A model generated the notes under the pieces. That model was not told where the DNA came from. It searched no databases and saw nothing but the letters and a program-made list of their open reading frames with translations. A stretch of DNA of 64,000 nucleotides from Candidatus Heimdallarchaeota archaeon (GTDB lineage: Archaea; Asgardarchaeota; Heimdallarchaeia; Hodarchaeales; Hodarchaeaceae), in NCBI GenBank assembly GCA_020353515.1, contig CP070695.1, positions 2,486,966-2,550,965 of the forward strand, written 5' to 3'. Shown in pieces: positions 1 through 64,000 of the stretch (positions within the stretch are counted from its first letter, which is position 1; every line of letters starts with the position of its first letter). Position numbers and translations under genes: made by a program.

Positions 1-2171
1 TTCCTAACAATTGAAAGACCGAGACCCACGCTATCTTGAGTTGAAAAACCGTAATCAAAAATCAATTTCTGGATTTCAGGAGGAATTGGTTCACCATCGT
101 TTGTAACAAGGATTATTAAATGCGTTTCCGTACTCGTTGTTTTGATCGTGATCGTCTGTGGTTTTCCATGAATGATAGCATTTTCAAGGAGGTTTGTAAA
201 GACTTGGGATAGTTTTCCTTGATCACACAAAACTGTTGGTAGTTGATCATGAGTGAAAGAAACTGTTTTCGGGATAACGGTAGATGCCACTCTTTCAATA
301 AGAAGATTGAGGTCAACATCAGCATCTTTTTCTACAGCTAATCCTGCATCAGCTAACATAAGAGACCGCTTCAATAATTCCTTCATATATTCTATCTGCT
401 TACTGATAATGTGACTTTCATTATATTCATAGTCAAGTAGTTGGGTGTATCCTTCAATAGATGTAAGACAATTGTTTAAATCATGAGCAATAAAATGTGC
501 AAACTCGCTTAATTCTTCTTTCTGCCTTATGAGCTTCTCTTCTGCTTTTTTTCTCTCAGTGATGTCGCGTAATACACCTAGAAAATTAGTTGGATTTCCT
601 TCACTATCAGATATCACTGCAACACTCAAATCAGCAGGATAAGTACTCCCATCTTTTCTAATCATGGAATATTCGATATTTCTGATACTCCCTCTTTCTA
701 AAAGTGTGCTAATATTATTTACCGCACGATCCTGGTCTTCAGGAATAATAAAATCAAAGGCATTTCTTCCGATTAAGTCTGCTTCCCTTGCACCGTAAAG
801 TTTAACTGCCTGTTCATTCACCATGAGGATTTTTGACTCGGTATCAGAAAGAATTATTGCATCAGGAGAAAGCTCAATAAGTCTACGATAACGTTCTTCA
901 CTTCTTACAAGCTCATCATGTGTTCTTTTTTGATGTGTAATGTCAGTAACAATTCCTAAAATCGCCCTCTCCCCTTCATAGTCGATATTTTTTGTAGTGA
1001 GAATGCCATGAATTCGTTTTCCATTTTTTGTTAGTAAATCATATTCTACTGGTTCAACTTCTTCTCCTTTCATATGTTTCCGAAAGTTGGCTAAGATTTT
1101 TTCTTTGTGTTCTGGTGCAATTAGGGAGAGGAAGTCGAAATCGGGGGAATAGAATTCATCACACGTATATCCCAAGCTTTCCTCACTTTTTTTATTTGTA
1201 TAGACAACACTCCCTTTCTTGTTGATGAAAATCATGTTTGGTGATTTCTCAGCTAGAGTCCTAAATTTTGCTTCAGATTCTTTTAAGGTTTTTTCTACTT
1301 GTTTTACCTTCGTAATATCAATTACTGACACAATGACTTTTGCTAAAGATTCCTCGTACCCAGAGACTACAGATAATCTGACAATTAGATCCATTTTCTC
1401 TCCTGTAAGCTTGTACCCTGGGAACTCCCCTTGATAACCAGTTTTTCCATTAAAAAGTGCAACAAGTTCCTCCTTGAATAATTTTGTTGCCTCTTCATTG
1501 AAAAAAGCAGTTAAACCTTCAAAAAATTCAGAGATACTCTTTGCCTCGTATAATATTAATGTAGTGTTATTGACATCAATAATCTCAACCATCTGAGCAA
1601 GATTTTCTATTTCCTCAGGATTGGAATCTAGGTATTGTTGTAAATCTTGAACACCTTGAGCTCTTAGCTGATCAAAATGACGTTTAACAACAGAGAAATC
1701 TTCTTCCCACAAACTGATCGGTGATTCATCAAAGATAATTCGATAGCGTTCCTCACTCTCAATTAACGCTTTTTCCATGCGCTTATGATGAACAACTTGC
1801 CTAATAACGTGACGAAGCTCACCAAATTGACTTTCAGCATCCCAACTTTTTTCTATGTAATAATTTGCCCCGAGATTTAAAGCATTGATTGCGACCTCTT
1901 CGCGGCCTCTACCAGTGAAAATAATGACTGGAAGGTCAATCTTCTTATCCCTCAATTTACTCAAAAGCTCTAAGCCGTCCATACCAGGCATTTGATAGTC
2001 GGTAACAATAACATCAAAATCATTCCCCTTTAACTCTTCAAAAACCTGCAAGGGGTTGGATAAGGAATGGAAGTTTATCTCTCCTCCTCCTATAACATTC
2101 ATAAACTTTTGTGTTATTTGTAGAAAACTTGGTTCATCGTCAACATGAAGTACATGAATTACTTCTTCCAT
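1..2171 (-). CDS. Hybrid sensor histidine kinase: REC + multiple PAS + HisKA/HATPase (3' end runs off the window)
   Basis: Not in the ORF track; translated by hand from ATG at 2171. REC motifs MEEVIHVLHVDDEP...DVIVTDYQMPGMDG...IIFTGRGREEVAINALNLGA, then PAS repeats, an H-box FAHFIAHDLNN, and TNDGEPIP...FDYGFSTQDSVGLGLSIVR in the same frame at the window edge. Confidence 0.9.
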   Translation of the reverse strand, partial: MEEVIHVLHVDDEPSFLQITQKFMNVIGGGEINFHSLSNPLQVFEELKGNDFDVIVTDYQMPGMDGLELLSKLRDKKIDLPVIIFTGRGREEVAINALNLGANYYIEKSWDAESQFGELRHVIRQVVHHKRMEKALIESEERYRIIFDESPISLWEEDFSVVKRHFDQLRAQGVQDLQQYLDSNPEEIENLAQMVEIIDVNNTTLILYEAKSISEFFEGLTAFFNEEATKLFKEELVALFNGKTGYQGEFPGYKLTGEKMDLIVRLSVVSGYEESLAKVIVSVIDITKVKQVEKTLKESEAKFRTLAEKSPNMIFINKKGSVVYTNKKSEESLGYTCDEFYSPDFDFLSLIAPEHKEKILANFRKHMKGEEVEPVEYDLLTKNGKRIHGILTTKNIDYEGERAILGIVTDITHQKRTHDELVRSEERYRRLIELSPDAIILSDTESKILMVNEQAVKLYGAREADLIGRNAFDFIIPEDQDRAVNNISTLLERGSIRNIEYSMIRKDGSTYPADLSVAVISDSEGNPTNFLGVLRDITERKKAEEKLIRQKEELSEFAHFIAHDLNNCLTSIEGYTQLLDYEYNESHIISKQIEYMKELLKRSLMLADAGLAVEKDADVDLNLLIERVASTVIPKTVSFTHDQLPTVLCDQGKLSQVFTNLLENAIIHGKPQTITIKTTSTETHLIILVTNDGEPIPPEIQKLIFDYGFSTQDSVGLGLSIVR

Positions 2172-2403
2172 AAGATAATCCTCTATGTCTATAATTTGAT
2201 ATTTGAACCTTTTATACTAATTCATGAACAGACATCAAGTGAATAAACTTTATTTTCTCCCTTAAAAATATAGGCTAAACAGGTATAATTCCACCAGATG
2301 AAAACTTATCTGACTATTAAAAGTATCCTTCCCCAGTTCAAGCAGAAAGTTAAGTTTCATAAAGATTAATCCGTTTCATCATTTAATCGAGAAGGAGATA
2401 GTC

Positions 2404-3441
2404 TTGGCCTCTAAATATCGTGATACTGTTGTTTTATTCACTTGGGAAGTTAATGAACGTCTTAAGAACTACTTGAAAGATAACCTAAAGGATACAGCAA
2501 ACCTCACTTTACTATTTCCTGAAGAGGCGTCTAATGAAGTTCTATTGAAATTCGCCCCAAGAGCTGATATACTAGTTGGATGGAGAGTGCCAGATGAAGT
2601 AAAACTAGCTGCTTCAAAGATGAAACTCTATATTAATCCTGGTGTGGGCATTAAACATCACATTGACTTCTTTAGAAAGCTTAATCAAACACGTGAAGTT
2701 TTACTCATAAATGGTCATGGAAATAGCTATTTTACCGCCCAACACGTTGTTGCAATGCTTCTAGCATTGATGAATAAGATCGTTCCTCACCATAACTGGA
2801 TGAAATCAGGATTATGGAGGAAGAGAGACGCCGATGCTGCCACCATTCCCTTAAGATATCGAAAAGTCGGTTTATTGGGATATGGAGCCATCAATACGAA
2901 GGTTCATAGATTTTTACAGGGTTTTGATGTTAAATTTTCCATTTTACGTCCTAATTGGCCTAAAAACGAACAGATATTACCAACAGACGCAAAAAAATTT
3001 CTCCCTGATGATCTGTTAGACTTTCTAGAAGAAATTAGCATTTTAATAATTGCTGTCCCTGAAACAACTCAAACTATGGGGATGATTGGAGAGAAGGAAT
3101 TAACACGCTTGGGCCCTAAAGGATTATTGGTCAATGTTAGCCGAGGTTCTGTTATTGATGAAGCAAGTTTATTTCAGGCTTTACAAAACAATGTGATTGC
3201 AGGAGCAGCAATCGATGTGTGGTACAATTACACTCCTGATCCTGATGATCAGGGAAGAAAATTTCCATATTCTCATTCATTTCCTTTTCATACATTGGAT
3301 AATGTTATCCTATCTCCACATCGAGCTGCATCGCCATTTGAGGATTTAGAGCGATGGGATGAAGTAATTGAAAATATTTTGAGATACAATCGTGGTGAAA
3401 ACACGTTTCTCAATGTTGTTGACCTAGTACGTGAGTACTGA
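2404..3441 (+). CDS. D-isomer-specific 2-hydroxyacid dehydrogenase family protein
   Basis: GLLGYGAI Rossmann motif, NVSRGSVIDE, AAIDVW, NVILSPHRA; GGAG upstream of the TTG start. Confidence 0.9.
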   Translation: MASKYRDTVVLFTWEVNERLKNYLKDNLKDTANLTLLFPEEASNEVLLKFAPRADILVGWRVPDEVKLAASKMKLYINPGVGIKHHIDFFRKLNQTREVLLINGHGNSYFTAQHVVAMLLALMNKIVPHHNWMKSGLWRKRDADAATIPLRYRKVGLLGYGAINTKVHRFLQGFDVKFSILRPNWPKNEQILPTDAKKFLPDDLLDFLEEISILIIAVPETTQTMGMIGEKELTRLGPKGLLVNVSRGSVIDEASLFQALQNNVIAGAAIDVWYNYTPDPDDQGRKFPYSHSFPFHTLDNVILSPHRAASPFEDLERWDEVIENILRYNRGENTFLNVVDLVREY

Positions 3442-3516
3442 AAGTTAAACTGAGACATAATCTCATTTTAGAGGAATTGTAAAATATTATTAAGTATCTG
3501 CGAGACACTAAGAAGA

Positions 3517-4116
3517 ATGGTGCATGAATTGTCTTTTGAGATGAGGGCGTTCGAGGAATTGATGACGAATCCTACTAGGACTGCAATTTGGTCTGAAATC
3601 TTTCGAAAACCAGGAATTACTGCTAAAGAGCTCATCCAAACTCTTAATTTCAAGAAAACCAAAATGTATTACAATCTTAAAGAGATGTTAAACTCTGGGT
3701 TGATTGAAGCCGAAGTAATTACTGTGAAACAATCTTTGAACCTGAAAAAATATCGTATTAGCAAAGAATTCGAGAAAGTACTAAAAAATCCACAAGTACT
3801 CATAGAAAAGCCTAGGGAATCAAAATTATTTACTCTGTTTACTATTTTAGCCTTATTAAAGATAGAAATCAGGAAAACCCTGAATTCAACCAATGATGAA
3901 ATATTGGAATGTATATTGAAAACTAGAAAGATAAAACAGCTTCCAAGGGGAATAGGAGTTTTATTTTATTCAATGGACAGAGAACAAGAGTTGTTAAAGG
4001 ATTTCAGTGATTTTCTCGAGACAAAGCTTAGAAAACGACTTAAAAATTCTATTGACTCTGGAACATATGAGAAAACTTATGGGGGATTCTTTTTTGGTTT
4101 TACCGCTCCTGAATAG
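3517..4116 (+). CDS. ArsR-like winged-helix transcriptional regulator
   Basis: N-terminal NPTRTAIW...PGITAKELIQTL...YYNLKEMLNSGLIE wHTH pattern. Confidence 0.7.
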   Translation: MVHELSFEMRAFEELMTNPTRTAIWSEIFRKPGITAKELIQTLNFKKTKMYYNLKEMLNSGLIEAEVITVKQSLNLKKYRISKEFEKVLKNPQVLIEKPRESKLFTLFTILALLKIEIRKTLNSTNDEILECILKTRKIKQLPRGIGVLFYSMDREQELLKDFSDFLETKLRKRLKNSIDSGTYEKTYGGFFFGFTAPE

Positions 4117-4237
4117 AATTTATTAACATATTTTGAGTTTTAAAACCTTTAAATGTTGTTTTAAGGAGAAATTTCGATTCATATTAATTTTTTGCAGGAA
4201 AAATAATCCTTTTTAAGGACGGGAACGTTCCGAAAAA

Positions 4238-4666
4238 ATGGAGCATAAAAAGGAGACTCAAACCTTGTCAGAGAACATAAACAATATTCAGGTAACTCTA
4301 TATGTGAGGAAAATATCAAGGCCAGTGGTAATAGAAAGAGGATGTAAAAAAGGAGATTGTCATTCACTTGTGGTTAATGAAAGAATTTCAGCGGCAACAA
4401 TCAATCTAGAGAACAATTTTTATTCTACTGAAACACAAAAAGTCATTATAAATACAAGGAATCATTGTAAAAAACATGATATTCCCTTAGAAATCAAAGA
4501 TATTACAGGAATTGTAAAAGGAATAAGATTTCTATTGACAAAAAGAATTCTGCGGACACCAGTATTAGAAATAAAGCTTAAAAAGGAAAAATTTAAGCTC
4601 AATCCATCTTATCCTCTTGACTCAAGTAGTTTTACCAAATTTCTGAAGAAAGTGATTGCTACTTAA
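4238..4666 (+). CDS. Hypothetical protein (possible thioredoxin-like fold)
   Basis: 142 aa ORF; LEIKDIT...RTPVLEI resembles the glutaredoxin cis-Pro region, but there is no CxxC. The fold call is weak. Confidence 0.45.
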   Translation: MEHKKETQTLSENINNIQVTLYVRKISRPVVIERGCKKGDCHSLVVNERISAATINLENNFYSTETQKVIINTRNHCKKHDIPLEIKDITGIVKGIRFLLTKRILRTPVLEIKLKKEKFKLNPSYPLDSSSFTKFLKKVIAT

Positions 4667-4708
4667 TTGCTGGCTCGAAAAATGCGACTGAAAGATCTCT
4701 CTTAAGTT

Positions 4709-5266
4709 TTATATTTTGTTATAAAGTCTTAATCCCAATTTCTGGAATGCCTCATCAACATTTTCACCTGTTTTTGCAGAGGTTTCAAGATAGAATACAT
4801 CATCACTAATATTACCAAAATTAGCTATTAGCTCCCCTGAAATATACTTTCTCGCTTCTTCACTCTTCACCCTATCCTTTACTTCGTCTTGTAAATCCAA
4901 TTTATTACCAATAACAATTATTGAAATATCTGTTGAACCAGAATACTTATTGAGTTTATTCATCCACTTATCTAGACTAAATAAAGTATCTGGTCTGGTA
5001 ATATCATAAACTAGGAATGCTCCTACAGTACTTTTAAAATAGAGTTTCCTCACCTGATTATAATTTGGTTGGCCAGCTAGATCCCAAATTTGGAATTTTA
5101 TCTTTTTGGATTTAGATCCATACAATGTGATTTGTTTTGAGACGATATCTGTACCAATAGTTGGGATATAATCAGTCTGGAAACCTCGTCCCAAATATCT
5201 ATCTCTTAATGTTGTTTTTCCCACCCCCCCATCTCCACATAAGGATACTTTTACCTGCAATACCAT
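4709..5266 (-). CDS. Rab/Ras-like small GTPase
   Basis: G1 GDGGVGKT, G2 PTIG, G3 WDLAGQ, G4 NKLD, G5 ETSAK; also KFQIW and LVYDIT. Confidence 0.95.
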   Translation of the reverse strand: MVLQVKVSLCGDGGVGKTTLRDRYLGRGFQTDYIPTIGTDIVSKQITLYGSKSKKIKFQIWDLAGQPNYNQVRKLYFKSTVGAFLVYDITRPDTLFSLDKWMNKLNKYSGSTDISIIVIGNKLDLQDEVKDRVKSEEARKYISGELIANFGNISDDVFYLETSAKTGENVDEAFQKLGLRLYNKI

Positions 5267-5464
5267 TCAGTAAAACTCCATGTATTTCTTTTCACCGAGA
5301 AGTACTTCAGTAAGTATGGAATCGTTAAGACTTGGAAATTTTTCTTGAACTTTCTCACTTATGACTTGAACGTTTTCGAATCTCTTTTTCCCTTGCTTTC
5401 TTATCACCAACCGCGTAGATGTGAGCTTCTTCATTCCCGCTTCAAGTTTAAAAAGTTCATACAA
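5267..5464 (-). CDS. Small hypothetical protein abutting the GTPase
   Basis: 65 aa; its TGA lies directly before the GTPase ATG (no gap). No recognisable motif. Confidence 0.4.
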   Translation of the reverse strand: MYELFKLEAGMKKLTSTRLVIRKQGKKRFENVQVISEKVQEKFPSLNDSILTEVLLGEKKYMEFY

Positions 5465-5553
5465 TTGTCATTTTCATTGAATATTAAGTTTATAAACAAA
5501 GTGGAGCTAAACTTTCTAAGAAAAACCATTCTTGAATAAGAATAAGATGACCG

Positions 5554-5638
5554 TGGAATTCTAGCGACAAGAATGTTGAAGTTCTAGATTCTGAACCCTT
5601 CTACGAACTAATATCTTAATTTCTCGATAAAATTGACT
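5554..5638 (+). repeat. ~85 bp direct repeat, copy 1
   Basis: Shares an exact 34 bp core aagttctagattctgaacccttctacgaactaat (5579-5612) with 12020-12053; the flanks are also similar. Confidence 0.9.
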
Positions 5639-5832
5639 ATTTTGATCAACTTTTGGTATCTTTATCAGTCGAAATTTTTAGTAATGTGTTTAACTTCCTA
5701 TTTCACCCTCACTTGAAATATTATGAGGTTGATCCACATTTTCAACAAAATAAATATTTGGCTTAGAATGCTCAAGATTACCTTTATAAATGATTTTCTT
5801 CCTTTTTATAATTTAACAAATGGCTGATAAAA

Positions 5833-8034
5833 ATGGCCTATCAAGACAATTCTAATTTGCTTGACCTTTTAGAAAGGGATGATATTCCTAAAGATGCAAA
5901 AAATATAATTAATAATAGTCTCTTAGAGATTAAACAACAGTCTAAAAAGCTTCAAGAAGATGAGGCAAAATATCGAAGTTTATTTAATGGATCACCGATT
6001 GCACAGTTGGAATCTGATCTTTCTGATATTATTAGCTACTTGGATCAACTAAAAATTCGAAATTTATCCGATTTTGAGAGATTTATAGAATTTAATCCCA
6101 ATGAAATGGTAAAAATTGGAAAAAAACTCAAAATAATTAGAATGAACGAAGCAGGTTTAAAACTTTTCCAAATAAATACTAAAGATGAGTGGTCACTTGA
6201 AAAAGCAGGATTACCTGAAAAAGGACATCCTCATTTTAAACATATATTGAAAACGGTCTTGTATAGTGATATAGAGAAATCATTTTATTTGGAGGCAGAG
6301 AAAAACGAACTTTATTTACATTCAATACCTAAGCGAGAAGGAATTTATCTTATTACTAAAATTTCTTTCATTCCTCCTCATAAATTGATTACCATTTTTA
6401 TTGACGTAACTCCTCTTAAGGAAGCAGAAGAAAGAATTAGAGAAAGTGAACAGAAATTTCGGCGATTGTTTGAAGATACCCCTTTTCCTTTAATGGAGTT
6501 TGACTTTTCTAAACTAAAAAGTGAACTAAACCAATTAAAAGTCAAAAAAATACAAAACACTAATTTGGAGGAATACCTGAATAGTCATCCCCAATTCATA
6601 TTAATTCTCGCGAATTTGGTCATTTTAAAACAGGCAAATGTAGCTGCATTAAAATTATTTGGAATAGAGGATATTTCACAGTGGTCTTTTTATGAAGTTG
6701 GGGGTACACGATTTCCATTCTTTTTAGAACTCTTAGAGAGTATTTCTGAAGGCCAGATAGACAGTGAGTTCAGAGGAATAGGGCAAAATGCTGAGGGAGA
6801 TCCTATCCATGTTTTAATAAAACTATTAGTAGTCCCAGGCTATCAGGAAACGTTTTCGAAGGTATTAATCTCTATAATCGATATTACAAAACTGGAAGAA
6901 GCAAAAGCAGTAATTAAACAAAGTGAACAAAAGATTCGTAGTATCATTGAACAATCTCGTGATGGAATCATTCTTCTTGATGAAGAAGGGAGAGTTATTG
7001 AATGGAATGCAGCAATAGTTCAATTAACAGAGATACCGACTGAAAAAGCCATCGGTAGATTTTTTTGGGATGTTTATAGACCCCTTTTACCAGGTCATCT
7101 CACGACTTCTCGAGCTATTAATTTAATTATTTCAAGAATCAGAGAAGTTTTAAAGGCAGGAAAAGCTTCGTGGATCACGCGACCAATAGACACGGAGCTA
7201 TTTGTGAATGGATCCTATAAATTTGTTCAATTTCACCTTTTTCCAATTAAAACGCAGAAGGGATTCATGCTTGGTGGTATTTGGAGGAATATTACCCCAC
7301 AAAAACAGCAAGAATCCAGGATGAAAGAAGAATTGCTCAAATTCAACATTGAAGATGGACAGATGTATCTCATTAAGGAAGCTGAAGCACTCCATTCACG
7401 AGAGGTATTCAAAGACCTTCTTAGGATTGGTTATTTCGGATTGGTAATATCGAGAACTCCCGAAAAAGAATACTATAGAATTCTAGAAGAAGAATTTAAA
7501 TTCATCTGGATGGCGGAGTCAGCTCTTGAACAGCAATATTCTTCGATACTTGAAAAGATCGAATCACAACTCGAAACATTACCCCCAAAGAGTGTAATTT
7601 TAATTGATCAACTGAATTTTTTACTAGCAAAATACGGGTTTGATAAAATCCTGCAGTGGATTTTTAAATTGAGAGAAATAGCCATTCTCTTAAGTGTTAC
7701 CATAATTATCTCTATAGACGAAGAAGTTGTTGCTATTGATCAACTTCGACAGCTAGAGAAAGAAACAAGAGAGATAGAGACTCGCGTTCTTGCTGACATT
7801 TCTCAAGCATTACTCGATATTTTAAGGTACGTATATCAAAGTAATAATTTGGGAAAACGTCCCTCAATAACTGATATTGTAAAAGGTTTAGGCATTAGCA
7901 GGCCAACAATTAGAAAGCGCATAAATCAATTAACTATAAAAAGATATTTGAGAGAAATGGAAATGGGAAGACGAAAAGGCCTTGAAATGACTCAAAAAGG
8001 ATTTAACTTATTCTCTAGCAAAGAATCAGAATAA
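5833..8034 (+). CDS. One-component regulator: 3x PAS + DUF835 + C-terminal winged HTH
   Basis: Three PAS units (KYRSLFNGSP, KFRRLFEDTP, KIRSIIEQSRDGIILLDEEGRVIEWN). DUF835-like region YLIKE...GLVISRTP...VILIDQLNFL. wHTH RPSITDIVKGLGISRPTIRKRINQL. Confidence 0.8.
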   Translation: MAYQDNSNLLDLLERDDIPKDAKNIINNSLLEIKQQSKKLQEDEAKYRSLFNGSPIAQLESDLSDIISYLDQLKIRNLSDFERFIEFNPNEMVKIGKKLKIIRMNEAGLKLFQINTKDEWSLEKAGLPEKGHPHFKHILKTVLYSDIEKSFYLEAEKNELYLHSIPKREGIYLITKISFIPPHKLITIFIDVTPLKEAEERIRESEQKFRRLFEDTPFPLMEFDFSKLKSELNQLKVKKIQNTNLEEYLNSHPQFILILANLVILKQANVAALKLFGIEDISQWSFYEVGGTRFPFFLELLESISEGQIDSEFRGIGQNAEGDPIHVLIKLLVVPGYQETFSKVLISIIDITKLEEAKAVIKQSEQKIRSIIEQSRDGIILLDEEGRVIEWNAAIVQLTEIPTEKAIGRFFWDVYRPLLPGHLTTSRAINLIISRIREVLKAGKASWITRPIDTELFVNGSYKFVQFHLFPIKTQKGFMLGGIWRNITPQKQQESRMKEELLKFNIEDGQMYLIKEAEALHSREVFKDLLRIGYFGLVISRTPEKEYYRILEEEFKFIWMAESALEQQYSSILEKIESQLETLPPKSVILIDQLNFLLAKYGFDKILQWIFKLREIAILLSVTIIISIDEEVVAIDQLRQLEKETREIETRVLADISQALLDILRYVYQSNNLGKRPSITDIVKGLGISRPTIRKRINQLTIKRYLREMEMGRRKGLEMTQKGFNLFSSKESE

Positions 8035-8214
8035 TCATTATTCAATATTATTTTTCGTATTTCAGCGAAAAATTAGATTTTTTTTTCTGAATAGATTTCT
8101 TGATTTTAATGAAATTTACTAGTTTTTTCTAATTTTCTTGCTATATTCTTATTTTATATTAAAGATCGTAGAATCATGAAGAATTGTTCATCGAAAATTC
8201 GGAGGAAATAAAAT

Positions 8215-9393
8215 ATGAAAAATAAAATGCAAAATCAATTCAAATCATTAGTGGAGAAAATATTCGACAATCCAAATTTTCTGAGAGCTGTTCCCCTTCT
8301 ATTGCTCCCTACAGTGATAGCAGGAGTAGCAAGCTTCTTACTAGTCACTATCTTGCCCAAGAGTCTTATGCAAACTAAAACACCTGAAGGAAGGGTTCTT
8401 GTCTTAATTCCTGTTATTTCTTTTCTAATTATAGTAGGTCTTAAGTTAGTGTACAAAGATAGTTTATCTTTTCGCATTTCATTCAATATAATGCTAATAA
8501 TTGCTACAGTAGCAGGGATAGTGGCCTATACTAACCTTTATGAAGGGACTATAGGTAGTTTAGTCATTCTGCTACCAGGAGCGGTAGTCTTTGTAGTGAT
8601 GATGATCACATATACCATTCGTTCCATCCAACAACCTCTAAGCATTATAATAGATGAGACAGATAGAATTGCGAAAGGAAATTTAGCCTTTGAACGAAAA
8701 GGATTGATTGTTCATGGAAGTGAATTCGGGGAGTATGAACAAAGTTTTAGGATAATGATTGAGAACATTTCTGGAATTCTTTCACAGGCTCAAGAAGCAG
8801 CAGAACACGTTACTTCATCTGCACAAGAACTTGTCTCAACATCAGAAGAAGTCAATGCTTTATCAGAAGAAATCACTGCTACAATCCAACAAATTAGTCG
8901 GGGAGCCTCGAACCAGACCGAATTGGCTGAAAAAAGTTTTGGTGATGTCAATAAGATGTCTGAAATTGTTGATTTGACACTTCGAGATATTGAAAACACC
9001 TTACAGGTCATTGAAGATATCGCAGATCAGACTAATATATTAGCATTGAACGCAGCTATCGAAGCAGCTCGGGCTGGGGAATACGGTCGGGGTTTTGCGG
9101 TAGTTTCTGATAATGTACGTCGTTTAGCAGAAGAAACAAAGAGTAACGCTAGTGATATAAGTGAATTAACAAATAAAATTGTAACAAATATTGGGGGTAG
9201 TGTTATTAAGATTCAGGAGTCGTTACAAGGATTCACAGCTCAATCAGAAGAGTTTAGCGCATCCAGTGAGGAAGTAGCAGCTGCTACCGAGGAACAATCA
9301 GCTGGTATGCATCAATTAACCATTGCAGGCCAAGATCTCGCTAGCATGAGCGAAAAACTATCAAAACAAGTTTCTCTGTTTAAAATAGTCTGA
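8215..9393 (+). CDS. Methyl-accepting chemotaxis protein (4 TM, HAMP, short signalling domain)
   Basis: Hairpin-tip signature [29 protein letters not shown]; HAMP QQPL...IAKGNL; GGAGG SD. Confidence 0.95.
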
Positions 9394-9544
9394 ATGAATA
9401 TCTAGAAAGTCGTGAGAGAATGAAAACAAAGGAAAAAGCCTAAATGCGACCAAAATCAAGTATTAACCTAATCAAGGATCAACAAAAATTAAATGTGTAC
9501 TATTTATTGGTTGAAAGAGCGAATGACGGTAGGTAGATGATTAT

Positions 9545-11260
9545 ATGTTCGATGAGTTAACATTAGACTTTTTCATTGCAATCTACTCATTGCTAACCGT
9601 AACAATCTTCACTACTATTTCCATTAAACGAAAACAATTATATTCATGGTTACCAGCACTGCTTTCTTATATAATTGGTACTTTTTGCATTCTTTTTAGA
9701 TTTCAAGATCCAATCTTCAGGCTTTTTGGAAATCTTTTTTATTTAACTTCAATCTTTCTCTTTGTTGCGATAATTTATTGCGATTTCCTAAATCTAAAAT
9801 CTGATAATTTAGATAAAAGGAATTTTTCTGTTTTAGGTTTATCAGTCATTGGATCATTTTTTGTTTTCTCAATGATACCACTTGTTTCATTTATAATCAG
9901 AATCCAAATTTTTATTCTTATTCTTGTAGTTATTGCCATGGTATTGTTTTTACGTGTATATCTGATTAAAAAGACTCCAACTCATGCTTTTATGTTTCTG
10001 ACTTCTATAAGTACTACTTTCACTTCATTCACTACATTGGGAAGTTTTTTCTATCCATTTATATTTTGGGAATTTAGTTATCTCGGAAATATTGTTTTTG
10101 TGACATTAATCTTAGCAACTTCATTTGTAGCGTTATTGGAAGATAGATTAAAGAAATCGGAGAATAAATACCGAAAAGCCTTTGAAGAATTACAAACAAG
10201 TGAAATAAGATATAAAACTCTATATCAGACAGCAAGGGTAGGTTTAATAAGTACGGATTTAGAAGGAACAATTTTAACCGTAAACGAAGCAGCTGTTAAA
10301 CTATTTGGATATAAAACCATTCCAGAGGTTATAGGAAAGAATGTTTCAGACCACTTTGAAAATCCACAAGAATGTGAGGATTTAAGATTACAATTACTCG
10401 AAAATGGGTTCGCTGATAACTTAGAGATTCTAATGAAGAAACAAGATGGAACGAGAATTATTCTGGAAGTTGGATCAAACCTCTATAAAGATGAAAATAT
10501 GGACAAAATTAGAATTGAAACTGTTCTCAGAGATGTTACCGAATACAAAGAAACTGAAAAAATTCGTAAAGCACTTGAAGATAAACGTGAATCCTTTATT
10601 TCATTAACCCAACACGAATTGCGTACACCGCTAACGATTGGTTTAGGATGGTGTGATTATCTTCTAAAGAAACAAAAAGGACATTTTGGTAAAGATAACG
10701 AAGAAATTGTCCAAAAAATTAAAAAGAGTCTTGTCAGACTAGAACGATTAATTGATAATGTTAGAACCACTGAACAATTAGAACATAACATCTTTCAATT
10801 GGATATGAAAAAGATTGAATTTTGTGGTTTTATAACTGAGATTTTTAAGTACTATCAACATTATTTGGGGGACACTTTTCAGTTTAAAGGCTGTCCAGAT
10901 TATAAAATAACAGTAGAAGGCGATAAAGCACGATTACGACAAGTAATAGAAAATATTATGGATAACGCCATAAAACACACCCCCAAAGATAATCGAAGGA
11001 TCAGAGCTGAGATTACAACACATCCAAATTCTCTCCATCTCTCTATTCGGGATAACGGGGCAGGCATCCAATTAGAACATCTTGATGAAATTTTCAATAA
11101 ATATTTCAGTGTTCCAACAGAATACTCTGTTGTTGGAACTGGTTTAGGACTCTATCTTGTCCGAGAGATATTAAAAAATCATAAAGGATCAATTATAGCT
11201 GATAGTAAGGGAAGGGGGCAAGGTTCAACATTTACAATTACACTACCCTGTAAAATTTAA
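9545..11260 (+). CDS. Multi-TM PAS sensor histidine kinase
   Basis: About 7 hydrophobic segments, a PAS domain, H-box HELRTPL, N-box ENIMDNAIKH, DNGAGI, GTGLGL. Confidence 0.95.
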   Translation: MFDELTLDFFIAIYSLLTVTIFTTISIKRKQLYSWLPALLSYIIGTFCILFRFQDPIFRLFGNLFYLTSIFLFVAIIYCDFLNLKSDNLDKRNFSVLGLSVIGSFFVFSMIPLVSFIIRIQIFILILVVIAMVLFLRVYLIKKTPTHAFMFLTSISTTFTSFTTLGSFFYPFIFWEFSYLGNIVFVTLILATSFVALLEDRLKKSENKYRKAFEELQTSEIRYKTLYQTARVGLISTDLEGTILTVNEAAVKLFGYKTIPEVIGKNVSDHFENPQECEDLRLQLLENGFADNLEILMKKQDGTRIILEVGSNLYKDENMDKIRIETVLRDVTEYKETEKIRKALEDKRESFISLTQHELRTPLTIGLGWCDYLLKKQKGHFGKDNEEIVQKIKKSLVRLERLIDNVRTTEQLEHNIFQLDMKKIEFCGFITEIFKYYQHYLGDTFQFKGCPDYKITVEGDKARLRQVIENIMDNAIKHTPKDNRRIRAEITTHPNSLHLSIRDNGAGIQLEHLDEIFNKYFSVPTEYSVVGTGLGLYLVREILKNHKGSIIADSKGRGQGSTFTITLPCKI

Positions 11261-11347
11261 CCTAATACTGGTAGTGTAAAACAATCGTCATTTAGAATAT
11301 TGGAAAAACATTTTTTGCATTAAACCATTATTGTCTGGGGGTGGTTT

Positions 11348-11672
11348 TTGTTTGTCGCCTACTCTTTATATAAACGGATTGCACAAGATCAATCAGTTGA
11401 GGACTGGGTAAAAACACGCTATAAGCTAATGATCAATTATGTGTTTTTCATTCTGATTCCAGCAACTCTTTTAATTTTTACACTAAGCCAAACAGATATT
11501 TTTACACTCAGTAGTATTAATAGCAATGGTTTCGTATGTGCTCCAATTTATCGTATGGGTGGTGCCTGAACGAATTAGATTTTATCTCAACCGAAATTAT
11601 GAAGCACCAATTGATGAAAGGGATATTCCTCAAACAGAGGAAGAATTAATGAAAGCTTTGATGGAAGGATAG
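11348..11672 (+). pseudogene. Frameshifted 3' fragment of a membrane protein gene
   Basis: ORF 11348-11569 continues in another frame as WVVPERIRFYLNRNYEAPIDERDIPQTEEELMKALMEG* (TAG ends 11672). No intact 5' part seen. Confidence 0.5.
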
Positions 11673-11674
11673 AA

Positions 11675-11943
11675 ATGGAAGTAGTGAACTTTTTTGGGGA
11701 AAAATTGGCAAATATAATTAATAAAAATGCTGTTGCAGCTTCTGGTATTATTAGATTCGTAATTAAAGATAGTCAATACGATCCAGATTTAATTACTGTA
11801 GATGAATTACGAGTCTTTTCTAATTCATTAAAAAAATAACCTATTTCTACAAATTGAGAATCAAAAAGGTAGCCGGTATATCAGCAGAGATGATTTGGGA
11901 ATTAGGTAACAATCAATCATTATTAACAATGATCGTGAAATGA
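11675..11943 (+). pseudogene. Disrupted small hypothetical gene
   Basis: ATG 2 nt after the previous stop: MEVVNFFGEKLANIINKNAVAASGIIRFVIKD...SNSLKK* (11839), resuming as LRIKKVAGISAEMIWELGNNQSLLTMIVK* (11943). Confidence 0.5.
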
Positions 11944-11994
11944 GAGCTGAAAGAGAGCTTAACAAATGCAGTAGGGTTCAGTTAGTTAAAATCT

Positions 11995-12315
11995 ATGGAA
12001 CTTAGCAGCAAGAATGCTAAAGTTCTAGATTCTGAACCCTTCTACGAACTAATGTCTGAATTTCTTGATAGAATTGACTGTCCTGTTCCTTTGATTACTC
12101 CAAATTACATGGCTTATTCAAAAATAACAGAGAACTAACATATTTTTCTTCTCGACTTTATATAGTCCTACGAAACCCACAGTGCTGTTCCACCGACGAA
12201 ATGGGAGACTATTCGTGGATTTGATAGATTAAAACAATTCACTGTATGTATTGATATCTGGCCGATTCTTACAAGAGAAAAAGCTCCAGAAAGGGATAAG
12301 AGGAACGACAAATAA
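11995..12315 (+). pseudogene. Decayed reading frame containing repeat copy 2
   Basis: One frame reads MELSSKNAKVLDSEPFYELMSEFLDRID...TEN*HIFLLDFI*SYETHSAVPPTKWETIRGFDRLKQF...K*, with two in-frame stops (12136, 12163). Confidence 0.4.
11996..12079 (+). repeat. ~85 bp direct repeat, copy 2
   Basis: Matches 5554-5638, with an exact 34 bp core at 12020-12053. Confidence 0.9.
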
Positions 12316-12459
12316 AGAAGTCTTGTTTTCTTCATCATTTTTTCATAGTAATGAATTTGATATGATTCCCCCTGTAGAAGTGATTGCTCATTCTAATGGA
12401 TCAATATCTATAACAGGAATCAAGCCAGAAATTCTAGGAGACCTAACTTCCGATATCTA

Positions 12460-12717
12460 TTGATTTTTATAGCTGAATGTTCTAAATCAATCAAGAAGAG
12501 GAAAAGTTTTTTGACAGTTTGCTCTAAATGTAGGACTGAAATTAGGGGAGAGAAGTACGATCGTTCGATTTTTATTCCTCCAGCGATATTCGTCCCACAA
12601 ACATTTTGTGAAGAATGTTTTCATTTAGTAAAGCAAAGAGATGAAGAATTAGTCCCACTAGTCCTTTTAGCACTGGCTTTTATACTAATCCCCTTATTGG
12701 TCATCCTACTATCATGA
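12460..12717 (+). CDS. Small Zn-ribbon protein with C-terminal TM helix
   Basis: CSKC...CEEC followed by LVPLVLLALAFILIPLLVILLS; start uncertain. Confidence 0.55.
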   Translation: MIFIAECSKSIKKRKSFLTVCSKCRTEIRGEKYDRSIFIPPAIFVPQTFCEECFHLVKQRDEELVPLVLLALAFILIPLLVILLS

Positions 12718-12782
12718 AGACTTCTTTAGGATTGAGACACAATTATTTAAGATAGATATCTTAACTTAATTCTATAAATCTA

Positions 12783-13446
12783 GTAAAAAATTGTGTTGCT
12801 GATGAACATTCTAATTGTTCAGAGTGTGATTTGAAAGATCACCTGATTTGTAGATTTGATAAAGGATTTGCAAATAGATTTCTTTTGGGAAATGCAGCTT
12901 ATCGTGTCGTGGCACTAGCAATACTATTCTTGACGGGCATTTTAGTAAATCAGCTTTGGTTAATGCCTGTTTATCTTATGGGAATTATTCTAAATTTTTT
13001 TTGTTTTGGAACCCAGATTACTTTGTTTACACTGTCCTTTTTATGAGAAGAAGGGAAGAGTTCTTAAGTGCTGGGCTCTCCGTGGGATGCCAAAATTATG
13101 GAGTTATCACCCAGAACCCATCACGAAAGTGGAAAGGATCGCTATGCTTCCTTTAGTGGCATTTATTGATCTATTCCCTTTGTTAGGCATCGGATGGGGG
13201 CTTTTAGAGTTTTTCTTAAATCCCTACGACAATGTAATGATAGGAACTTTATTGATAATCTTATCAATAATCTTTATATCGATAATGATTTACTTTAGCA
13301 AAATATTACTCGGTCATGCTTGTCAAAAATGTCCCAATTTCTCCTGCGCAATGAATAAAGTTTCATCTGACATAATAAGCGCATTTCTAAATCAAAATCC
13401 CTTAATGAAAAAAGCTTGGGAAGAAGCGGGTTGGACACTAGAGTAA
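12783..13446 (+). pseudogene. Cys-rich membrane protein split by a frameshift at a T8 run (or sequencing indel)
   Basis: ORFs 12831-13046 and 13006-13446 join into one frame if T8 (12995-13002) loses 1 T or gains 2. Joined product: CVADEHSNCSECDLKDHLICRF...2TM...EPRLLCLHCPFY...C...2TM...CQKCPNFSCAMN. Start codon uncertain. Confidence 0.7.
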
Positions 13447-13544
13447 AAGAGTTATTTCAAGGTACTCGAAAATCGAGTAAGATGATTTTTAGAAATTTTT
13501 AAAAGTATGGTCATTTTAGACATAAAAGATAATGGAGGACCAAT

Positions 13545-14000
13545 ATGCCATTAGAAATCGGTGATAAAGCTCCAGAATTCGAAACCACAACAGAATCAGA
13601 GGAACCTGTCAGTTCAGAACTTTTGGAAGGTAAAAAGTATGTTCTCTATTTTTATCCTAGAGATAATACTCCTGGTTGCACCAAAGAAGCCTGTTCAATA
13701 AGAGATAACTATCAAACTTTTCTTGATCAGGATATTCTTGTATATGGTGCTTCAGGAGGAAACGCACAATCTCATCAAAAATTCATCAACAAATATAACC
13801 TTCCATTTCCTCTCTTAATGGATGAAAAATTAGAGCTCGCAAAAAAATTTGGAGCTTATAAACGAGGGAATAGAGTAGCACGTATTACATACCTTATCGA
13901 TGAGGAAGGGAACATTGAAGGTATTTTCGGGGTAGAGGGTCACGAAAAAGTTAAAACATCACAACACGCAGAACAGATAATCCAATTCTGGAAGTTATAG
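13545..14000 (+). CDS. bcp: Peroxiredoxin Bcp/PrxQ
   Basis: YFYPRDNTPGCTKEAC motif; GGAGG SD. Confidence 0.95.
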   Translation: MPLEIGDKAPEFETTTESEEPVSSELLEGKKYVLYFYPRDNTPGCTKEACSIRDNYQTFLDQDILVYGASGGNAQSHQKFINKYNLPFPLLMDEKLELAKKFGAYKRGNRVARITYLIDEEGNIEGIFGVEGHEKVKTSQHAEQIIQFWKL

Positions 14001-14088
14001 AAAAATCTATTCCTTATATATAAGTGAATTAAATTCCTTTTAAGAGGAGGGAGGGATTTAATTCATTTCATTGAATTCTACTAGCTAA

Positions 14089-15054
14089 TTAGTCCTCAAA
14101 TGGGACTGCAAGTGCCGTAGGGGCTCCAACAATACTTTTCACCTTTTGTTGGGATAAAATTATTGCCCATATTGCCAAGAACAGAATAGTTGAAAGAGGA
14201 GGCATCATTTTCAATGCAGCCGCGGGAATACCCTCTGGGAATATTATTGGTATTGTCAAATGTTGGAAAGAGAACTGTAGGACATCAAACGACCCAAAGA
14301 GATAAGACCCAAAAAGAGCTCCGAGAGGATTCCATAACGCAACAACAACTAGAGCTATAACAATCCAACCTCGCCCTTGAGTCATTCCTTCCGCCCAAAA
14401 ATTAAGCCAGCTCAGTGATAAATAAGCTCCTCCAAGACCAGCACACATCCCCCCAAAAATAACACAGCAATATCTGATTAATCGAACTTTGACTCCTTGG
14501 TTGTAAGCAGCAGAAGGATTTTCCCCGACAGTCCGAATCAATATACCCACTCGTGTCTTAAATAGGATAAACCAAAGGAGAGGAACAAGGAGATAGGAAA
14601 GATATACTAGAATAGAATGGTTGAAGAAGATTGGGCCAATCGTTGGAATATCAGATAATAAAGGAATTGGAATCTTTTCTAACCCATCAAACGCTTTTCC
14701 AATCACATCTCGACCCAAGAATCCACTCAAACCCGTTCCTAAAATGGTTAAGCCAATCCCTGAGACAATTTGATTCCGATTAAAGGTTACAGTTATTATA
14801 GCGTGAGCAGAAGCTAGGACACCCCCAAGGAGGATCCCGAATAAAATCCCAAGATACACATTATTCGTGATGAAGGCAAAAGCATATGATCCAGCCGCAC
14901 TTGCAATTACCATTCCTTCAATACCAAGATTTAAAATTCCAGAACGTTCAGCGTAAATCTCCCCCAACGTTGGAATGAGGAAAAAAGTTGCAGCTGCAAC
15001 AATTGAATTTCCTAACACAGGATTAAATAATTCAACCATTAGATTCGTCTCCAT
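14089..15054 (-). CDS. Nucleoside/sugar ABC importer permease (BPD_transp_2)
   Basis: ERSGILNLGIEG, GENPSAA...GV, GRGWI motifs. Confidence 0.9.
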   Translation of the reverse strand: METNLMVELFNPVLGNSIVAAATFFLIPTLGEIYAERSGILNLGIEGMVIASAAGSYAFAFITNNVYLGILFGILLGGVLASAHAIITVTFNRNQIVSGIGLTILGTGLSGFLGRDVIGKAFDGLEKIPIPLLSDIPTIGPIFFNHSILVYLSYLLVPLLWFILFKTRVGILIRTVGENPSAAYNQGVKVRLIRYCCVIFGGMCAGLGGAYLSLSWLNFWAEGMTQGRGWIVIALVVVALWNPLGALFGSYLFGSFDVLQFSFQHLTIPIIFPEGIPAAALKMMPPLSTILFLAIWAIILSQQKVKSIVGAPTALAVPFED

Positions 15055-16166
15055 GTTATCGTATATCGAAAGAAAAACTCCGCTAAAAGGACAAAAAAGA
15101 GGAGTATTCCACTAAACATATCTAAAGCTGTTCCGGGAAGACCTTTTGTCAACTTAATCGCATTTCCCCCTACAATTAAAGCAGCAAAAAATAAGGCACT
15201 AATTACTATACCTATAGGATTTAATCCTCCTAGATAGGCCACAGCAATAGCTGTAAATCCATAACCAGGTGTACTGGGAGTCAATCGTAATTGATTTCCA
15301 GCAATCTCGCCCACTCCAGCCATACCAGCTAATCCCCCAGAAAGGATCATGCTTACCAAGATGACCTTGAAAAAACTCATTCCAGCAGTCCGCCCTGCTA
15401 AGGGGTTTTTTCCCGTTACATTTAATTCATACCCGAATTTTGTTTTAGGTACTCCATTTACCGATCTAAATAGAAAGAAATAGACTAGTCCAGTGATTAT
15501 AAGTACTAAAAATAACGTGATATGAACAGGTGAGAAATCCCACTTTATATCCAGAATTGGGACGGTAAAGTCAAAATCTAAGACAGGAATTTTCCCATTT
15601 TCTGGAATTTGGGAGGAGTAGGTAAAACCAGTTTCAGGATCTCTCCATGGGCCACTAACTAAATACTCCAATATATAAATTGCAGGAAAAACCATTAAAA
15701 AACTAACTACAACATCAGCGCCTTGGAAGCCTCCTTTTGCCCTAAACAGAACAACAGGGAGAGCCCAAATTGCCCCAATAATGAATCCATTGATAAACAT
15801 AAGGGGAATCAAGATAAAAAATGGTAGAGTAGGAAAAATAAATGCTGTCCCAATCGCAGCAAGAGTACCCATCACATATTGGCCTTCAGCACCGATATTA
15901 TCAATTCGAGCCTTAAACGGAATGGCGAGGCCAAGAGCAATACAGAGTAACGTAATAAAGATGCCAATAGTATTAGGAAGCAAGCGAATATTTACCAATA
16001 TTATGTCAATATACAATTCAATTGGATTGATCCCCATTAAGAGAAAAATTATACCAAGAACAACCAATCCACTTCCAATTGCCATTACTCTTACACTAAA
16101 TGCTTTTAGCCCTATTAGAGGTAATGTTCGTCTCTGAAACAAGATTTCAAAATTAAGTATCTTCAT
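15039..16166 (-). CDS. Nucleoside/sugar ABC importer permease
   Basis: NIGAEGQ, GYGFTAIAVAYLGGLNP; overlaps the next gene. Confidence 0.9.
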   Translation of the reverse strand: MKILNFEILFQRRTLPLIGLKAFSVRVMAIGSGLVVLGIIFLLMGINPIELYIDIILVNIRLLPNTIGIFITLLCIALGLAIPFKARIDNIGAEGQYVMGTLAAIGTAFIFPTLPFFILIPLMFINGFIIGAIWALPVVLFRAKGGFQGADVVVSFLMVFPAIYILEYLVSGPWRDPETGFTYSSQIPENGKIPVLDFDFTVPILDIKWDFSPVHITLFLVLIITGLVYFFLFRSVNGVPKTKFGYELNVTGKNPLAGRTAGMSFFKVILVSMILSGGLAGMAGVGEIAGNQLRLTPSTPGYGFTAIAVAYLGGLNPIGIVISALFFAALIVGGNAIKLTKGLPGTALDMFSGILLFFVLLAEFFFRYTITWRRI

Positions 16167-17723
16167 TCAATTTTCCTCCTCAAGCTTCGCACCACCCATT
16201 AGCAAACCTACATTCTGACGGGTAGCATTTTCAGCTTTAACCGTTCCCATGATTTTCCCTTTATACATAACAACAATCTCATCACTTAGCGTTAGTATTT
16301 CAGTAAGATCACTAGAGATCAGTAAAACGGCAGCACCTGAAGTTCTCATTTTTAATAGTTCTTCCCGAACAAACTGGGTCGTGCCTACATCTAAACCGAA
16401 TGTGGGGTTTTCTGCTATTAGAATTAGCTCCTGATTATCAGGAGGGGTGAGAGAGAATTCCCTTGCTACGACTACTTTCTGTCTATTACCCCCAGATAAA
16501 CTCCGCACTGGAACTAATGGACTCGGAGTAACAATATTGAATCTTTTAATCAAATCTTCTGTTTGTAATGCTATAGATTCATTATCTATAAAGAGCCCTG
16601 GAGACCCCTGATATGAATTTAGAATGAGGTTTTCTCGTACTGTTAAATCTAATATTAGGGCTTTTCGACGATCTTCAGGAATATATGCTACACCTGATTC
16701 GCGGATCTCTCTGATTGGTTTATTTGTCATATCTTTTCCCCGAATCAGGACTTCCCCAGATTCTACTTTTCGCCAATGAAGAAGAGCTTCTATAAGCTCC
16801 CTCTGACCATTTCCTGCAATACCAGCAATTCCAAGAATCTGGTTTTCTTTTAATTGAAAACTTACTCCTCTGACAACCTCATCTCCCATATCATTCTTTG
16901 TATGCAAAGTTGACACATTTATAACGATTTTTCCAGCATCGAGAGGAGGGCGTTTGAGATGATATAAAACCTCCCTTCCCACCATCATTGATGCCAATTG
17001 ACGAATCCCTTCTTCTTGGGATTTCCATTTCTGTTTAGCCTGATGAGTATCAAGGGTTTCAATTACTTTTCCTTGACGTAATATTGTGATTCTGTCACTG
17101 ATTCTAATTGCTTCTTCGAGGTGATGAGTAATAATCACTATACTCTTCCCTCTTTCTTTAAGAGAAAAAAGGAGTTTGAAAAGATTATCAGTTTCAGCAG
17201 GAGTTAACATTGAGGTTGGTTCGTCAAGAATGATAATTTCAGGATTGGTAATTAGAGCCTTAAGTATTTCAACACGTTGTTTCTCCCCTCCTGACAATTT
17301 CCAAACCTTTAATTTTGGATCTAAGTCTCCTAAGTCATAATCTACCAAAACCTTCTTTATTTTTGTTTCTATTTCATTTAAAGAAAGAAAGAAACCTCGT
17401 GATATGCTAAGGATGTTTTCTGCAATTGAATGTCTTTCAATCAGACTTCCTGTTAGGTCTTGTCTTGCTATACCTAATCCATATTTTAATGCTGTAATTG
17501 GATTATTTAGTTCTACTTCAACCCCTCGTAACTTAATTGTACCACTATCTGGTTTTCTGAATAAAGTGCCTACTAAAGTTGATTTACCAGCACCATTCTC
17601 ACCTAAAAGAGCATGAATTTCCCCTTGTTTTAACGTAAAATTGATATGGTCGTTTGCTTTGATCTCAACTCCATCGCCATAGAATGTTTTGCATACATCA
17701 TGCATCTCTAAGACTGTACTCAT
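16167..17723 (-). CDS. Nucleoside/sugar ABC importer tandem ATPase
   Basis: GENGAGKST, LSGGEKQR, LDEPT, and a second domain with LSGGNRQK. Start moved to MSTVLEM (17723, GAGGA SD) instead of 17861. Confidence 0.92.
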   Translation of the reverse strand: MSTVLEMHDVCKTFYGDGVEIKANDHINFTLKQGEIHALLGENGAGKSTLVGTLFRKPDSGTIKLRGVEVELNNPITALKYGLGIARQDLTGSLIERHSIAENILSISRGFFLSLNEIETKIKKVLVDYDLGDLDPKLKVWKLSGGEKQRVEILKALITNPEIIILDEPTSMLTPAETDNLFKLLFSLKERGKSIVIITHHLEEAIRISDRITILRQGKVIETLDTHQAKQKWKSQEEGIRQLASMMVGREVLYHLKRPPLDAGKIVINVSTLHTKNDMGDEVVRGVSFQLKENQILGIAGIAGNGQRELIEALLHWRKVESGEVLIRGKDMTNKPIREIRESGVAYIPEDRRKALILDLTVRENLILNSYQGSPGLFIDNESIALQTEDLIKRFNIVTPSPLVPVRSLSGGNRQKVVVAREFSLTPPDNQELILIAENPTFGLDVGTTQFVREELLKMRTSGAAVLLISSDLTEILTLSDEIVVMYKGKIMGTVKAENATRQNVGLLMGGAKLEEEN

Positions 17724-17906
17724 AGAATAATCCTCAATGTCTGTGATTTTTCGGATAAGTTGTATTAGATAATTTTCTTGATTAATATTTTTCAAGCTCG
17801 AAATTGCAGAAAAAAAACTAGTATTGAAGATTGAAAGCTTAAAGCTTCTAAAATTATACAAAAAGAAAAAAAAATGGGAAGAAGAAGAAAAATGCCTATC
17901 GTTTTC

Positions 17907-19187
17907 TTACTTCTTTCTGCGACTGAATTGGAAAGCACCAAGAGCAAGAATACCCAAGAAGATCACAAAGAAGTCTATAGAAGCTGCACCTTCTTCTGGA
18001 ATCGTACCTATCACGCCATCGACAAACCATGTCATATCCGAGAATAGATCAGGGATAGATGCCCGTTCTCCAGATTTGAACATTGTAGTTCCATTCTGTG
18101 CTTTTATTGGACCTGTGAAAGGATCAAAATCCACATCTGCCCAAGTATTGTTCATTTGATCTAAACGTGTCATTGTTAGATTATATACTGAGACTTCCCC
18201 TAGCACATCATCAGTTACAATCACTGCGTTCAGGTCATCTACAAATTTAGTATTAATGGGAACTCCGGCTTTTCCGCCAAGTTCAACTGCTTTCTCATGA
18301 AGGAACCATAAGTAGTCTACATCTTCAAGATTGGATTTAGTATAGTTACCATCATGTATTTGTAAGAGAATCTCATCGTACATGACGTCCCAATGTGCTA
18401 ACTGACCTGAAATACAACTGTTTGGCCCATACGATTGCATTGGTGAATAATGAGAAAATGAATAGACATCAGCTGTTGCTTCTGCAACTTCAACGACAGT
18501 TGGAGAATCTTCAGTAAACGCTAGCATATCACATCCATCTGCAATCAAGGCATTGGCAGCGCTTGTTGCAGCAGTAGGATTATACCAGCTATTTATCCAG
18601 CGGACATCGACTGTTGCACTAGAATTTACTTCGAGGGCTCCTAATGTCCACGCATTAATGTGGCGGATAACTTCTGGGATTGGAAAAGCAGCAACATAAC
18701 CTAGCTTACCACTTTCTGAAAGAGCTCCAGCCATTAACCCGTTAAGGTAATAGAGCTGATAGAAGTCTGCAAAGTATGTACCTACGTTTTTGGCGCGTTT
18801 AAATCCAGAGCAGTGGAAGAAAACAACGTCAGGATATTTCTCTGCCGCCGCGATAGTCCCATCCATGAATCCAAAGGACGTAGTAAAGATCACATTACAG
18901 TCATCGGCCACCAATGTGTCTACAGCCGCAACTACACTTGCAGTATCCTCTTTTACACTCTCAATATACACAGTCGTTAACCAATCGTATTTATTATCAA
19001 TTATTGTTCTTCCTTCGTTATGGGCATGTGTCCAACCATAATCTCCGATTGGGCCGACGTAGATGAAGCCTGCTTTTATATCTCCGTCAGCAACAGTGGT
19101 ACCACCAGTCATTTGGAGTCCACTCACTAAAATGCTTCCAAATATCAGACTCATTATAAAATATTTTAAGAAGGTTGATTTTTTCAT
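17907..19187 (-). CDS. BMP-family (purine nucleoside-type) substrate-binding protein with C-terminal membrane anchor
   Basis: GFIYVGPIGDYGWTHAH, TTSFGF, IPEVIRHINA; signal peptide; C-terminal TM plus RRKK. Confidence 0.9.
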   Translation of the reverse strand: MKKSTFLKYFIMSLIFGSILVSGLQMTGGTTVADGDIKAGFIYVGPIGDYGWTHAHNEGRTIIDNKYDWLTTVYIESVKEDTASVVAAVDTLVADDCNVIFTTSFGFMDGTIAAAEKYPDVVFFHCSGFKRAKNVGTYFADFYQLYYLNGLMAGALSESGKLGYVAAFPIPEVIRHINAWTLGALEVNSSATVDVRWINSWYNPTAATSAANALIADGCDMLAFTEDSPTVVEVAEATADVYSFSHYSPMQSYGPNSCISGQLAHWDVMYDEILLQIHDGNYTKSNLEDVDYLWFLHEKAVELGGKAGVPINTKFVDDLNAVIVTDDVLGEVSVYNLTMTRLDQMNNTWADVDFDPFTGPIKAQNGTTMFKSGERASIPDLFSDMTWFVDGVIGTIPEEGAASIDFFVIFLGILALGAFQFSRRKK

Positions 19188-19319
19188 AACTTAATCGACC
19201 TCTTGCCTACTAGGAGCAGCTCTCTATATAAAGATTTCTTCTAAATTGAGTCCTAGGTGGGTAATACACATCGTCAAACTAAGAAATTAGTAATAAAACA
19301 TAAAACGAACAATTGAAAA

Positions 19320-19955
19320 ATGGTTAAAACAAATCTACACAAGGGATCTATAATAACAATGACACTTGATGATTTTTCTCCTTTATTTGAGGCTCTTAAT
19401 AGTGAACGTCGTAGAGAGTTATTTCAATTCATATCTACAAATTTCGTCTCAAAAAATGATCTGGCAATAAAATTTAATTTAAAGCGAGCGAGCTTAAATC
19501 ATCATTTGTCAAGAATGATTAATGCAGGTTTGATTCAAGAAGTATCACTCTTATTTGATGGAAGAAGACATACCTTCATAATCCCTATTGTGAAAATTTT
19601 TCCAGAACGGTTAGTTGAAGTTCAACAGGATAAACAAAAAATAGTAGATCAATTAAGAATTTGGTCGGACCGTAATGTTACTCTCGATAATTGGAATATC
19701 CTCCGGAAAAGTCTAGATAACTTAGCTGTTCCAGAAGATCTTGTTGAATCAATTGAAATTCGCTTTTTTCCCCTGATTGGCACTAGAGCTTCAATTGAAA
19801 CAAATTTCTGCTTTGTCTGTCGCACTAATAAGGCACAACAAGACTGCTTTGCCTGTAAGAACCTTGTATGCAATGTGCATAGCTATGAAATTGACCGTGA
19901 AGAGCTTGGTACCATCAATCTGTGTCCAAATTGTGTAAAAAAATTCTTTGGATAA
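19320..19955 (+). CDS. ArsR-like wHTH regulator with C-terminal 8-ligand zinc finger
   Basis: FEALNSERRRELF...SLNHHLSRMINAGLI; C-terminal CxxC-x8-CxxC-x4-CxxH-x13-CxxC. True start may be the ATG at 19359. Confidence 0.8.
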   Translation: MVKTNLHKGSIITMTLDDFSPLFEALNSERRRELFQFISTNFVSKNDLAIKFNLKRASLNHHLSRMINAGLIQEVSLLFDGRRHTFIIPIVKIFPERLVEVQQDKQKIVDQLRIWSDRNVTLDNWNILRKSLDNLAVPEDLVESIEIRFFPLIGTRASIETNFCFVCRTNKAQQDCFACKNLVCNVHSYEIDREELGTINLCPNCVKKFFG

Positions 19956-19970
19956 AAAGAGAGGGAGAGA

Positions 19971-22391
19971 TTAACCAATGATTCGGCTAACTGTCTCCTC
20001 AGAAATAGATGTTCGAAACAGGGAACGGAGTGAAAGATAAGCAGCTAAGATAATTCCAAGAAATACGTTTAATATTGACAAGGTAATACTAAATAGGTTG
20101 ATTTGCACAACAAACACAACTCCATATTCAGCTGCCCAATCAAAGATAAAGGTGGCCAATGCACCTCCGGTAACAAATCCAATGAAAATACCAATAACGC
20201 TTGTACTGACCAGCTCTAGTAGTACCGTGCCGAAGATCTCCCGATTAGAAACTCCTAATGCTCTAAAATTCACAAAATCATATTTTCTTTCCGAAATAGA
20301 AATAGATACAACTGAAACAGCAATAGCTACTCCTACAATTAAACCTGCAGACATTGCTGCAAGCATGAAGGCATAACCTAACATCATTGCATCTCGTACA
20401 GATTTTGCTAGCTCACTTTTGATGATTACATCTTGGACATTAGGATTCTCACCCAGTCTTTCTTCTATTTGATCTGAATCTTGAGGCTGCTCTGTATGAA
20501 TGTAGATACCATTGGCATAATCTGTTTCAGCTATCCCTGCTAACCATCGAGCAGTATCAATCGAAGTATATAACCCACCACCAGTGAATTCGTTAAGTAT
20601 GGTCTCAACCTCTAAGGTCCTGTCATTACCCTGAACATCAATTACTGTCAATAAGTCACCTTTTTTTATACTAAATTTAATGGCTAGATCTTTTGTAATC
20701 ACGACTTTCTGAGATCCTGGTACACCGCCAGTGTCGAAATTACGACTGATTGTTGATTCGTTAAGACCTGTAATCACATAATTTTGAGTCATGTCCTGTT
20801 TTAATCTAACAGGAACCAAAACATACGATTCATAATGTTTCCATGGGAGATTCTCAAGCATTGTTGCAATCTGTGATGAGTTTTGATAGTTGTTAAGAGT
20901 AATCTGCATGTCCCATGCTTCATAAAATTGAAACTGCTTGTCAATTCCAGTTGTAAAACTTGTTCCTGTGGTGGAACCGAAAAAAGAGATAGACATTGCC
21001 AGAATGATTCCAAAGATTATGAATAATGCTTTTCGCTTTTCTTGGAAGACTGATCGAATTGAAAATTTCGTCAATGGTGAGAGTGCCTTAATTTTTAGTA
21101 GTATCCGTTCAAAATAAACTGGACGAGCTGGTTTGAACATTGCTTGAGGTCGCATTGCTTCGATTGGAGTCATTCGTAGGATTCTCTGAACAGCTAGGAG
21201 AGAACCTGCTGTTGTAAAGAAAGTTATTAGGCAAATAAATCCCATAGTAGGGAATAATAGGAGTATAGAAGAAATAGAGGTCACATTAGGTAATTTCTTT
21301 ATACCTACTAGTTCAATATAGAAATCTCCAAGACTAAAACCTGATATTAAACCTAAAGTTATTCCAATTGATCCCCCTATTAGACCTATTAACCACGAAT
21401 ATATTATAGCACTTGTAGCAATTTCACGATTTGAAAATCCTAATGCTTTAAAAATACCCAGTGTTGTGATTTCTTCTTCAAGGATCCGCTTTAGAACAAT
21501 AAATAACATTATACCAACAATAATTGCAAAAACAAATGATAAAATAAGACCCATGCCTGAAAAAGTTGGTGCAATACTTAATAAGAAGGCATCCCGACCG
21601 CTATATTGAAGTACAGAATCAATTCCATACTCCTGACTCATTGCGGTCAAAAATTCTTCCAGAAAACGATTACTCATTGATGGGTCATCGAAATAAATGG
21701 CAATCTGGTTGACTTGATCTGTGCTGTTCATATGAGATTCCCAATCTTGCTGTTTCATCCAAATCACAGGGCCATCCCACGAGCTCCCATAAAATTCAGT
21801 TACAATACCAGGTGATAACATAAATTCTGGCGAATCAACCATAGCAATGACGGTTAAATTCAATATTCCTGAAGGAGTTAATACTACCAATTCGTCATTG
21901 ATCTCCCAACCTTGGAGTTCGGCAGTAACCTTCTCAACAACGGCAATATTAGCATCAGTTGAATTATGGAGAGTATTGATGTATGGTTTATTATAATATA
22001 ACTTATCAACAAGTAATTCTTCATTTCTAACAGCGTATAAATGTGTATTAACCTGAGATTCAATTCCAGACTCAGTAACTTGTAACTCATGGAAATCTCG
22101 AAGTTCAAACTCAAAATCAATGTTTAGGTCTTCTTTGACTTGATTAACTAGTAGTGTCAGGTTTGATTTATCCATTTGTTCTGTTGTTATCAATAGATGG
22201 TGATATCGATAACCGATCCAGGATGCATTCTCAACTTCAAGCCAATTGAAGTATAATGCGGAGTAAAAGATAGTAATAATGCTGCCAATGGTGATAACTA
22301 TGATGATCGGGATAGATCGGAGCTTTTTACTTTTTATATCCCGCCATGCTTTACGAATGAACAATTTCATGTCATCAACCAGCCGTATCAA
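19971..22391 (-). CDS. MacB/FtsX-family ABC permease (duplicated)
   Basis: Two FtsX-like halves (GIFKALGFSNREI; NFRALGVSNREI) with large extracytoplasmic domains. Confidence 0.9.
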   Translation of the reverse strand: MIRLVDDMKLFIRKAWRDIKSKKLRSIPIIIVITIGSIITIFYSALYFNWLEVENASWIGYRYHHLLITTEQMDKSNLTLLVNQVKEDLNIDFEFELRDFHELQVTESGIESQVNTHLYAVRNEELLVDKLYYNKPYINTLHNSTDANIAVVEKVTAELQGWEINDELVVLTPSGILNLTVIAMVDSPEFMLSPGIVTEFYGSSWDGPVIWMKQQDWESHMNSTDQVNQIAIYFDDPSMSNRFLEEFLTAMSQEYGIDSVLQYSGRDAFLLSIAPTFSGMGLILSFVFAIIVGIMLFIVLKRILEEEITTLGIFKALGFSNREIATSAIIYSWLIGLIGGSIGITLGLISGFSLGDFYIELVGIKKLPNVTSISSILLLFPTMGFICLITFFTTAGSLLAVQRILRMTPIEAMRPQAMFKPARPVYFERILLKIKALSPLTKFSIRSVFQEKRKALFIIFGIILAMSISFFGSTTGTSFTTGIDKQFQFYEAWDMQITLNNYQNSSQIATMLENLPWKHYESYVLVPVRLKQDMTQNYVITGLNESTISRNFDTGGVPGSQKVVITKDLAIKFSIKKGDLLTVIDVQGNDRTLEVETILNEFTGGGLYTSIDTARWLAGIAETDYANGIYIHTEQPQDSDQIEERLGENPNVQDVIIKSELAKSVRDAMMLGYAFMLAAMSAGLIVGVAIAVSVVSISISERKYDFVNFRALGVSNREIFGTVLLELVSTSVIGIFIGFVTGGALATFIFDWAAEYGVVFVVQINLFSITLSILNVFLGIILAAYLSLRSLFRTSISEETVSRIIG

Positions 22392-23151
22392 TAGGAGGAG
22401 CTACCGTGAGTTCTTCCCAGAATTCCTTTTCTTTAGCTGGATCATATTTGGAGGTACCAAAGATTTTTCCATCACGAAGGTAAATAACCTTATCTGCTAG
22501 AGTAGAGATGCCAACATTATGGGTAACAAGGAGTATTGTTACTTTATAATTCTCATTCACACGTTGAAGAAGTTTCAAAATTTTTCCTGTGGTTTCGCTA
22601 TCAATATTACCAGTTGGTTCGTCTGCCAACAGGATCTTAGGTTTCTTAGCTAATGCTCTTGCGATGGCTACCCTTTGCTGTTCCCCCCCACTAAGTTGTG
22701 CTGGGAATTTATTACTCTTATCTCCAAGGCCAACTTCTTCCAATAACTCTTTTGATATTTTTCGTGCCTCATCTGAGGGATTTGTAAGCTTGGCTGCTAG
22801 TTCAACATTCTCAAATGCTGTTAAGGAAGCTACCAGATTATAAAACTGGAAGATGAACCCCACATTAAGTCGTCTATACTTCGTCAAATCCCTTTCTTTG
22901 AGGGAAACAAGATTAGTACTCTTTCCATTTGTACCAAAGAGGATTTTACCTGTAGTTGGACGATCAATTCCCCCAATAACGTTAAGTAACGTTGTTTTCC
23001 CAGAACCAGATGGTCCTAAAATAACAAGAAACTGTCCTTGCTCGATATTCAGAGTTATCCCGCTTAATGCAGAAACAGTTAATTCACCCATCAAATATTC
23101 TTTTGTTAAATCTTCTATCTGTAAAGTCATTTCTTGCACCAAGTCAGACAA
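22375..23151 (-). CDS. MacB/LolD-family ABC ATPase
   Basis: GPSGSGKT, GFIFQFYNL, LSGGEQQRVAIARAL, ADEPTGN. Confidence 0.95.
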   Translation of the reverse strand: MSDLVQEMTLQIEDLTKEYLMGELTVSALSGITLNIEQGQFLVILGPSGSGKTTLLNVIGGIDRPTTGKILFGTNGKSTNLVSLKERDLTKYRRLNVGFIFQFYNLVASLTAFENVELAAKLTNPSDEARKISKELLEEVGLGDKSNKFPAQLSGGEQQRVAIARALAKKPKILLADEPTGNIDSETTGKILKLLQRVNENYKVTILLVTHNVGISTLADKVIYLRDGKIFGTSKYDPAKEKEFWEELTVAPPIDTAG

Positions 23152-23357
23152 GATAATATGTAGATTTAAGTTCCTCAGGTAAAAGAATATTTTTTACCTT
23201 TGTTTTTTTATAAGCTTTTCTTCCCGACTACATAATCAAAGATGAATCCAATGAAAAAAACAGACCACCCTAGGATTTCAGTTTCATTTGATGACAAAGA
23301 AATTCGGATAGAATTAAATCTTGTCAGATTGAAAAACAAAAGAAAGGAGACACAAAA

Positions 23358-24239
23358 TTGGAGATTAATTCAGATTTAGTAGGAACACCTCTTAAACCAT
23401 TTACGCGAACAATAGATTGGCCTGAAATTATGTATTTTGCTGCTAGTGTCGATGACGATAATCCATATTATTTTGATGATGAGCAAGACGAAGGCATCGT
23501 CGCGCCACCTGTGTTCTCCATTATAGCAAATTGGCCTGTGGTAAAAAACATCAATGATCTTATTGACTATGAAGAATTCCCTCTAGAAGTACTATCGACA
23601 ATTGTACATTATACTGAACACGTAATAATCCACCGATTAATAAAACCAAATGATAAGTTAACAATTACAGGAAAATTCACAACGATTATACCACACCGTG
23701 CAGGGACTCATGTCATAATTCGGTTGGAAACGCGAGATCGAGAGAATCAGCTAGTTACGGAAGAATGTATTGGAGGGATGTTAAGGGGAGTTGAATGTAT
23801 AGGCGGAGGAAAGGGGTTAGAAGACCAACCACAGATTATACAGCATGAAATTGGATCCAAACCCCTTTGGCAAGAAACAATGCACATTGACGCTTTGAAA
23901 CCTTATATCTATGATGCATGTACTAATACCTCAGTTGTTCCTATTCATACATCGAAACAATTTGCTCGTTTGGTTGGACTCCCAGATATCATTCTTCACG
24001 GCACGGCCACATTAGCGATGGCTGTTAGAACAATAACAAACAAGGAACTAGAAGGAGATCCTTTCAGAATTGACGAAATAGCCTGCAAATTCACTAGTAT
24101 GGTACTACCAAATACTGATATTAATCTAATTCTTAAGGAAAAAGCACCTGAGAATGCTCCTGAACATTATTTCTTTGACGTATTTAATGATGAAGGCCGT
24201 AAAGCCATTAGTCAAGGCTATTTAAAGATTAAGAAATAA
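23358..24239 (+). CDS. MaoC-family double hot-dog dehydratase
   Basis: FAASVDDDNPYY, VAPPVF, PIHTSKQFARLVGLPDIILHG. Confidence 0.85.
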   Translation: MEINSDLVGTPLKPFTRTIDWPEIMYFAASVDDDNPYYFDDEQDEGIVAPPVFSIIANWPVVKNINDLIDYEEFPLEVLSTIVHYTEHVIIHRLIKPNDKLTITGKFTTIIPHRAGTHVIIRLETRDRENQLVTEECIGGMLRGVECIGGGKGLEDQPQIIQHEIGSKPLWQETMHIDALKPYIYDACTNTSVVPIHTSKQFARLVGLPDIILHGTATLAMAVRTITNKELEGDPFRIDEIACKFTSMVLPNTDINLILKEKAPENAPEHYFFDVFNDEGRKAISQGYLKIKK

Positions 24240-24426
24240 GAATATAAAAAACATTATTTGAGCAGGATCAGGGCAAGAATTAGATTTTTTGACTCAAATA
24301 ATTCTATATAAAAGAAAATTCACATTTTTTTTAAAGATTCCCATATAATAAAAAAAATGGAAAAGTTTTTATAACATGAGAAATAGGTTCTAGGATGATC
24401 AAAGAAATTTGTAGGGAGCCTAAAAA

Positions 24427-24669
24427 ATGAGTGCTTACTATTACTTAGGGAGAAAATCGGAAAAAAAACAGTCTCAGGTAATTTCTCTGGGAGCATTTAC
24501 AGGAAACACATTTTATCCCACTATGGCTCATGAGGTATTCATAGTTCTTGTGAAAGAAGCTAAATTTACTATCCATGATGAGCATGGGAGGGAGTTGACG
24601 ATTGAGAGATTCAAAGACTTGATCAATCATACATATATCAACAATCCACCACTGATCTCCCTTAATTGA
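24427..24669 (+). CDS. Small hypothetical protein
   Basis: 80 aa ORF with GGGAG upstream; no motif. Confidence 0.5.
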   Translation: MSAYYYLGRKSEKKQSQVISLGAFTGNTFYPTMAHEVFIVLVKEAKFTIHDEHGRELTIERFKDLINHTYINNPPLISLN

Positions 24670-24796
24670 AGAAGAAAATTCTTTCTCGAAAAACTTGAAA
24701 GAATATCATATCGTTTCTACATTTCAAAGAACTAGGTAATTTTTTCTGACCATTTATTATTCTCTTCAGTGAAAAGAAACTATTCTGTGGGAATAG

Positions 24797-25660
24797 ATGA
24801 TGATTATCAAGAATTTAGCGAAAACAAGTATGACTGATATTACTAAAACATTTAACGAAGCATTTGCAGATTATATTATCCAATTTACAACTTCAGAAGA
24901 ATATTTACAAAATAGATGGAATGCTGCGGGCGTCGACTATGATCTATCATTTGGGATTTTTAGTGATGATAATCTTGTAGGGTTCATTATTCACGGTATT
25001 GATCAGTGGAATGGAAAAGAAACAGCTTTCAATATAGGTACTGGAGTAGTACCAGATCATAGAGGGAAGAGAATTGTAAAGAAGCTATATAATCATGCAC
25101 TACCTATTCTAAAAGAGCATGGAATTGAACAATGTCTTCTAGAAGTAATTCAAGAAAATGAAAAAGCGATCAAAGCTTATGAGAGTGTAGGTTTCAAAGA
25201 GGAGCGAGAATTAATCAGTTTTACTTATAGTCTTGATACTAAAGGTGTTGTAGCTAGATTAGATGATCAAATCCAAATGAAAGTTGATACCGATATTTTA
25301 AGCATTGATTGGGATTTTGTACAGAGCTTTTGGGATTTTAAACCGTCATGGGAACACTCTATTTCTGCTATAATGAAAAATGTGAATGTTTGTCAATTCC
25401 TTGGACTCTATAAAGAAGGGAAATTGATTGGTTATGCTATATTCACCCCAAAAACAGGTTATATTTTTCAATTTGCCATAGCAAAAGATGAAAGAGGAAA
25501 AGGATTTGCAAAATGTCTGTTTCAGAAACTCATGACATTTAGTGATAAACTTGTAACTATTAATGTAGATAAACGTTCAGAGCAGACGTTGAATTTTCTC
25601 TCAGCCTTTGGCTTTAAAGAATTCATTAAACAATATGAGATGAAGAAATTTCCATTATAA
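24797..25660 (+). CDS. Tandem GNAT acetyltransferase
   Basis: Two motif-A segments (GVVPDHRGKRI; AIAKDERGKGFA) and N..A...Y..VGF. Confidence 0.9.
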   Translation: MMIIKNLAKTSMTDITKTFNEAFADYIIQFTTSEEYLQNRWNAAGVDYDLSFGIFSDDNLVGFIIHGIDQWNGKETAFNIGTGVVPDHRGKRIVKKLYNHALPILKEHGIEQCLLEVIQENEKAIKAYESVGFKEERELISFTYSLDTKGVVARLDDQIQMKVDTDILSIDWDFVQSFWDFKPSWEHSISAIMKNVNVCQFLGLYKEGKLIGYAIFTPKTGYIFQFAIAKDERGKGFAKCLFQKLMTFSDKLVTINVDKRSEQTLNFLSAFGFKEFIKQYEMKKFPL

Positions 25661-25678
25661 TCCTTTTTATGTGAAATC

Positions 25679-26083
25679 TCAGATATCTAAACCAGTTAGG
25701 GAATTTATGACTCGCTGAAGCTTTGTACTCACTTCTTTTGCTACTAATTCCAACTCTGGATTCCCAATTATCATAAACATCTTTTCAGGGTCAATTGCAG
25801 CCACTTTAGTTTTTCTTTCCTCTAATTCCTGAACAACGATATTGCAGGGTAAAAGAAGGCCGATTTCTCGTTCAATATCAAGAGCTCTTTTTGCAAATGG
25901 AGGATTGCATGCCCCTAAGATGACATAACGCTCAAAATCAACATTTAATTTCGTTTTCAGAGTTTTTTTTACATCAATTTCAGTTAAAACGCCGAATCCC
26001 TCCTCTTTTAAGGCATTAACCGTCTTAGAGACAGCTATATCATATTCTTCATTTAAAACTATACTGATTTCATAATCTACCAT
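25679..26083 (-). CDS. DUF302 domain protein
   Basis: GFGVLTEIDV...YVILGACNP...IGLLLPCNIVV. Confidence 0.9.
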   Translation of the reverse strand: MVDYEISIVLNEEYDIAVSKTVNALKEEGFGVLTEIDVKKTLKTKLNVDFERYVILGACNPPFAKRALDIEREIGLLLPCNIVVQELEERKTKVAAIDPEKMFMIIGNPELELVAKEVSTKLQRVINSLTGLDI

Positions 26084-26100
26084 TTGAGTAATCCTCAGTT

Positions 26101-27186
26101 TTAATATTCTAATCCTTGGTTCTTAAAATTCTGTGCTATGGCAAGTCCATATGCAATGGATTGACTGGTAATCACTCCCATAATGTTACAAGGAGCATTA
26201 TCATCAATCACAGGAATAAGCTGAGTCTTTTCTTTCGCCATGATTTTATACGCGTCAAACACTGACCGATTGGGTAGGATTGATAAGGGTTTGACCATGA
26301 GATCAGCAACGATGGCATTTGATTGAGCTTCAGGAGCCATTTTTATAATGTCGTTCCATGTAATAACTCCTAACAATTCACCTTTCTGACAAACAACTAG
26401 ATCACTGATGCGGGCATGGAACATCATTTCAAGAGCTTGACTAACTGGGGTTGTAGGAGCTATTGTCATAACGCTGTCTCTTGGAAGCATAAAATCTCCA
26501 ACCCGTAAAGGTTTAAGTAGTGATGATAATTTTGTTCCTTGTAGTTCTTGTGCAGCCCCCCAGTATATGAAAAATCCAATTATTATTAACCACAAATTGC
26601 TAATGAACCCAATAACTATCATTATCAAAGCAAAAAATCGTCCAATACTAGCTGCGGTTTTAGTTGCTTCTATCAAATCCTTTTTCCACATTGTAAGGGA
26701 TGCTCTAAGCACTCGTCCACCGTCCATTGGGAATGCTGGAATTAAATTAAAGATCGCTAAGATAAGATTCAGGGATCCAATATCGAAAAAAATAAATCCT
26801 GTACCAATAAAAAGTGGTGTTGTAGACATCTGAAGTGGATATAAGAAGTGGATTAGTAAAGAAATCACTCCAATGACCAAACTAGACACAGGCCCAATAG
26901 CTGCTACTTTCAATTCAACTGAAGGATTGTCAGGAATATCCTCGATCTGTGCAGCTCCTCCGATTGGATATAAGACAATTTTGTTTACAGGCAAGTTGTT
27001 ACGTTTAGCTAGGAGGGAATGGGCTAATTCATGGACTGTCACTGATATAAAAAGTAATCCAAAAAGGATGACGGAATATATCTGAGGAAAAGTCACTAGG
27101 AACAAGAGTACAAATAATGCAATGAATGTAATATGTAAGTTCAGATCTATGCCATTTATACTAATAATTTTGTATGAATACTTCAT
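26101..27186 (-). CDS. Site-2 protease (M50) with CBS pair
   Basis: HELAH, NLIPAFPMDGGR, and C-terminal CBS domains. Confidence 0.95.
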   Translation of the reverse strand: MKYSYKIISINGIDLNLHITFIALFVLLFLVTFPQIYSVILFGLLFISVTVHELAHSLLAKRNNLPVNKIVLYPIGGAAQIEDIPDNPSVELKVAAIGPVSSLVIGVISLLIHFLYPLQMSTTPLFIGTGFIFFDIGSLNLILAIFNLIPAFPMDGGRVLRASLTMWKKDLIEATKTAASIGRFFALIMIVIGFISNLWLIIIGFFIYWGAAQELQGTKLSSLLKPLRVGDFMLPRDSVMTIAPTTPVSQALEMMFHARISDLVVCQKGELLGVITWNDIIKMAPEAQSNAIVADLMVKPLSILPNRSVFDAYKIMAKEKTQLIPVIDDNAPCNIMGVITSQSIAYGLAIAQNFKNQGLEY

Positions 27187-27300
27187 TCTTCTTCAAAGCT
27201 AAGTAGTTAACAATTGTTAATAAGCTTATTTATACTCCTTTCGTAATCTTAACTTGACAATTCACTTGTGACTCACTTTAAGAATTTAGGAGGCAATGTG

Positions 27301-27594
27301 TCAAGGAATAAATTTTGTCATTTTGGTTAAAAGACTCATCAACCTCTCCAGATCAATAACCATCATATCTAGCATGGCTAGTCTGGCTATAATAGCATAA
27401 AGATCGGGTTTTCGAGGATCATTGTAAGAATGTGTTTTTAGTTTAACTTCCCAGAGATTACGTTTTGCTTTGTATTTCCCTAATAAATCCACTAACTCTT
27501 CAATTATTTTAGGGATCTTCTGTTCAGGAATATCAGATGCATGAATACTAACTATCTCACTACTTTCTTTCAATCCATTACTTTTGAACATCAA
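27301..27594 (-). CDS. Hypothetical protein
   Basis: 97 aa helical-looking ORF that fills the gap; no motif. Confidence 0.5.
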   Translation of the reverse strand: MMFKSNGLKESSEIVSIHASDIPEQKIPKIIEELVDLLGKYKAKRNLWEVKLKTHSYNDPRKPDLYAIIARLAMLDMMVIDLERLMSLLTKMTKFIP

Positions 27595-27769
27595 TTTCTA
27601 CTCTTGAGTAAATATAGGTGTATTCCCTTAAAAAGATCACTGTAACGAACATCAGCAACATTTTATATCTTCATATCAATACTTATAATCTTGGTTTTAC
27701 GGGAAACTACTGGTTTTATCAGGATTAAAGACGATCTTGACAAATGGATTAGCAAACTAGGAAGATGTT

Positions 27770-28732
27770 ATGTCACTGTTTTTTATTTTTTCGACCAGAA
27801 AAGAATTGGATGACTTTTTAATTGAAACAATTATTACTTTAGCCAGGTATGAACAACCAATATTCTATGTCTTCCTTTTCGTCTTTTCAATCTTCTCGGT
27901 TCCTGCTTTAAGCCTTAGTTTCATTGGTGAACATGCTACATCAATGGAAATGATGACAGATCCAAAATTTATTCTCTTTATAATGGTCTTTGTTGATGGA
28001 CTGTTATTTTGTTCATATATTTTAACAAACAAGAACCATAAAAGACTATATTGGTACCTTGCTATTCCAATTCTTCTGATTACTTATGGTCTCATCATTC
28101 TGGCTTTATTCATGTTTTATATCCTTATACTTCCTCAGCAAGACTTGGAAATATGGAGTGTCCTTCTATTTTTACCCCCAGTCATTATGACAGTTGGAAT
28201 TAGTAGCTTTTTAAGAAGTCTTGACATCTTTCAAAGGGAATATACCCCTCTCCTATCAGCAATTGTATTTATTATCCTTTTAATTTTTATCTTTGGGTTG
28301 TATTACGCAGGACAGTTCTTATTAATAATACTATTATTTTTAACTATTGATATTGCGAATATAGAAATCAGGAATAACATTGTGTATGGTTTACTTCTGT
28401 CCTTAAATGTCGTCATTGTTTTGTTTTCCATCAAGGACTGTTCAAGACTTTTTCCAACAAAAAAACGCTTAGTATATGTAGTAATCAACATAACCATTGC
28501 AATAACTGTTGTACTATCCTTGATAGGGGGAAATAATCAACTAGATTTATTAGGATCGTTAATCATACCTTTATGGTTTATGACAAACATTGGGAACTCC
28601 ATAATACTCACACTGATTTTATTTTACGCCATCAAAAGTTCAGCATCACGCTTCAAGGAATATAAAGAGACCTCAGAAACAGAATTGCCAAAGCATATTA
28701 AGAAAGTCTTCACGACTTATGATGTACTCTGA
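27770..28732 (+). CDS. Polytopic membrane protein, unknown function
   Basis: About 8 hydrophobic segments. Confidence 0.7.
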   Translation: MSLFFIFSTRKELDDFLIETIITLARYEQPIFYVFLFVFSIFSVPALSLSFIGEHATSMEMMTDPKFILFIMVFVDGLLFCSYILTNKNHKRLYWYLAIPILLITYGLIILALFMFYILILPQQDLEIWSVLLFLPPVIMTVGISSFLRSLDIFQREYTPLLSAIVFIILLIFIFGLYYAGQFLLIILLFLTIDIANIEIRNNIVYGLLLSLNVVIVLFSIKDCSRLFPTKKRLVYVVINITIAITVVLSLIGGNNQLDLLGSLIIPLWFMTNIGNSIILTLILFYAIKSSASRFKEYKETSETELPKHIKKVFTTYDVL

Positions 28733-28735
28733 AAC

Positions 28736-29332
28736 TTAACCTTGTTTAATATGTGGAATAATATCAGCTAATTCAGTAAACTCATCAGCTTGAGTTTTTA
28801 GCTCATGTGCTAGTAAAGGAGGATCTGATTTTTCAGTGCTTACCACATGGACATGTTTGTTACGTTTTTGAAGTTCAGAAACGCATCTGGTAAAGTCACC
28901 GTCTCCCGAAAATAGAATAGCAATATCATATTGATCTAGAGTAAGTAACATATCAACAGCGAGGTCCACATCCATATTTCCCTTGATAAAAGAATGAGAT
29001 ATCTTTTTCACTTCTTTAGTTACAACAGAGAATCCATTATGCCTCAACCAATCAATAATTTTCATAATGAAGCCTTCTGAGGGATCATATGCAGAATAAT
29101 AAAAAGCTTTGAATAAGTGCATTTCATTGGAAACGAAATAGTTTTTCAGACGTAGAAAATCAACCTTAAATCCCAAGTTTTTGGTAGCATGATATAAATT
29201 CCCTCCATCAATGAACAACGCAACCCGAGAAGTTTTAGCCTGTTCAGGAAGGGATTCTTGATAAGAGTGCTTTTTTCTACAATAAGGGCAAATACAATCA
29301 GGTTTCATTTGTCTCAGACATCTTCTGTCCAA
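28736..29332 (-). CDS. NYN-domain (LabA/DUF88) PIN-like nuclease with N-terminal Cys knuckle
   Basis: FIDGGNL, KGNMDVDLAVD, LFSGDGDF, LKTQADEF; N-terminal CICPYC. Confidence 0.9.
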   Translation of the reverse strand: MDRRCLRQMKPDCICPYCRKKHSYQESLPEQAKTSRVALFIDGGNLYHATKNLGFKVDFLRLKNYFVSNEMHLFKAFYYSAYDPSEGFIMKIIDWLRHNGFSVVTKEVKKISHSFIKGNMDVDLAVDMLLTLDQYDIAILFSGDGDFTRCVSELQKRNKHVHVVSTEKSDPPLLAHELKTQADEFTELADIIPHIKQG

Positions 29333-29598
29333 AAGAGTTTTTAAAATAATTCAAGAAAAAAAATAGTGAAAAAATGCTATAGAATAACTCCAAAGGTTGT
29401 TCTGATTAAACAAATCCCAACTATTTCATTTATTCTTATTATAATAAATCAAGATTCCTTGAATAAATCTATTTCACCACGAATATGAAAGTAATTCATT
29501 TTATTTTCTTTAATATTGGCTACTTCTACAAGTCTATTACGAAATTCGTATAAATCCGGAGAATTTATTCAGATAATGTTATGATTCATCTTTCCTGA

Positions 29599-30261
29599 GT
29601 GGGATTAAGACACACGACTAGGGAAACTAGATATTTGATCGTTCTTAAAATTGTACTTATTGGTGATGGTGGGGTCGGTAAAACGGCCATTCGTGAATCT
29701 TACCTTGGACATGGTTTTGAATCCCAATATGTGATGACTATTGGTGCCGATTTTGCCATGCAAGATGATATCGTAAATGGAAGGAAATTAAGATATCAAA
29801 TTTGGGATTTAGCAGGTCAAGACCGATTTGACGGTGTCAGAAATGTCTATTACAGGGGAGCAAAAGGTTCACTTCTCATTTTTGATGTGACGAGACCTGA
29901 TTCTTATTTCAATATCCCAAAATGGGTAAAGGAACTCTGGGGATTTAATGGACAAGGTAAAATACCTATTGTCTTAGTAGCTAACAAAATAGACTTACGA
30001 GAGTTGTCAGATGGGGAAATAATAAGTCCTGATCAAGGGAGAAAGATGGCTGAGAAACTCACCAAGCTGACCTCAAAAGAAGGATTTGCTTGTCACTACA
30101 TTGAAACATCTGCTAAAACAGGAGTTAAGATCCAAGACGCATTCTCTCTGCTTAGTGAGAATGTTATGAATCTGGCAGAAAAACGGGGCCTACTTAAACT
30201 GAAATCAAGTCGTCCGAAGTCATCTTTGGAACGACAATCAATAGTTAAACAATTACAGTAG
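29599..30261 (+). CDS. Rab-like small GTPase with basic C-terminal tail
   Basis: GDGGVGKT, TIGADF, RYQIWDLAGQDRF, YYRGA, NKID, ETSAK. True start is probably the TTG at 29635. Confidence 0.95.
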   Translation: MGLRHTTRETRYLIVLKIVLIGDGGVGKTAIRESYLGHGFESQYVMTIGADFAMQDDIVNGRKLRYQIWDLAGQDRFDGVRNVYYRGAKGSLLIFDVTRPDSYFNIPKWVKELWGFNGQGKIPIVLVANKIDLRELSDGEIISPDQGRKMAEKLTKLTSKEGFACHYIETSAKTGVKIQDAFSLLSENVMNLAEKRGLLKLKSSRPKSSLERQSIVKQLQ

Positions 30262-30320
30262 AATTTAGTTCAATATGCTTTTCAAACCTGCAAACATTGG
30301 TTAGGGAGGATTCAACATTT

Positions 30321-31358
30321 TCAAGCGAAGAAGCGGACTCCAAGTCCAAGAGTAATTCCGATGACAACAGTTACAGTGTAGAACGAAAAAGCAAACACGC
30401 TTAAGTTCAAATGCCATGATTTCTGCTTTGTCATCCCTTTAACTTTAAGTAACCCTGTTATTCCTGTACCTATCAGTCCTATCATACTCAAGAGAGCTAT
30501 TATACCATGAAGTGAATAGAACACAGTCCCTTTGAGGGAAAATGTCTGAATTATCCAGTAAACGAAAGTTCCCATCGCAGCTATCAGATAAGCAGCTGTT
30601 AAAAAAAAATGAACCTTCCTGCTCTCAATAAAGTCAGGTAAATCCACACTATCCATCTTTCCTACCCTTCTCAGACCAGATACGATTGAAAATCCCCCTA
30701 ACAGGAATGTTATTGAAAACAAAGTCGCATGAAGAACCCAATCTTTCAATGAAGTATAACTGGCATCATCGCTCCATCCACGTGTTTCCCAGAAACCTCG
30801 GTAATTATAATCAACGATTTTTATCTCATAAACCCACATAACCCACTTGTACCCAGCATGTCCTGGAGCGACTACTCTTACAGGAAAGCCTTGATTAACT
30901 GGTAAGGTTTCACCGTTCATCTCAAATGCTAAAAGCACATCACTCTTGGTCGCTTCCTCAATAGTTAACGAGGAGGAATACCCATCCCACGCTCTGAAAA
31001 TAACATCCACAGCCCCGTCTTTAACTTGGGCCAGGTCCAATATCTCACGGACTCGTATTCCACGCCATTCCGCTGTTCCTGAATATCCCTCCACACACCT
31101 AATGGTAGCAATTTCCATTTTAGACTGTTGTGTAGTAAAATTTTCATAAGTAAACACTAAGGGGGATTGAACGTGGCCAAAAACGCTCAGTGTCCACGTG
31201 GTAACATTGATTTGAGGGGGTGGGCTAATTGAATTAGTGAAAAACTCATCGTTTGGTGTTATCTGGGTTTGTTTACTTACAATATACCCAACAGCGATCA
31301 ATGGAAGTGAAAATAGAAATATTAAGAATAGAGAATTTATGACAACCCGGTTCATCAC
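30321..31358 (-). CDS. Sulfite-oxidase-family molybdopterin domain fused to a 4-TM His-containing (cytochrome b561-like) domain
   Basis: IRCVEG (Mo-ligand Cys), AEWRG, MNGETLP..QGFPVRVVAPG..GYKWVMWV, GFWE.RGW; then four TMs with one His each. Confidence 0.85.
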   Translation of the reverse strand: MMNRVVINSLFLIFLFSLPLIAVGYIVSKQTQITPNDEFFTNSISPPPQINVTTWTLSVFGHVQSPLVFTYENFTTQQSKMEIATIRCVEGYSGTAEWRGIRVREILDLAQVKDGAVDVIFRAWDGYSSSLTIEEATKSDVLLAFEMNGETLPVNQGFPVRVVAPGHAGYKWVMWVYEIKIVDYNYRGFWETRGWSDDASYTSLKDWVLHATLFSITFLLGGFSIVSGLRRVGKMDSVDLPDFIESRKVHFFLTAAYLIAAMGTFVYWIIQTFSLKGTVFYSLHGIIALLSMIGLIGTGITGLLKVKGMTKQKSWHLNLSVFAFSFYTVTVVIGITLGLGVRFFA

Positions 31359-31535
31359 TCTGACCTCTCATTAGCGGGGGAGTCACCATTCTGACACTTC
31401 AAAGTATTTGTCATACGAGAAAAGAAACAGACGATTTTTAATTTGTTCTTATTTTGCTAAAATCATCCCCACTTGATTGCTGTATTTTCAGATTTAGTCT
31501 ATTTGCCTCTTAAATCCTCACAATTAGTTATAAGA

Positions 31536-32100
31536 TTAATAAGTATCTTTATTTTTGTTCCACCAGTCTAACCATTTAATTCGACTTGCATCGCGATTTT
31601 TCTTCTTGAGACCAGCAACAAAATACCCTCCTTTACCCAATTCCCGTTTAACCAAGTAAATCTGACCCGTATGTCCTAAGAAGTGGAAAGAAATTCTTTG
31701 AATTAATTCGTTTAGTGTTTCAGTATTTCTCTTTTCGTTATGTTCTGGTAATTCCATGAATTTTTCTTCTGATAAATTGTTTAAATAATTAATACTTGTA
31801 GTAGAGAATTCTAAGAAAGTATCGATTAGTTCTTTGTAGGTCAGAGGAAATGTTCTTTCTTTTTCTCTCTCTAATCCAGAGGTAAAATAATCTCGGAATT
31901 CCTGACTTAGCTTTCTTTCACCTAAACATAAATAATTTAAAATAGAATCCATTTACATAGTTAGGTGACCAATAATCCATCGAATTGGATTAAGCTTCGG
32001 TGTTATCTGTTTCTCTTTTCGATTTCAATCGAAAAATTGCCTTTAAAACGTTCCATTCTGCAATTTCAAAAGTTTCAATGACAAAAGTCTTGGAATTCAA
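31536..32100 (-). pseudogene. DinB-family gene, disrupted
   Basis: TTG at 32100 with AGGGAG SD (MNSKTFVIETFEIAEW...), a frameshift near 32020, then NPIRWIIGHLTM*(TAA 31953-55)MDS..., and a C-terminal HFLGHTGQI DinB His motif. Confidence 0.75.
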
Positions 32101-32120
32101 TTTACTCCCTTTTTTTCTGA

Positions 32121-35100
32121 TCAAGATCTCCTAGGTCTCTGTACCAAGTAAAAAACGATAGAAATCGCGAATAGAATAACAATCCCAAAAGGTACATTCC
32201 ATGAAGGAAGATGGTCTAGATTGAAATCGGAGCTTTCTCTGGTAGTCGAAGTTTCAGAATCTATCCAAGATTGCCACCACTCAAAATCATTAAAATAATA
32301 TTCTCGACTTTCATATATCCACCCTGAGTCTGAAAAACAAAGATTATCGGCTGAATCATAGATATTAATAGACTGGATACGAGCGCGAAGAAAGTTATAT
32401 TGATCACTGAAATAAAAAGATGTTGTATCAATGGGTACAATAATGGAAATATCGACACCTTCCTCGAGATATTCGATGATAGAAGTATACATGTAATGAC
32501 TATTCCAATTATAATCATCCCACATGGTCAGTTCAATCTCTACGTCTATTCTATAGGTGTCTGTTTCGGTAACATTTATTCCAATGTAAAAACGCAGCTC
32601 CTCAAATTCACCGTCACTATCAGTACTCTCACCTCTATCAATGAAGGTATTTGTTAATAAGATAGGAGGAGTATCAAACAAGTTTCTATTGTATGTTTTC
32701 GTGATGTATGAAGTTACGGAGCGGTCGAGTAGGTTATAGAACCAATTGTAAATTCTCACATTCTCAATAATAAAGTATGTGCTATCGAAAAGAGGGTATA
32801 AAAAAATTGTATCAATAGAAAGAGATATGTTTTCAATTCCTACTTGAAAAAATACGTCAAAGGATTGCCACTCTGAGTACTCCCAGTGACGTGAACGTAT
32901 ATAAAATTCAATGTGGTATTGTCCTGATCGAGTAACATTTGTCTCTAACTCAAACGTTAACGAATCATAGTTGCCATTAGAATCTGTGTCAGCCCCAGAA
33001 TCCCAAAAATTTCCTGTTAATATAACCCCTGGACGATCAAATTCCGAAAATTTGTATTGGCGAGTAATATACGGACGATTAACATGATCGACTTCTCCCC
33101 ATGTGTTCAAAACTGATATATGATCAATAATAAACGCAGTATCTAATCTTAGGGAGTAAGGGAGGGTGGTATATAACTGAACTGATATATTATAAATACC
33201 CCAATCATACACATCAGTTTCAGAAGCCCCCCAGAAGTTTGAATCCCAGACAGGGATATAGGGTACTACTGAAATCTCAATCCTGTAAGAATCCTCTTGA
33301 GTTATGTTAACTTCTACATCAATGATTATTTCATCAAACTTCCCATCCTCATCTGTATCTATTCCTCTATCCCAATAGTTACCTGTTAGAAAGGCAGGGG
33401 GAGGATTGAACTCTGTATAGCTAAAAGCTCTTGAAATATAATTAAGATACCCCTCATCAACAACATTCCAATAGTAATATTCTTCGCGGATGATTCTACT
33501 GTCGGTTAACATAAAAGAGCTATTCACCCGAAAACGGTAGATAATAGACCCGTCAATCTCAAAGGAAATCCAATGTAATCCTTCATTCAGAAATAGGTAC
33601 TGATTATCCCAGAAATCAAATCCACCTTCAACTTGTTCGAGTCGAATCTCTATTCTATAATTACCTGAACTAGAGACATTAATCTCTATATCAAACGCGA
33701 GTACTTCAAATTTACTATTGGATTCATAGTCAATTCCTCTTGTCCAGAGGTTCCCTGTAAACCAAGCATCAGGAAGATCAAATTCTGTATAATTATAGAT
33801 ACGAGTAGTATAAGGAAGGAAGACTTCATCTAATGTATTATAATTCTCATCTCTAATTCGTAAGTGGTCAATTGCAAAGGTACTATTAGTACGATACGAA
33901 TGGACTAACATTGTATCAAAAGAAAGGGTGATATTATGTATTCCCCTAATCCAATAGTCACTATACTCTGTGTATTGATCCCAATATCCCTGATCTAGAT
34001 CAGGAAGAAATAATCTCATATAAAGAGTATAGCTCCCAGTACTTGTAATATTTACCTCAAGACCAATTTGAATTTGATCAAATTTCCCGTCAGAATCAGA
34101 ATCCAATCCAGAATCCCAGAAGTTACCTGTTGCGAAAGCTCGTGGGATATCGAATTCAGTATAATTATATGCACGGGTAGTATATGCGTAGGAGGCTTCC
34201 TCCATCAGACCATTATCCTCATTTCTAATCCGTACGTATTCAACTTCAAAGGAAATGCTATTATTACGAAGCGAATATACTAAGCTAGCGTCAAAAATCA
34301 AGGACACATTATGGAAACCCTCATTCCAATAGGCACCATGGTTTGCCCAATTACTCCAACCTACACGATCATTATTTGATGCTATTAAATGCATATTTAG
34401 CCAGTAATTACCTGTGAGAGTGATATTAACCTCAGTTTTTATTACTAATTGGTCAAATTTCCCATCAAAATCAGTATCAACTCCCCAATCCCAGTAATTG
34501 CCTGTTAAAAATTTACGAGAAGTTACGTGGATTTCTACCGAGTAAGAATTAATAGTTTGTAGACCGATCAAAAATTGCATGTCAATTCCGTAGAATTGGA
34601 ATCTCACACTTACATTAAGAGGACCATCAACATGATCCTCTGGAATATCTAACCTTATAACAATTGAAGTGTCCTCTGGTGTTAAGAATTCCCCCCAGTT
34701 TATAACTTGACCATCCGCGAATGGTGTTGAGGAGTCAAGGTTCATTGCCAGATTACAGTATCCAGGATCTTTGATTTCGACTGTAAATTCAAAAATAATG
34801 TCATCAAATACCCCATCATTGTCAGTATCGTTTCCATAGTCAGATATCCCCGTTATTTTTGCATTTGGTACTTCGAAAGCACTTGCATCATAATCCTGAG
34901 ATGTTTTGTAAGAAAAAAGCATTTGCAAATCTTCGATACCATACCACCAATAATGTCGAAAGGTTCCAACCCAAACGTAATAGGAGCCATTTGTACCGAT
35001 TTGATTAATAGCTTGACCTGAGAAGGAGAGGAGAATCTCATTCCCGATATCCCAGCGGTAAAGGATAGAAATCCCCAATAAATTCCCCTCACTGTCATTT

Positions 35101-35393
35101 AAGACGCCATAAACACCGAACTCACGATCTGTTGATTTAGGGATGCCCAAATAGATGATCAAACGGTCATAATAGCCATTACGATCGTCATCAACAGGAT
35201 AATCAGTCCAAGAACTATTGTCAGGTAGAAACTCAGTACTGGACTGACTAACTAAAGAGGAAATTTCTGATACATTCCCTGTGGTCTTAGATATACTCCC
35301 TTCCATTTGATAAGGATCACTCAAACTTCTTAAATTCAGCCCTAGTATAAAAAATAGACCAAGTACAACTCCTATCCGTTTAAGACTGGCCAT
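32121..35393 (-). CDS. Cell-surface glycoprotein with 8 tandem ~120 aa DxDxDG-containing repeats and a C-terminal TM anchor
   Basis: Signal peptide; repeats of the form TGNxWDxGxDxDxDGKFD...EVNIT...YxTRxYxYxEFDxP; S/T linker, TM, RPRRS. Confidence 0.9.
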   Translation of the reverse strand: MASLKRIGVVLGLFFILGLNLRSLSDPYQMEGSISKTTGNVSEISSLVSQSSTEFLPDNSSWTDYPVDDDRNGYYDRLIIYLGIPKSTDREFGVYGVLNDSEGNLLGISILYRWDIGNEILLSFSGQAINQIGTNGSYYVWVGTFRHYWWYGIEDLQMLFSYKTSQDYDASAFEVPNAKITGISDYGNDTDNDGVFDDIIFEFTVEIKDPGYCNLAMNLDSSTPFADGQVINWGEFLTPEDTSIVIRLDIPEDHVDGPLNVSVRFQFYGIDMQFLIGLQTINSYSVEIHVTSRKFLTGNYWDWGVDTDFDGKFDQLVIKTEVNITLTGNYWLNMHLIASNNDRVGWSNWANHGAYWNEGFHNVSLIFDASLVYSLRNNSISFEVEYVRIRNEDNGLMEEASYAYTTRAYNYTEFDIPRAFATGNFWDSGLDSDSDGKFDQIQIGLEVNITSTGSYTLYMRLFLPDLDQGYWDQYTEYSDYWIRGIHNITLSFDTMLVHSYRTNSTFAIDHLRIRDENYNTLDEVFLPYTTRIYNYTEFDLPDAWFTGNLWTRGIDYESNSKFEVLAFDIEINVSSSGNYRIEIRLEQVEGGFDFWDNQYLFLNEGLHWISFEIDGSIIYRFRVNSSFMLTDSRIIREEYYYWNVVDEGYLNYISRAFSYTEFNPPPAFLTGNYWDRGIDTDEDGKFDEIIIDVEVNITQEDSYRIEISVVPYIPVWDSNFWGASETDVYDWGIYNISVQLYTTLPYSLRLDTAFIIDHISVLNTWGEVDHVNRPYITRQYKFSEFDRPGVILTGNFWDSGADTDSNGNYDSLTFELETNVTRSGQYHIEFYIRSRHWEYSEWQSFDVFFQVGIENISLSIDTIFLYPLFDSTYFIIENVRIYNWFYNLLDRSVTSYITKTYNRNLFDTPPILLTNTFIDRGESTDSDGEFEELRFYIGINVTETDTYRIDVEIELTMWDDYNWNSHYMYTSIIEYLEEGVDISIIVPIDTTSFYFSDQYNFLRARIQSINIYDSADNLCFSDSGWIYESREYYFNDFEWWQSWIDSETSTTRESSDFNLDHLPSWNVPFGIVILFAISIVFYLVQRPRRS

Positions 35394-35641
35394 TTATTTA
35401 TCACTCAGAATATATTCCAATTTGGTCTATTTTAACATACCCAATATCGGTGGAATTCAATGGATTCTTCTCTAGTTAATAAATTCTACCCCCTTAAAAT
35501 CTTCTTTCAAAGCTTTTTCGAAAATCTAATTTCTTGATAGAAATATAAGCACGACTTATCTGCGAAGGACAAGGAATATCTTCTTCCCATCTGATTAACT
35601 GACATTTTATCAAAATAAAAACAGACTGACGTTGAGCTGAT

Positions 35642-36700
35642 ATGAATTTTACTCGTACTAACTATGATAAATCCGATATGGTGTTATTTGGGGGAATAGT
35701 CTTCTCAGCTATATTTACTCTAGTGATATGGATATCAGGTTTTGCATTAGATCGGTTTATTCTCGAACCAGATCAAGGTCCAGCTTGGTATTATTGGCAG
35801 TTACCCAATCCAGTTCTTATAAACCAGTTAATTCTTTGGGTATTGTATTTAGCTCATCAATTGACCGTTTGGGGACTTATTTATTATGGGTATCAACAAT
35901 ATAAGACAACAGGTAAGAAACCTACTACAAATCTAACTACTTATAACATTTTAATAATCATCGCTAACGTTTTTTTCATTTTTTTACACCTTATCGAAAC
36001 TCAATTGTTCTATGATGGATTAGCTCAAGATGTGCCCATTTGGACTAGTCAAGGATCAGTTATCATTATGCTCGCAGTAATGCTAATACTTGAAAACAAA
36101 CGAAGAGGATATGTGTTTGGAAAGCAAGTTGGGAAACCAATTACTAAAGAAGTTGTTGAGTTCTTCCGATTTGGACACATGTACATTTTCGCTTGGGCAC
36201 TTGTTTATACATTTTGGTTCCATCCCATGGATAATGATCCTCAGTTATTAACAGGCTTCTTCTATATGTTTTTACTCTTCACGCAATTATCTGTAGCATT
36301 TACAAAAAGTCATTTGAATCGAAAGTGGACTGCATTATTAGAAGGATTTGTAGCATTTCATGCAGTTGTAGTAGCTATCAATAACACCTTAAGTTTTGGT
36401 AGCAGCGATATGTGGCCAATGTTTTTGAGTGGCTTTCTCTTTATGGTGGTCGCGACTTATATTTATGGGATTAGGCTAAAGAAAAGAACCATCTTAACCA
36501 TCTCATTTGTCTATATAATTTTCCTAATTTGGATTTATATCCCTGTCCCCTTAGGTTATGGACGTGATATTACTTATCTCTTTCGATTAGAAGCATTGTG
36601 GATTCCAATTATTCTCTATTTACTTGGATTGCTCTTTGCAACGATTATTTTTACCATTCAAAAAGTGAAAAAGGGAAGAAAAATCGAAAGTGTGTCGTAA
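35642..36700 (+). CDS. Conserved-looking ~10-TM membrane protein, unknown function
   Basis: Polytopic, with WYYWQL, AHQ, LHL.ETQLFYDGLAQDVP, WFHP motifs. Confidence 0.75.
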   Translation: MNFTRTNYDKSDMVLFGGIVFSAIFTLVIWISGFALDRFILEPDQGPAWYYWQLPNPVLINQLILWVLYLAHQLTVWGLIYYGYQQYKTTGKKPTTNLTTYNILIIIANVFFIFLHLIETQLFYDGLAQDVPIWTSQGSVIIMLAVMLILENKRRGYVFGKQVGKPITKEVVEFFRFGHMYIFAWALVYTFWFHPMDNDPQLLTGFFYMFLLFTQLSVAFTKSHLNRKWTALLEGFVAFHAVVVAINNTLSFGSSDMWPMFLSGFLFMVVATYIYGIRLKKRTILTISFVYIIFLIWIYIPVPLGYGRDITYLFRLEALWIPIILYLLGLLFATIIFTIQKVKKGRKIESVS

Positions 36701-36732
36701 AAAGAACTATCAACATATCAGTGTCTATATTA

Positions 36733-37443
36733 TTAATTAGTGGTTAAATCGATCAAACATTTCCGTCTTTCCGTAAGGATACCTTCAAGAATTTCTCGAG
36801 TGATCTTTTTCGATGTTTTTACATTATTAGGCATATTATAATAGCGATCTAGATCAAGAGGAGGACCAAAATAAATTCTTACAGGAGTTTGGAAGTTTAA
36901 GCGGAAAAATTTTCCTACAGGAATGATGTTATTCGTTCCATACACGAAGACAGGCACAACTTTCGTTTGAGGGCCTGCTAATTTAGCAATCCAGCCAGCA
37001 CCAACTTTGATTTTATTAATTTGAAATCTTCCTGTTCTTGACCTCCCACCTTCTGGATAAATTCCAACTGATTCACCATTCTTTAACAAATTGAGGGAGA
37101 TACGAATGAATTTTTCTCGTTCTGCTGGCCCTCGTCCGACAGGAAAAGCCAATTCATACTTCGTCCAACGAAACATGATTTTTTTCATGAAATCCGCTGC
37201 TCCTGTAAAACGAATAGCACGTTTAACAGGAAACGCCGCCACAGCTGTAAAAACAGAGTCAACATGACTCAAATGATTGGAAGTGAGCAATGTGGGTACT
37301 CCTTCAATGGGTAAGTTTTCTTTACCATACACCTTAAACGGAATCGCCCAAAAAAGTAATCTAGCTAAATTCAATAGGAAATAGTGGATAAATCGTCTCC
37401 GAAATCCAAGTTTCTTTCGTATATTATAGGGCTCCACTATCAA
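36733..37443 (-). CDS. Lysophospholipid acyltransferase (PlsC/LPLAT family)
   Basis: Catalytic NHLSHVD (HX4D), YPEGGRS, VVPV. Confidence 0.9.
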   Translation of the reverse strand: MIVEPYNIRKKLGFRRRFIHYFLLNLARLLFWAIPFKVYGKENLPIEGVPTLLTSNHLSHVDSVFTAVAAFPVKRAIRFTGAADFMKKIMFRWTKYELAFPVGRGPAEREKFIRISLNLLKNGESVGIYPEGGRSRTGRFQINKIKVGAGWIAKLAGPQTKVVPVFVYGTNNIIPVGKFFRLNFQTPVRIYFGPPLDLDRYYNMPNNVKTSKKITREILEGILTERRKCLIDLTTN

Positions 37444-37584
37444 ATCCTCAAGACCTGTATTAATTTCAACTGTTTTATTTCTTTTATTCGATAATTGATT
37501 TCTTCACATTTTTTGGCCAAGATTTATACCAATGAAAGTCATTATTCAATTCTAAACCTCATATCCCTAGATTTATCATTAGCT

Positions 37585-38958
37585 TTAGATGGTTTTAAAC
37601 ATCGTTTTCGCTTTTTCACGCATGATCTTATGGTCTACAATTGGATATGGATAATCCTCTAAGTCTTTTGGATGTTTTTGATAGAGATTGTGGATTATTT
37701 TAGGATCGTAACCTCGTAATTCAGGAATGTATTGCTTTATATAGTCACATTGTGGATCAAACTTTTTTTGTTGTAACCAAGGGTTAAAAATTCTAAAATA
37801 GGGCACTGGATCACAACCTGTACTCGCTGCCCACTGCCAATTGCCATTATTTACTGAAATATCATAATCCACTAATTTTTCTTTGAAATATTTTTCTCCC
37901 AACTGCCAATTAATTAATAGATCTTTTGTAAGGAAGGATGCGACAATCATCCTTACTCGGTTATGCATCCAACCAGTGGCATTTAGTTGCCTCATTCCTG
38001 CATCAACAATAGGAAATCCAGTTTTCCCTTCACACCAGGCTTGAAATAGTCCCTTATCATTAGTCCAGTCAAGTTTGTCATATTTTGGTCGAAAAGATCC
38101 ATTAAACACATGAGGAAAATGAAATCCAATGTAGATGTAGAAATCTCGCCAATAAAGCTGCCTTAAAAGGGCATAATTGCCAGATTGTTTAATAGCATGA
38201 TAGACTTCACGAATAGATACTGTTCCAAATTTAAGATGAGCTGATAGATGTGTGGTTCCCGTGATTGCAGGAAAATCCCGTTGTTCCTGGTAATTTTTAT
38301 GATTTTGAATCTGATCAAGAAGTTCCAATCCTTTTGTTCTTCCTCCTTTAACCCAGATGTTTGGATTGTAATAATTTAGAATTTCCCTTAATTGATCCAT
38401 TGAAATTGTATCGAATAACTCGTCGTTATAATAGGTATTTTTTGGTGCTTTTACAGGTTCATTGACTAAAAAGATCTGAGATTTTTTAAAAAAGGGAGTA
38501 AATATACTGTATGGAGTTCTATCACCTTTTTTAACAACTTCGGGTTCATTCAGTAATAAATCTGCGGTTATGATAAGCTTTGTGCCAGTATTACTGCAAA
38601 TTCTCCGAATTTTTGTGTCTCGCCTGTGTGAATATGGGGTATAATCACGATTCATTATCAATCTATCAATACCTAGTGCTTCTCTATTTAATAAATCCTT
38701 GATTATGATCTCTGGTTTATCGTGGTAGATAAATAATCTAGAATTATTCATGTTGAATTTATGAAGAAGATCAAGCACTGAATCCTTCAAAAACTGTTTA
38801 GCGTTAAAACTAAGGTTTTTATTCTTGATTAGATATTTATCTAAAATAAAAATAGGAATAACTTTCTCAGATGAATTAAGTGCATGTATTAGTCCAGAAT
38901 TATCTTCGAGCCTTAGATCTCGTCTAAATACAAATAAAGAGATCCCATTTCTTTTCAT
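37585..38958 (-). CDS. phrB: Deoxyribodipyrimidine (CPD) photolyase
   Basis: FRRDLRLEDN, TTHLSAHLKFG, RQLYWRDF, GKTGFPIVDAGMRQL..TGWMHNRVRM, NNGNWQW, FRIFNP. Confidence 0.95.
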   Translation of the reverse strand: MKRNGISLFVFRRDLRLEDNSGLIHALNSSEKVIPIFILDKYLIKNKNLSFNAKQFLKDSVLDLLHKFNMNNSRLFIYHDKPEIIIKDLLNREALGIDRLIMNRDYTPYSHRRDTKIRRICSNTGTKLIITADLLLNEPEVVKKGDRTPYSIFTPFFKKSQIFLVNEPVKAPKNTYYNDELFDTISMDQLREILNYYNPNIWVKGGRTKGLELLDQIQNHKNYQEQRDFPAITGTTHLSAHLKFGTVSIREVYHAIKQSGNYALLRQLYWRDFYIYIGFHFPHVFNGSFRPKYDKLDWTNDKGLFQAWCEGKTGFPIVDAGMRQLNATGWMHNRVRMIVASFLTKDLLINWQLGEKYFKEKLVDYDISVNNGNWQWAASTGCDPVPYFRIFNPWLQQKKFDPQCDYIKQYIPELRGYDPKIIHNLYQKHPKDLEDYPYPIVDHKIMREKAKTMFKTI

Positions 38959-38964
38959 CTTAAA

Positions 38965-39864
38965 TCACTCATTATCTAGTAACACTCTTATCGCTTTTAG
39001 AGCACTTTGTTCCTTGTCTCGAATTTCTAACATGATATCGAAATTCATTGCTTTGGTACTTTGAATAAATGCCCGAAATCTATTAAGATCAATTGAATTA
39101 GCATGCCTCCCTAGTTTTGCATTGGGTTGATTTGAACTCCAATCTAACATCAAAATTCCGTCTTTTGTTTCTGTCCATGTCTCCTGTGCTAGTTGGAGAG
39201 CTTGGACAACAGTTTCGTTGTTGTTTTTAATTGAATGATGAAACACATCAAAGACAACAGGAATATCAATTTCTTTATGGATAGTCAGACAATTCTGCAG
39301 ATCAAATAATCGATCATCATTCTCAATAACTAATCTCTTTTGAATATTGTCTGGTAATCTCAAATAATTTTTAACAAATCTCTCCATGGCTGCAGTTTTA
39401 TCCCCATATACCCCACCTACATGTAATTGAACCTTTGCTGTTGTATCAAGACCCATTCTGTCAAGAACTAGTGTATCATAGAGTAACTCTTGTATGGATT
39501 TGTTAACAACTTCTTCTTTGGGTGAATTAATGATTGTGTACTGCCCAGGATGCATAGAAATCCTAAGATCATGTTTTCTAATATAGGCCCCAATATTTTG
39601 GAGCTCGTGCTGAAAAAAGTCCAAAATCTCCTCAAGTGGTAGTGAAACTGGATGAGATGCAAATGGTATGAAATCAGCAATCCTATAGAAGAGTAAATGA
39701 TTTTCTTGATTGAATTGAAGAGTCTTTTTAATACATGTCAAATTCGATTTCACTGTTGAAAGAAGTTTTTCTCTATTGTAGGATGATAAGCGAATGTTTT
39801 TGTCTGGTTTACATCCTGTGGATGAAAAAGCATTTCCTACATAACCTAATTTCAAAATATTCAC
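38965..39864 (-). CDS. uvsE: UV damage endonuclease UvsE/UVDE
   Basis: PFASHP, RISMHPGQY, LHVGGVYGDK, LVIENDD, VFDVFHH, MLEI.DKE; ends 6 bp before the photolyase start. Confidence 0.95.
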   Translation of the reverse strand: MNILKLGYVGNAFSSTGCKPDKNIRLSSYNREKLLSTVKSNLTCIKKTLQFNQENHLLFYRIADFIPFASHPVSLPLEEILDFFQHELQNIGAYIRKHDLRISMHPGQYTIINSPKEEVVNKSIQELLYDTLVLDRMGLDTTAKVQLHVGGVYGDKTAAMERFVKNYLRLPDNIQKRLVIENDDRLFDLQNCLTIHKEIDIPVVFDVFHHSIKNNNETVVQALQLAQETWTETKDGILMLDWSSNQPNAKLGRHANSIDLNRFRAFIQSTKAMNFDIMLEIRDKEQSALKAIRVLLDNE

Positions 39865-39915
39865 ATCTGGATACAGAACTCTTCTTTCAGGAAAGGAATG
39901 TAATTGAACAAGTGC

Positions 39916-40338
39916 TTACTGTTGAATAATAAGTCCTAGAATCGTTATTACTATGGCTACAACCACACCAATGAAAATTGATTGCAAAGAGATTATTATG
40001 GCTTTATTCCGGTCTTTATTCCGCTCTATTTCATCCTCAATCTTTATTGTCGTTCCAAGATGAACTGAAACATTAGCAACGGAAGAAAATCCATATGCAG
40101 CACAAAATTTTTGCCTCGCTTGAATGAAGCCAATTGCTGCCATGGTTCCAGGGAAAATAAAAAGAAATCCTAGTAGTGGGGTGAGATTCAAAAAGAAAAC
40201 ACTAGATATGTATATTAGAAATCCAATACCTATTATTGCTAAACCAACAAAGCCTATCCTTTTCCGTTGAGTAATTTCTGCACTGCCTATATTACATCTT
40301 CCTGCGACGTATTCAGTATTTGAGGTCAAAGTTCTCAC
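39916..40338 (-). CDS. Small 3-TM membrane protein with two Cys motifs
   Basis: YVAGRCNIG..EI..R and GFIQARQKFCAAYG; lies between heliorhodopsin and uvsE. Confidence 0.75.
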   Translation of the reverse strand: MRTLTSNTEYVAGRCNIGSAEITQRKRIGFVGLAIIGIGFLIYISSVFFLNLTPLLGFLFIFPGTMAAIGFIQARQKFCAAYGFSSVANVSVHLGTTIKIEDEIERNKDRNKAIIISLQSIFIGVVVAIVITILGLIIQQ

Positions 40339-40511
40339 TTGAAAATCATAAACTCACTTTTTTGGAAACCAAGGAATAAGGAGAGAAGTCCTTTGATAAT
40401 CAGAATATTCCAAGTTATCTTCAAATCTTCGCTTTAACAAGGGAATTCCAGATACTCTATTTTTAGAATCAGTCTTTCATAAAAAAGAAAAAAAGAGAAT
40501 ATGTCTAAATT

Positions 40512-41339
40512 CTAGACAAAAATTAATCCAGCGAACACAAGCCAAGCAAGAGCTGATTTGGCTACCAAACTTAATATCTGGTAACCTCGTTCTCCAAAAA
40601 GATAGTCTTTCCATGGACCGATTTTCTTGTACTGAAGAAACATGTTAATCGCAAAACTGTTAAAGAAAAGGAAGTACATAACTACTGCGATATAGACAAA
40701 AGTTGGAATAGCATCGCCAACACCGGTATCAAAACTTAGAAATGTGTCAACTATGACAATCCAAGGAACAATGCCAGCAATCCATCCTAACCAATAGGGT
40801 AACCAGCTAGTTTTTTCAGTGTATTGGTTAATTCTTTCCATAAATAAACCAAACATGTTCATTAAGAAATTTAGAACAAAAATCAAAGCTATGATCCAAA
40901 AATCAAGTATTCCAAACGCTAAAGAAATAAAAATGATCATTACCGAAGAACTGAAAGAATACTCCCACCAACGTATTGGATTCATCTTTTTCTTTAGATT
41001 ATCCACATATGAATTGTTTAAAGGGAAGGCGATAAGGAAATGCGCAAGAGCAGACATAAGCAAAAAACTTGCTAATAAAATACCCGCTACGTTCTCAAAT
41101 GTGAAAAATACGCTTGGATCAGGAGCAAAAATCGGCTTTGTTCCAGTTAATTGTTTTATTACCAATCTAGATTTGTAAATGTCTACAGAAAAGTTTTTTA
41201 TCTCGTCTATAAACAAACTAAGTGTAAATATCAATACACTTTGAACTAGATGCAAAATAGCCATAGCAATGTTGAATTTTTTCAGATGACTCATACTTAT
41301 AGGTGAAGTTTCACCATCTACGAATGAAAATTCTGTCAT
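40512..41339 (-). CDS. heR: Heliorhodopsin
   Basis: 7 TM; LHLVQ (TM1 His), SALAH (TM2 His), NPIRWWEYSFSSSVM (Glu counterion), YQILSLVAKSALAW (retinal Lys in SxxxK); GGTGAGGT SD. Confidence 0.97.
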   Translation of the reverse strand: MTEFSFVDGETSPISMSHLKKFNIAMAILHLVQSVLIFTLSLFIDEIKNFSVDIYKSRLVIKQLTGTKPIFAPDPSVFFTFENVAGILLASFLLMSALAHFLIAFPLNNSYVDNLKKKMNPIRWWEYSFSSSVMIIFISLAFGILDFWIIALIFVLNFLMNMFGLFMERINQYTEKTSWLPYWLGWIAGIVPWIVIVDTFLSFDTGVGDAIPTFVYIAVVMYFLFFNSFAINMFLQYKKIGPWKDYLFGERGYQILSLVAKSALAWLVFAGLIFV

Positions 41340-41352
41340 ATTTCTACCTCAC

Positions 41353-41372
41353 CTTAAATCGACAGATTTAAG
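41353..41372. promoter_or_regulatory. Inverted repeat upstream of heliorhodopsin (operator or leader hairpin candidate)
   Basis: CTTAAATC-gaca-GATTTAAG, between a TATA-like TTTTTAATAT (minus strand, 41397-41406) and the SD. Confidence 0.55.
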
Positions 41373-41536
41373 ATATTCATAGCGCTAATCAAGCAGATAT
41401 TAAAAATTTACTCAAATTTTTTCGAAACACTTGATTTTAGCTTGAAACAAGAATTTAATAGATTTTCAAGAAATTTGAAACATACCAGAGATCAAAGGAA
41501 ATCGATTTCTCACGCTAATAAAAAATCTTCATTCCT

Positions 41537-42862
41537 TTAAGTACGCTGGTTAAACCCACACCGAGTACAGACTGTTAAACCCTCTCGAATCTGAAATCCA
41601 CATTGAATACATGGGTTCTCTTTAAGTAAAGACCGTGTTTTTAAAAATAAAATTCCTGCAATTAAAAAACCAATGATAAGAATAAATGCACCCAAATAAT
41701 AAGGATATGCTGCATCTAGCTCGAAAAGAGCTGTTCCTACTAAAGGACCTCCTATTCTCATAAAAGATCCAATTCCTTGGTTTAAACCTAAAATTACTCC
41801 TGAATTTTCTTTGGGAGTTTCTTTAGATAAAAATGCTCCTATGGTAGGATTAGAAATTGAAGATCCAAACGCAAGCGGAATGACCCAGAGGCTCATCTCG
41901 AAGAGAGAAGTGACAGTACTCAAGCCTATGAAGCCAATAATTAAGAAAAATATTCCTGCAGTAATGAGAGTTGTATCAGAGAAGCGATTTGATAAGGGGA
42001 TAATCAGGCCTGCCTGAGTAATTATGACAACTAATCCCACTACAAAAAATACAAGACCTGCAAGAGATTCATTTAAACCAAAGCGGACTTTTCCCAGTAA
42101 GGCCAAAGTCGCTTGCATTTTTGAAAACGCTAATGAAACACCAGCAAATAAAATTATCGTTAATAAGACGTTAGGGTTTTGCAAAAGAGTTTCACGTAAG
42201 CTGACTTTTACGCTAGCTCCTTGAGAGATTATTTCTTTTCTTCTTCCCCGCATTTCCTCAGTTAATGACTCAGGTAAGTATTTAATTGCTGCAAGGAAGT
42301 TAACTATGGCAATGACAGTCGCAAATACAGCTGGAAGTGCGTACCCGCCAATAAAAGACAGAACTCCACCGATTCCAGGTCCTAATGCGAATCCAAGTCC
42401 AAATGCTGCACCTAATAATCCAAAACCTTTTGCACGATCTTGCCCAGAAGTTGTATCAGCAATATAGGCTTGACTAGTAGGTAAGGTCGCTGCAGTAAAC
42501 GCTCCTCCAACTAAGCGAGACATAAGAATTATGGTTAATGAATCAATGAAGATTAATGCTGCTAAACTCAGCATACCTAATCCGAGTACTGTCCCAAATA
42601 ATCCTGCTAGAATGACAGGCCGACGCCCCCATCGATCTGAGATCCACCCCCAGACAGGGGCAAAAGTAAAACTCATTAATGAATAAACACTAGCCAGAAT
42701 GCCATATATAAATGGTGTTGCTCCCAATTCTAACGTCCAAAACGGAAGTAGCGGGATTATAATTCCAAATTCTAGTAAATCGATGAATACTGCTAGGAAT
42801 AAAACACCTATTGGACCAATAGATAGGTGTGAAGGAGGAATTTTGTTCTCTGTAATTTCCAT
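41537..42862 (-). CDS. MFS efflux transporter (TetA/DHA1-like) with C-terminal Zn ribbon
   Basis: Motif A GWISDRWGRRP, motif C GFALGPGIGG, C-terminal CIQC-x10-CTRC. Confidence 0.9.
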   Translation of the reverse strand: MEITENKIPPSHLSIGPIGVLFLAVFIDLLEFGIIIPLLPFWTLELGATPFIYGILASVYSLMSFTFAPVWGWISDRWGRRPVILAGLFGTVLGLGMLSLAALIFIDSLTIILMSRLVGGAFTAATLPTSQAYIADTTSGQDRAKGFGLLGAAFGLGFALGPGIGGVLSFIGGYALPAVFATVIAIVNFLAAIKYLPESLTEEMRGRRKEIISQGASVKVSLRETLLQNPNVLLTIILFAGVSLAFSKMQATLALLGKVRFGLNESLAGLVFFVVGLVVIITQAGLIIPLSNRFSDTTLITAGIFFLIIGFIGLSTVTSLFEMSLWVIPLAFGSSISNPTIGAFLSKETPKENSGVILGLNQGIGSFMRIGGPLVGTALFELDAAYPYYLGAFILIIGFLIAGILFLKTRSLLKENPCIQCGFQIREGLTVCTRCGFNQRT

Positions 42863-43032
42863 AATGTCTTAAACAACCAATATCCGCTTTAAATCACTCA
42901 TGGGCGCATCTTTTGTAAATGATTCAATCAATTGCCAAGATTAACAATATTATTGATGAAGATCTTATACGATCACTGACCTTTTTGAAATTCCTGTTAA
43001 GTAAATCGGCACCAAGACGAAAGGTATTTATT

Positions 43033-43500
43033 TTAATCTTCGATTAACGCATACTTTTCAGGAGAACCCCATATTTCGACTTTATTGAACTTATCCTTCT
43101 TTGATTGGAAATGTATCCATAACTTTGTTTGGTCAAGGAATGGATTAGCATGGAATAACGCCTGATCACCATATCGAAACGCTTCTAACACTAAGGGCAA
43201 TTCTTGACGAAAAATTCTATCACGAAACTTCGATGTGCCAATTCCCTTACTGATTTGACAATAGACATGAAGTGAATATGTTTCTTCAGTTTTCAACCAT
43301 TCTGCCAAGACCTCATCACGCATTATTCGTATTTGCCATCCTTTTAGTTGTTTTTTGTTAAATTCATGAGCAATAGTTAAAAATAAATCTCCTGTTCGAT
43401 CTGAATGTGTTAAAGTATAGCATCGGGGAACTAGGGGGGAATCAACAGTTGTGGGGGATAAAAAAGTCACATGTAGCTTTTTAGGATCTAAACGACTCAT
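43033..43500 (-). CDS. Stay-Green (SGR) family Mg-dechelatase homolog
   Basis: PRCYTLTHSDRTGDLFL, RDEVLAEW, LHVYC, IFRQELPLVLEAFRYGD, E.WG; GGAGG SD. Confidence 0.92.
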   Translation of the reverse strand: MSRLDPKKLHVTFLSPTTVDSPLVPRCYTLTHSDRTGDLFLTIAHEFNKKQLKGWQIRIMRDEVLAEWLKTEETYSLHVYCQISKGIGTSKFRDRIFRQELPLVLEAFRYGDQALFHANPFLDQTKLWIHFQSKKDKFNKVEIWGSPEKYALIED

Positions 43501-43550
43501 ATCTAAACCTCCTTCATTTTACTTAATGGAACGGATAGTTTACGATAATT

Positions 43551-44501
43551 TTAATGCAATTCCTTTTCCTTTGCCATTATCTCCATACCACTGAAGCTTC
43601 CCACTCCATCAAATTCAATTTTCTTCTTTAAATCGATAAATCTTAGATTAATTGTTGATGTTAAACTTTCAAGGACTTTTCCAGTCATTTTTCCGTTAAT
43701 AGGGCTCCTTAATTTAGAGGTTTTTGCTTGAGTAGCGTCAATCTCTATCCTTTGGTTCTTTTTCACTAATTTAAATGAGACCTGATTCTCATTAATAGTC
43801 AAGTCCTTCAATTTTGCTCTATTATAAGTTGAAAAGAGATTTAATCTGTTTTTGTACAAGAATCCCGCCAAATATCCTGTGAATGATCTTCCTAAATATG
43901 GAATTCTAGCAATAGATGCCATAAATGAGACCCGTTCTTCGGAAAAATGATTAGATTGCATCCAAACATATCCACTAGGGAATGATCTTCCCCAATCCTT
44001 TTCTATATATCCTCTCCCGTGATTAAAAGAAATATCATCTCCGTTAATACTTAGATTTCCATAAATCTCGTGATCAAAGCTTAATACAGCGTGAGAACAT
44101 TCCATACGAGGTAAAAAAGCAAAAGGGCCCATGGCTCCTGGGGAAAGGAATTTTATTGGCCAAGGCACTTGATCTATGAAAATAAGTTCCCCCTTAACCA
44201 CTTGACCTTGTACGTTCAGATCTAGTTTTATTTTATCAGTAGAGAAGTAATTATTTGCAATAGTCACTTCAAATTTATCTTTCTTATATTGAAATTTATT
44301 CAGATTAAATTTATTATATTGTAAATCCCCCGATATTCCATTGAAGATTTGAATGAAGGCTTGACTAGGATGAGCGGAGGAAAAACCTGGAATAATTGCT
44401 ATCGCCACTTTTCTATTATAATCAACCAGCTTATAATACCAGCCTTCAAATCGAAACTTACCGATTCCATGGCAAATTTCAGGCTTCCAAATATTTCCCA
44501 A
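43551..44501 (-). CDS. Tocopherol cyclase family protein
   Basis: FEGWYYK, MGPFAFLPRMECSH, GRGYIEKDWGRSFPSGYVWMQSN. Confidence 0.88.
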   Translation of the reverse strand: MGNIWKPEICHGIGKFRFEGWYYKLVDYNRKVAIAIIPGFSSAHPSQAFIQIFNGISGDLQYNKFNLNKFQYKKDKFEVTIANNYFSTDKIKLDLNVQGQVVKGELIFIDQVPWPIKFLSPGAMGPFAFLPRMECSHAVLSFDHEIYGNLSINGDDISFNHGRGYIEKDWGRSFPSGYVWMQSNHFSEERVSFMASIARIPYLGRSFTGYLAGFLYKNRLNLFSTYNRAKLKDLTINENQVSFKLVKKNQRIEIDATQAKTSKLRSPINGKMTGKVLESLTSTINLRFIDLKKKIEFDGVGSFSGMEIMAKEKELH

Positions 44502-44715
44502 AAGTATTACACCAGTACCACAAGAAAATTGGCTTTTAAATTGAATTCATTTATACAACAAGATAAAAAGAAACATTGTAAGTCCCGTCCACCCTTATTC
44601 TTAATCGATTCCTTAAGAAAATCAGAATTTTCTTTTCTAGACATGTATTGGTGTTTAATTAGAAATACCCTTTGTGACTAAATTTGGTATTTGTATTCAA
44701 AGTTAAAACATTATA

Positions 44716-45591
44716 CTATTTGAATGGATTTGGAATTAATATAGGAGTCCTGTTTTTGTATTCCTCGTAATCTTCTTGACCACCCCACTTGTCATCAGCT
44801 CTTTTTTCAAGTAAAGGAACACCACTTACCTTAGTTAAGAGTAATGTCACAAAAACAGGAGAAATCAATGTTAGCCATCTCCAACCTTGAAGTGTTGGAA
44901 GTGCAATTATTGCGATACCAATCCAGAGGAGAATTTCTCCAAAATAATTTGGATGTCGTGAGATTGACCACAATCCAGTAGTAATGAATTTTTCTTTATT
45001 CTCAGGGACAGATCTGAACTTACTTTTCTGATAATCTGCAATAGCTTCAAAACCAAAGCCTATGATCCACACTAAAAGACCTACTAAACCAATAAGACCA
45101 AAATCCGTTCTTTGTTCTACTGTTATCGCTGCTAATGCCGCTGCTAATGTAAAGCTTACCCATAAACCCTGAATAGTCCAAGTTAAAAAAAAACGTGTAC
45201 CGGATTGTTTGATCTCCTTGAAGCGTTTATCTTCCCCCTCTTTTAAAATTCGTCGGAACAAGTATGTCCCAAGACGAAGCGCCCAGATTGAGACCAATAC
45301 CATTAGTAAAATGGAGCGTGTATCAATTTCAGGACTCAAGGCAACTGCTAAGAATATAACAGTTATGTAGGTTAATGAACCAGTTAGATCAAAGAACTTC
45401 TCAGTCCTTTTGATATATGCAGGTATGAATGCAATCCATTGAATTATAAAGGCAAGAGCAACACCGATTGCAAATACTGGTATTCCACCAAGAACAGTCA
45501 CGCCTCCCTGACTTCCAGCGAGAGTAAGACATATAGCAATGAATAAAATTATGATTATAGCAACCAAGGACTGAATATCTTTCTCATTCAT
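44716..45591 (-). CDS. DUF1295 / steroid 5-alpha-reductase-like membrane protein
   Basis: EKFFDLTGS, WALRLG.YLF.RI...GEDKRF, EAIADYQK, GLWSISRHPNYFGE, SGVPLLE. Confidence 0.92.
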   Translation of the reverse strand: MNEKDIQSLVAIIIILFIAICLTLAGSQGGVTVLGGIPVFAIGVALAFIIQWIAFIPAYIKRTEKFFDLTGSLTYITVIFLAVALSPEIDTRSILLMVLVSIWALRLGTYLFRRILKEGEDKRFKEIKQSGTRFFLTWTIQGLWVSFTLAAALAAITVEQRTDFGLIGLVGLLVWIIGFGFEAIADYQKSKFRSVPENKEKFITTGLWSISRHPNYFGEILLWIGIAIIALPTLQGWRWLTLISPVFVTLLLTKVSGVPLLEKRADDKWGGQEDYEEYKNRTPILIPNPFK

Positions 45592-45641
45592 TTTTAATTC
45601 TCCTTTTATACAGTAATTTCCTTCTTCTGGATGTGTGAAAT

Positions 45642-45657
45642 TTGACTAATTAGTCAA
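45642..45657. promoter_or_regulatory. Perfect 16 bp palindrome upstream of the DUF1295 gene
   Basis: TTGACTAATTAGTCAA, 50 bp upstream of the start codon, downstream of a TATA-like TTGATATA on the minus strand. Confidence 0.6.
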
Positions 45658-45722
45658 TATGATTTCTTGAATCCTATATCAACTTTTTTTCCTAGAGATA
45701 TTTATTTTCTTGTTTATTCTCC

Positions 45723-47540
45723 TCATCCAGTGATCGGTACCCAATCTAGACTTTGATGCTCATAATACTGCTTATAGAGTTGGCCATATTTTCCTCCTTG
45801 AGCAAGCAAAGCCTCATGAGTCCCCTCTTCAATAATTTGCCCCTTTTCCATCACAATAATTCGGTCTGCATTCAGAATAGTGGAAAGCCTATGGGCAATA
45901 ATGATTGAGGTCCGATTCTCAAGGAGGACTTCAAGTGCCTCTTGAATGATCGCTTCGGTGTAAGCATCCACCGATGACGTTGCTTCATCTAGAATAAGAA
46001 TTTTTGGATCCGTTAGAAGCGCCCGAGCAAAGCTAATTAATTGTTTTTGACCTACAGAAAGCCCTCCTCCTCTTTCCCCCACTTGTGTTTGAATTCCATC
46101 ATGTAAATATTCGATAAGTTCTTCTGCATGGACAGATCGAATGGCTTTCCATAGATCCTCTTCTGATGCATCTCGTCTACCATACCGAATATTCTCCTCA
46201 ATTGTCCCGGAAAAGAGAAAAACATCTTGTTGCACCATTCCGAGGTTCCGTCTATAAGAATCCAGTTTTAAATCTCTGATATCGATTCCATCAATCTTAA
46301 TGGATCCACCTTGAAATTCATAAAAACGAGCTAGAAGGTTAACTAAGCTGGATTTTCCCGCGCCTGTGTGACCGACTACTGCAAGTTTCTCTCCTTTTGC
46401 TATTTTTAAACTGAACCCTTTAAAGACCCATTCACCATCGTTTCTGTAACTAAAGTCAACATTTTCAAAAACAATCTCCCCCTCCAAGGCATCAACCCCG
46501 CGAAGCACTGGATTCTGCTTAACATTAGGTTTGGAATCTAATATATCTAGAATTCGTTCATATGCCGCCATCCCAGCACTCAGTTGAGGAAAAAAAGTAG
46601 CAAGAATCATGATAGGGCGAAAAAAACGCTGAATATACAATATATACATTAAAATAATTGCAGTGGTTGATACTCCCTGGAGTACAAGCTGACCACCTAG
46701 ATACACTATTGTTACAAGTATTAAGGCGGTAATTGTTTCAAGGATTGCTCTCCAGACATGTGTCACTGCAGTCAATCGATAAGCTGTTCCAAAATACTCT
46801 TTATTTGTCTCATGAAACTGTTCAGAAACTGTAGCTTCTTGCCCATAACTTTTGCAGACTTGTATTCCTTCGATTGATTCAACCATGGCATTGTTGATAT
46901 TCCCTATTGACTTTCGATAAGCTCGACTCACGATTCTAGCAAGCTTCCGCAGAGAAAACATTAACACAAAGAGGAAAGGAACACCCGCTAGAGTAATCAG
47001 AGCTAAGGTTGGATTCAACCAGAAAAGAATTGCGAAGGTCAAGGCACTCACAAGTAAATTACCCATAGTGTCTGCTAAAAGGATCGTAGTGTTTCCAAAG
47101 TCTAAAGCATCATTTGATACTCTTGAATTCAGACTTCCACTCAGATGTTTGTCGTAAAAACTCATATCTTGCTCCTGTAACTTATCAAAGATATCCATAC
47201 GAAGATTTTCTAGAAAATATGGCATGAAATTCCCAATCTCCCTACGACGGAGACTAAACATGACCCAAATTGCAGCGGATAAAATGAGATATACAACACC
47301 AGCACCTAGAACTATTGAAAAATCACGATCTGGTTTTTCGAAAACATCAACGGCAAAACCAACAATGAGTGGAATAATTATATCAGCAACAGTAGAAATT
47401 AGAATGAAAAGAGAAATAAGCGTGACACTCTTCTTGAACGGAACAATTCGGTGAGCATATCGAGTGAATAACTCTCGATCTGAATACTCTCGCTCTCGTT
47501 TTTCACTGAATACTCCGCGATAGAGTCCCATATTAATCAC
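45723..47540 (-). CDS. Heterodimeric ABC exporter subunit (TMD-NBD; consensus Walker B, degenerate signature)
   Basis: GHTGAGKS, LSVGQKQ, LDEATS, IAHRL. Confidence 0.92.
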   Translation of the reverse strand: MINMGLYRGVFSEKREREYSDRELFTRYAHRIVPFKKSVTLISLFILISTVADIIIPLIVGFAVDVFEKPDRDFSIVLGAGVVYLILSAAIWVMFSLRRREIGNFMPYFLENLRMDIFDKLQEQDMSFYDKHLSGSLNSRVSNDALDFGNTTILLADTMGNLLVSALTFAILFWLNPTLALITLAGVPFLFVLMFSLRKLARIVSRAYRKSIGNINNAMVESIEGIQVCKSYGQEATVSEQFHETNKEYFGTAYRLTAVTHVWRAILETITALILVTIVYLGGQLVLQGVSTTAIILMYILYIQRFFRPIMILATFFPQLSAGMAAYERILDILDSKPNVKQNPVLRGVDALEGEIVFENVDFSYRNDGEWVFKGFSLKIAKGEKLAVVGHTGAGKSSLVNLLARFYEFQGGSIKIDGIDIRDLKLDSYRRNLGMVQQDVFLFSGTIEENIRYGRRDASEEDLWKAIRSVHAEELIEYLHDGIQTQVGERGGGLSVGQKQLISFARALLTDPKILILDEATSSVDAYTEAIIQEALEVLLENRTSIIIAHRLSTILNADRIIVMEKGQIIEEGTHEALLAQGGKYGQLYKQYYEHQSLDWVPITG

Positions 47541-47543
47541 ACA

Positions 47544-49316
47544 TTAATTTTTCACTATTAATTCTGGTAAAATAAGATGTTTACCAAAGATCCGTCTGTA
47601 ATCTTCTGAACTCTGTAGTAATTCATTGTGACTCCCCTCAGCGACATTTCTTCCCCGTTTAAGTACAATAATTTTGTCAGAAGTTCGGATTGTATGCAAT
47701 CGATGAGTGATGACTAGAGTTGTTCTATTCCTGATTACATTCTCCATTGCTTGTGTTATCTTTTCCTCTGTCTCGCTATCTACTGCAGATACGGAATCGT
47801 CAAGAATAAGAATTTCAGGGTCAGTCAAGAATGCACGAGCAATAGCAACACGCTGTTTTTCTCCACCAGAGAGACGTGTTCCTCTCTCTCCGACAATGGT
47901 GTTATATTCTTCAGGAAACTCCAAAGCGAATTCTTCAACTTGAGCAAGCTTTGCTGCATCCATAATTGCTTCATGGGTTGCACTCGGTCTACCAAACGCG
48001 ATATTATCACTTATCGTACGCGAAAAAAGATAGATATCTTGCTCTATATACCCAATGTGCCGTCTTAATTGATCAAGAGGATAATTTCGAATATCTATCC
48101 CATCTAATAAGATGGTTCCCTCTTGGGGTTCATAAAGACGTAAAAGCAACTTCACCAGAGTCGTTTTACCGCATCCCGTTGGACCTACAAGAGCTACTCG
48201 TTGATATGGCTCGATTTTGAAAGATAGATTCTTTAAAATCGGAGTATTTTTTGTTCCATCATCTCCATAAGCAAAAGTCACATCTCTAAACTCAATTGTA
48301 CCTTTAAAAGTATCTGGCCAAGTGAGAGCACTTTCTTGTTGTTCTTCCTCTTCCAATGACAAACTTGTATATAATCGTGAACATGCAGCAAAACCACTCA
48401 TCATATCATTAGTAGCCCAAAAGATCATATTAGTAGGATCAATGAGAGTGATTAAGAGTAAATTAGCTGCAATCAATGCCCCTATCGTTAACGTACCCTC
48501 GAATACAAATACACAACTCATAAGAAATGTCACGCCTATTGCTAAATACAGTACTAATAATGGATAAAATCTTGCCTGAACTTTTGTCTCTCCAATCCGA
48601 TTGTCCCGAAAGCCGATTACTGCTATGTGAAATTTTTCCCGTTCCAATTCTTCTGCAGTGAATGATCGTACAATCGCAACACCACTTATGCTGTCCTGTA
48701 ACACTACAGCCACATTTGAGTGGGTAACCATTCGGCCAGCAGCCCATGGAGCAATTTTCTTTCGGTAATCTAATATAAAAATCATGTAGAAAATAATGAA
48801 GGGGGAACAAATCAAGGCGAGTCTGAGATCAAGGGTTACTATCAATAGAAATGCTGCCATTATAACTTGAAAGAACGGATATAGGTAAAAGGCCCCATGA
48901 GAAATCATAGTATTGATAATGCGTAAATCATTAGTTGCTAGAGCTTGGAGATCACCTGTGCGTGCTTTATCATGATACCGTAATGGTTTATATTGAAGGG
49001 TGTCGAAGAATTCTTGCCGCATATTTTGTTCAGTCTTTAACCCTAAATAATGCCCGATCATCATTGTTATATAATCCATAGCATTCCGAGTAACAAAAAC
49101 TGCAAGTGCAACGGCGAGTAACAGTACTAAATTAGCTAAATCACGGGTTACAAGAGTTGTATCTATGATATATCCAATAACAATTGGAATGATGACCCTT
49201 GAGAAGGTAACAATAATAATACCAACAAGAACACCCACCACCAAGGATTTTTGCCTAGCAAGATGGTATAAAAACCACTTCCTATAGCTCGATATCTTTG
49301 TTAAATCCAAACTCAT
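47544..49316 (-). CDS. Heterodimeric ABC exporter subunit (TMD-NBD; degenerate Walker B)
   Basis: GPTGCGKT, LSGGEKQR, LDDSVS; ends 3 bp from its partner. Confidence 0.92.
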   Translation of the reverse strand: MSLDLTKISSYRKWFLYHLARQKSLVVGVLVGIIIVTFSRVIIPIVIGYIIDTTLVTRDLANLVLLLAVALAVFVTRNAMDYITMMIGHYLGLKTEQNMRQEFFDTLQYKPLRYHDKARTGDLQALATNDLRIINTMISHGAFYLYPFFQVIMAAFLLIVTLDLRLALICSPFIIFYMIFILDYRKKIAPWAAGRMVTHSNVAVVLQDSISGVAIVRSFTAEELEREKFHIAVIGFRDNRIGETKVQARFYPLLVLYLAIGVTFLMSCVFVFEGTLTIGALIAANLLLITLIDPTNMIFWATNDMMSGFAACSRLYTSLSLEEEEQQESALTWPDTFKGTIEFRDVTFAYGDDGTKNTPILKNLSFKIEPYQRVALVGPTGCGKTTLVKLLLRLYEPQEGTILLDGIDIRNYPLDQLRRHIGYIEQDIYLFSRTISDNIAFGRPSATHEAIMDAAKLAQVEEFALEFPEEYNTIVGERGTRLSGGEKQRVAIARAFLTDPEILILDDSVSAVDSETEEKITQAMENVIRNRTTLVITHRLHTIRTSDKIIVLKRGRNVAEGSHNELLQSSEDYRRIFGKHLILPELIVKN

Positions 49317-49485
49317 TCTATTTTCGCATTCCTCTGGTAAATCCTTTACTTAGATAAGGAAAATCATTGATTTAATTTAATTATTCTGTAATAATATTAT
49401 AATTGGTACAAAAATTAGAGAGATTCTACTCCAAAACTAGCTTACAATTAGTGAGTAATGGAAGCTTTTCGAATGATATTATCAA

Positions 49486-49884
49486 TCAATAAGTCGCTAA
49501 ATTCCTCACAAAATTTAAAACCCATGTCAGAAAAATTCCCAACCCAAGAATCCAAATAAGAATAATGACCACGGTTGTTTTCTTCCCTACGGGTACCTCT
49601 GTAAATTCTTCTTCCAATACCTTCTTACGACATTCCTCCATTATTTCTTTCGGAATCAATTTGAGAGCCAAAGATATTCCTAATGGAACTAGGATCAAAT
49701 CATCTATGTAACCTAGAATAGGAATGAAATCGGGTACTAGATCAATTGGACAGAAAGCATACCCAATGACGACTCCCAAAAATAAACGTTTCCACCTAGA
49801 GACGCGTGAGTCTTTATACACAAGATAAAGGGTGTATGTCTCTTTCTTAAGGTTAGACGCCTTAAGTTTTATTTTTGATAGCAA
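49486..49884 (-). CDS. YkvA/DUF1232 membrane protein
   Basis: YAFCPIDLVPDFIPILGYIDDL. Confidence 0.9.
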   Translation of the reverse strand: MLSKIKLKASNLKKETYTLYLVYKDSRVSRWKRLFLGVVIGYAFCPIDLVPDFIPILGYIDDLILVPLGISLALKLIPKEIMEECRKKVLEEEFTEVPVGKKTTVVIILIWILGLGIFLTWVLNFVRNLATY

Positions 49885-49958
49885 GATGATTTCCTTTTAT
49901 TCTAGAGTTCGATATTGTACTCTAGAAGGGAAAGGTTTTATTTGATTCGATCCCGTTT

Positions 49959-50537
49959 CTAGCGAACTGTTAACAAGGGAGCCCTTTTATGAATTTCTAT
50001 GAACTTCAGAATATTAACCCCAAGTAATGAGAAAGCCTCGGCGATATTTACTTCAGTTTTAGCAGAAGTCTCAATGAAATGACATTGAAATCCATCAGCT
50101 TCGGTCAGATTACTAAGATTGTTAGTAAAGGCCCATCCCTGATTACGAGAAATAGGATTATCTGCAATGGCACTCAAATCCATTTTATTTGCGACAACAA
50201 CAATAGGTACACGACCACGTCCATTATTTGTCCATAGCTCGTTAATCCATTTAGGTGTATTATAGAAAGAATCTGGTCGAGTGATATCATACACTAATAA
50301 CCCTCCTACGCAGCCTTTGTAATAAGCTTCCCTGACACCATCAAAGCGGTCTTGACCTGCTAAATCCCAAATTTGATATCGGACTGGAAATCCATTGATG
50401 CTATCATCACGCATTGCGAAATCAGCGCCAACCGTTAGAAAATACTGAGCCTTAAATCCGTTCCCTATATAACGCTCACGAATAGATGTTTTACCGACCC
50501 CACCATCACCAATTAGTGCGATCTTATATACTACCAT
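49959..50537 (-). CDS. Rab-like small GTPase (close paralog of 29599-30261)
   Basis: GDGGVGKT, TVGADF, RYQIWDLAGQDRF, LVYDIT, NKMD, ETSAK. Start moved to MVVYKI (50537, GAGGT SD). Confidence 0.95.
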   Translation of the reverse strand: MVVYKIALIGDGGVGKTSIRERYIGNGFKAQYFLTVGADFAMRDDSINGFPVRYQIWDLAGQDRFDGVREAYYKGCVGGLLVYDITRPDSFYNTPKWINELWTNNGRGRVPIVVVANKMDLSAIADNPISRNQGWAFTNNLSNLTEADGFQCHFIETSAKTEVNIAEAFSLLGVNILKFIEIHKRAPLLTVR

Positions 50538-50819
50538 TCTTAACCTCTCTTCTTCAAGCATCAGATTTTCGTCGGGAAAAAGTAAGATAAGACATGACTT
50601 TTCCCTACAAATGGTTATGAAAACCACACTCTAATAAAGAATTAAGATACTTAAAAGTGACAGTTTCTATTAATAAGTGACTTAATTGATTTTTTGAAGA
50701 TATCTCGTCTGTTCCTCAAGATTATCCTCTAAGGAATGATGGAACCTTATCTATCCTTTCTTCATCATAACGGCTTACCTCGAAATAAAGCTTAATATAA
50801 GGGATATACCTCCTAAAAA

Positions 50820-51575
50820 TTGAAACAGAAATTAAATGGATGGTTGAGTCCGTTGACACACATTCAGTTTTTTGGATATAATGCTTTTAAGATTCAAGAA
50901 GACGATTTACGAATAATCATTGATCCAGGCCGAAATCTAAAATGGAATAAACTGAATAGCTTGATTCCTAAACAAGAATGGGATGTTGACTATATTTTCA
51001 TTACCCACGAACATGATGATCACGCTGATTTTGCAATCAAAATAGCTAAACATTCAGACGCTAAAATTATCTGTCATATGAACCTACAACCGAAATATTC
51101 CAAGAAATTACCTAAAGACAGAGTTATTGGTTTGAATCCAGACATAAAAACTACATTAAATGGACTAGTCATTGAGACTTTTTCAGTGCTTCATGGTAAA
51201 GCAACCATACGCATTCTCAAAAGAAAATTCACAATCTCTCCAAAAAGTTCATCTTTAGGATTTAGCATCTTTCTAACAGAAAAATCACTTATGAACTTAG
51301 GGGATACAATCTTCCTCCCAGAATGGAAAGATAATCCCCCCCCGAAACATCCTGATATATTGATGATTCCTACTGGAGGTCAGATGACGATGGATCCAAT
51401 AGAAGCATCAGAGTTTGTGAAAGTAGTTAAACCTAAAGTTGTGATTCCGTGCCACTATCGCTGGCATATTTTATTTTATAAAAGAAGAAGTGATATCTCA
51501 CTTTTGAGAAAAACATGTGAAGAAAATGATATAATCTTCAAAGAGATGATACCAAGGGAAAAATGGGAATATTAA
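50820..51575 (+). CDS. Metallo-beta-lactamase-fold hydrolase (UPF0173-like)
   Basis: IDP, THEHDDH, GDT, VIPCHY. Confidence 0.88.
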   Translation: MKQKLNGWLSPLTHIQFFGYNAFKIQEDDLRIIIDPGRNLKWNKLNSLIPKQEWDVDYIFITHEHDDHADFAIKIAKHSDAKIICHMNLQPKYSKKLPKDRVIGLNPDIKTTLNGLVIETFSVLHGKATIRILKRKFTISPKSSSLGFSIFLTEKSLMNLGDTIFLPEWKDNPPPKHPDILMIPTGGQMTMDPIEASEFVKVVKPKVVIPCHYRWHILFYKRRSDISLLRKTCEENDIIFKEMIPREKWEY

Positions 51576-51605
51576 TGATAGTTCACACATGATATTGAAA
51601 AGGTT

Positions 51606-51820
51606 TTATTCTTTCTTCAATCGAATAATGGAACTGAATGAGGGAACGAATCCTTCAAAATCGACTAATCCTTTTTCTTTCATGGTTTTAAGACGTAAAC
51701 GAATGCCTTCAAATTTATCTGCAAGAGTTTCATTCAAAGTTTTATAATCTAGTTCCCCCCATGTTCTTCTAGAACTTTCATGATTTCCTGGTATTCGGGT
51801 TCATAGCCAATTGGTTCCAT
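51606..51820 (-). pseudogene. Small winged-helix-like protein gene frameshifted at a G6 run (or sequencing indel)
   Basis: GGTGA SD and ATG at 51820. Adding one G at 51755-60 gives 71 aa MEPIGYEPEYQEIMKVLEEHGGELDYKTLNETLADKFEGIRLRLKTMKEKGLVDFEGFVPSFSSIIRLKKE*. Confidence 0.7.
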
Positions 51821-52554
51821 TTTCACCAGCTCGCTTCTTTATTGATTATTCTTGTCTATACTTCTTCACTTATTAAGTCAGGTGTATGAAATCTGTAATT
51901 TCCTACAGTGTCGATTATCAGTTATGGCTCCAAGATAGAATAATCGCCAGACAATACGAATAAGCGAATTTAATCATTTGATTGATTACTTTCCTCCTCA
52001 CTAGTCCTAGAATACCATTGGGGTTCTAATACTAACTGGCCATCATACTTTAAAAATTCAAGTATTTTTCGCACTTGTTTTCTTCTTTCAAGAGACACTA
52101 CGGTTTCCTCTTTCAACGTCATGATCGAACACGTTTTTATATGATCTACATCAACCGTATCCTTAAGACAGGTAATAATTCTGACTTTTCATTCTTAAAA
52201 AACCCTGAATAAATTATCCGAAAAAATAGATTATATTACTCAATAAGATCAATAGAATCAGCTAGAGGATTGAATCCATTAATTCCACAACTCCAACAAA
52301 ATTTTACACACTTATGTATACACAGAAAACTATTGAAAACGATGAAAACCTAGGAAGAGGTTAGTAAAAATTAACAATTTGATTTTTAATAGATCAGTGA
52401 ATAAATTAAGGTCAGATATTTATAAATATTTGTTTGAATCCGTATACAGCGTAAACGGTAATTATAAATAATTGTTTAGCTTATCTACTAACTGGAATTC
52501 AGACTAGTTGGAAGCTGAATACCTCAAAAGTAGTATTAACAAGGTGAGACATAG

Positions 52555-52983
52555 ATGGAAAAATTTAATGTAAGTCGAATAGGTTTAGGATTATTTTATT
52601 TAATTGCAGGGGTGGTCAATCTGGTCCACACGATACATAATACCCATTATTTGTGGAGTGTATGCCTAGAAAATGTTCACTTCTCATTTTATAAAGAATT
52701 TCTCGAACAAATCGTCATCCCAAATGAGATACTGATTATTTTACTGGTTATTGTCTTTGAATTCATAGTAGGGATCCTTATTCTTAGTAAAGAATTCTTT
52801 GTTAAAATTGGGTTATCATTAGCAATCCTATGGGTTTTAATTATTGCCCCGTTCCTCCCATGGGTTGATGTCTTTGGTCATCTAGTCTTGGGTATGTTCC
52901 AAGCACTTCTTTTGATAGGAAACTATGAAACAACTGTTTTGGAGATAATACAATCTAAAATATCAAAAGAACATTTTTACTGA
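52555..52983 (+). CDS. 4-TM membrane protein (DoxX-like)
   Basis: R..LGLFY..AG, E...G.L.L pattern; GGTGA SD. Confidence 0.65.
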   Translation: MEKFNVSRIGLGLFYLIAGVVNLVHTIHNTHYLWSVCLENVHFSFYKEFLEQIVIPNEILIILLVIVFEFIVGILILSKEFFVKIGLSLAILWVLIIAPFLPWVDVFGHLVLGMFQALLLIGNYETTVLEIIQSKISKEHFY

Positions 52984-53053
52984 TATAGTAAGCCTAATAT
53001 GACTACACTCATAATCGAATCTTAATTTTCAAATAGAACAAATAATTCCAACA

Positions 53054-54742
53054 GTGTTTTATTTCTTGAAATACTATCGATTATTAATGAGTGTGTCTAT
53101 AATGCGTTTAATGACATTCCCCAGACTGGTAGTACTGAGAAAAATTACCTCACATCGTTCAGGACTTACAATGTGGATGTTTCTAGCTATTTCCCTTATT
53201 CTTCCCAATCAAGGATCTATCTTTCTAGATCAAAGTTTTGGAATAAATACTGAATCTATCACTTCTAATCATAATAATTTATCAGTTATTCTGATGATTG
53301 GAGATGGAATGGGATTTGAGCACGTTAAGCTGGCTCAATGGGTTGAAAAGGGTGTTAATGGGACATTAAGTATGCAAGAGCTTCCCATACAAGGTGAAGT
53401 CCAAACTCGTAACATAGAGAATACGATCACTGATAGTGCAGCAAGTGGAACGGCAATGGCAACTGGTTACAAAACATATAATGGAATATTATCCTTTACT
53501 CTTACTAATGTTGAATTACCATCTATTTTGGAATTATCTCAACAATTAAACAAATCAACTGGCGTTGTTACTACTACTGAGGTCACACATGCAACCCCTG
53601 CATCCTTTTATTCTCATGTTCTTAGTCGAAATGATGAAATAACTATTGCCCACCAACTTGTAACAAGTGGAGTAAATGTTGTTATGGGAGGTGGGAGAAA
53701 CATATTTATCACTTACCAACAAGAGTTACAAGCTAAAGGTTACACAATTGTCAATAATCGATCTGAACTTCATTCTGTAACTGGAGATAAGGTTTTTGGG
53801 CTTTTTACCGACGATGCATTACCTTATGAACAATATCGCGATAATAACACCATTCCTTCGTTGTCCGAAATGACAAATAAATCCTTGGAGCTATTATCCC
53901 AAGATGAGGATGGTTTTTTTCTCATGGTAGAAGGAGGTCAAATCGATTGGGCGAATCATGCGAATAATGGTGTAAACACGGCTCTTGAAACCATAGAATT
54001 TGACAAGGCTGTAAGAACAGCAATTGAGTTCGTTAACACTCATGATAATGCAATTTTAATTGTAACAGCGGATCACGAAACAGGTGGGTTAACTCTTACA
54101 TCCGAGTCGTTAACCACTCCGCTTCCAGCAGAAAATAATTTAGAAGAATATAACGATGAACTCCGAATTAACCGTACGAGAGAGATCTCCCTTTCATGGA
54201 GTACAGGAGGTCACAGTCTCGCGAATGTGCCGATATTTGCATGGGGAGAAAGTTTAACAGCAATATCTAACACCACCATTGACAACACCCAGATTTATGC
54301 TCTAATGAAAAATTTCATCCTACCAGACGATAGAGGAAAACCAGCAATTACGATAGTCTACCCAGAAAACAAGACTTATAATATTTCAAGGATCACTTTG
54401 TCAATTAGTTCAAATGAATCTCTTCCATGGGTGGTGTATTCTCTCAATAATGGTCCAAATGTCACAGTTCCCCTATTAATAAAATCATTCACCTTCCTTG
54501 CAGACGGAAGTCATTTAATCAAAATTTATGGTAATGATACTATGGGTAATATGGGTAGTACAGAGGTCTATTTCACAATTAAAACTAGCTTCGATGAATC
54601 ATCGTCCACTCTTGTAAGCTCGACCACCTCAAGTACCTCAACTACATCAACCACCCCAACCACATCCATCGGTCTTACCTGGATTTTCCCAATCCTTCTC
54701 TTTCCAATCCTAATCATACGGAAGAAAAGAAAATCACTTTAG
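53054..54742 (+). CDS. Alkaline phosphatase (PhoA family) with Ig-like domain, S/T linker and C-terminal anchor
   Basis: IGDGMG, TDSAASGTA, HATPA, MVEGGQIDWANH, TADHETGG; C-terminal TM plus RKKRK. Start uncertain. Confidence 0.93.
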   Translation: MFYFLKYYRLLMSVSIMRLMTFPRLVVLRKITSHRSGLTMWMFLAISLILPNQGSIFLDQSFGINTESITSNHNNLSVILMIGDGMGFEHVKLAQWVEKGVNGTLSMQELPIQGEVQTRNIENTITDSAASGTAMATGYKTYNGILSFTLTNVELPSILELSQQLNKSTGVVTTTEVTHATPASFYSHVLSRNDEITIAHQLVTSGVNVVMGGGRNIFITYQQELQAKGYTIVNNRSELHSVTGDKVFGLFTDDALPYEQYRDNNTIPSLSEMTNKSLELLSQDEDGFFLMVEGGQIDWANHANNGVNTALETIEFDKAVRTAIEFVNTHDNAILIVTADHETGGLTLTSESLTTPLPAENNLEEYNDELRINRTREISLSWSTGGHSLANVPIFAWGESLTAISNTTIDNTQIYALMKNFILPDDRGKPAITIVYPENKTYNISRITLSISSNESLPWVVYSLNNGPNVTVPLLIKSFTFLADGSHLIKIYGNDTMGNMGSTEVYFTIKTSFDESSSTLVSSTTSSTSTTSTTPTTSIGLTWIFPILLFPILIIRKKRKSL

Positions 54743-54751
54743 ATCTAACAC

Positions 54752-55075
54752 TCACAATTCTTTATCTTTTTCTAATTTATCAACAAAGGCCTTTAATTGA
54801 ACCAGTGTATTATGATAAACTTGAATTCCATTTTGTGTGATATCAACAAGCGCCCGTGGGCCTTTAAGGGTTATAACATGTCTTTGTTCTATGTATTGAG
54901 CTTTCTGTAACTGTTTTATGTGAGCTGTAAGCGCTCCCCATGTTAGTTGACATTTTTTTTGGAGATCTCCTTGAGTCAACGGGCCAAGTGCAACAAGTAG
55001 ACTGATAATTAACAAACGTTTGGCATTAAATAGTACAGGATCAATTTCCCGAAAATTATTGACCCAATCAGTCAC
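54752..55075 (-). CDS. Small winged-helix regulator (HTH_34/MarR-like)
   Basis: IDPVLFNAKRLLII...LTWGALTAHIKQL..AQYI...ITQNG. Confidence 0.85.
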   Translation of the reverse strand: MTDWVNNFREIDPVLFNAKRLLIISLLVALGPLTQGDLQKKCQLTWGALTAHIKQLQKAQYIEQRHVITLKGPRALVDITQNGIQVYHNTLVQLKAFVDKLEKDKEL

Positions 55076-55680
55076 TTAGTAACAACCTTCTTCTCAGCTT
55101 GATACATTGAATATGAGGTGCTCAGAGAAGCTAAGATTAATGCTATTCCTGGAGTTATGAATATGTTTGGTTCACCTGGTTGCAAGAGGAGAACTAAAAG
55201 TACAATTGGGGAAAAAAATACTAAGGCCAATCCAAGTAACAAGATAGGCCTAGCAAAAAGCATATCATTCGAGAAGTGTTTTTGTTCTGAAGTTATACCA
55301 ATAGCTAAACTCCCAAAACCAAGAAGGGGAAACCATAGAAAATATGTTGAAATGGGATTACCTAAGAGAAAATTGATAACATACCCGAAGATAATTATCG
55401 CAGGATAAGCTATCACCCAGAGGCCCATCCTGATTCTCCTTAGTACATGTCTATATACGAAAAGATGAAGAAATACCGCACCAATTGAGACAATCACCCA
55501 AAATATTAAAAATACTATCCAGTATGGCTCAAAAAATGACTGTACAATAATTAAACTGCTACTGATGATCGTCATGATGACTAAATTACCTAAGGCATAA
55601 GCAAGAGTTTGACGATAGACTGATAAATCAGCAGATACCTGCATCAATTGTGTAAAATTGACAATATCCTTTTCTTCCAC
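55072..55680 (-). CDS. 6-TM membrane protein coupled to the wHTH gene
   Basis: Hydrophobic; 4 bp GTGA overlap with the regulator. Confidence 0.75.
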   Translation of the reverse strand: MEEKDIVNFTQLMQVSADLSVYRQTLAYALGNLVIMTIISSSLIIVQSFFEPYWIVFLIFWVIVSIGAVFLHLFVYRHVLRRIRMGLWVIAYPAIIIFGYVINFLLGNPISTYFLWFPLLGFGSLAIGITSEQKHFSNDMLFARPILLLGLALVFFSPIVLLVLLLQPGEPNIFITPGIALILASLSTSYSMYQAEKKVVTK

Positions 55681-55761
55681 ATCTAATTGCTCCTGATTAA
55701 TTCAATTCAGTAAAACAAATGAGTCTTAAAAGATTTCTAAAAAGAAGGGAGGGGTAATAGA

Positions 55762-56580
55762 TTACAATGTTTTTTTCTGGAATAATTTGATACCAATGAA
55801 AATAGTTCCTAATAAGATGAAGAGAATGATGACTAACGATCCCCAAAGAGGAAGAATACTAAATTCTGCTTGAAATATATTTTGAGAATTTAGTCTCAAA
55901 GTATCACTCCATAAATCATCGCCTAGTATTATTACCTGTTGATATAATTGATTTACCCAGAACGGAGGACAGAGATACACAATGGGACTTTCAAAGGGGA
56001 TCATAGACCCACTGAGAAAAATAATAGGCATAACATACATCATGGAGAAACCAACAGCCGCATTTGCTGTTTTAGCATAAGCTGAAATAATGATTCCAAT
56101 TCCCAAGGTTGAGAGACCAAAAATAAAGATAATCAGAAAACCCAAGAAAAGAAGATTGAGGTTATTTTTGTACCACTGAGCTCCAAGTAAGCCATAACTA
56201 ATTGTAAACATCAAAACAAGTTGTATAATAAGGAAAACGGATTCACTTACTAATGTTCCAATGAATATCTTAGCTCGTCCAACTGGGGTTGTATCAAGCC
56301 TGGTTAACGTTAAACGTTCTTTCTCAATAGTGAGCGAAGTTGCTGCATTTATTGTCCCAAAAGAGGCGGTATATATCAACATGCCAGAGACAGCCATATC
56401 AAAAACGGTTATTCCACTAATTGACACTGTCATTGGCTTAAATATAAAATAAAACAGGATAGTAAACAGTAATGGAAAACCAAACGAATAAAGATACGTT
56501 TGACGATTCCTCAGTTTGATTTTCAGATTTTTTGCAGCGATTGCGTTAATAATCGGGAAATCCTGTTGTAAGAAACTCAT
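55762..56580 (-). CDS. ABC-2 type permease
   Basis: EKERLTLTRLDTTPV, FLSGSMIP; ATGA overlap with the ATPase. Confidence 0.9.
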   Translation of the reverse strand: MSFLQQDFPIINAIAAKNLKIKLRNRQTYLYSFGFPLLFTILFYFIFKPMTVSISGITVFDMAVSGMLIYTASFGTINAATSLTIEKERLTLTRLDTTPVGRAKIFIGTLVSESVFLIIQLVLMFTISYGLLGAQWYKNNLNLLFLGFLIIFIFGLSTLGIGIIISAYAKTANAAVGFSMMYVMPIIFLSGSMIPFESPIVYLCPPFWVNQLYQQVIILGDDLWSDTLRLNSQNIFQAEFSILPLWGSLVIILFILLGTIFIGIKLFQKKTL

Positions 56581-57524
56581 TCTCTTAACCTCCGACCAGT
56601 CAAATGTAAGAATACATCTTCCAAAGTAGTCTGTCGTAAGCTTATACTTTCAAGTTCAGTAACATCATTAATCACTTCTTCTTGTAAGATTTTGATGAAA
56701 TTAATAATTCCCCCATTAAAATATATGTTCACTTTTTTCTCACCTTCAATGAATACTTGTTTTAGAAAATCTAGAAGCTCAACTGATTTTTTGAATTCAT
56801 GAGCTTTTTCTTCATGCACAAAAACGACTTCTAGAATGTTTTCATCACTATATTTCTCTTTCAATGATTTTGGGGCACCTTTAGCAATGATCTTCCCATT
56901 ATCAATTATCAATACACGATCACTAAGCATCTCAGCTTCATTCATATCATGAGTGGTTAAAATAATCGTTTTACCGTCTTTTTTCAGCTCTTTAATATAA
57001 TCCCAGACAACATGTTTAGCCTGGGGATCTAATCCTGCTGTAGGTTCATCAAGGAATAATATATCGGGCTGCATAACAAAGGCAATCGCAATGTTAAGAC
57101 GACGTTTCATCCCACCTGAAAAATTTTTTGTTTTATCCTTTCGATTGCCCAAACCTAGCTTCTCTAGGATTTGGTCTGCCTTTAAGTTTAACTCCTTCTT
57201 GGAAAAACCATGCATCATACCAAAAAAAACTAGGTTTTCTTTGGCGGTCAGTTCCTCATAATATACATAATCTTGAGGAACTGTACCAATTATCGATTTA
57301 ATTGTTAAATCTTTGAGAACATCTTTTCCATTAATTAAGGCTACCCCTTCATCAGGTTTAAGAATAGTAGTTAAGATCTTAATGAGTGTTGTTTTTCCCG
57401 CACCATTCGGACCTAAAATACTCACTAGTTCGCCTTTATTAACAGTAATTTCCAGATGATCTACAACAACGTTATCACCATAGATTTTAGTTAAATTGCT
57501 TGTTTCAATAGCTAGATCCATCAT
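56577..57524 (-). CDS. ABC-2 (DrrA-like) ATPase
   Basis: GPNGAGKT, FSGGMKRR, LDEPTAGLDP, TTHDM, TLEDVFL.LTG. Confidence 0.95.
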   Translation of the reverse strand: MMDLAIETSNLTKIYGDNVVVDHLEITVNKGELVSILGPNGAGKTTLIKILTTILKPDEGVALINGKDVLKDLTIKSIIGTVPQDYVYYEELTAKENLVFFGMMHGFSKKELNLKADQILEKLGLGNRKDKTKNFSGGMKRRLNIAIAFVMQPDILFLDEPTAGLDPQAKHVVWDYIKELKKDGKTIILTTHDMNEAEMLSDRVLIIDNGKIIAKGAPKSLKEKYSDENILEVVFVHEEKAHEFKKSVELLDFLKQVFIEGEKKVNIYFNGGIINFIKILQEEVINDVTELESISLRQTTLEDVFLHLTGRRLRE

Positions 57525-57536
57525 TTTTTACACTTC

Positions 57537-57565
57537 TTTGAGTATGATAGTCAATCTTACTCAAA
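57537..57565. promoter_or_regulatory. Inverted repeat upstream of the first ABC-2 operon
   Basis: TTTGAGTATGAT-agtca-ATCTTACTCAAA (12 bp arms, 1 mismatch), 12 bp upstream of the start. Confidence 0.55.
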
Positions 57566-57799
57566 ATTCCCATCTTAATAAATCCGGAAGAGACTTTGTT
57601 CCGAAAAGTACAAAGATTTTGAAATTCGAAGATGAGAACTCATTTTTTTTGTGTGTGAAAAAAAAAAAGGTGATAGGTTCAATTCTATGGTCTTGAATGT
57701 TTAAATAGGAAATGTTTGAATGATATTTCATCCCAAGTAAATGTTAGATAGATAGATTATAGATGAATGACTCATTTTTCAAGTTGTTTATCTATTGAA

Positions 57800-58027
57800 T
57801 TATGTTAATTTTGATAGATCTCGTTTGAGATTTCCACTGGCCAATAAATACCCAAGTAAAGAAAATAAGGGGCCTAAAGGCATAATATTTACATATATAG
57901 TTGTTATTCCTATTTTTAATGAGATAGGTGAATCCCAGAAGAAAATTAGCCATCCTATCCCCAATAAAATAAAAAAAACCCCGATTCTCTTATAAATCCA
58001 TTCCTGCTGATTCTCTGAAAGATTCAT
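57800..58027 (-). CDS. Small 2-TM protein
   Basis: 75 aa with two hydrophobic segments. Confidence 0.5.
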   Translation of the reverse strand: MNLSENQQEWIYKRIGVFFILLGIGWLIFFWDSPISLKIGITTIYVNIMPLGPLFSLLGYLLASGNLKRDLSKLT

Positions 58028-58185
58028 AATTATCGCACAATTTCGTTAATTAATTGTTATAGATTCTTTTTCTTCTTATAAAGTTAGCTATCATAACTAT
58101 TCGGCTGTACTCGGTGGGGTGTGTATTTTCTTCAGATATAAATAATCAATATTCTTTCTCACTTCCTCACAGGGTTTGAGTCTTA

Positions 58186-59052
58186 TTACTGAAAGAAAAA
58201 ATCCCTTGCTACCTTGTGGATATGATGATAGATTTCCTCTGTTGGTTCGTGTAAACTATCAATTGTCTCAGTATAGATTAAATTGGGGAATATTTCTTTT
58301 GCGCGAGGAATTACTCGCGAAGCAGGAAATAGAATGTCTTTGGCTGCTGCTACAATTATAGTAGGAGCCTTTAAATCATCTAATTCACCGTCATTAGCAG
58401 GACGAGGCATTTTTGGGTTGATTTTCACATGTTTGAAGATTGCTTGAAGCATTTCTAATCTTTCTTCATCAAATCTCGTCATCAAAGTGCTAGATAATTT
58501 CATCATATTCTGATCTGTTGGTCGTAGCCTGTATTTGAGATAAGGAAGCATCAATTTTAGTTTGTCTTTAAGTGATCCGTTAGCAATTCCAGAGGGAATA
58601 AATAATGACAGTTTATTTACTCTTTTTGGAGCTACAGTTGCTAAACGAATAGCGATACCCGCTCCAAAGGAGCCAGAATAAATATTGATTGTTTCAAACT
58701 GTAATGCATCAATCACATCTAGTAACCAATAACCATAACTCAAATCATCAGAAGAAAGTTGAGTTTCATCACTCTTTCCTGGATGGCCAATAGTGTCTAC
58801 AATAAACGCATTAAATCTTTCTAAGAGGGGTAAATCACTCTTCAACATATCAGGAGTAAAAGAATTTCCTCCATGTAAACACATTAACGGAGTGGCGTCT
58901 TTATTACCGAGATTAACAATATGTGTCCTCCCAAATCGGGTTTGAACATAAATATCTTCAAATTCAGTGTTTAAAGCCCTCATGTGCCTGTCATAGATCT
59001 TTAATAAATAGGTTTTACCTTCAGGAGAGCGATATATAGACTTCTGAGTCAT
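58186..59052 (-). CDS. Alpha/beta hydrolase
   Basis: HGG oxyanion motif, D.IGHPGKS, SGSFG nucleophile elbow, then Asp (KDIL) and His (LHE). Confidence 0.88.
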   Translation of the reverse strand: MTQKSIYRSPEGKTYLLKIYDRHMRALNTEFEDIYVQTRFGRTHIVNLGNKDATPLMCLHGGNSFTPDMLKSDLPLLERFNAFIVDTIGHPGKSDETQLSSDDLSYGYWLLDVIDALQFETINIYSGSFGAGIAIRLATVAPKRVNKLSLFIPSGIANGSLKDKLKLMLPYLKYRLRPTDQNMMKLSSTLMTRFDEERLEMLQAIFKHVKINPKMPRPANDGELDDLKAPTIIVAAAKDILFPASRVIPRAKEIFPNLIYTETIDSLHEPTEEIYHHIHKVARDFFFQ

Positions 59053-59510
59053 AAAATCACTTATTAGGAATTTCAGGACTCTCTACTAAGAGAGTGGTTT
59101 GGATTAATTTGAAAATTTCGTCAATTAAGTATTCCTGTAGTGGTAATGGCCAAAAAAAAGATCCACAATTAGAATAATCCTACATTAGAATCACTGATAT
59201 CTTTAAAATCTTTTTCATGGAACGTGATTGAGTGTATAGATGCCGTCATATTGGAGTAAATTACTACTTATTGATCTAACACCTAGATGATCATCACATA
59301 CACAGAAAGATGTGTTTTCTTTATTTTTAATAGTATGTCTCTCTTTTCCCTCACTCTTCTTTTGTTGGTTAATCTTGACCATCAAGAGGGGGTCACTGAT
59401 TTTTGATTGAACCCACCATAAATAGGCGAATTGGTGATTCTATTAGATTAGAAATAGTTTTAATAGTGTTACTTCAACTTTATGCCGTTATTTAACTATA
59501 GCCTTGCTGC

Positions 59511-59804
59511 TTAGCTAGTAAAAAAGATAAGAATCGTCAAAAGACTGATTAATCCAATTCCCACAGATCCAATAATTACGAAATTGTGTGGGGAAAAAAA
59601 TAATGAGGTATTATCTGACTCTTCTTGTTTGTAGGATGATTCAATGACACCAGTTATTACCCAACACAATACGGAGAAAATAAATCCAGTCTTAAAAAGA
59701 TTAAAAGAAATCCCGATTATTAAAGAAGAAAAACTTATCACCCAGAAAAAAATGATAACTTTTCTCTTTTGATTCGTTCGTAATGTTTTGATTGATTGTT
59801 CCAT
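59511..59804 (-). CDS. Small 3-TM protein
   Basis: Hydrophobic 97 aa ORF; GGTGA SD. Confidence 0.6.
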   Translation of the reverse strand: MEQSIKTLRTNQKRKVIIFFWVISFSSLIIGISFNLFKTGFIFSVLCWVITGVIESSYKQEESDNTSLFFSPHNFVIIGSVGIGLISLLTILIFFTS

Positions 59805-59858
59805 TTACTTCACCATTCTTCCAGTGAAAAAGGAAAGGGGGAAAAGAGGTTAGTCGAA

Positions 59859-60638
59859 CTACAACTCTTCACGATTAAAACGCCATAAAGCTATTGCTGT
59901 GAATAAGATACTACCTAGAATTGTGATAAAGAACGGAATCAAAGATCCTACTGGCTCTCCTAGCGCAACAGCACCAAAGAAAGAAACATCTGCATTTCCT
60001 GAAGGAAAGAACATAGACATTGGATGAAACTCTGAAATAAGAGGCAGACTATAAAATAATGAGTATCCAGGACCAAGTAACATTGGAATTCCAATGACTC
60101 CTCCTCTAGAATCAAAGAGAGTTCCTAGCATCAATGTTAAAGTCAGAAAGAAGATTAAGTTGAGAGCAAGAAGTGCGATAGCCGCAAAGAAAGGGCCAGG
60201 GGGTAAAAGTACTCCTCTTAATGCATAAATTGTTCCATATACTACAATTCCTGGAACTATAGCTAGACTTACAGCGATACCTACAACATTGCCTATTAAT
60301 TTTGATAGAATGTATGCAGGACGAGAAACAGGTTTGGAAAGGATCCATGCGGCGGTTCCAGTTTCTTTTTCTCCAATAATAACATCCTGTAAAACTATGA
60401 CGACATTGATTACTGGGAACATTCCAGCTAGTAATCCTAATATCATGAGGGCTGATGCTACGTCATCAGTTCCAGATAGCACCCCTAACAACGAACCATT
60501 AATAATAGCCACCCAAATGGCCATCATAATGTACCAATCTTTTGTCCCCCACCGACCAAATTCAGCTGACAATAGGTTGCTTAATCCAGTTCTCCAACCT
60601 TGAACATTTCTTAAATTAAATTCTGAGTTTAATACCAT
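59859..60638 (-). CDS. ABC-2 type permease
   Basis: GEKETGTAAWILSKPVSR..YILSK, C-terminal F.REEL. Confidence 0.9.
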   Translation of the reverse strand: MVLNSEFNLRNVQGWRTGLSNLLSAEFGRWGTKDWYIMMAIWVAIINGSLLGVLSGTDDVASALMILGLLAGMFPVINVVIVLQDVIIGEKETGTAAWILSKPVSRPAYILSKLIGNVVGIAVSLAIVPGIVVYGTIYALRGVLLPPGPFFAAIALLALNLIFFLTLTLMLGTLFDSRGGVIGIPMLLGPGYSLFYSLPLISEFHPMSMFFPSGNADVSFFGAVALGEPVGSLIPFFITILGSILFTAIALWRFNREEL

Positions 60639-60642
60639 TTGT

Positions 60643-61602
60643 TTAACCTTCCACTAAATTTAGAAAAACATCTTCTAACTCGAAGCTCTTCTGTTGAAAT
60701 TCAATGACTCTTAATTGTTCATCCTTAAGCAGTAATCTGAGTAAGTGTTGTTCAGCAAGAGTTGAATCATTCACTCCAACTTGCCAAGTTGTAAAGCCAT
60801 TCTTCTCAAGAATATTGATGTCTGTGATCCAAGTTTTTCCAGAAATGTAGTCATAAGCATTAGTAGTGTCACCTTTGATCTTAATATTGTAGATTAACCC
60901 TTCACTTCCAGCTAAAAGCTCTTCAATAGATCCTTGGGCAACTAATTCCCCTTTATTAAGAATAGCAACACTATCACTAACTTTCTGCACATCGTCGAGA
61001 ATGTGAGTGCTATAGAAAATGGTGGTATATTTTCGGAGTCGTTCCATTACTTCAAGTACATCACGACGACCAATAGGATCAAGTGAAGCAGCTGGTTCGT
61101 CTAAGATTAGCAAATCAGGATAATTAATCTGAGCTTGAGCAATCCCCAATCGTTGGACTTCTCCACCAGAAAAACCAGCAATTGGTCTATCAGCTTTCTC
61201 CGATAGACTTACCAGGTCAAGCATTTCTTGAACTCGATCTTCAATTAGTTGTTTGGGCCCTTTAAAGTAGAAATAAGCAGCAAAGCGTAGCAACTCGCGT
61301 GCAGTCAAATGTTCGAGTGTTTTAATGTCGAGATCTTGTGGTAAGTAACCAATACGAGCTCGAATGTTGATATTATCTTGTACAATATCATGACCAAAGA
61401 TAGTACCACTACCATTTGTAGGTCTGATAAGTCCAAGCAATAATTTCATCGTAGTGGTTTTACCCGCACCGTTTGGACCAAGAAATCCAAAAATTGAGTT
61501 TTTTCGTACCTTAAGATCTAATGGTTTCAGGGCTTGGACACCGTTGAAGGTTTTACTAAGCCCGTTTGTTTCAATAATTACTGACATGTATTTCATTTCC
61601 AT
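60643..61602 (-). CDS. ABC-2 ATPase
   Basis: GPNGAGKT, FSGGEVQR, LDEPAASLDP, STHIL, LEDVFL. Confidence 0.95.
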   Translation of the reverse strand: MEMKYMSVIIETNGLSKTFNGVQALKPLDLKVRKNSIFGFLGPNGAGKTTTMKLLLGLIRPTNGSGTIFGHDIVQDNINIRARIGYLPQDLDIKTLEHLTARELLRFAAYFYFKGPKQLIEDRVQEMLDLVSLSEKADRPIAGFSGGEVQRLGIAQAQINYPDLLILDEPAASLDPIGRRDVLEVMERLRKYTTIFYSTHILDDVQKVSDSVAILNKGELVAQGSIEELLAGSEGLIYNIKIKGDTTNAYDYISGKTWITDINILEKNGFTTWQVGVNDSTLAEQHLLRLLLKDEQLRVIEFQQKSFELEDVFLNLVEG

Positions 61603-61691
61603 TTTTCATTTCGTTTTTTTTAGTTGTTTAATCTGATTAGTACTAATTTCTCCCTCCTTAAAAGATGGATATTCTAGCCGTTACGCCAAGA

Positions 61692-61725
61692 AGTTTGAAT
61701 TTCAAGCCACTTTGTGGTTCAAAGT
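61692..61725. promoter_or_regulatory. Tandem 17 bp operator-like sites in a divergent promoter
   Basis: AGTTTG-N5-CAAGCC immediately followed by the perfect ACTTTG-N5-CAAAGT (61709-61725), just upstream of a TTATATAA box. Confidence 0.6.
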
Positions 61726-61753
61726 TTATTGTCCTTATATAAGTAAATAGAGA

Positions 61754-62437
61754 ATGTGTCTAACTATGGAAGATAGTACAATTTCCTCTGCAGAAATCAA
61801 ACAGTTACTCTATTATATGAATCGTGTAAAATCTTTTGAAAAAACATTTATGATTCAAAAGGATAGTATGGAACGTCTAATCTGGGGACTCCTTTTGATA
61901 GGTGCAGGGATTTTAGATGGTGTGTTTTCAAGCTTACGATTCTTTGGACTAGCAAGCATCACTCCATGGTTACTAGCGATGGTTTCAGGGCTGATAATCC
62001 AAGGCTTTTCTGATCGTCATCTCATTAACATTTATAGTCGAAAAACTCAGGAAAAGGAAGATGAAGGTAATAACCTTTTCTTAATTGGTAGTTTCATAAT
62101 AATGGGAGCAGCCATAGGTTTTTTCAACTTCACTGAATTACACTATCTTACTTTCCCAACAGTCGCCCTTATCAGTGGATTTACAGCCTTAGTGGTAGAT
62201 AAGAAATACTACTTGAAAAATGAGGAAATTTTGTCTAAAATGACTTATCTCGTGACTCCAATCGTATCATTTACTGCAGCAATAGTCATGCTACTCGGGA
62301 CTCTTATTGATCCTACATCTTTTGTCTATGGAGGCATAATATTCGGTTTTACTTTTGGGACTAGCTTTAGTCTTGTTGCTTTTTGGAATCGAAGGCAAGT
62401 TGACATTTATATTGAGAAGATAGATATTCCTGAATAA
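61754..62437 (+). CDS. 6-TM membrane protein upstream of the wHTH gene
   Basis: Hydrophobic segments, LIWG motif. Confidence 0.75.
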   Translation: MCLTMEDSTISSAEIKQLLYYMNRVKSFEKTFMIQKDSMERLIWGLLLIGAGILDGVFSSLRFFGLASITPWLLAMVSGLIIQGFSDRHLINIYSRKTQEKEDEGNNLFLIGSFIIMGAAIGFFNFTELHYLTFPTVALISGFTALVVDKKYYLKNEEILSKMTYLVTPIVSFTAAIVMLLGTLIDPTSFVYGGIIFGFTFGTSFSLVAFWNRRQVDIYIEKIDIPE

Positions 62438-62538
62438 ACTATCATCTATTAACTAGTTATCCTAACTTCTTGGATGGTGGATTGTAGGGATTTGCCTTTA
62501 GCGTCCAAAAACATAAAAATAAAAGTTTTCTAAACTTC

Positions 62539-62898
62539 ATGATCCTGTTGAATGCTGCAGATCCCCAGAAGGATGATATTCAAACCGTGTTGGACTTAGA
62601 TGTAGATCTCCACAATCCCACACGGCTTTCTATTCTTATGTTTCTCTTACCACGGGGTAGAGCCCCTTTCACAATTATACAAAAGGCACTAGGATTAACA
62701 AGTGGGAATCTGTCATCTCACATTAAGAAACTTCAAAACAAAGGATATATTGAGGTTAAAAAGAAGTTTATTGACCTTAAGCCCACAACAGTCCTGTATT
62801 TAAGCATGGAGGGAAGGAAATCTATGGTTGAATATGCCTCCAATCTTTCTTCGGTCTTACAAAATATGCTTGTAGACGAAGGAAGAACTGACATGTAG
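62539..62898 (+). CDS. Small winged-helix regulator (HTH_34/MarR-like)
   Basis: LHNPTRLSILMFL...F..IQKALGLTSGNLSSHIKKL..KGYIEVKK.F...KPTT...LS.EG. Confidence 0.9.
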   Translation: MILLNAADPQKDDIQTVLDLDVDLHNPTRLSILMFLLPRGRAPFTIIQKALGLTSGNLSSHIKKLQNKGYIEVKKKFIDLKPTTVLYLSMEGRKSMVEYASNLSSVLQNMLVDEGRTDM

Positions 62899-62918
62899 AA
62901 ATAGTTTTTAAGTTGGAT

Positions 62919-63386
62919 TCAGGCTGAATCAAGGCTTCTTAACCATTTTCGTAATCGTACCCACCGAAAACTAACTCTAGTAATAATAAAAGGGAAATAG
63001 AAAAGGGTAAGAACAACAATGAGATCAATATTAATTTCACCAACAAATACATATCCATTATAGCACAATAAGATATAGGGAATATAGAAAATCAATCTTA
63101 TAATTTGATATAGTGTAGGACTGCCAAGATAAGCAGGATGACCTTGATATTCTGTGGGGAGAAGAAAATACCCATGACCTTCAAGAAACATTGCCAATCC
63201 GAACAATATTCCACTAATTAGAGTCGTAAAGAAGAATTCAAAAGAATTGGTCTCTACTAATGAGGTACTAAGTAACAATATTACTCCTACTATAAGACAC
63301 AATAATCCAGAAGCGATGAGAAGGGTTTGAAATCGAGTTCTCTTCACTTCAGTATTTTCTTGTTCATTTTCTAACTCTATGACCAA
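62919..63386 (-). CDS. 4-TM membrane protein, tandem paralog A
   Basis: Shares VKR.R..TLL.A.G..CL..GVILL, GHGY.LLPTE and P.Y.GSP.L.Q with 63417-63890. Confidence 0.8.
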   Translation of the reverse strand: MVIELENEQENTEVKRTRFQTLLIASGLLCLIVGVILLLSTSLVETNSFEFFFTTLISGILFGLAMFLEGHGYFLLPTEYQGHPAYLGSPTLYQIIRLIFYIPYILLCYNGYVFVGEINIDLIVVLTLFYFPFIITRVSFRWVRLRKWLRSLDSA

Positions 63387-63416
63387 TGATATTACATCCC
63401 AATAAGGAATCCAATG

Positions 63417-63890
63417 TTAAGGTTCCCATTTACATGTTTTCCAAATCCAACGTCGTAACTGTGACCACTCAGAGGTAGTTCTACTAATAACATAGGGGAG
63501 AAAAAGGATGGTCATTACGACAAAGAAATCATAATCAAGATTGAGTCCATTAACAATAATTAAGCCATTATAGGCGATTAGAAAGAATAGAATGTGGTCA
63601 AGGACTATTACAACTTGAAATAATACAGGGCTACCGAAATACGTAGGCCGATCTCTTTCTTCTGTGGGGAGAAGATGATACCCATGGCCTCCAAAGAAAA
63701 ATGCTAATCCACCAAAAATAGCACTGACCAGAGTAGTCAAGTAAAATTCTAAAGAACCACTCTCTATGAATAAGGTGCCAAATAGCAAAATTACTCCTAT
63801 AACTAAGCACGAAATCCCAATAGCAAAGAGGAGGGTAGGGAGTCGAGCTCTCTTTACATCAGGATCTTCTTTATTTTCCTCTACAACCAT
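63417..63890 (-). CDS. 4-TM membrane protein, tandem paralog B
   Basis: Colinear similarity to 62919-63386 at protein and DNA level. Confidence 0.8.
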   Translation of the reverse strand: MVVEENKEDPDVKRARLPTLLFAIGISCLVIGVILLFGTLFIESGSLEFYLTTLVSAIFGGLAFFFGGHGYHLLPTEERDRPTYFGSPVLFQVVIVLDHILFFLIAYNGLIIVNGLNLDYDFFVVMTILFLPYVISRTTSEWSQLRRWIWKTCKWEP

Positions 63891-64000
63891 TAAAGCATCA
63901 TCTCATATATGGTGAAAATCAATGAAGGTTGATTATTAAAATCCCTTAGATACCTGCAAGAAATCCTATTACCTATTCAAAAGGAATAATTCATATCTAT

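Follow-up and report, generated by a model that had tools for sequence, protein, structure and literature searches.

Heliorhodopsin and a Staygreen homologue in a putative light-stress gene island of a Hodarchaeales archaeon

The window analysed here is a stretch of 64,000 nt from an archaeal genome assembled as a single contig of 4.94 Mb. The congeners of this organism are Hodarchaeota or Hodarchaeales, which confirmed the Asgard origin suspected in the earlier note. All eleven open reading frames that had been placed between 36733 and 49316 were recovered there, on the minus strand, and their names were backed by Pfam in every case except the 2Cys protein, which matched no Pfam or NCBIfam family. 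Both palindromes that had been seen, before DUF1295 and before heliorhodopsin, are present in the window sequence, and each occurs once in the 4.94 Mb genome. In order of transcription, the features are:

47544..49316, minus strand, ABC exporter half-transporter 1 (ABC1; Pfam ABC_membrane and ABC_tran)
45723..47540, minus strand, ABC exporter half-transporter 2 (ABC2; Pfam and motifs)
45642..45657, perfect 16-nt palindrome TTGACTAATTAGTCAA, about 50 nt upstream of DUF1295
44716..45591, minus strand, DUF1295 membrane enzyme (Pfam, E 6e-69)
43551..44501, minus strand, tocopherol-cyclase-family protein (TC-like; partial Pfam match, E 2e-13)
43033..43500, minus strand, Staygreen Mg-dechelatase homologue (SGR; Pfam PF12638, E 1e-50)
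41537..42862, minus strand, MFS transporter of the drug:H+ antiporter type (Pfam MFS_1)
41353..41372, inverted repeat CTTAAATC-N4-GATTTAAG, 13 nt upstream of the heliorhodopsin start
40512..41339, minus strand, heliorhodopsin (HeR; Pfam PF18761, E 1e-83)
40357..40473, minus strand, pseudogene relic of a DUF1295-like paralogue, reduced to its final 40 codons (tblastn)
39916..40338, minus strand, three-helix membrane protein of 140 aa (2Cys), first gene of the repair unit
38965..39864, minus strand, UvdE UV-damage endonuclease (Pfam, E 2e-59)
37585..38958, minus strand, class I-type CPD photolyase (Phr; PF00875, E 1.5e-31; PF03441, E 3.6e-82)
36733..37443, minus strand, PlsC-type acyltransferase (Pfam)

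Only four junctions are tight, namely ABC1-ABC2 (3 nt), TC-like-SGR (50 nt), 2Cys-UvdE (51 nt) and UvdE-Phr (6 nt), and the TC-like gene and the SGR gene downstream of it are probably co-transcribed. Gaps of 131, 214, 170, 197, 173 and 141 nt lie upstream of DUF1295, TC-like, MFS, HeR, 2Cys and PlsC, respectively, and divide the locus into about seven units, so that it is neither the single module proposed earlier nor one operon. The two genes that come next upstream of the eleven share their strand, and the GC skew is negative over 30-52 kb of the window. A run of at least 13 consecutive genes in a region of such skew is in itself uninformative; what exceeds chance is the linkage conserved in other genomes, not the shared orientation.

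The window SGR matched PF12638 with 172 bits (cut-off 27) and aligned end to end, over residues 1-151 (E 1e-46), with AbSGR-h, the Staygreen homologue of Anaerolineae bacterium SM23_63 (PDB 7Y5Y; PMC8531759, PMC11006732). The two proteins are of similar size (155 and 161 aa). In an alignment that included the window protein, R26, Y28, T29, H32, D34 and D62 were invariant, so H32 is kept together with the residues described as catalytic (D34, D62) and structural (R26, Y28, T29) (PMC8531759). On this sequence likeness the window SGR is apparently intact, in an archaeal host unlike that of AbSGR-h. The Anaerolineae homologue dechelates chlorophylls a, b and c, chlorophyllide and protochlorophyllide (PMC11006732). 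The physiological role of bacterial homologues, AbSGR-h included, was stated to be unknown (PMC8531759), and according to the published view cited there, prokaryotic homologues may dechelate Mg promiscuously. The gene context of SGR is new information on these proteins.

The host is non-phototrophic, as had been supposed: HemB, HemC, CobN/Mg-chelatase and reaction centres were not found in the genome, in searches that each included positive controls. A search of the single-contig genome for the ring-opening enzyme PaO (PF08417) likewise found nothing; its control matched in two genomes. Any SGR substrate must thus be foreign, and detoxification of the plant type, which opens the macrocycle through PaO, was rejected. 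Compared with the plant PAO/phyllobilin pathway, the window holds the first enzyme, apparently intact, and has exporters in place of ring-opening enzymes; no phytol-removing esterase of the pheophytinase type was found within the window. Pheophytin and pheophorbide remain photosensitising, and removal of Mg from a ring that stays closed would detoxify only if its products were exported.

Candidate exporters lie on both sides of SGR. In ABC1 the signature LSGGE is intact and the Walker B motif reads ILILDDS, which makes its catalytic site degenerate; in ABC2 it is the signature, LSVGQ, that is degenerate, and the Walker B is canonical (DE). With only 3 nt between ABC1 and ABC2, the two proteins are expected to pair as a heterodimeric exporter in which one ATP site is degenerate. 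An ABC2 orthologue adjoins DUF1295-SGR-MFS in one genome (G014), and another (G020) has relics of the two ABC genes upstream of HeR. The window MFS protein resembles the Tet(A) family in NCBIfam, with a score under the cut-off, and is presumed to be an exporter.

HeR matched PF18761 with 281 bits (cut-off 26.7), covering profile positions 1-241 of 242, and its closest solved relative is TaHeR (PDB 6IS6, E 1e-56). The counterion Glu126 (RWxEY motif) and the retinal Lys261 (last helix) were invariant in 18 sequences. Characterised heliorhodopsins bind and modulate a photolyase (TfHeR; PMC9769723) or the heterodimeric ABC exporter OmrDE (OcHeR; PMC11109279), and Znf-HeR lies near photolyase, UvdE and carotenoid genes (PMC8612252). 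As in these neighbourhoods, the island HeR, with Lys and Glu intact, has in its vicinity a CPD photolyase, UvdE and a heterodimeric ABC exporter in which a single ATP site is degenerate. The earlier note knew of no description of the full combination. This holds only in part: HeR with photolyase, UvdE or an ABC exporter had already been published in the three papers just cited, whereas no report of HeR paired with SGR was found in the literature searched. Unlike the published neighbourhoods, the island unites several of the published partner classes, and SGR, DUF1295, PlsC and the TC-like gene fall outside the ten published HeR neighbour groups. Unlike the TfHeR and OcHeR pairs, the window HeR shares no tight operon with either candidate partner: the photolyase is three genes and one pseudogene relic away on the downstream side, and the ABC pair four genes away upstream. 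In other genomes HeR and SGR are operonic, with gaps of 12-82 nt.

The 2Cys protein is conserved upstream of UvdE-photolyase in congeners, and both its cysteines (CNIG and KFCAAYG motifs) were invariant in seven orthologues. The closest solved relatives of the photolyase are CPD photolyases: that of S. tokodaii (2E0I, E 1e-103), 1TEZ, 1OWL and 1DNP. The relic between HeR and this unit shows 68-70% identity (tblastn, E 1e-14) to the paralogue found immediately before 2Cys in G004 and G020, indicating that HeR was brought beside 2Cys-UvdE-photolyase by a deletion that left the relic behind. The present gene order is recent.

The DUF1295 protein resembles steroid or polyprenol reductases; its gene is linked to HeR or SGR in six genomes (G001, G008, G011, G014, G016 and G020) and in Anaerolineae. 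The PlsC-type acyltransferase has its HX4D motif as HLSHVD at residue 57 and adjoins HeR or SGR in five (G001, G004, G016, G018 and G020). The TC-like protein, whose homologues NCBI names "tocopherol cyclase family", matched only profile positions 145-333 of 335 in PF14249. Its AlphaFold2 model (pLDDT 91) gave Foldseek matches with E 1e-11 to 1e-8 to Fsa2, Phm7, AttH (2ICH) and kievitone hydratase, pericyclases among them, so that the predicted fold is an AttH/CrtC-like double beta-barrel. The idea that this protein makes a tocopherol found no support; no other tocopherol-pathway genes (homogentisate synthesis, phytyl transfer, methylation) were found within the window. The TC-SGR pair is found again in genome G021, and a Chloroflexota genome (locus L068) has the genes TC-MFS-SGR.

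Within the genus, HeR, SGR, DUF1295, PlsC and 2Cys-UvdE-Phr lie no more than 20 kb apart in at least five gene orders, at least four of which, found in congeners, differ from that of the window. The ABC pair, the TC-like gene and MFS are the variable parts, absent from several congener islands; SDR, acyl-CoA ligase and PNPOx-like genes are added in congeners. Of the congeners, 11 have both HeR and SGR and 6 have neither, and none of these six (0/6) has a photolyase; the only congener SGR without HeR is a pseudogene. Joint gain and loss of the three markers gave p = 0.009 in a Fisher test, a significance that such tests overstate, here and below, because related genomes are not independent. In G008 and G011, HeR-hyp240-NmrA-like-SGR is contiguous with genes that in the window genome sit in a carotenoid cluster (CrtI-like, cyclase-like, phytoene synthase and CarH-like regulator). 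A fragment of SGR was also observed in this cluster of the window genome.

The earlier note had proposed a neighbourhood search in related genomes, and the linkage was indeed found there. We compared 80 SGR loci from species genomes (Asgard, Anaerolineae, Dehalococcoidia and one Thermoproteota with HeR). HeR lay in the fetched flank of SGR in 16/80 loci, one of them the Thermoproteota cell, and directly adjacent to it in 12/80, with gaps of at most 123 nt, as compared to about 0.4 loci expected by chance for a single-copy gene. In the SGR tree, the HeR-adjacent proteins are spread over several separate clades. Unbiased clustering of the neighbours grouped photolyase (16 loci), HeR (15), MFS (14, at most 5 kb from SGR), ABC (13), CrtI-like (13), peroxiredoxin (12), DUF1295 (8), alpha/beta hydrolase (6), MerR/HTH with B12-binding (6), phytoene synthase (5) and TspO-like proteins (5); the neighbours include CarH-like B12 regulators and an esterase. 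Among 251 Anaerolineae genomes sampled, HeR was present in 9 of 13 with SGR vs. 31 of 238 without it (odds ratio 15, p = 1.3e-5), and the two genes were physically adjacent in 6 of the 9 genomes holding both. That the genes belong together, as first claimed, is thus upheld by the same set in shuffled orders in congeners and by SGR with HeR, photolyase, MFS, DUF1295 and TC-like genes in other phyla.

We consider it probable (about 0.6) that the locus serves this Hodarchaeales archaeon, which comes from coastal sediment, as an accessory light-stress island, in which we distinguish four functional layers. HeR would be the light sensor, binding and modulating partner proteins by analogy with the characterised heliorhodopsins. 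The 2Cys-UvdE-photolyase unit would repair UV lesions. DUF1295 and PlsC, joined in congeners by the SDR, the acyl-CoA ligase and the PNPOx-like protein, may preserve or restructure the membrane lipids during photo-oxidative stress. Finally, SGR would strip Mg from foreign chlorophyll-type pigments partitioned into the membrane, with the TC-like barrel, the MFS exporter and the heterodimeric ABC exporter as partners, and its products would be exported rather than ring-opened. Chlorophyll dechelation and export by the island are plausible; light control, a coupling of HeR to SGR, the identity of the substrate and the export step are what we infer, and with large intergenic gaps and shuffled orders co-regulation is an assumption. 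A non-photosynthetic Asgard archaeon thus keeps a putative light sensor beside an apparently intact homologue of a plant-type chlorophyll-demetallating enzyme, with no tetrapyrrole synthesis genes of its own.

Photolyase belongs to the sigmaE-ChrR regulon of Rhodobacter sphaeroides. In Chlamydomonas, singlet oxygen induces DUF1295, MDR-type ABC transporters, SDR and acyl-CoA synthetase, and the SAK1-dependent genes form a singlet-oxygen regulon (PMC4067076, where the sigma-E response is also cited). The island resembles these regulons in its lipid-modifying enzymes, in SDR and acyl-CoA ligase types and in multidrug-type exporters, and shares DUF1295 with the SAK1-dependent set. Unlike them, it implies no sigmaE/ChrR or SAK1 homologue, and no cyclopropane fatty acid synthase or DUF1365 gene was seen here; the sensor candidates of this genome are HeR and the distant CarH-like regulator.

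The light-stress island could also be real while SGR acts on another metal complex, or on some lipid-soluble compound that is made or imported in the light, with no direct control by HeR and with genes that are simply co-inherited accessory light genes. We regard this as rather unlikely. It agrees with the role stated as unknown and the possible promiscuity of bacterial homologues (PMC8531759), and with the lack of PaO in the genome. In Thor-type and Hermod-type archaea, moreover, SGR follows a peroxiredoxin gene after 20-33 nt with HeR not nearby, and one closed Thorarchaeota genome holds HeR and SGR far apart. However, the window SGR retains the catalytic residues of, and full-length likeness to, a proven broad-range dechelatase, in a host without tetrapyrroles of its own, and an exporter, an esterase and a TspO-like protein recur beside SGR. 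TspO is a tetrapyrrole-binding fold.

It is improbable that the island instead supplies the HeR chromophore or serves isoprenoid metabolism, with SGR, the TC-like barrel, DUF1295, SDRs and the NmrA-like protein processing carotenoid, retinal or phytol-type isoprenoids; phytol salvage from chlorophyll, for lipids or retinal-related chemistry, is one possibility within this scheme. The contiguity in G008 and G011 and the SGR fragment in the carotenoid cluster fit it, as do the TC-like fold, which belongs to enzymes acting on isoprenoid double bonds, and the fact that an RPE65-type carotenoid cleavage enzyme was not found. Yet carotenoid genes are standard light-induced photoprotection, so their linkage needs no chromophore role; we know of no isoprenoid chemistry for SGR, and photolyase, UvdE and peroxiredoxin neighbours misfit a biosynthetic pathway. 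There is only a very slight chance that functionally unrelated genes came to lie together in one orientation, as the strand run and the skew would allow; the comparative data contradict this, with the same families staying linked in all of at least five gene orders of the genus and recurring around SGR in other phyla.

The light-stress reading may be extended, tentatively, to HeR and SGR as an ancient light-gated pigment-disposal pair that Asgard archaea would have in common with Chloroflexota and other non-phototrophs. Once activated by light, HeR would turn on the dechelatase or recruit it at the membrane. Chlorophylls of foreign origin would lose their Mg, and also their phytol where there is an esterase, before the linked MFS or ABC exporters pump them out, while TspO-like and lipid-repair proteins would limit singlet-oxygen damage. 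If so, prokaryotic SGR would have been a true chlorophyll enzyme before green plants got it, and not a promiscuous by-stander. The pairing in distant microbes is in any case a testable clue to the function of both proteins.

As to the palindromes, TTGACTAATTAGTCAA was not conserved in the closest orthologous promoter. The inverted repeat before HeR, which overlaps a TATA-like sequence, persists in the closest three orthologous promoters, where C..G has changed to T..A in a compensating manner.

The locus is best described as a light-defence neighbourhood that centres on heliorhodopsin and includes a new, conserved partner, the Staygreen (SGR) homologue, and we read the locus as a whole as an accessory light-stress island (probability about 0.6). 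The eleven minus-strand open reading frames lie where the earlier note had placed them, all of its family assignments were confirmed, and both palindromes that it claimed are present in the window.

Features of the window
36733-49316, minus strand: in order of transcription, ABC exporter half-transporters ABC1 and ABC2, DUF1295, tocopherol-cyclase-family (TC-like) protein, SGR, MFS transporter, heliorhodopsin (HeR), 140-aa two-cysteine membrane protein (2Cys), UvdE, photolyase (Phr), PlsC-type acyltransferase
45642-45657: 16-nt palindrome before DUF1295
41353-41372: inverted repeat before HeR
49486-50627, minus strand: DUF1232 protein and Ras-family small GTPase, upstream of the ABC pair and outside the conserved set
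32121-36700: ORFs of 1090 aa and 352 aa flanking the island, no Pfam family

The host, a single contig of 4.94 Mb that contains the window, had been taken as probably Asgard; this assignment is sound because its congeners are Hodarchaeota, Hodarchaeales or Heimdallarchaeota and a Ras-family GTPase adjoins the island. Among the sequencing runs listed, host DNA was found in sediment metagenomes only, and there was no RNA run. Nothing in the base composition points to recent import of the island (GC 0.33-0.40 throughout). The island is not a single operon, as it contains six gaps of 131-214 nt, upstream of DUF1295 (131 nt), TC-like (214 nt), MFS (170 nt), HeR (197 nt), 2Cys (173 nt) and PlsC (141 nt). 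Tight spacing was observed only in three groups: ABC1-ABC2 (3 nt), TC-like-SGR (50 nt) and 2Cys-UvdE-Phr (51 and 6 nt). The 173-nt gap between HeR and 2Cys holds a relic of a DUF1295-like paralogue, namely its final 40 codons (68-70% identity, E 1e-14), and in congeners that paralogue directly precedes the 2Cys gene. This relic indicates that a deletion placed HeR ahead of the repair unit, and the present gene order is therefore young.

Among 21 congener genomes, HeR was found in 14, SGR in 12 and photolyase in nine. HeR and SGR are both present in 11 of the 21 and both missing in six, none of which has a photolyase. The sole congener with SGR but without HeR (G010; locus L045, G010:C1) carries an SGR gene with two in-frame stops (TGA, TAA). 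On those congener contigs that are long enough for context, the island families stay together in differing orders.

Gene orders in congener genomes
G004, G018, G020: DUF1295 / PNPOx-like / DUF1295-like / 2Cys / UvdE / Phr / SDR / acyl-CoA ligase / hyp251 / PlsC / SGR-HeR
G008, G011: PNPOx-like / 2Cys (then UvdE-Phr in G011) / SDR / SGR-NmrA-like-hyp240-HeR / TspO-like-DUF1295
G001, G016: DUF1295-PlsC adjoining HeR
G014: ABC2-DUF1295-SGR-MFS
G021: TC-like-SGR

The strongest indication that these genes act in a common context is that their linkage has outlasted rearrangement. The conserved core is made up of HeR, SGR, DUF1295, PlsC and 2Cys-UvdE-Phr, with the ABC pair, TC-like and MFS as variable additions. 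Just upstream of HeR in G020 (L062:8436-8818) are remnants of both ABC genes in the form of short ORFs, 65 aa with 78% identity for ABC2 and 57 aa with 60% identity for ABC1; they suggest that the ABC pair was once linked to HeR there too.

The association extends beyond the genus. We analysed 80 SGR loci out of at least 577 in species genomes, a set to which the locus of the characterised Anaerolineae homologue AbSGR-h does not belong. HeR was within the fetched flank in 16 of the 80 loci, where about 0.4 would be expected by chance for a single-copy gene, and in 12 it directly adjoins SGR, HeR usually coming first, across gaps of at most 123 nt. The 16 loci belong to Hodarchaeales, several Anaerolineae lineages, Dehalococcoidales and one Thermoproteota single cell, in which the two genes are 666 nt apart. 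In an even sample of 251 Anaerolineae genomes, SGR occurred in 13, HeR in 40 and both in nine (odds ratio 15; one-sided Fisher p=1.3e-5, an upper bound on significance because the genomes are related); in six of these nine the genes are physically adjacent. In the SGR tree, HeR-adjacent copies are spread over several separate clades, and the Hodarchaeales copies fall with those of other Asgard archaea and outside Chloroflexota.

An unbiased clustering of all genes up to 5 kb from SGR in the 80 loci gave, as neighbours, photolyase (16 loci), HeR (15), MFS (14), ABC (13), CrtI-like oxidase (13), peroxiredoxin (12), NmrA-like (9), DUF1295 (8), alpha/beta hydrolase (6), CarH-type MerR/HTH plus B12-binding regulators (6), phytoene synthase (5) and a family that we call hyp255 (5). 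In Thor-type, Hermod-type and other archaea the peroxiredoxin gene precedes SGR by 20-33 nt, and a convergent photolyase gene is often present as well; the alpha/beta hydrolase lies 15-118 nt downstream of SGR in three of its six loci. From these counts it follows that prokaryotic SGR is embedded, across domains, among genes that sense light, repair light damage, remove peroxide, bind pigment or serve in export.

Parts of this picture have been published. HeR is known near photolyase, UvdE, carotenoid genes, redox genes and ABC exporters (PMC8612252, PMC9769723, PMC11109279), and SGR homologues of non-phototrophic bacteria and archaea have a described activity and crystal structure, with their role stated as unknown (PMC8531759, PMC11006732); a further survey of them is without gene context (bioRxiv 10.64898/2026.03.19.712979). 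The combination of heliorhodopsin with Staygreen or dechelation was not found in the literature searched, and SGR is absent from the ten published HeR neighbour groups. Two open questions become jointly testable, namely the role of most heliorhodopsins and why non-photosynthetic microbes retain an active chlorophyll Mg-dechelatase, the physiological relevance of which was stated as unknown (PMC8531759). Concrete experiments are offered by the conserved HeR-SGR pair and also by the setting of SGR among photolyase, peroxiredoxin, CarH-like regulators, carotenoid genes, exporters and a TspO-like protein. The linkage is relevant, too, to how plant chlorophyll breakdown arose and to the light-exposed, pigment-rich niche of Hodarchaeales. 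Plant chlorophyll breakdown is thought to have borrowed a bacterial SGR, and Hodarchaeales are, of the Asgard groups, the one most often positioned near the root of the eukaryotes.

The individual proteins were compared with characterised relatives. HeR retains the retinal Lys261 and the counterion Glu126 and resembles TaHeR in sequence. SGR can be aligned from end to end with an active Anaerolineae homologue of known crystal structure (PDB 7Y5Y) and retains H32, D34, D62, R26, Y28 and T29, residues whose roles are described in PMC8531759. A complex prediction from the HeR and SGR alignments scored 0.00, which is neutral on binding either way. The photolyase is a two-domain, class I CPD type. 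Both cysteines of 2Cys are invariant in seven orthologues; neither Pfam nor NCBIfam assigns the protein to a family, and its neighbours in the ESM Atlas carry no annotation. Where the catalytic DE would be expected ABC1 reads DD, and the signature of ABC2 is a degenerate LSVGQ, so that by their motifs the two are predicted to be a classic asymmetric heterodimer, the same class as the exporter shown to be modulated by a heliorhodopsin (PMC11109279). TC-like matches its Pfam profile in the C-terminal half only; its high-confidence model (pLDDT 91) is a double beta-barrel which, in structure comparison, is common to AttH, kievitone hydratase, fungal pericyclases and a phosphosteroid lyase. The modelled fold would mark an enzyme for hydrophobic isoprenoid or polyketide substrates, and is no evidence for tocopherol synthesis.

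The proposed accessory light-stress island may have four layers. HeR would be the light sensor, as its family implies; characterised HeRs work by binding photolyase, glutamine synthetase or an ABC exporter (PMC9769723, PMC11109279). The 2Cys-UvdE-Phr unit would repair UV lesions by a light and a dark route. Both routes are established for these repair families. DUF1295 and PlsC, elsewhere also SDR, acyl-CoA ligase and PNPOx-like, would adjust membrane lipids; in Chlamydomonas, a DUF1295 gene, MDR-type ABC transporters, an SDR and an acyl-CoA synthetase are induced by singlet oxygen (PMC4067076). Finally, SGR would take Mg out of chlorophyll-type pigments of foreign origin; the TC-like barrel may act on their isoprenoid tail, while the products would leave through the MFS and ABC exporters. 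This specific mechanism of chlorophyll disposal is a tentative proposal, with odds somewhat against it. It could not do without export, since pheophytin and pheophorbide are still phototoxic and a ring-opening enzyme is absent. In Anaerolineae, cassettes of MFS, SGR and esterase match a logic of dechelation, dephytylation and export; no esterase was found in the window.

The rest of the host genome bears on the substrate of SGR. Searches in which positive controls matched found no HemB, HemC, CobN/Mg-chelatase, type II reaction centre, pheophorbide a oxygenase or RPE65-type oxygenase in it. The organism is therefore unable to make tetrapyrroles, and an Mg-tetrapyrrole substrate of SGR must be taken up. 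A second light-related locus (L137, G000:C1:1533001-1546000 of the host genome) lies about 0.95 Mb from the window.

Features of L137 and related loci
L137, one strand: CrtI-like (518 aa), weak lycopene-cyclase-like, 119-aa ORF, TspO-like, hyp240, NmrA-like (492 aa)
L137, other strand: phytoene synthase, HTH plus B12-binding (CarH-like) regulator, PNPOx-like, 59-codon SGR fragment, second CrtI-like
L137:3660-4439, minus strand; L034:12226-12993; L134:9076-9855: hyp255 (TspO-like), no Pfam match
L137:2929-3648, minus strand; L034:10343-11065, minus strand: hyp240, multi-pass membrane protein, no family, SHTLIHW histidine motif

Counterparts of the L137 genes are contiguous with HeR-SGR in G008 and G011, so the ancestral island was probably larger and was split in the host genome. 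The hyp255 family adjoins DUF1295 and HeR in congeners and SGR in Chloroflexota. In the model, its residues 6-174 form a five-helix bundle like that of TSPO and three further helices come after it, with an ESM Atlas score of 0.97 and VIA-align Z of 12-13.8 to the Rhodobacter (RsTSPO) and Bacillus (BcTSPO) structures (next unrelated match, Z 8); one of the TSPO structures matched has bound heme. TSPO was recovered by structure comparison only, and the family profile had no match among PDB sequences. TSPO proteins are tetrapyrrole binders. Type-1 rhodopsin (PF01036) and Blh (PF15461) gave no match, but their controls were silent everywhere and these searches are uninformative. Since, besides the uninformative Blh search, no RPE65-type enzyme was found in the genome, hyp240, which in G008 and G011 has HeR on one side and the NmrA-like gene on the other, is a candidate retinal-forming enzyme.

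As to regulation, the HeR-proximal inverted repeat overlaps a TATA-like sequence, and the three closest orthologous promoters retain it with a compensating base change. In the nearest orthologous promoter the palindrome of DUF1295 is not preserved, and neither element recurs in the window or the 4.94-Mb genome. Scans for sigma-70 promoters and terminators, models ill-suited to archaea, gave counts no higher than the shuffled expectation. In the closest relative (G014, L051:1834-1966), the DUF1295 promoter has a 37-nt tandem duplication where the window has the 16-nt palindrome. The divergent CrtI-like/phytoene synthase promoter of L137 (L137:7240-7290) has three TTAAAC/TTAAC direct repeats at 10-11 nt spacing beside the CarH-like regulator gene, and these may be an operator. 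Although their half-site is similar to the TTAAAT arms of the repeat before HeR, the genome is rich in AT.

DUF1295 and NmrA-like proteins of three Anaerolineae loci (L097, L107, L123) show 62-63% and 60% identity, respectively, to the Hodarchaeales copies, which is unusually close for a cross-domain pair; some island genes may have moved between domains.

Follow-up and report, generated by a model that had tools for sequence, protein, structure and literature searches.

A Staygreen family homolog of an Asgard archaeon lies in a light-damage island and recurrently adjoins heliorhodopsin

A Staygreen (SGR) family gene, whose product is a predicted homolog of Mg-dechelatases, is carried by the genome of a Candidatus Heimdallarchaeota archaeon, and it raises the question of what such a protein would handle in an archaeal cell. 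The SGR literature on nonphotosynthetic prokaryotes deals with in vitro activity, structure, and evolution, and a physiological role has not been established. We analyzed the gene, its host, and its neighbors in a 64,000-nucleotide stretch of contig CP070695.1 (positions 2,486,966 to 2,550,965, here called the window, on which all coordinates below are given) and compared the locus with SGR loci of other genomes. The genomic context, above all the linkage with heliorhodopsin and photolyase, proved more informative than the SGR gene itself.

A core-domain SGR homolog with the functional residues of AbSGR-h

The SGR ORF lies at 43033..43500 on the minus strand, begins with ATG, and encodes 155 aa according to the ORF list; a GGAGG ribosome-binding site can be read 7 nt before the ATG (43508..43512, minus strand). 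The first-pass annotation, made from the letters, had placed the product in the Stay-Green family, and this assignment is borne out by Pfam PF12638 (Staygreen), which matched over its full length with an E value of 1.1e-50 and 171.8 bits (cut-off 27), a score far beyond chance, with residues 4 to 150 of the 155 covering profile positions 2 to 147 of 147. No NCBIfam model matched the protein. The motifs quoted in that annotation all stand in the translation at the positions it gave, namely, R26-C27-Y28-T29-L30-T31-H32-S33-D34, R61-D62-E63-V64-L65-A66-E67-W68, E100-L-P-L-V-L105, and Y110-G-D112. The ORF product is a soluble, bacterial-type SGR homolog of about 18 kDa, comprising the core domain only, and a well-preserved member of a known family.

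AbSGR-h, the family member of Anaerolineae bacterium SM23_63, is a characterized Mg-dechelatase with a crystal structure, PDB 7Y5Y (Obata 2019, as cited; Dey 2021, PMC8531759; Dey 2022; PMC11006732). By comparing the archaeal SGR with chain 7Y5Y_A, we found that residues 1 to 151 could be aligned at about 50% identity (E 1.2e-46). An AF2 model of the archaeal protein, with 42 homologs in the alignment, reached a pLDDT of 88 and a pTM of 0.84, and Foldseek superimposed it on 7Y5Y with TM scores of 0.93/0.94 and an rmsd of 1.4 Å over 152 columns at 50% identity; besides 7Y5Y, the PDB search with this model returned no chain at E <1e-3. The two proteins belong to the same Pfam family, are similar in length (155 versus 161 aa), and come from nonphotosynthetic hosts, but the host of the archaeal protein is an Asgard archaeon, and the archaeal protein lacks two residues in the loop that follows residue 86.

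All 12 positions mutated in AbSGR-h are kept in the archaeal SGR (H32, D34, D62, R26, Y28, T29, T31, T36, R61, E63, R95, and D114 in AbSGR-h numbering). Because of the two-residue loop deletion, R95 and D114 correspond to R93 and D112 of the archaeal protein in the alignment, while H32, D34, and D62 occupy the same positions in both and are invariant in the 42 homologs. The quoted motif positions and their AbSGR-h equivalents are likewise invariant in this alignment, with the exception of T29, which is nearly so. In AbSGR-h, the D34N and D62N proteins are soluble and inactive, and H32A shows weak activity; R26D, Y28A, T29A, and D114N are insoluble, and T31A, R61A, E63Q, and R95A lose the hexamer (PMC8531759). 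The His/Asp/Asp set that the first-pass annotation had named as catalytic agrees with H32/D34/D62, the catalytic set proposed for AbSGR-h (PMC8531759, PMC11006732), and all three residues are intact in the archaeal SGR. The archaeal SGR has lost none of the residues at which a mutation costs AbSGR-h some or all of its activity or solubility.

SGR1, SGR2, and SGRL, the chloroplast Mg-dechelatases with which plants break down chlorophyll, have the core Staygreen domain and the Asp/His/Asp catalytic residues in common with the archaeal SGR, whose reaction would be of the same kind, Mg being taken out of chlorophyll a or chlorophyllide a. Unlike plant SGRs, which are longer and possess a transit peptide and a C-terminal tail, the archaeal protein has no N- or C-terminal extension, the profile covering nearly its whole length. 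A plant SGR sensu stricto is ruled out for it by the core-only length and the lack of a PaO match in the genome.

The archaeal host and its apparent lack of tetrapyrrole synthesis

Is the gene truly archaeal? The marker-based contamination estimate of the genome is 7.4%, and the Asgard SGRs nest among Anaerolineae SGRs in the tree described below; both points speak for an SGR that came from a Chloroflexota contaminant or a chimeric assembly, or that is a decaying pseudogene. Against a contaminant, the gene lies on a single 4.94-Mb contig of a genome that is 96% complete by markers, and the same contig carries, 212 kb from SGR, ribosomal protein L31e, a family that matched only the four archaeal genomes among 14 controls. 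The window contains two Ras-family GTPases, and its GC content is even over the whole length. The closest homologs of SGR, heliorhodopsin (HeR), the ABC genes, and the DUF1295 gene are found in Asgard MAGs at 77 to 95% identity, and the flanks are syntenic with several independent MAGs. Against a pseudogene stand the intact frame, the ribosome-binding site, and the invariant functional residues, as well as an actual pseudogene copy elsewhere in the genome, which looks quite different. Contig, synteny, GC content, and intact frame effectively refute a contaminant or pseudogene origin, whose probability we take to be practically nil. The contamination that the first-pass annotation had named as the finding that would undo its proposal thus meets a single contig, L31e, Ras GTPases, and Asgard synteny. 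The archaeal SSU model found no ribosomal RNA in the genome, and the window held no tRNAs or Rfam families, so the host call rests on protein markers and synteny.

The nearest SGR relatives are 66 to 85% identical and include NCBI entries under Promethearchaeota or Hermodarchaeota; SGR loci in MAGs of Promethearchaeota, Hermodarchaeota, and Hodarchaeota show 71 to 82% identity, and the host shares a genus with MAGs so labeled, two of these MAG contigs belonging to sampled genomes of that genus. That annotation had presented an SGR in an archaeon as something unusual, a view that does not hold. Staygreen matches occurred in 108 of the 400 sampled genomes of the host phylum (27%), including 12/21 genomes of the host genus and 64/135 of family f20; in the class containing the Anaerolineales locus L012, the count was 16 of 301 sampled genomes. 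A published SGR alignment already includes three archaeal sequences, Thorarchaeota SMTZ-45 KXH70069 and two from Bathyarchaeota/MCG (Dey 2021, PMC8531759), a Sigynarchaeales (Asgard) genome with an SGR homolog has been described (bioRxiv 10.64898/2026.03.19.712979), and NCBI lists "staygreen family protein" entries in Promethearchaeota, Hermodarchaeota, and Thorarchaeota. These records represent the same family in the same kind of host, their closest named members being 78 to 82% identical to the window SGR, and our search of the literature on them found no analysis of genomic context or activity. Unlike for the earlier archaeal records, the closed-looking single contig settles the host question for the window SGR. 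The gene itself is ordinary, its family having been known from archaea before.

Profile searches of the host genome gave no match to PF00490 (ALAD/HemB), PF01379 (porphobilinogen deaminase/HemC), PF02514 (CobN/Mg-chelatase H), PF08417 (PaO), or PF07224 (chlorophyllase); as positive controls, ALAD and HemC each matched 11 of the 14 control genomes. Because HemB, HemC, and a CobN-type chelatase gave no match, the host appears unable to make any tetrapyrrole, and a Mg-tetrapyrrole substrate, if there is one, would therefore be exogenous. This agrees with the external source, such as dietary chlorophyll, that had been assumed from the SGR sequence. Since PaO and chlorophyllase gave no match either, such a substrate would not be broken down further by known enzymes. 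The host thus differs from plants, as the plant-type ring-opening step after dechelation is absent, and from the complete chlorophyll a pathway proposed for prokaryotes, in which SGR occurs together with chlorophyllase, pheophytinase, and PAO (bioRxiv 10.64898/2026.03.19.712979).

A light island and its recurrence around SGR

In the window, SGR belongs to a run of 11 co-directional minus-strand genes in the order two ABC genes, DUF1295, tocopherol-cyclase-like gene, SGR, MFS, HeR, a 140-aa protein, UvdE, photolyase, and PlsC. The run opens with a pair of half-size ABC exporter genes (ABC_membrane plus ABC_tran in Pfam; 45723..49316), which are 3 bp apart, followed by a DUF1295 membrane protein of the steroid-reductase/ICMT-like superfamily (44716..45591; PF06966, E 6e-69). 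The tocopherol-cyclase-like gene (43551..44501; PF14249, E 1.8e-13, over the C-terminal two thirds of the profile) ends 50 bp upstream of SGR and is probably co-transcribed with it. At 170 bp downstream of SGR lies a DHA1/Tet-like MFS exporter gene with a C-terminal CxxC...CxxC tail (41537..42862; MFS_1, E 4.5e-58), whose scores against the NCBIfam Tet-type efflux models were far below the cut-offs. The HeR gene (40512..41339; PF18761, E 1e-83; NCBIfam HeR, E 4e-90) is the single match genome-wide and lies 1.7 kb from SGR, the MFS gene separating the two. Next come the 140-aa membrane protein (39916..40338), which has no Pfam match and has homologs of 43 to 54% identity in loci of the host genus, and the pair beside which it is conserved, UV damage endonuclease UvdE (38965..39864; PF03851, E 1.6e-59) and DNA photolyase (37585..38958; PF00875 plus PF03441). 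A PlsC-type acyltransferase gene (36733..37443; PF01553, E 5e-15) closes the run. No shared promoter or operator motif was found for the island, whose repeats were all weak and of low identity. A perfect palindrome just upstream of the HeR start, TTAAATC-N4-GATTTAA, was considered as an operator and rejected, being present twice in the window against 1.8 expected.

The window proteins were compared by tblastn with 30 SGR loci from the host phylum and two Anaerolineales MAGs, and 13 further SGR loci were sampled from Anaerolineae, the class containing L012. In at least 29 of the 108 SGR-positive Asgard genomes, one contig carries both HeR and SGR at a distance of no more than 5 kb, and in 17 genomes the distance is no more than 1 kb; the short contigs of many MAGs make the count a lower bound. 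By chance, about 0.25% of single-copy gene pairs in a 4-Mb genome would lie within 5 kb of each other. The linked genomes span three families and show several arrangements, with HeR before SGR in the same direction, SGR before HeR, or the two divergent. Over the 400 genomes of the phylum, HeR is present in 81/108 SGR-positive versus 51/292 SGR-negative genomes; these counts come from related, non-independent genomes, in which the linkage is partly inherited synteny, and they are descriptive, with no test applied. Of the 13 Anaerolineae loci, six place HeR no more than 5 kb from SGR, and in five of these the distance is 57 to 217 bp.

Within the host genus, HeR was found less than 3 kb from SGR wherever the flanks are long enough, and in loci L008 and L044, it immediately precedes SGR in the same orientation, about 55 bp away, with a PlsC-type gene adjoining SGR. 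In loci of the genus, less than 8 kb also separates SGR from photolyase, UvdE, the 140-aa protein, and DUF1295. Family f12 is without any HeR; there, photolyase is 18 bp from SGR in convergent orientation and an AhpC/TSA peroxiredoxin gene is 20 to 29 bp away. The Anaerolineales locus L012 has photolyase 0.8 kb upstream of SGR and an MFS gene downstream, L003 repeats the window order ABC-DUF1295-SGR-MFS, and the Anaerolineae locus L074 reads ABC pair-HeR-SGR. Some of the 13 Anaerolineae loci also carry the ABC pair, DUF1295, or the MFS gene; DUF1295 near SGR is seen in f7 and in two Anaerolineae loci, too. The first-pass annotation had pointed to the MFS gene next to SGR, and this pairing, on one strand in the window, recurs in L003, as a relic in L002, and loosely in two Anaerolineae loci. 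The tocopherol-cyclase-like gene stands beside SGR in no other sampled locus, and several SGR loci of f20, f31, and f4 have no light-related neighbor within 10 kb.

Other recurrent SGR neighbors encode an SDR, a CMAS/UbiE-like methyltransferase, a flavin amine oxidase, and an NmrA-DUF2867 protein. Photolyase, a CFA-synthase homolog, SDR, and flavin amine oxidase are core families of the bacterial singlet-oxygen regulon (PMC3546557, PMC5507510). The SGR neighborhoods of Asgards and Anaerolineae therefore resemble the RpoE-ChrR regulon of Rhodobacter and other bacteria in their protein families, and both fit a response to photosensitized damage. However, the SGR island has no sigma/anti-sigma pair, and the likeness is one of family content that does not imply orthology.

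Two divergent Anaerolineae paralogs served to root a quick maximum-likelihood tree of 69 SGR sequences, in which Anaerolineae make up a basal grade and all Asgard sequences share a single group with two Anaerolineales sequences (SH-aLRT 92). This group splits into f1+f12+f31 and f20+f4+f7. The tree of 15 SGR-linked HeR genes divides in the same way, into f1, f20+f7, and Anaerolineae, and in both trees f7 goes with f20 and not with f1, although f7 and f1 share a class. These topologies fit a joint inheritance or transfer of the HeR-SGR pair, its source being Chloroflexota-like. Any direction of such a transfer, from Chloroflexota to Asgards or the reverse, is tentative because sampling and rooting are thin, the SGR tree being confined to Asgard and Anaerolineae sequences.

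HeR functions are largely unknown, and few client proteins have been found (PMC11109279). AbHeR binds and regulates glutamine synthetase (PMC9529153), TfHeR a photolyase (PMC9769723), and OcHeR the OmrDE ABC exporter (PMC11109279), and a switch function in the defense against photo-oxidative stress has been proposed for HeRs (PMC8612252). Published surveys of HeR neighbors list photolyase, tocopherol cyclase, AhpC/TSA, ABC, MFS, SDR, and DUF1295; Staygreen is absent from the text and supplements of the published HeR-neighbor survey and from the ten HeR partner groups of PMC11109279, and our literature search found no paper joining heliorhodopsin with staygreen, stay-green, or dechelatase. The window island resembles the partner operons of AbHeR, TfHeR, and OcHeR in having HeR near photolyase and a heterodimer-type ABC pair, both published partner classes, and SGR shows the recurrent adjacency typical of such operons (at least 29/108 Asgard genomes, 6/13 Anaerolineae loci). 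For those partners physical binding has been reported, and SGR would join them as a candidate partner. What the present analysis adds is the light-island context and the cross-domain HeR-SGR pairing, not an archaeal SGR as such.

A proposed role and its rivals

We consider it rather probable that SGR serves a light-linked handling of exogenous chlorophyll-type photosensitizers. By analogy with AbSGR-h, we infer that the archaeal protein would remove Mg from such pigments: D34 would ligate and destabilize the central Mg2+ of the chlorophyll-type macrocycle, H32 and D62 would assist, and two protons would take the place of Mg to give the pheophytin or pheophorbide form. In a lit, phototroph-rich habitat, chlorophylls of neighbors or of detritus could enter the cell membrane and act as photosensitizers; SGR would convert them within a light-stress response, the flanking MFS and ABC exporters may remove the dechelated product, and HeR may sense light or regulate the system. 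Pheophytin and pheophorbide, the demetallated chlorins, are photosensitizers themselves, so dechelation alone would be no detoxification, and the model needs export or sequestration of the product, for which the neighboring transporters are candidates. The dechelatase function proposed in the first-pass annotation seems a reasonable guess.

Alternatively, SGR might be a client of HeR, which would bind it and alter its activity in the light; the substrate then need not be chlorophyll, and the enzyme might act on some unknown ligand and dechelate chlorophyll only as a promiscuous side reaction. We regard this as possible but doubtful. HeRs do bind and regulate products of adjoining genes (PMC9529153, PMC9769723, PMC11109279), and HeR and SGR are co-directional and 53 to 217 bp apart in many loci of both domains. 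SGR homologs differ widely in activity and substrate range (PMC8531759, citing Obata 2019), and Obata 2019, as cited in bioRxiv 10.64898/2026.03.19.712979, concluded that the chlorophyll a activity of prokaryotic homologs is promiscuous, so chlorophyll may not be the natural SGR substrate. Yet in the window the MFS gene stands between HeR and SGR, f12 has SGR without any HeR, the conserved residues are exactly those required for Mg-dechelation by AbSGR-h, and the present data suggest no alternative substrate.

The tight, recurrent pairing in two domains and the same grouping in the HeR and SGR trees could also be read as SGR making a demetallated chlorin from scavenged chlorophyll that serves HeR as an accessory antenna or sensitizer and widens its spectral range. 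There are precedents of a kind, as the rhodopsin of a deep-sea fish is sensitized to long wavelengths by a demetallated bacteriochlorophyll derivative and carotenoid antennas exist for other microbial rhodopsins. Nevertheless, 27 of the 108 SGR-positive genomes are without HeR, and the repair, antioxidant, and export neighbors fit defense better than light harvesting, which makes an antenna highly improbable. We give equally little credence to a wider proposal, in which HeR and Staygreen form one functional unit moved jointly between Chloroflexota and Asgards, with the chlorin as HeR chromophore or sensitizer or, in a milder version, with HeR gating Staygreen by light; if true, either version would provide a natural function for two orphan protein families at once.

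Very unlikely, too, is SGR as the first step of a nutritional chlorophyll catabolism that yields carbon, nitrogen, magnesium, or phytol. Plants feed chlorophyll-derived phytol into tocopherol, and the tocopherol-cyclase-like gene immediately upstream of SGR could be taken in this sense, but this neighbor is unique to the host genome among the sampled loci. An SGR-type chlorophyll pathway has been reported for some prokaryotes, including one Sigynarchaeales genome (bioRxiv 10.64898/2026.03.19.712979); in contrast, the 96%-complete, single-contig genome studied here has no PaO or chlorophyllase match, and its SGR neighbors are light-damage genes, not catabolic ones.

Returning to the light-linked handling of foreign photosensitizers, the locus lies on a single archaeal contig of a host that appears to lack tetrapyrrole synthesis, so that any tetrapyrrole on which SGR acts would be a foreign pigment, and it places SGR in a light-damage island. 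The HeR-Staygreen pairing across two domains leads to testable hypotheses for two poorly understood protein families, and it has implications for Asgard ecology in lit sediments and mats that are rich in phototrophs.

A degraded SGR-MFS duplicate elsewhere in the genome

Outside the window, the genome carries a relic of the Stay-Green homolog (SGR) and its MFS exporter neighbor (positions 1492 to 1769 of locus L002, equal to about 1543056 to 1543333 of the single genomic contig, G000:C1). The SGR part of this relic corresponds to codons 1 to 59 and is 76% identical to the window copy; its start codon is now ATA, and Q replaces H32. These codons directly abut, in a different frame, the last 34 codons of the MFS gene, which implies that the relic arose by a loss of about 1.6 kb within a duplicated SGR-MFS unit. 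The MFS end is 79% identical and retains the short zinc-ribbon-like tail, CxxC-(11 residues)-CxxC, found at the C terminus of the window exporter (41537 to 41620, minus strand).

On one side, the relic is adjacent to a protein (L002, 2 to 940) that matches B12-binding domains weakly: B12-binding_2 scored above its cut-off and B12-binding below its own. The locus ends inside this protein, so that its N terminus lies beyond L002. On the other side, there is a flavin amine-oxidase/phytoene-desaturase-like gene (1850 to 3157). Together with these two neighbors, the relic may constitute a second light-response island.

Gene setting of SGR in the window and in other families

In plants, phytol derived from chlorophyll is channelled into tocopherol. 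In the window, a tocopherol-cyclase-like gene (43551 to 44501, minus strand) lies 50 bp upstream of SGR, and the Pfam profile matched only its C-terminal two thirds. Such a gene was found beside SGR in none of the other sampled loci; tocopherol cyclase has been described in published work as a heliorhodopsin neighbor. Farther out, two small GTPases of the Ras/Roc family, a hallmark of Asgard archaea, sit on either side of the island region (29599 to 30261, plus strand; 49959 to 50627, minus strand). A 1090-aa open reading frame (32121 to 35393, minus strand) and a 352-aa one (35642 to 36700, plus strand) gave no Pfam matches at the thresholds applied.

Within family f12 of the same phylum, the setting of SGR differs yet is still light or oxidant related. 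Heliorhodopsin is altogether absent from this family. In all four loci (L048 to L051), a peroxiredoxin lies 20 to 29 bp from SGR, with a fasciclin-domain gene also close to it; three of the loci have, in addition, a photolyase at a distance of 18 bp from SGR. One f4 genome (locus L045, G019:C19) has several Staygreen matches on a single contig; among them, roughly 7 kb from the intact gene, is a second copy that stop codons interrupt.

rRNA and tetrapyrrole genes of the host genome

A search of the whole 4.94-Mb contig with the archaeal SSU rRNA model gave no hit, although the model matched in all 14 control genomes; the rRNA may be masked, withheld or interrupted. HemB and HemC likewise had no match anywhere in this genome, and the organism therefore looks like a tetrapyrrole auxotroph. 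Despite this, one of its proteins matches B12-binding domains; presumably, corrinoids are imported and the host depends on such a supply.
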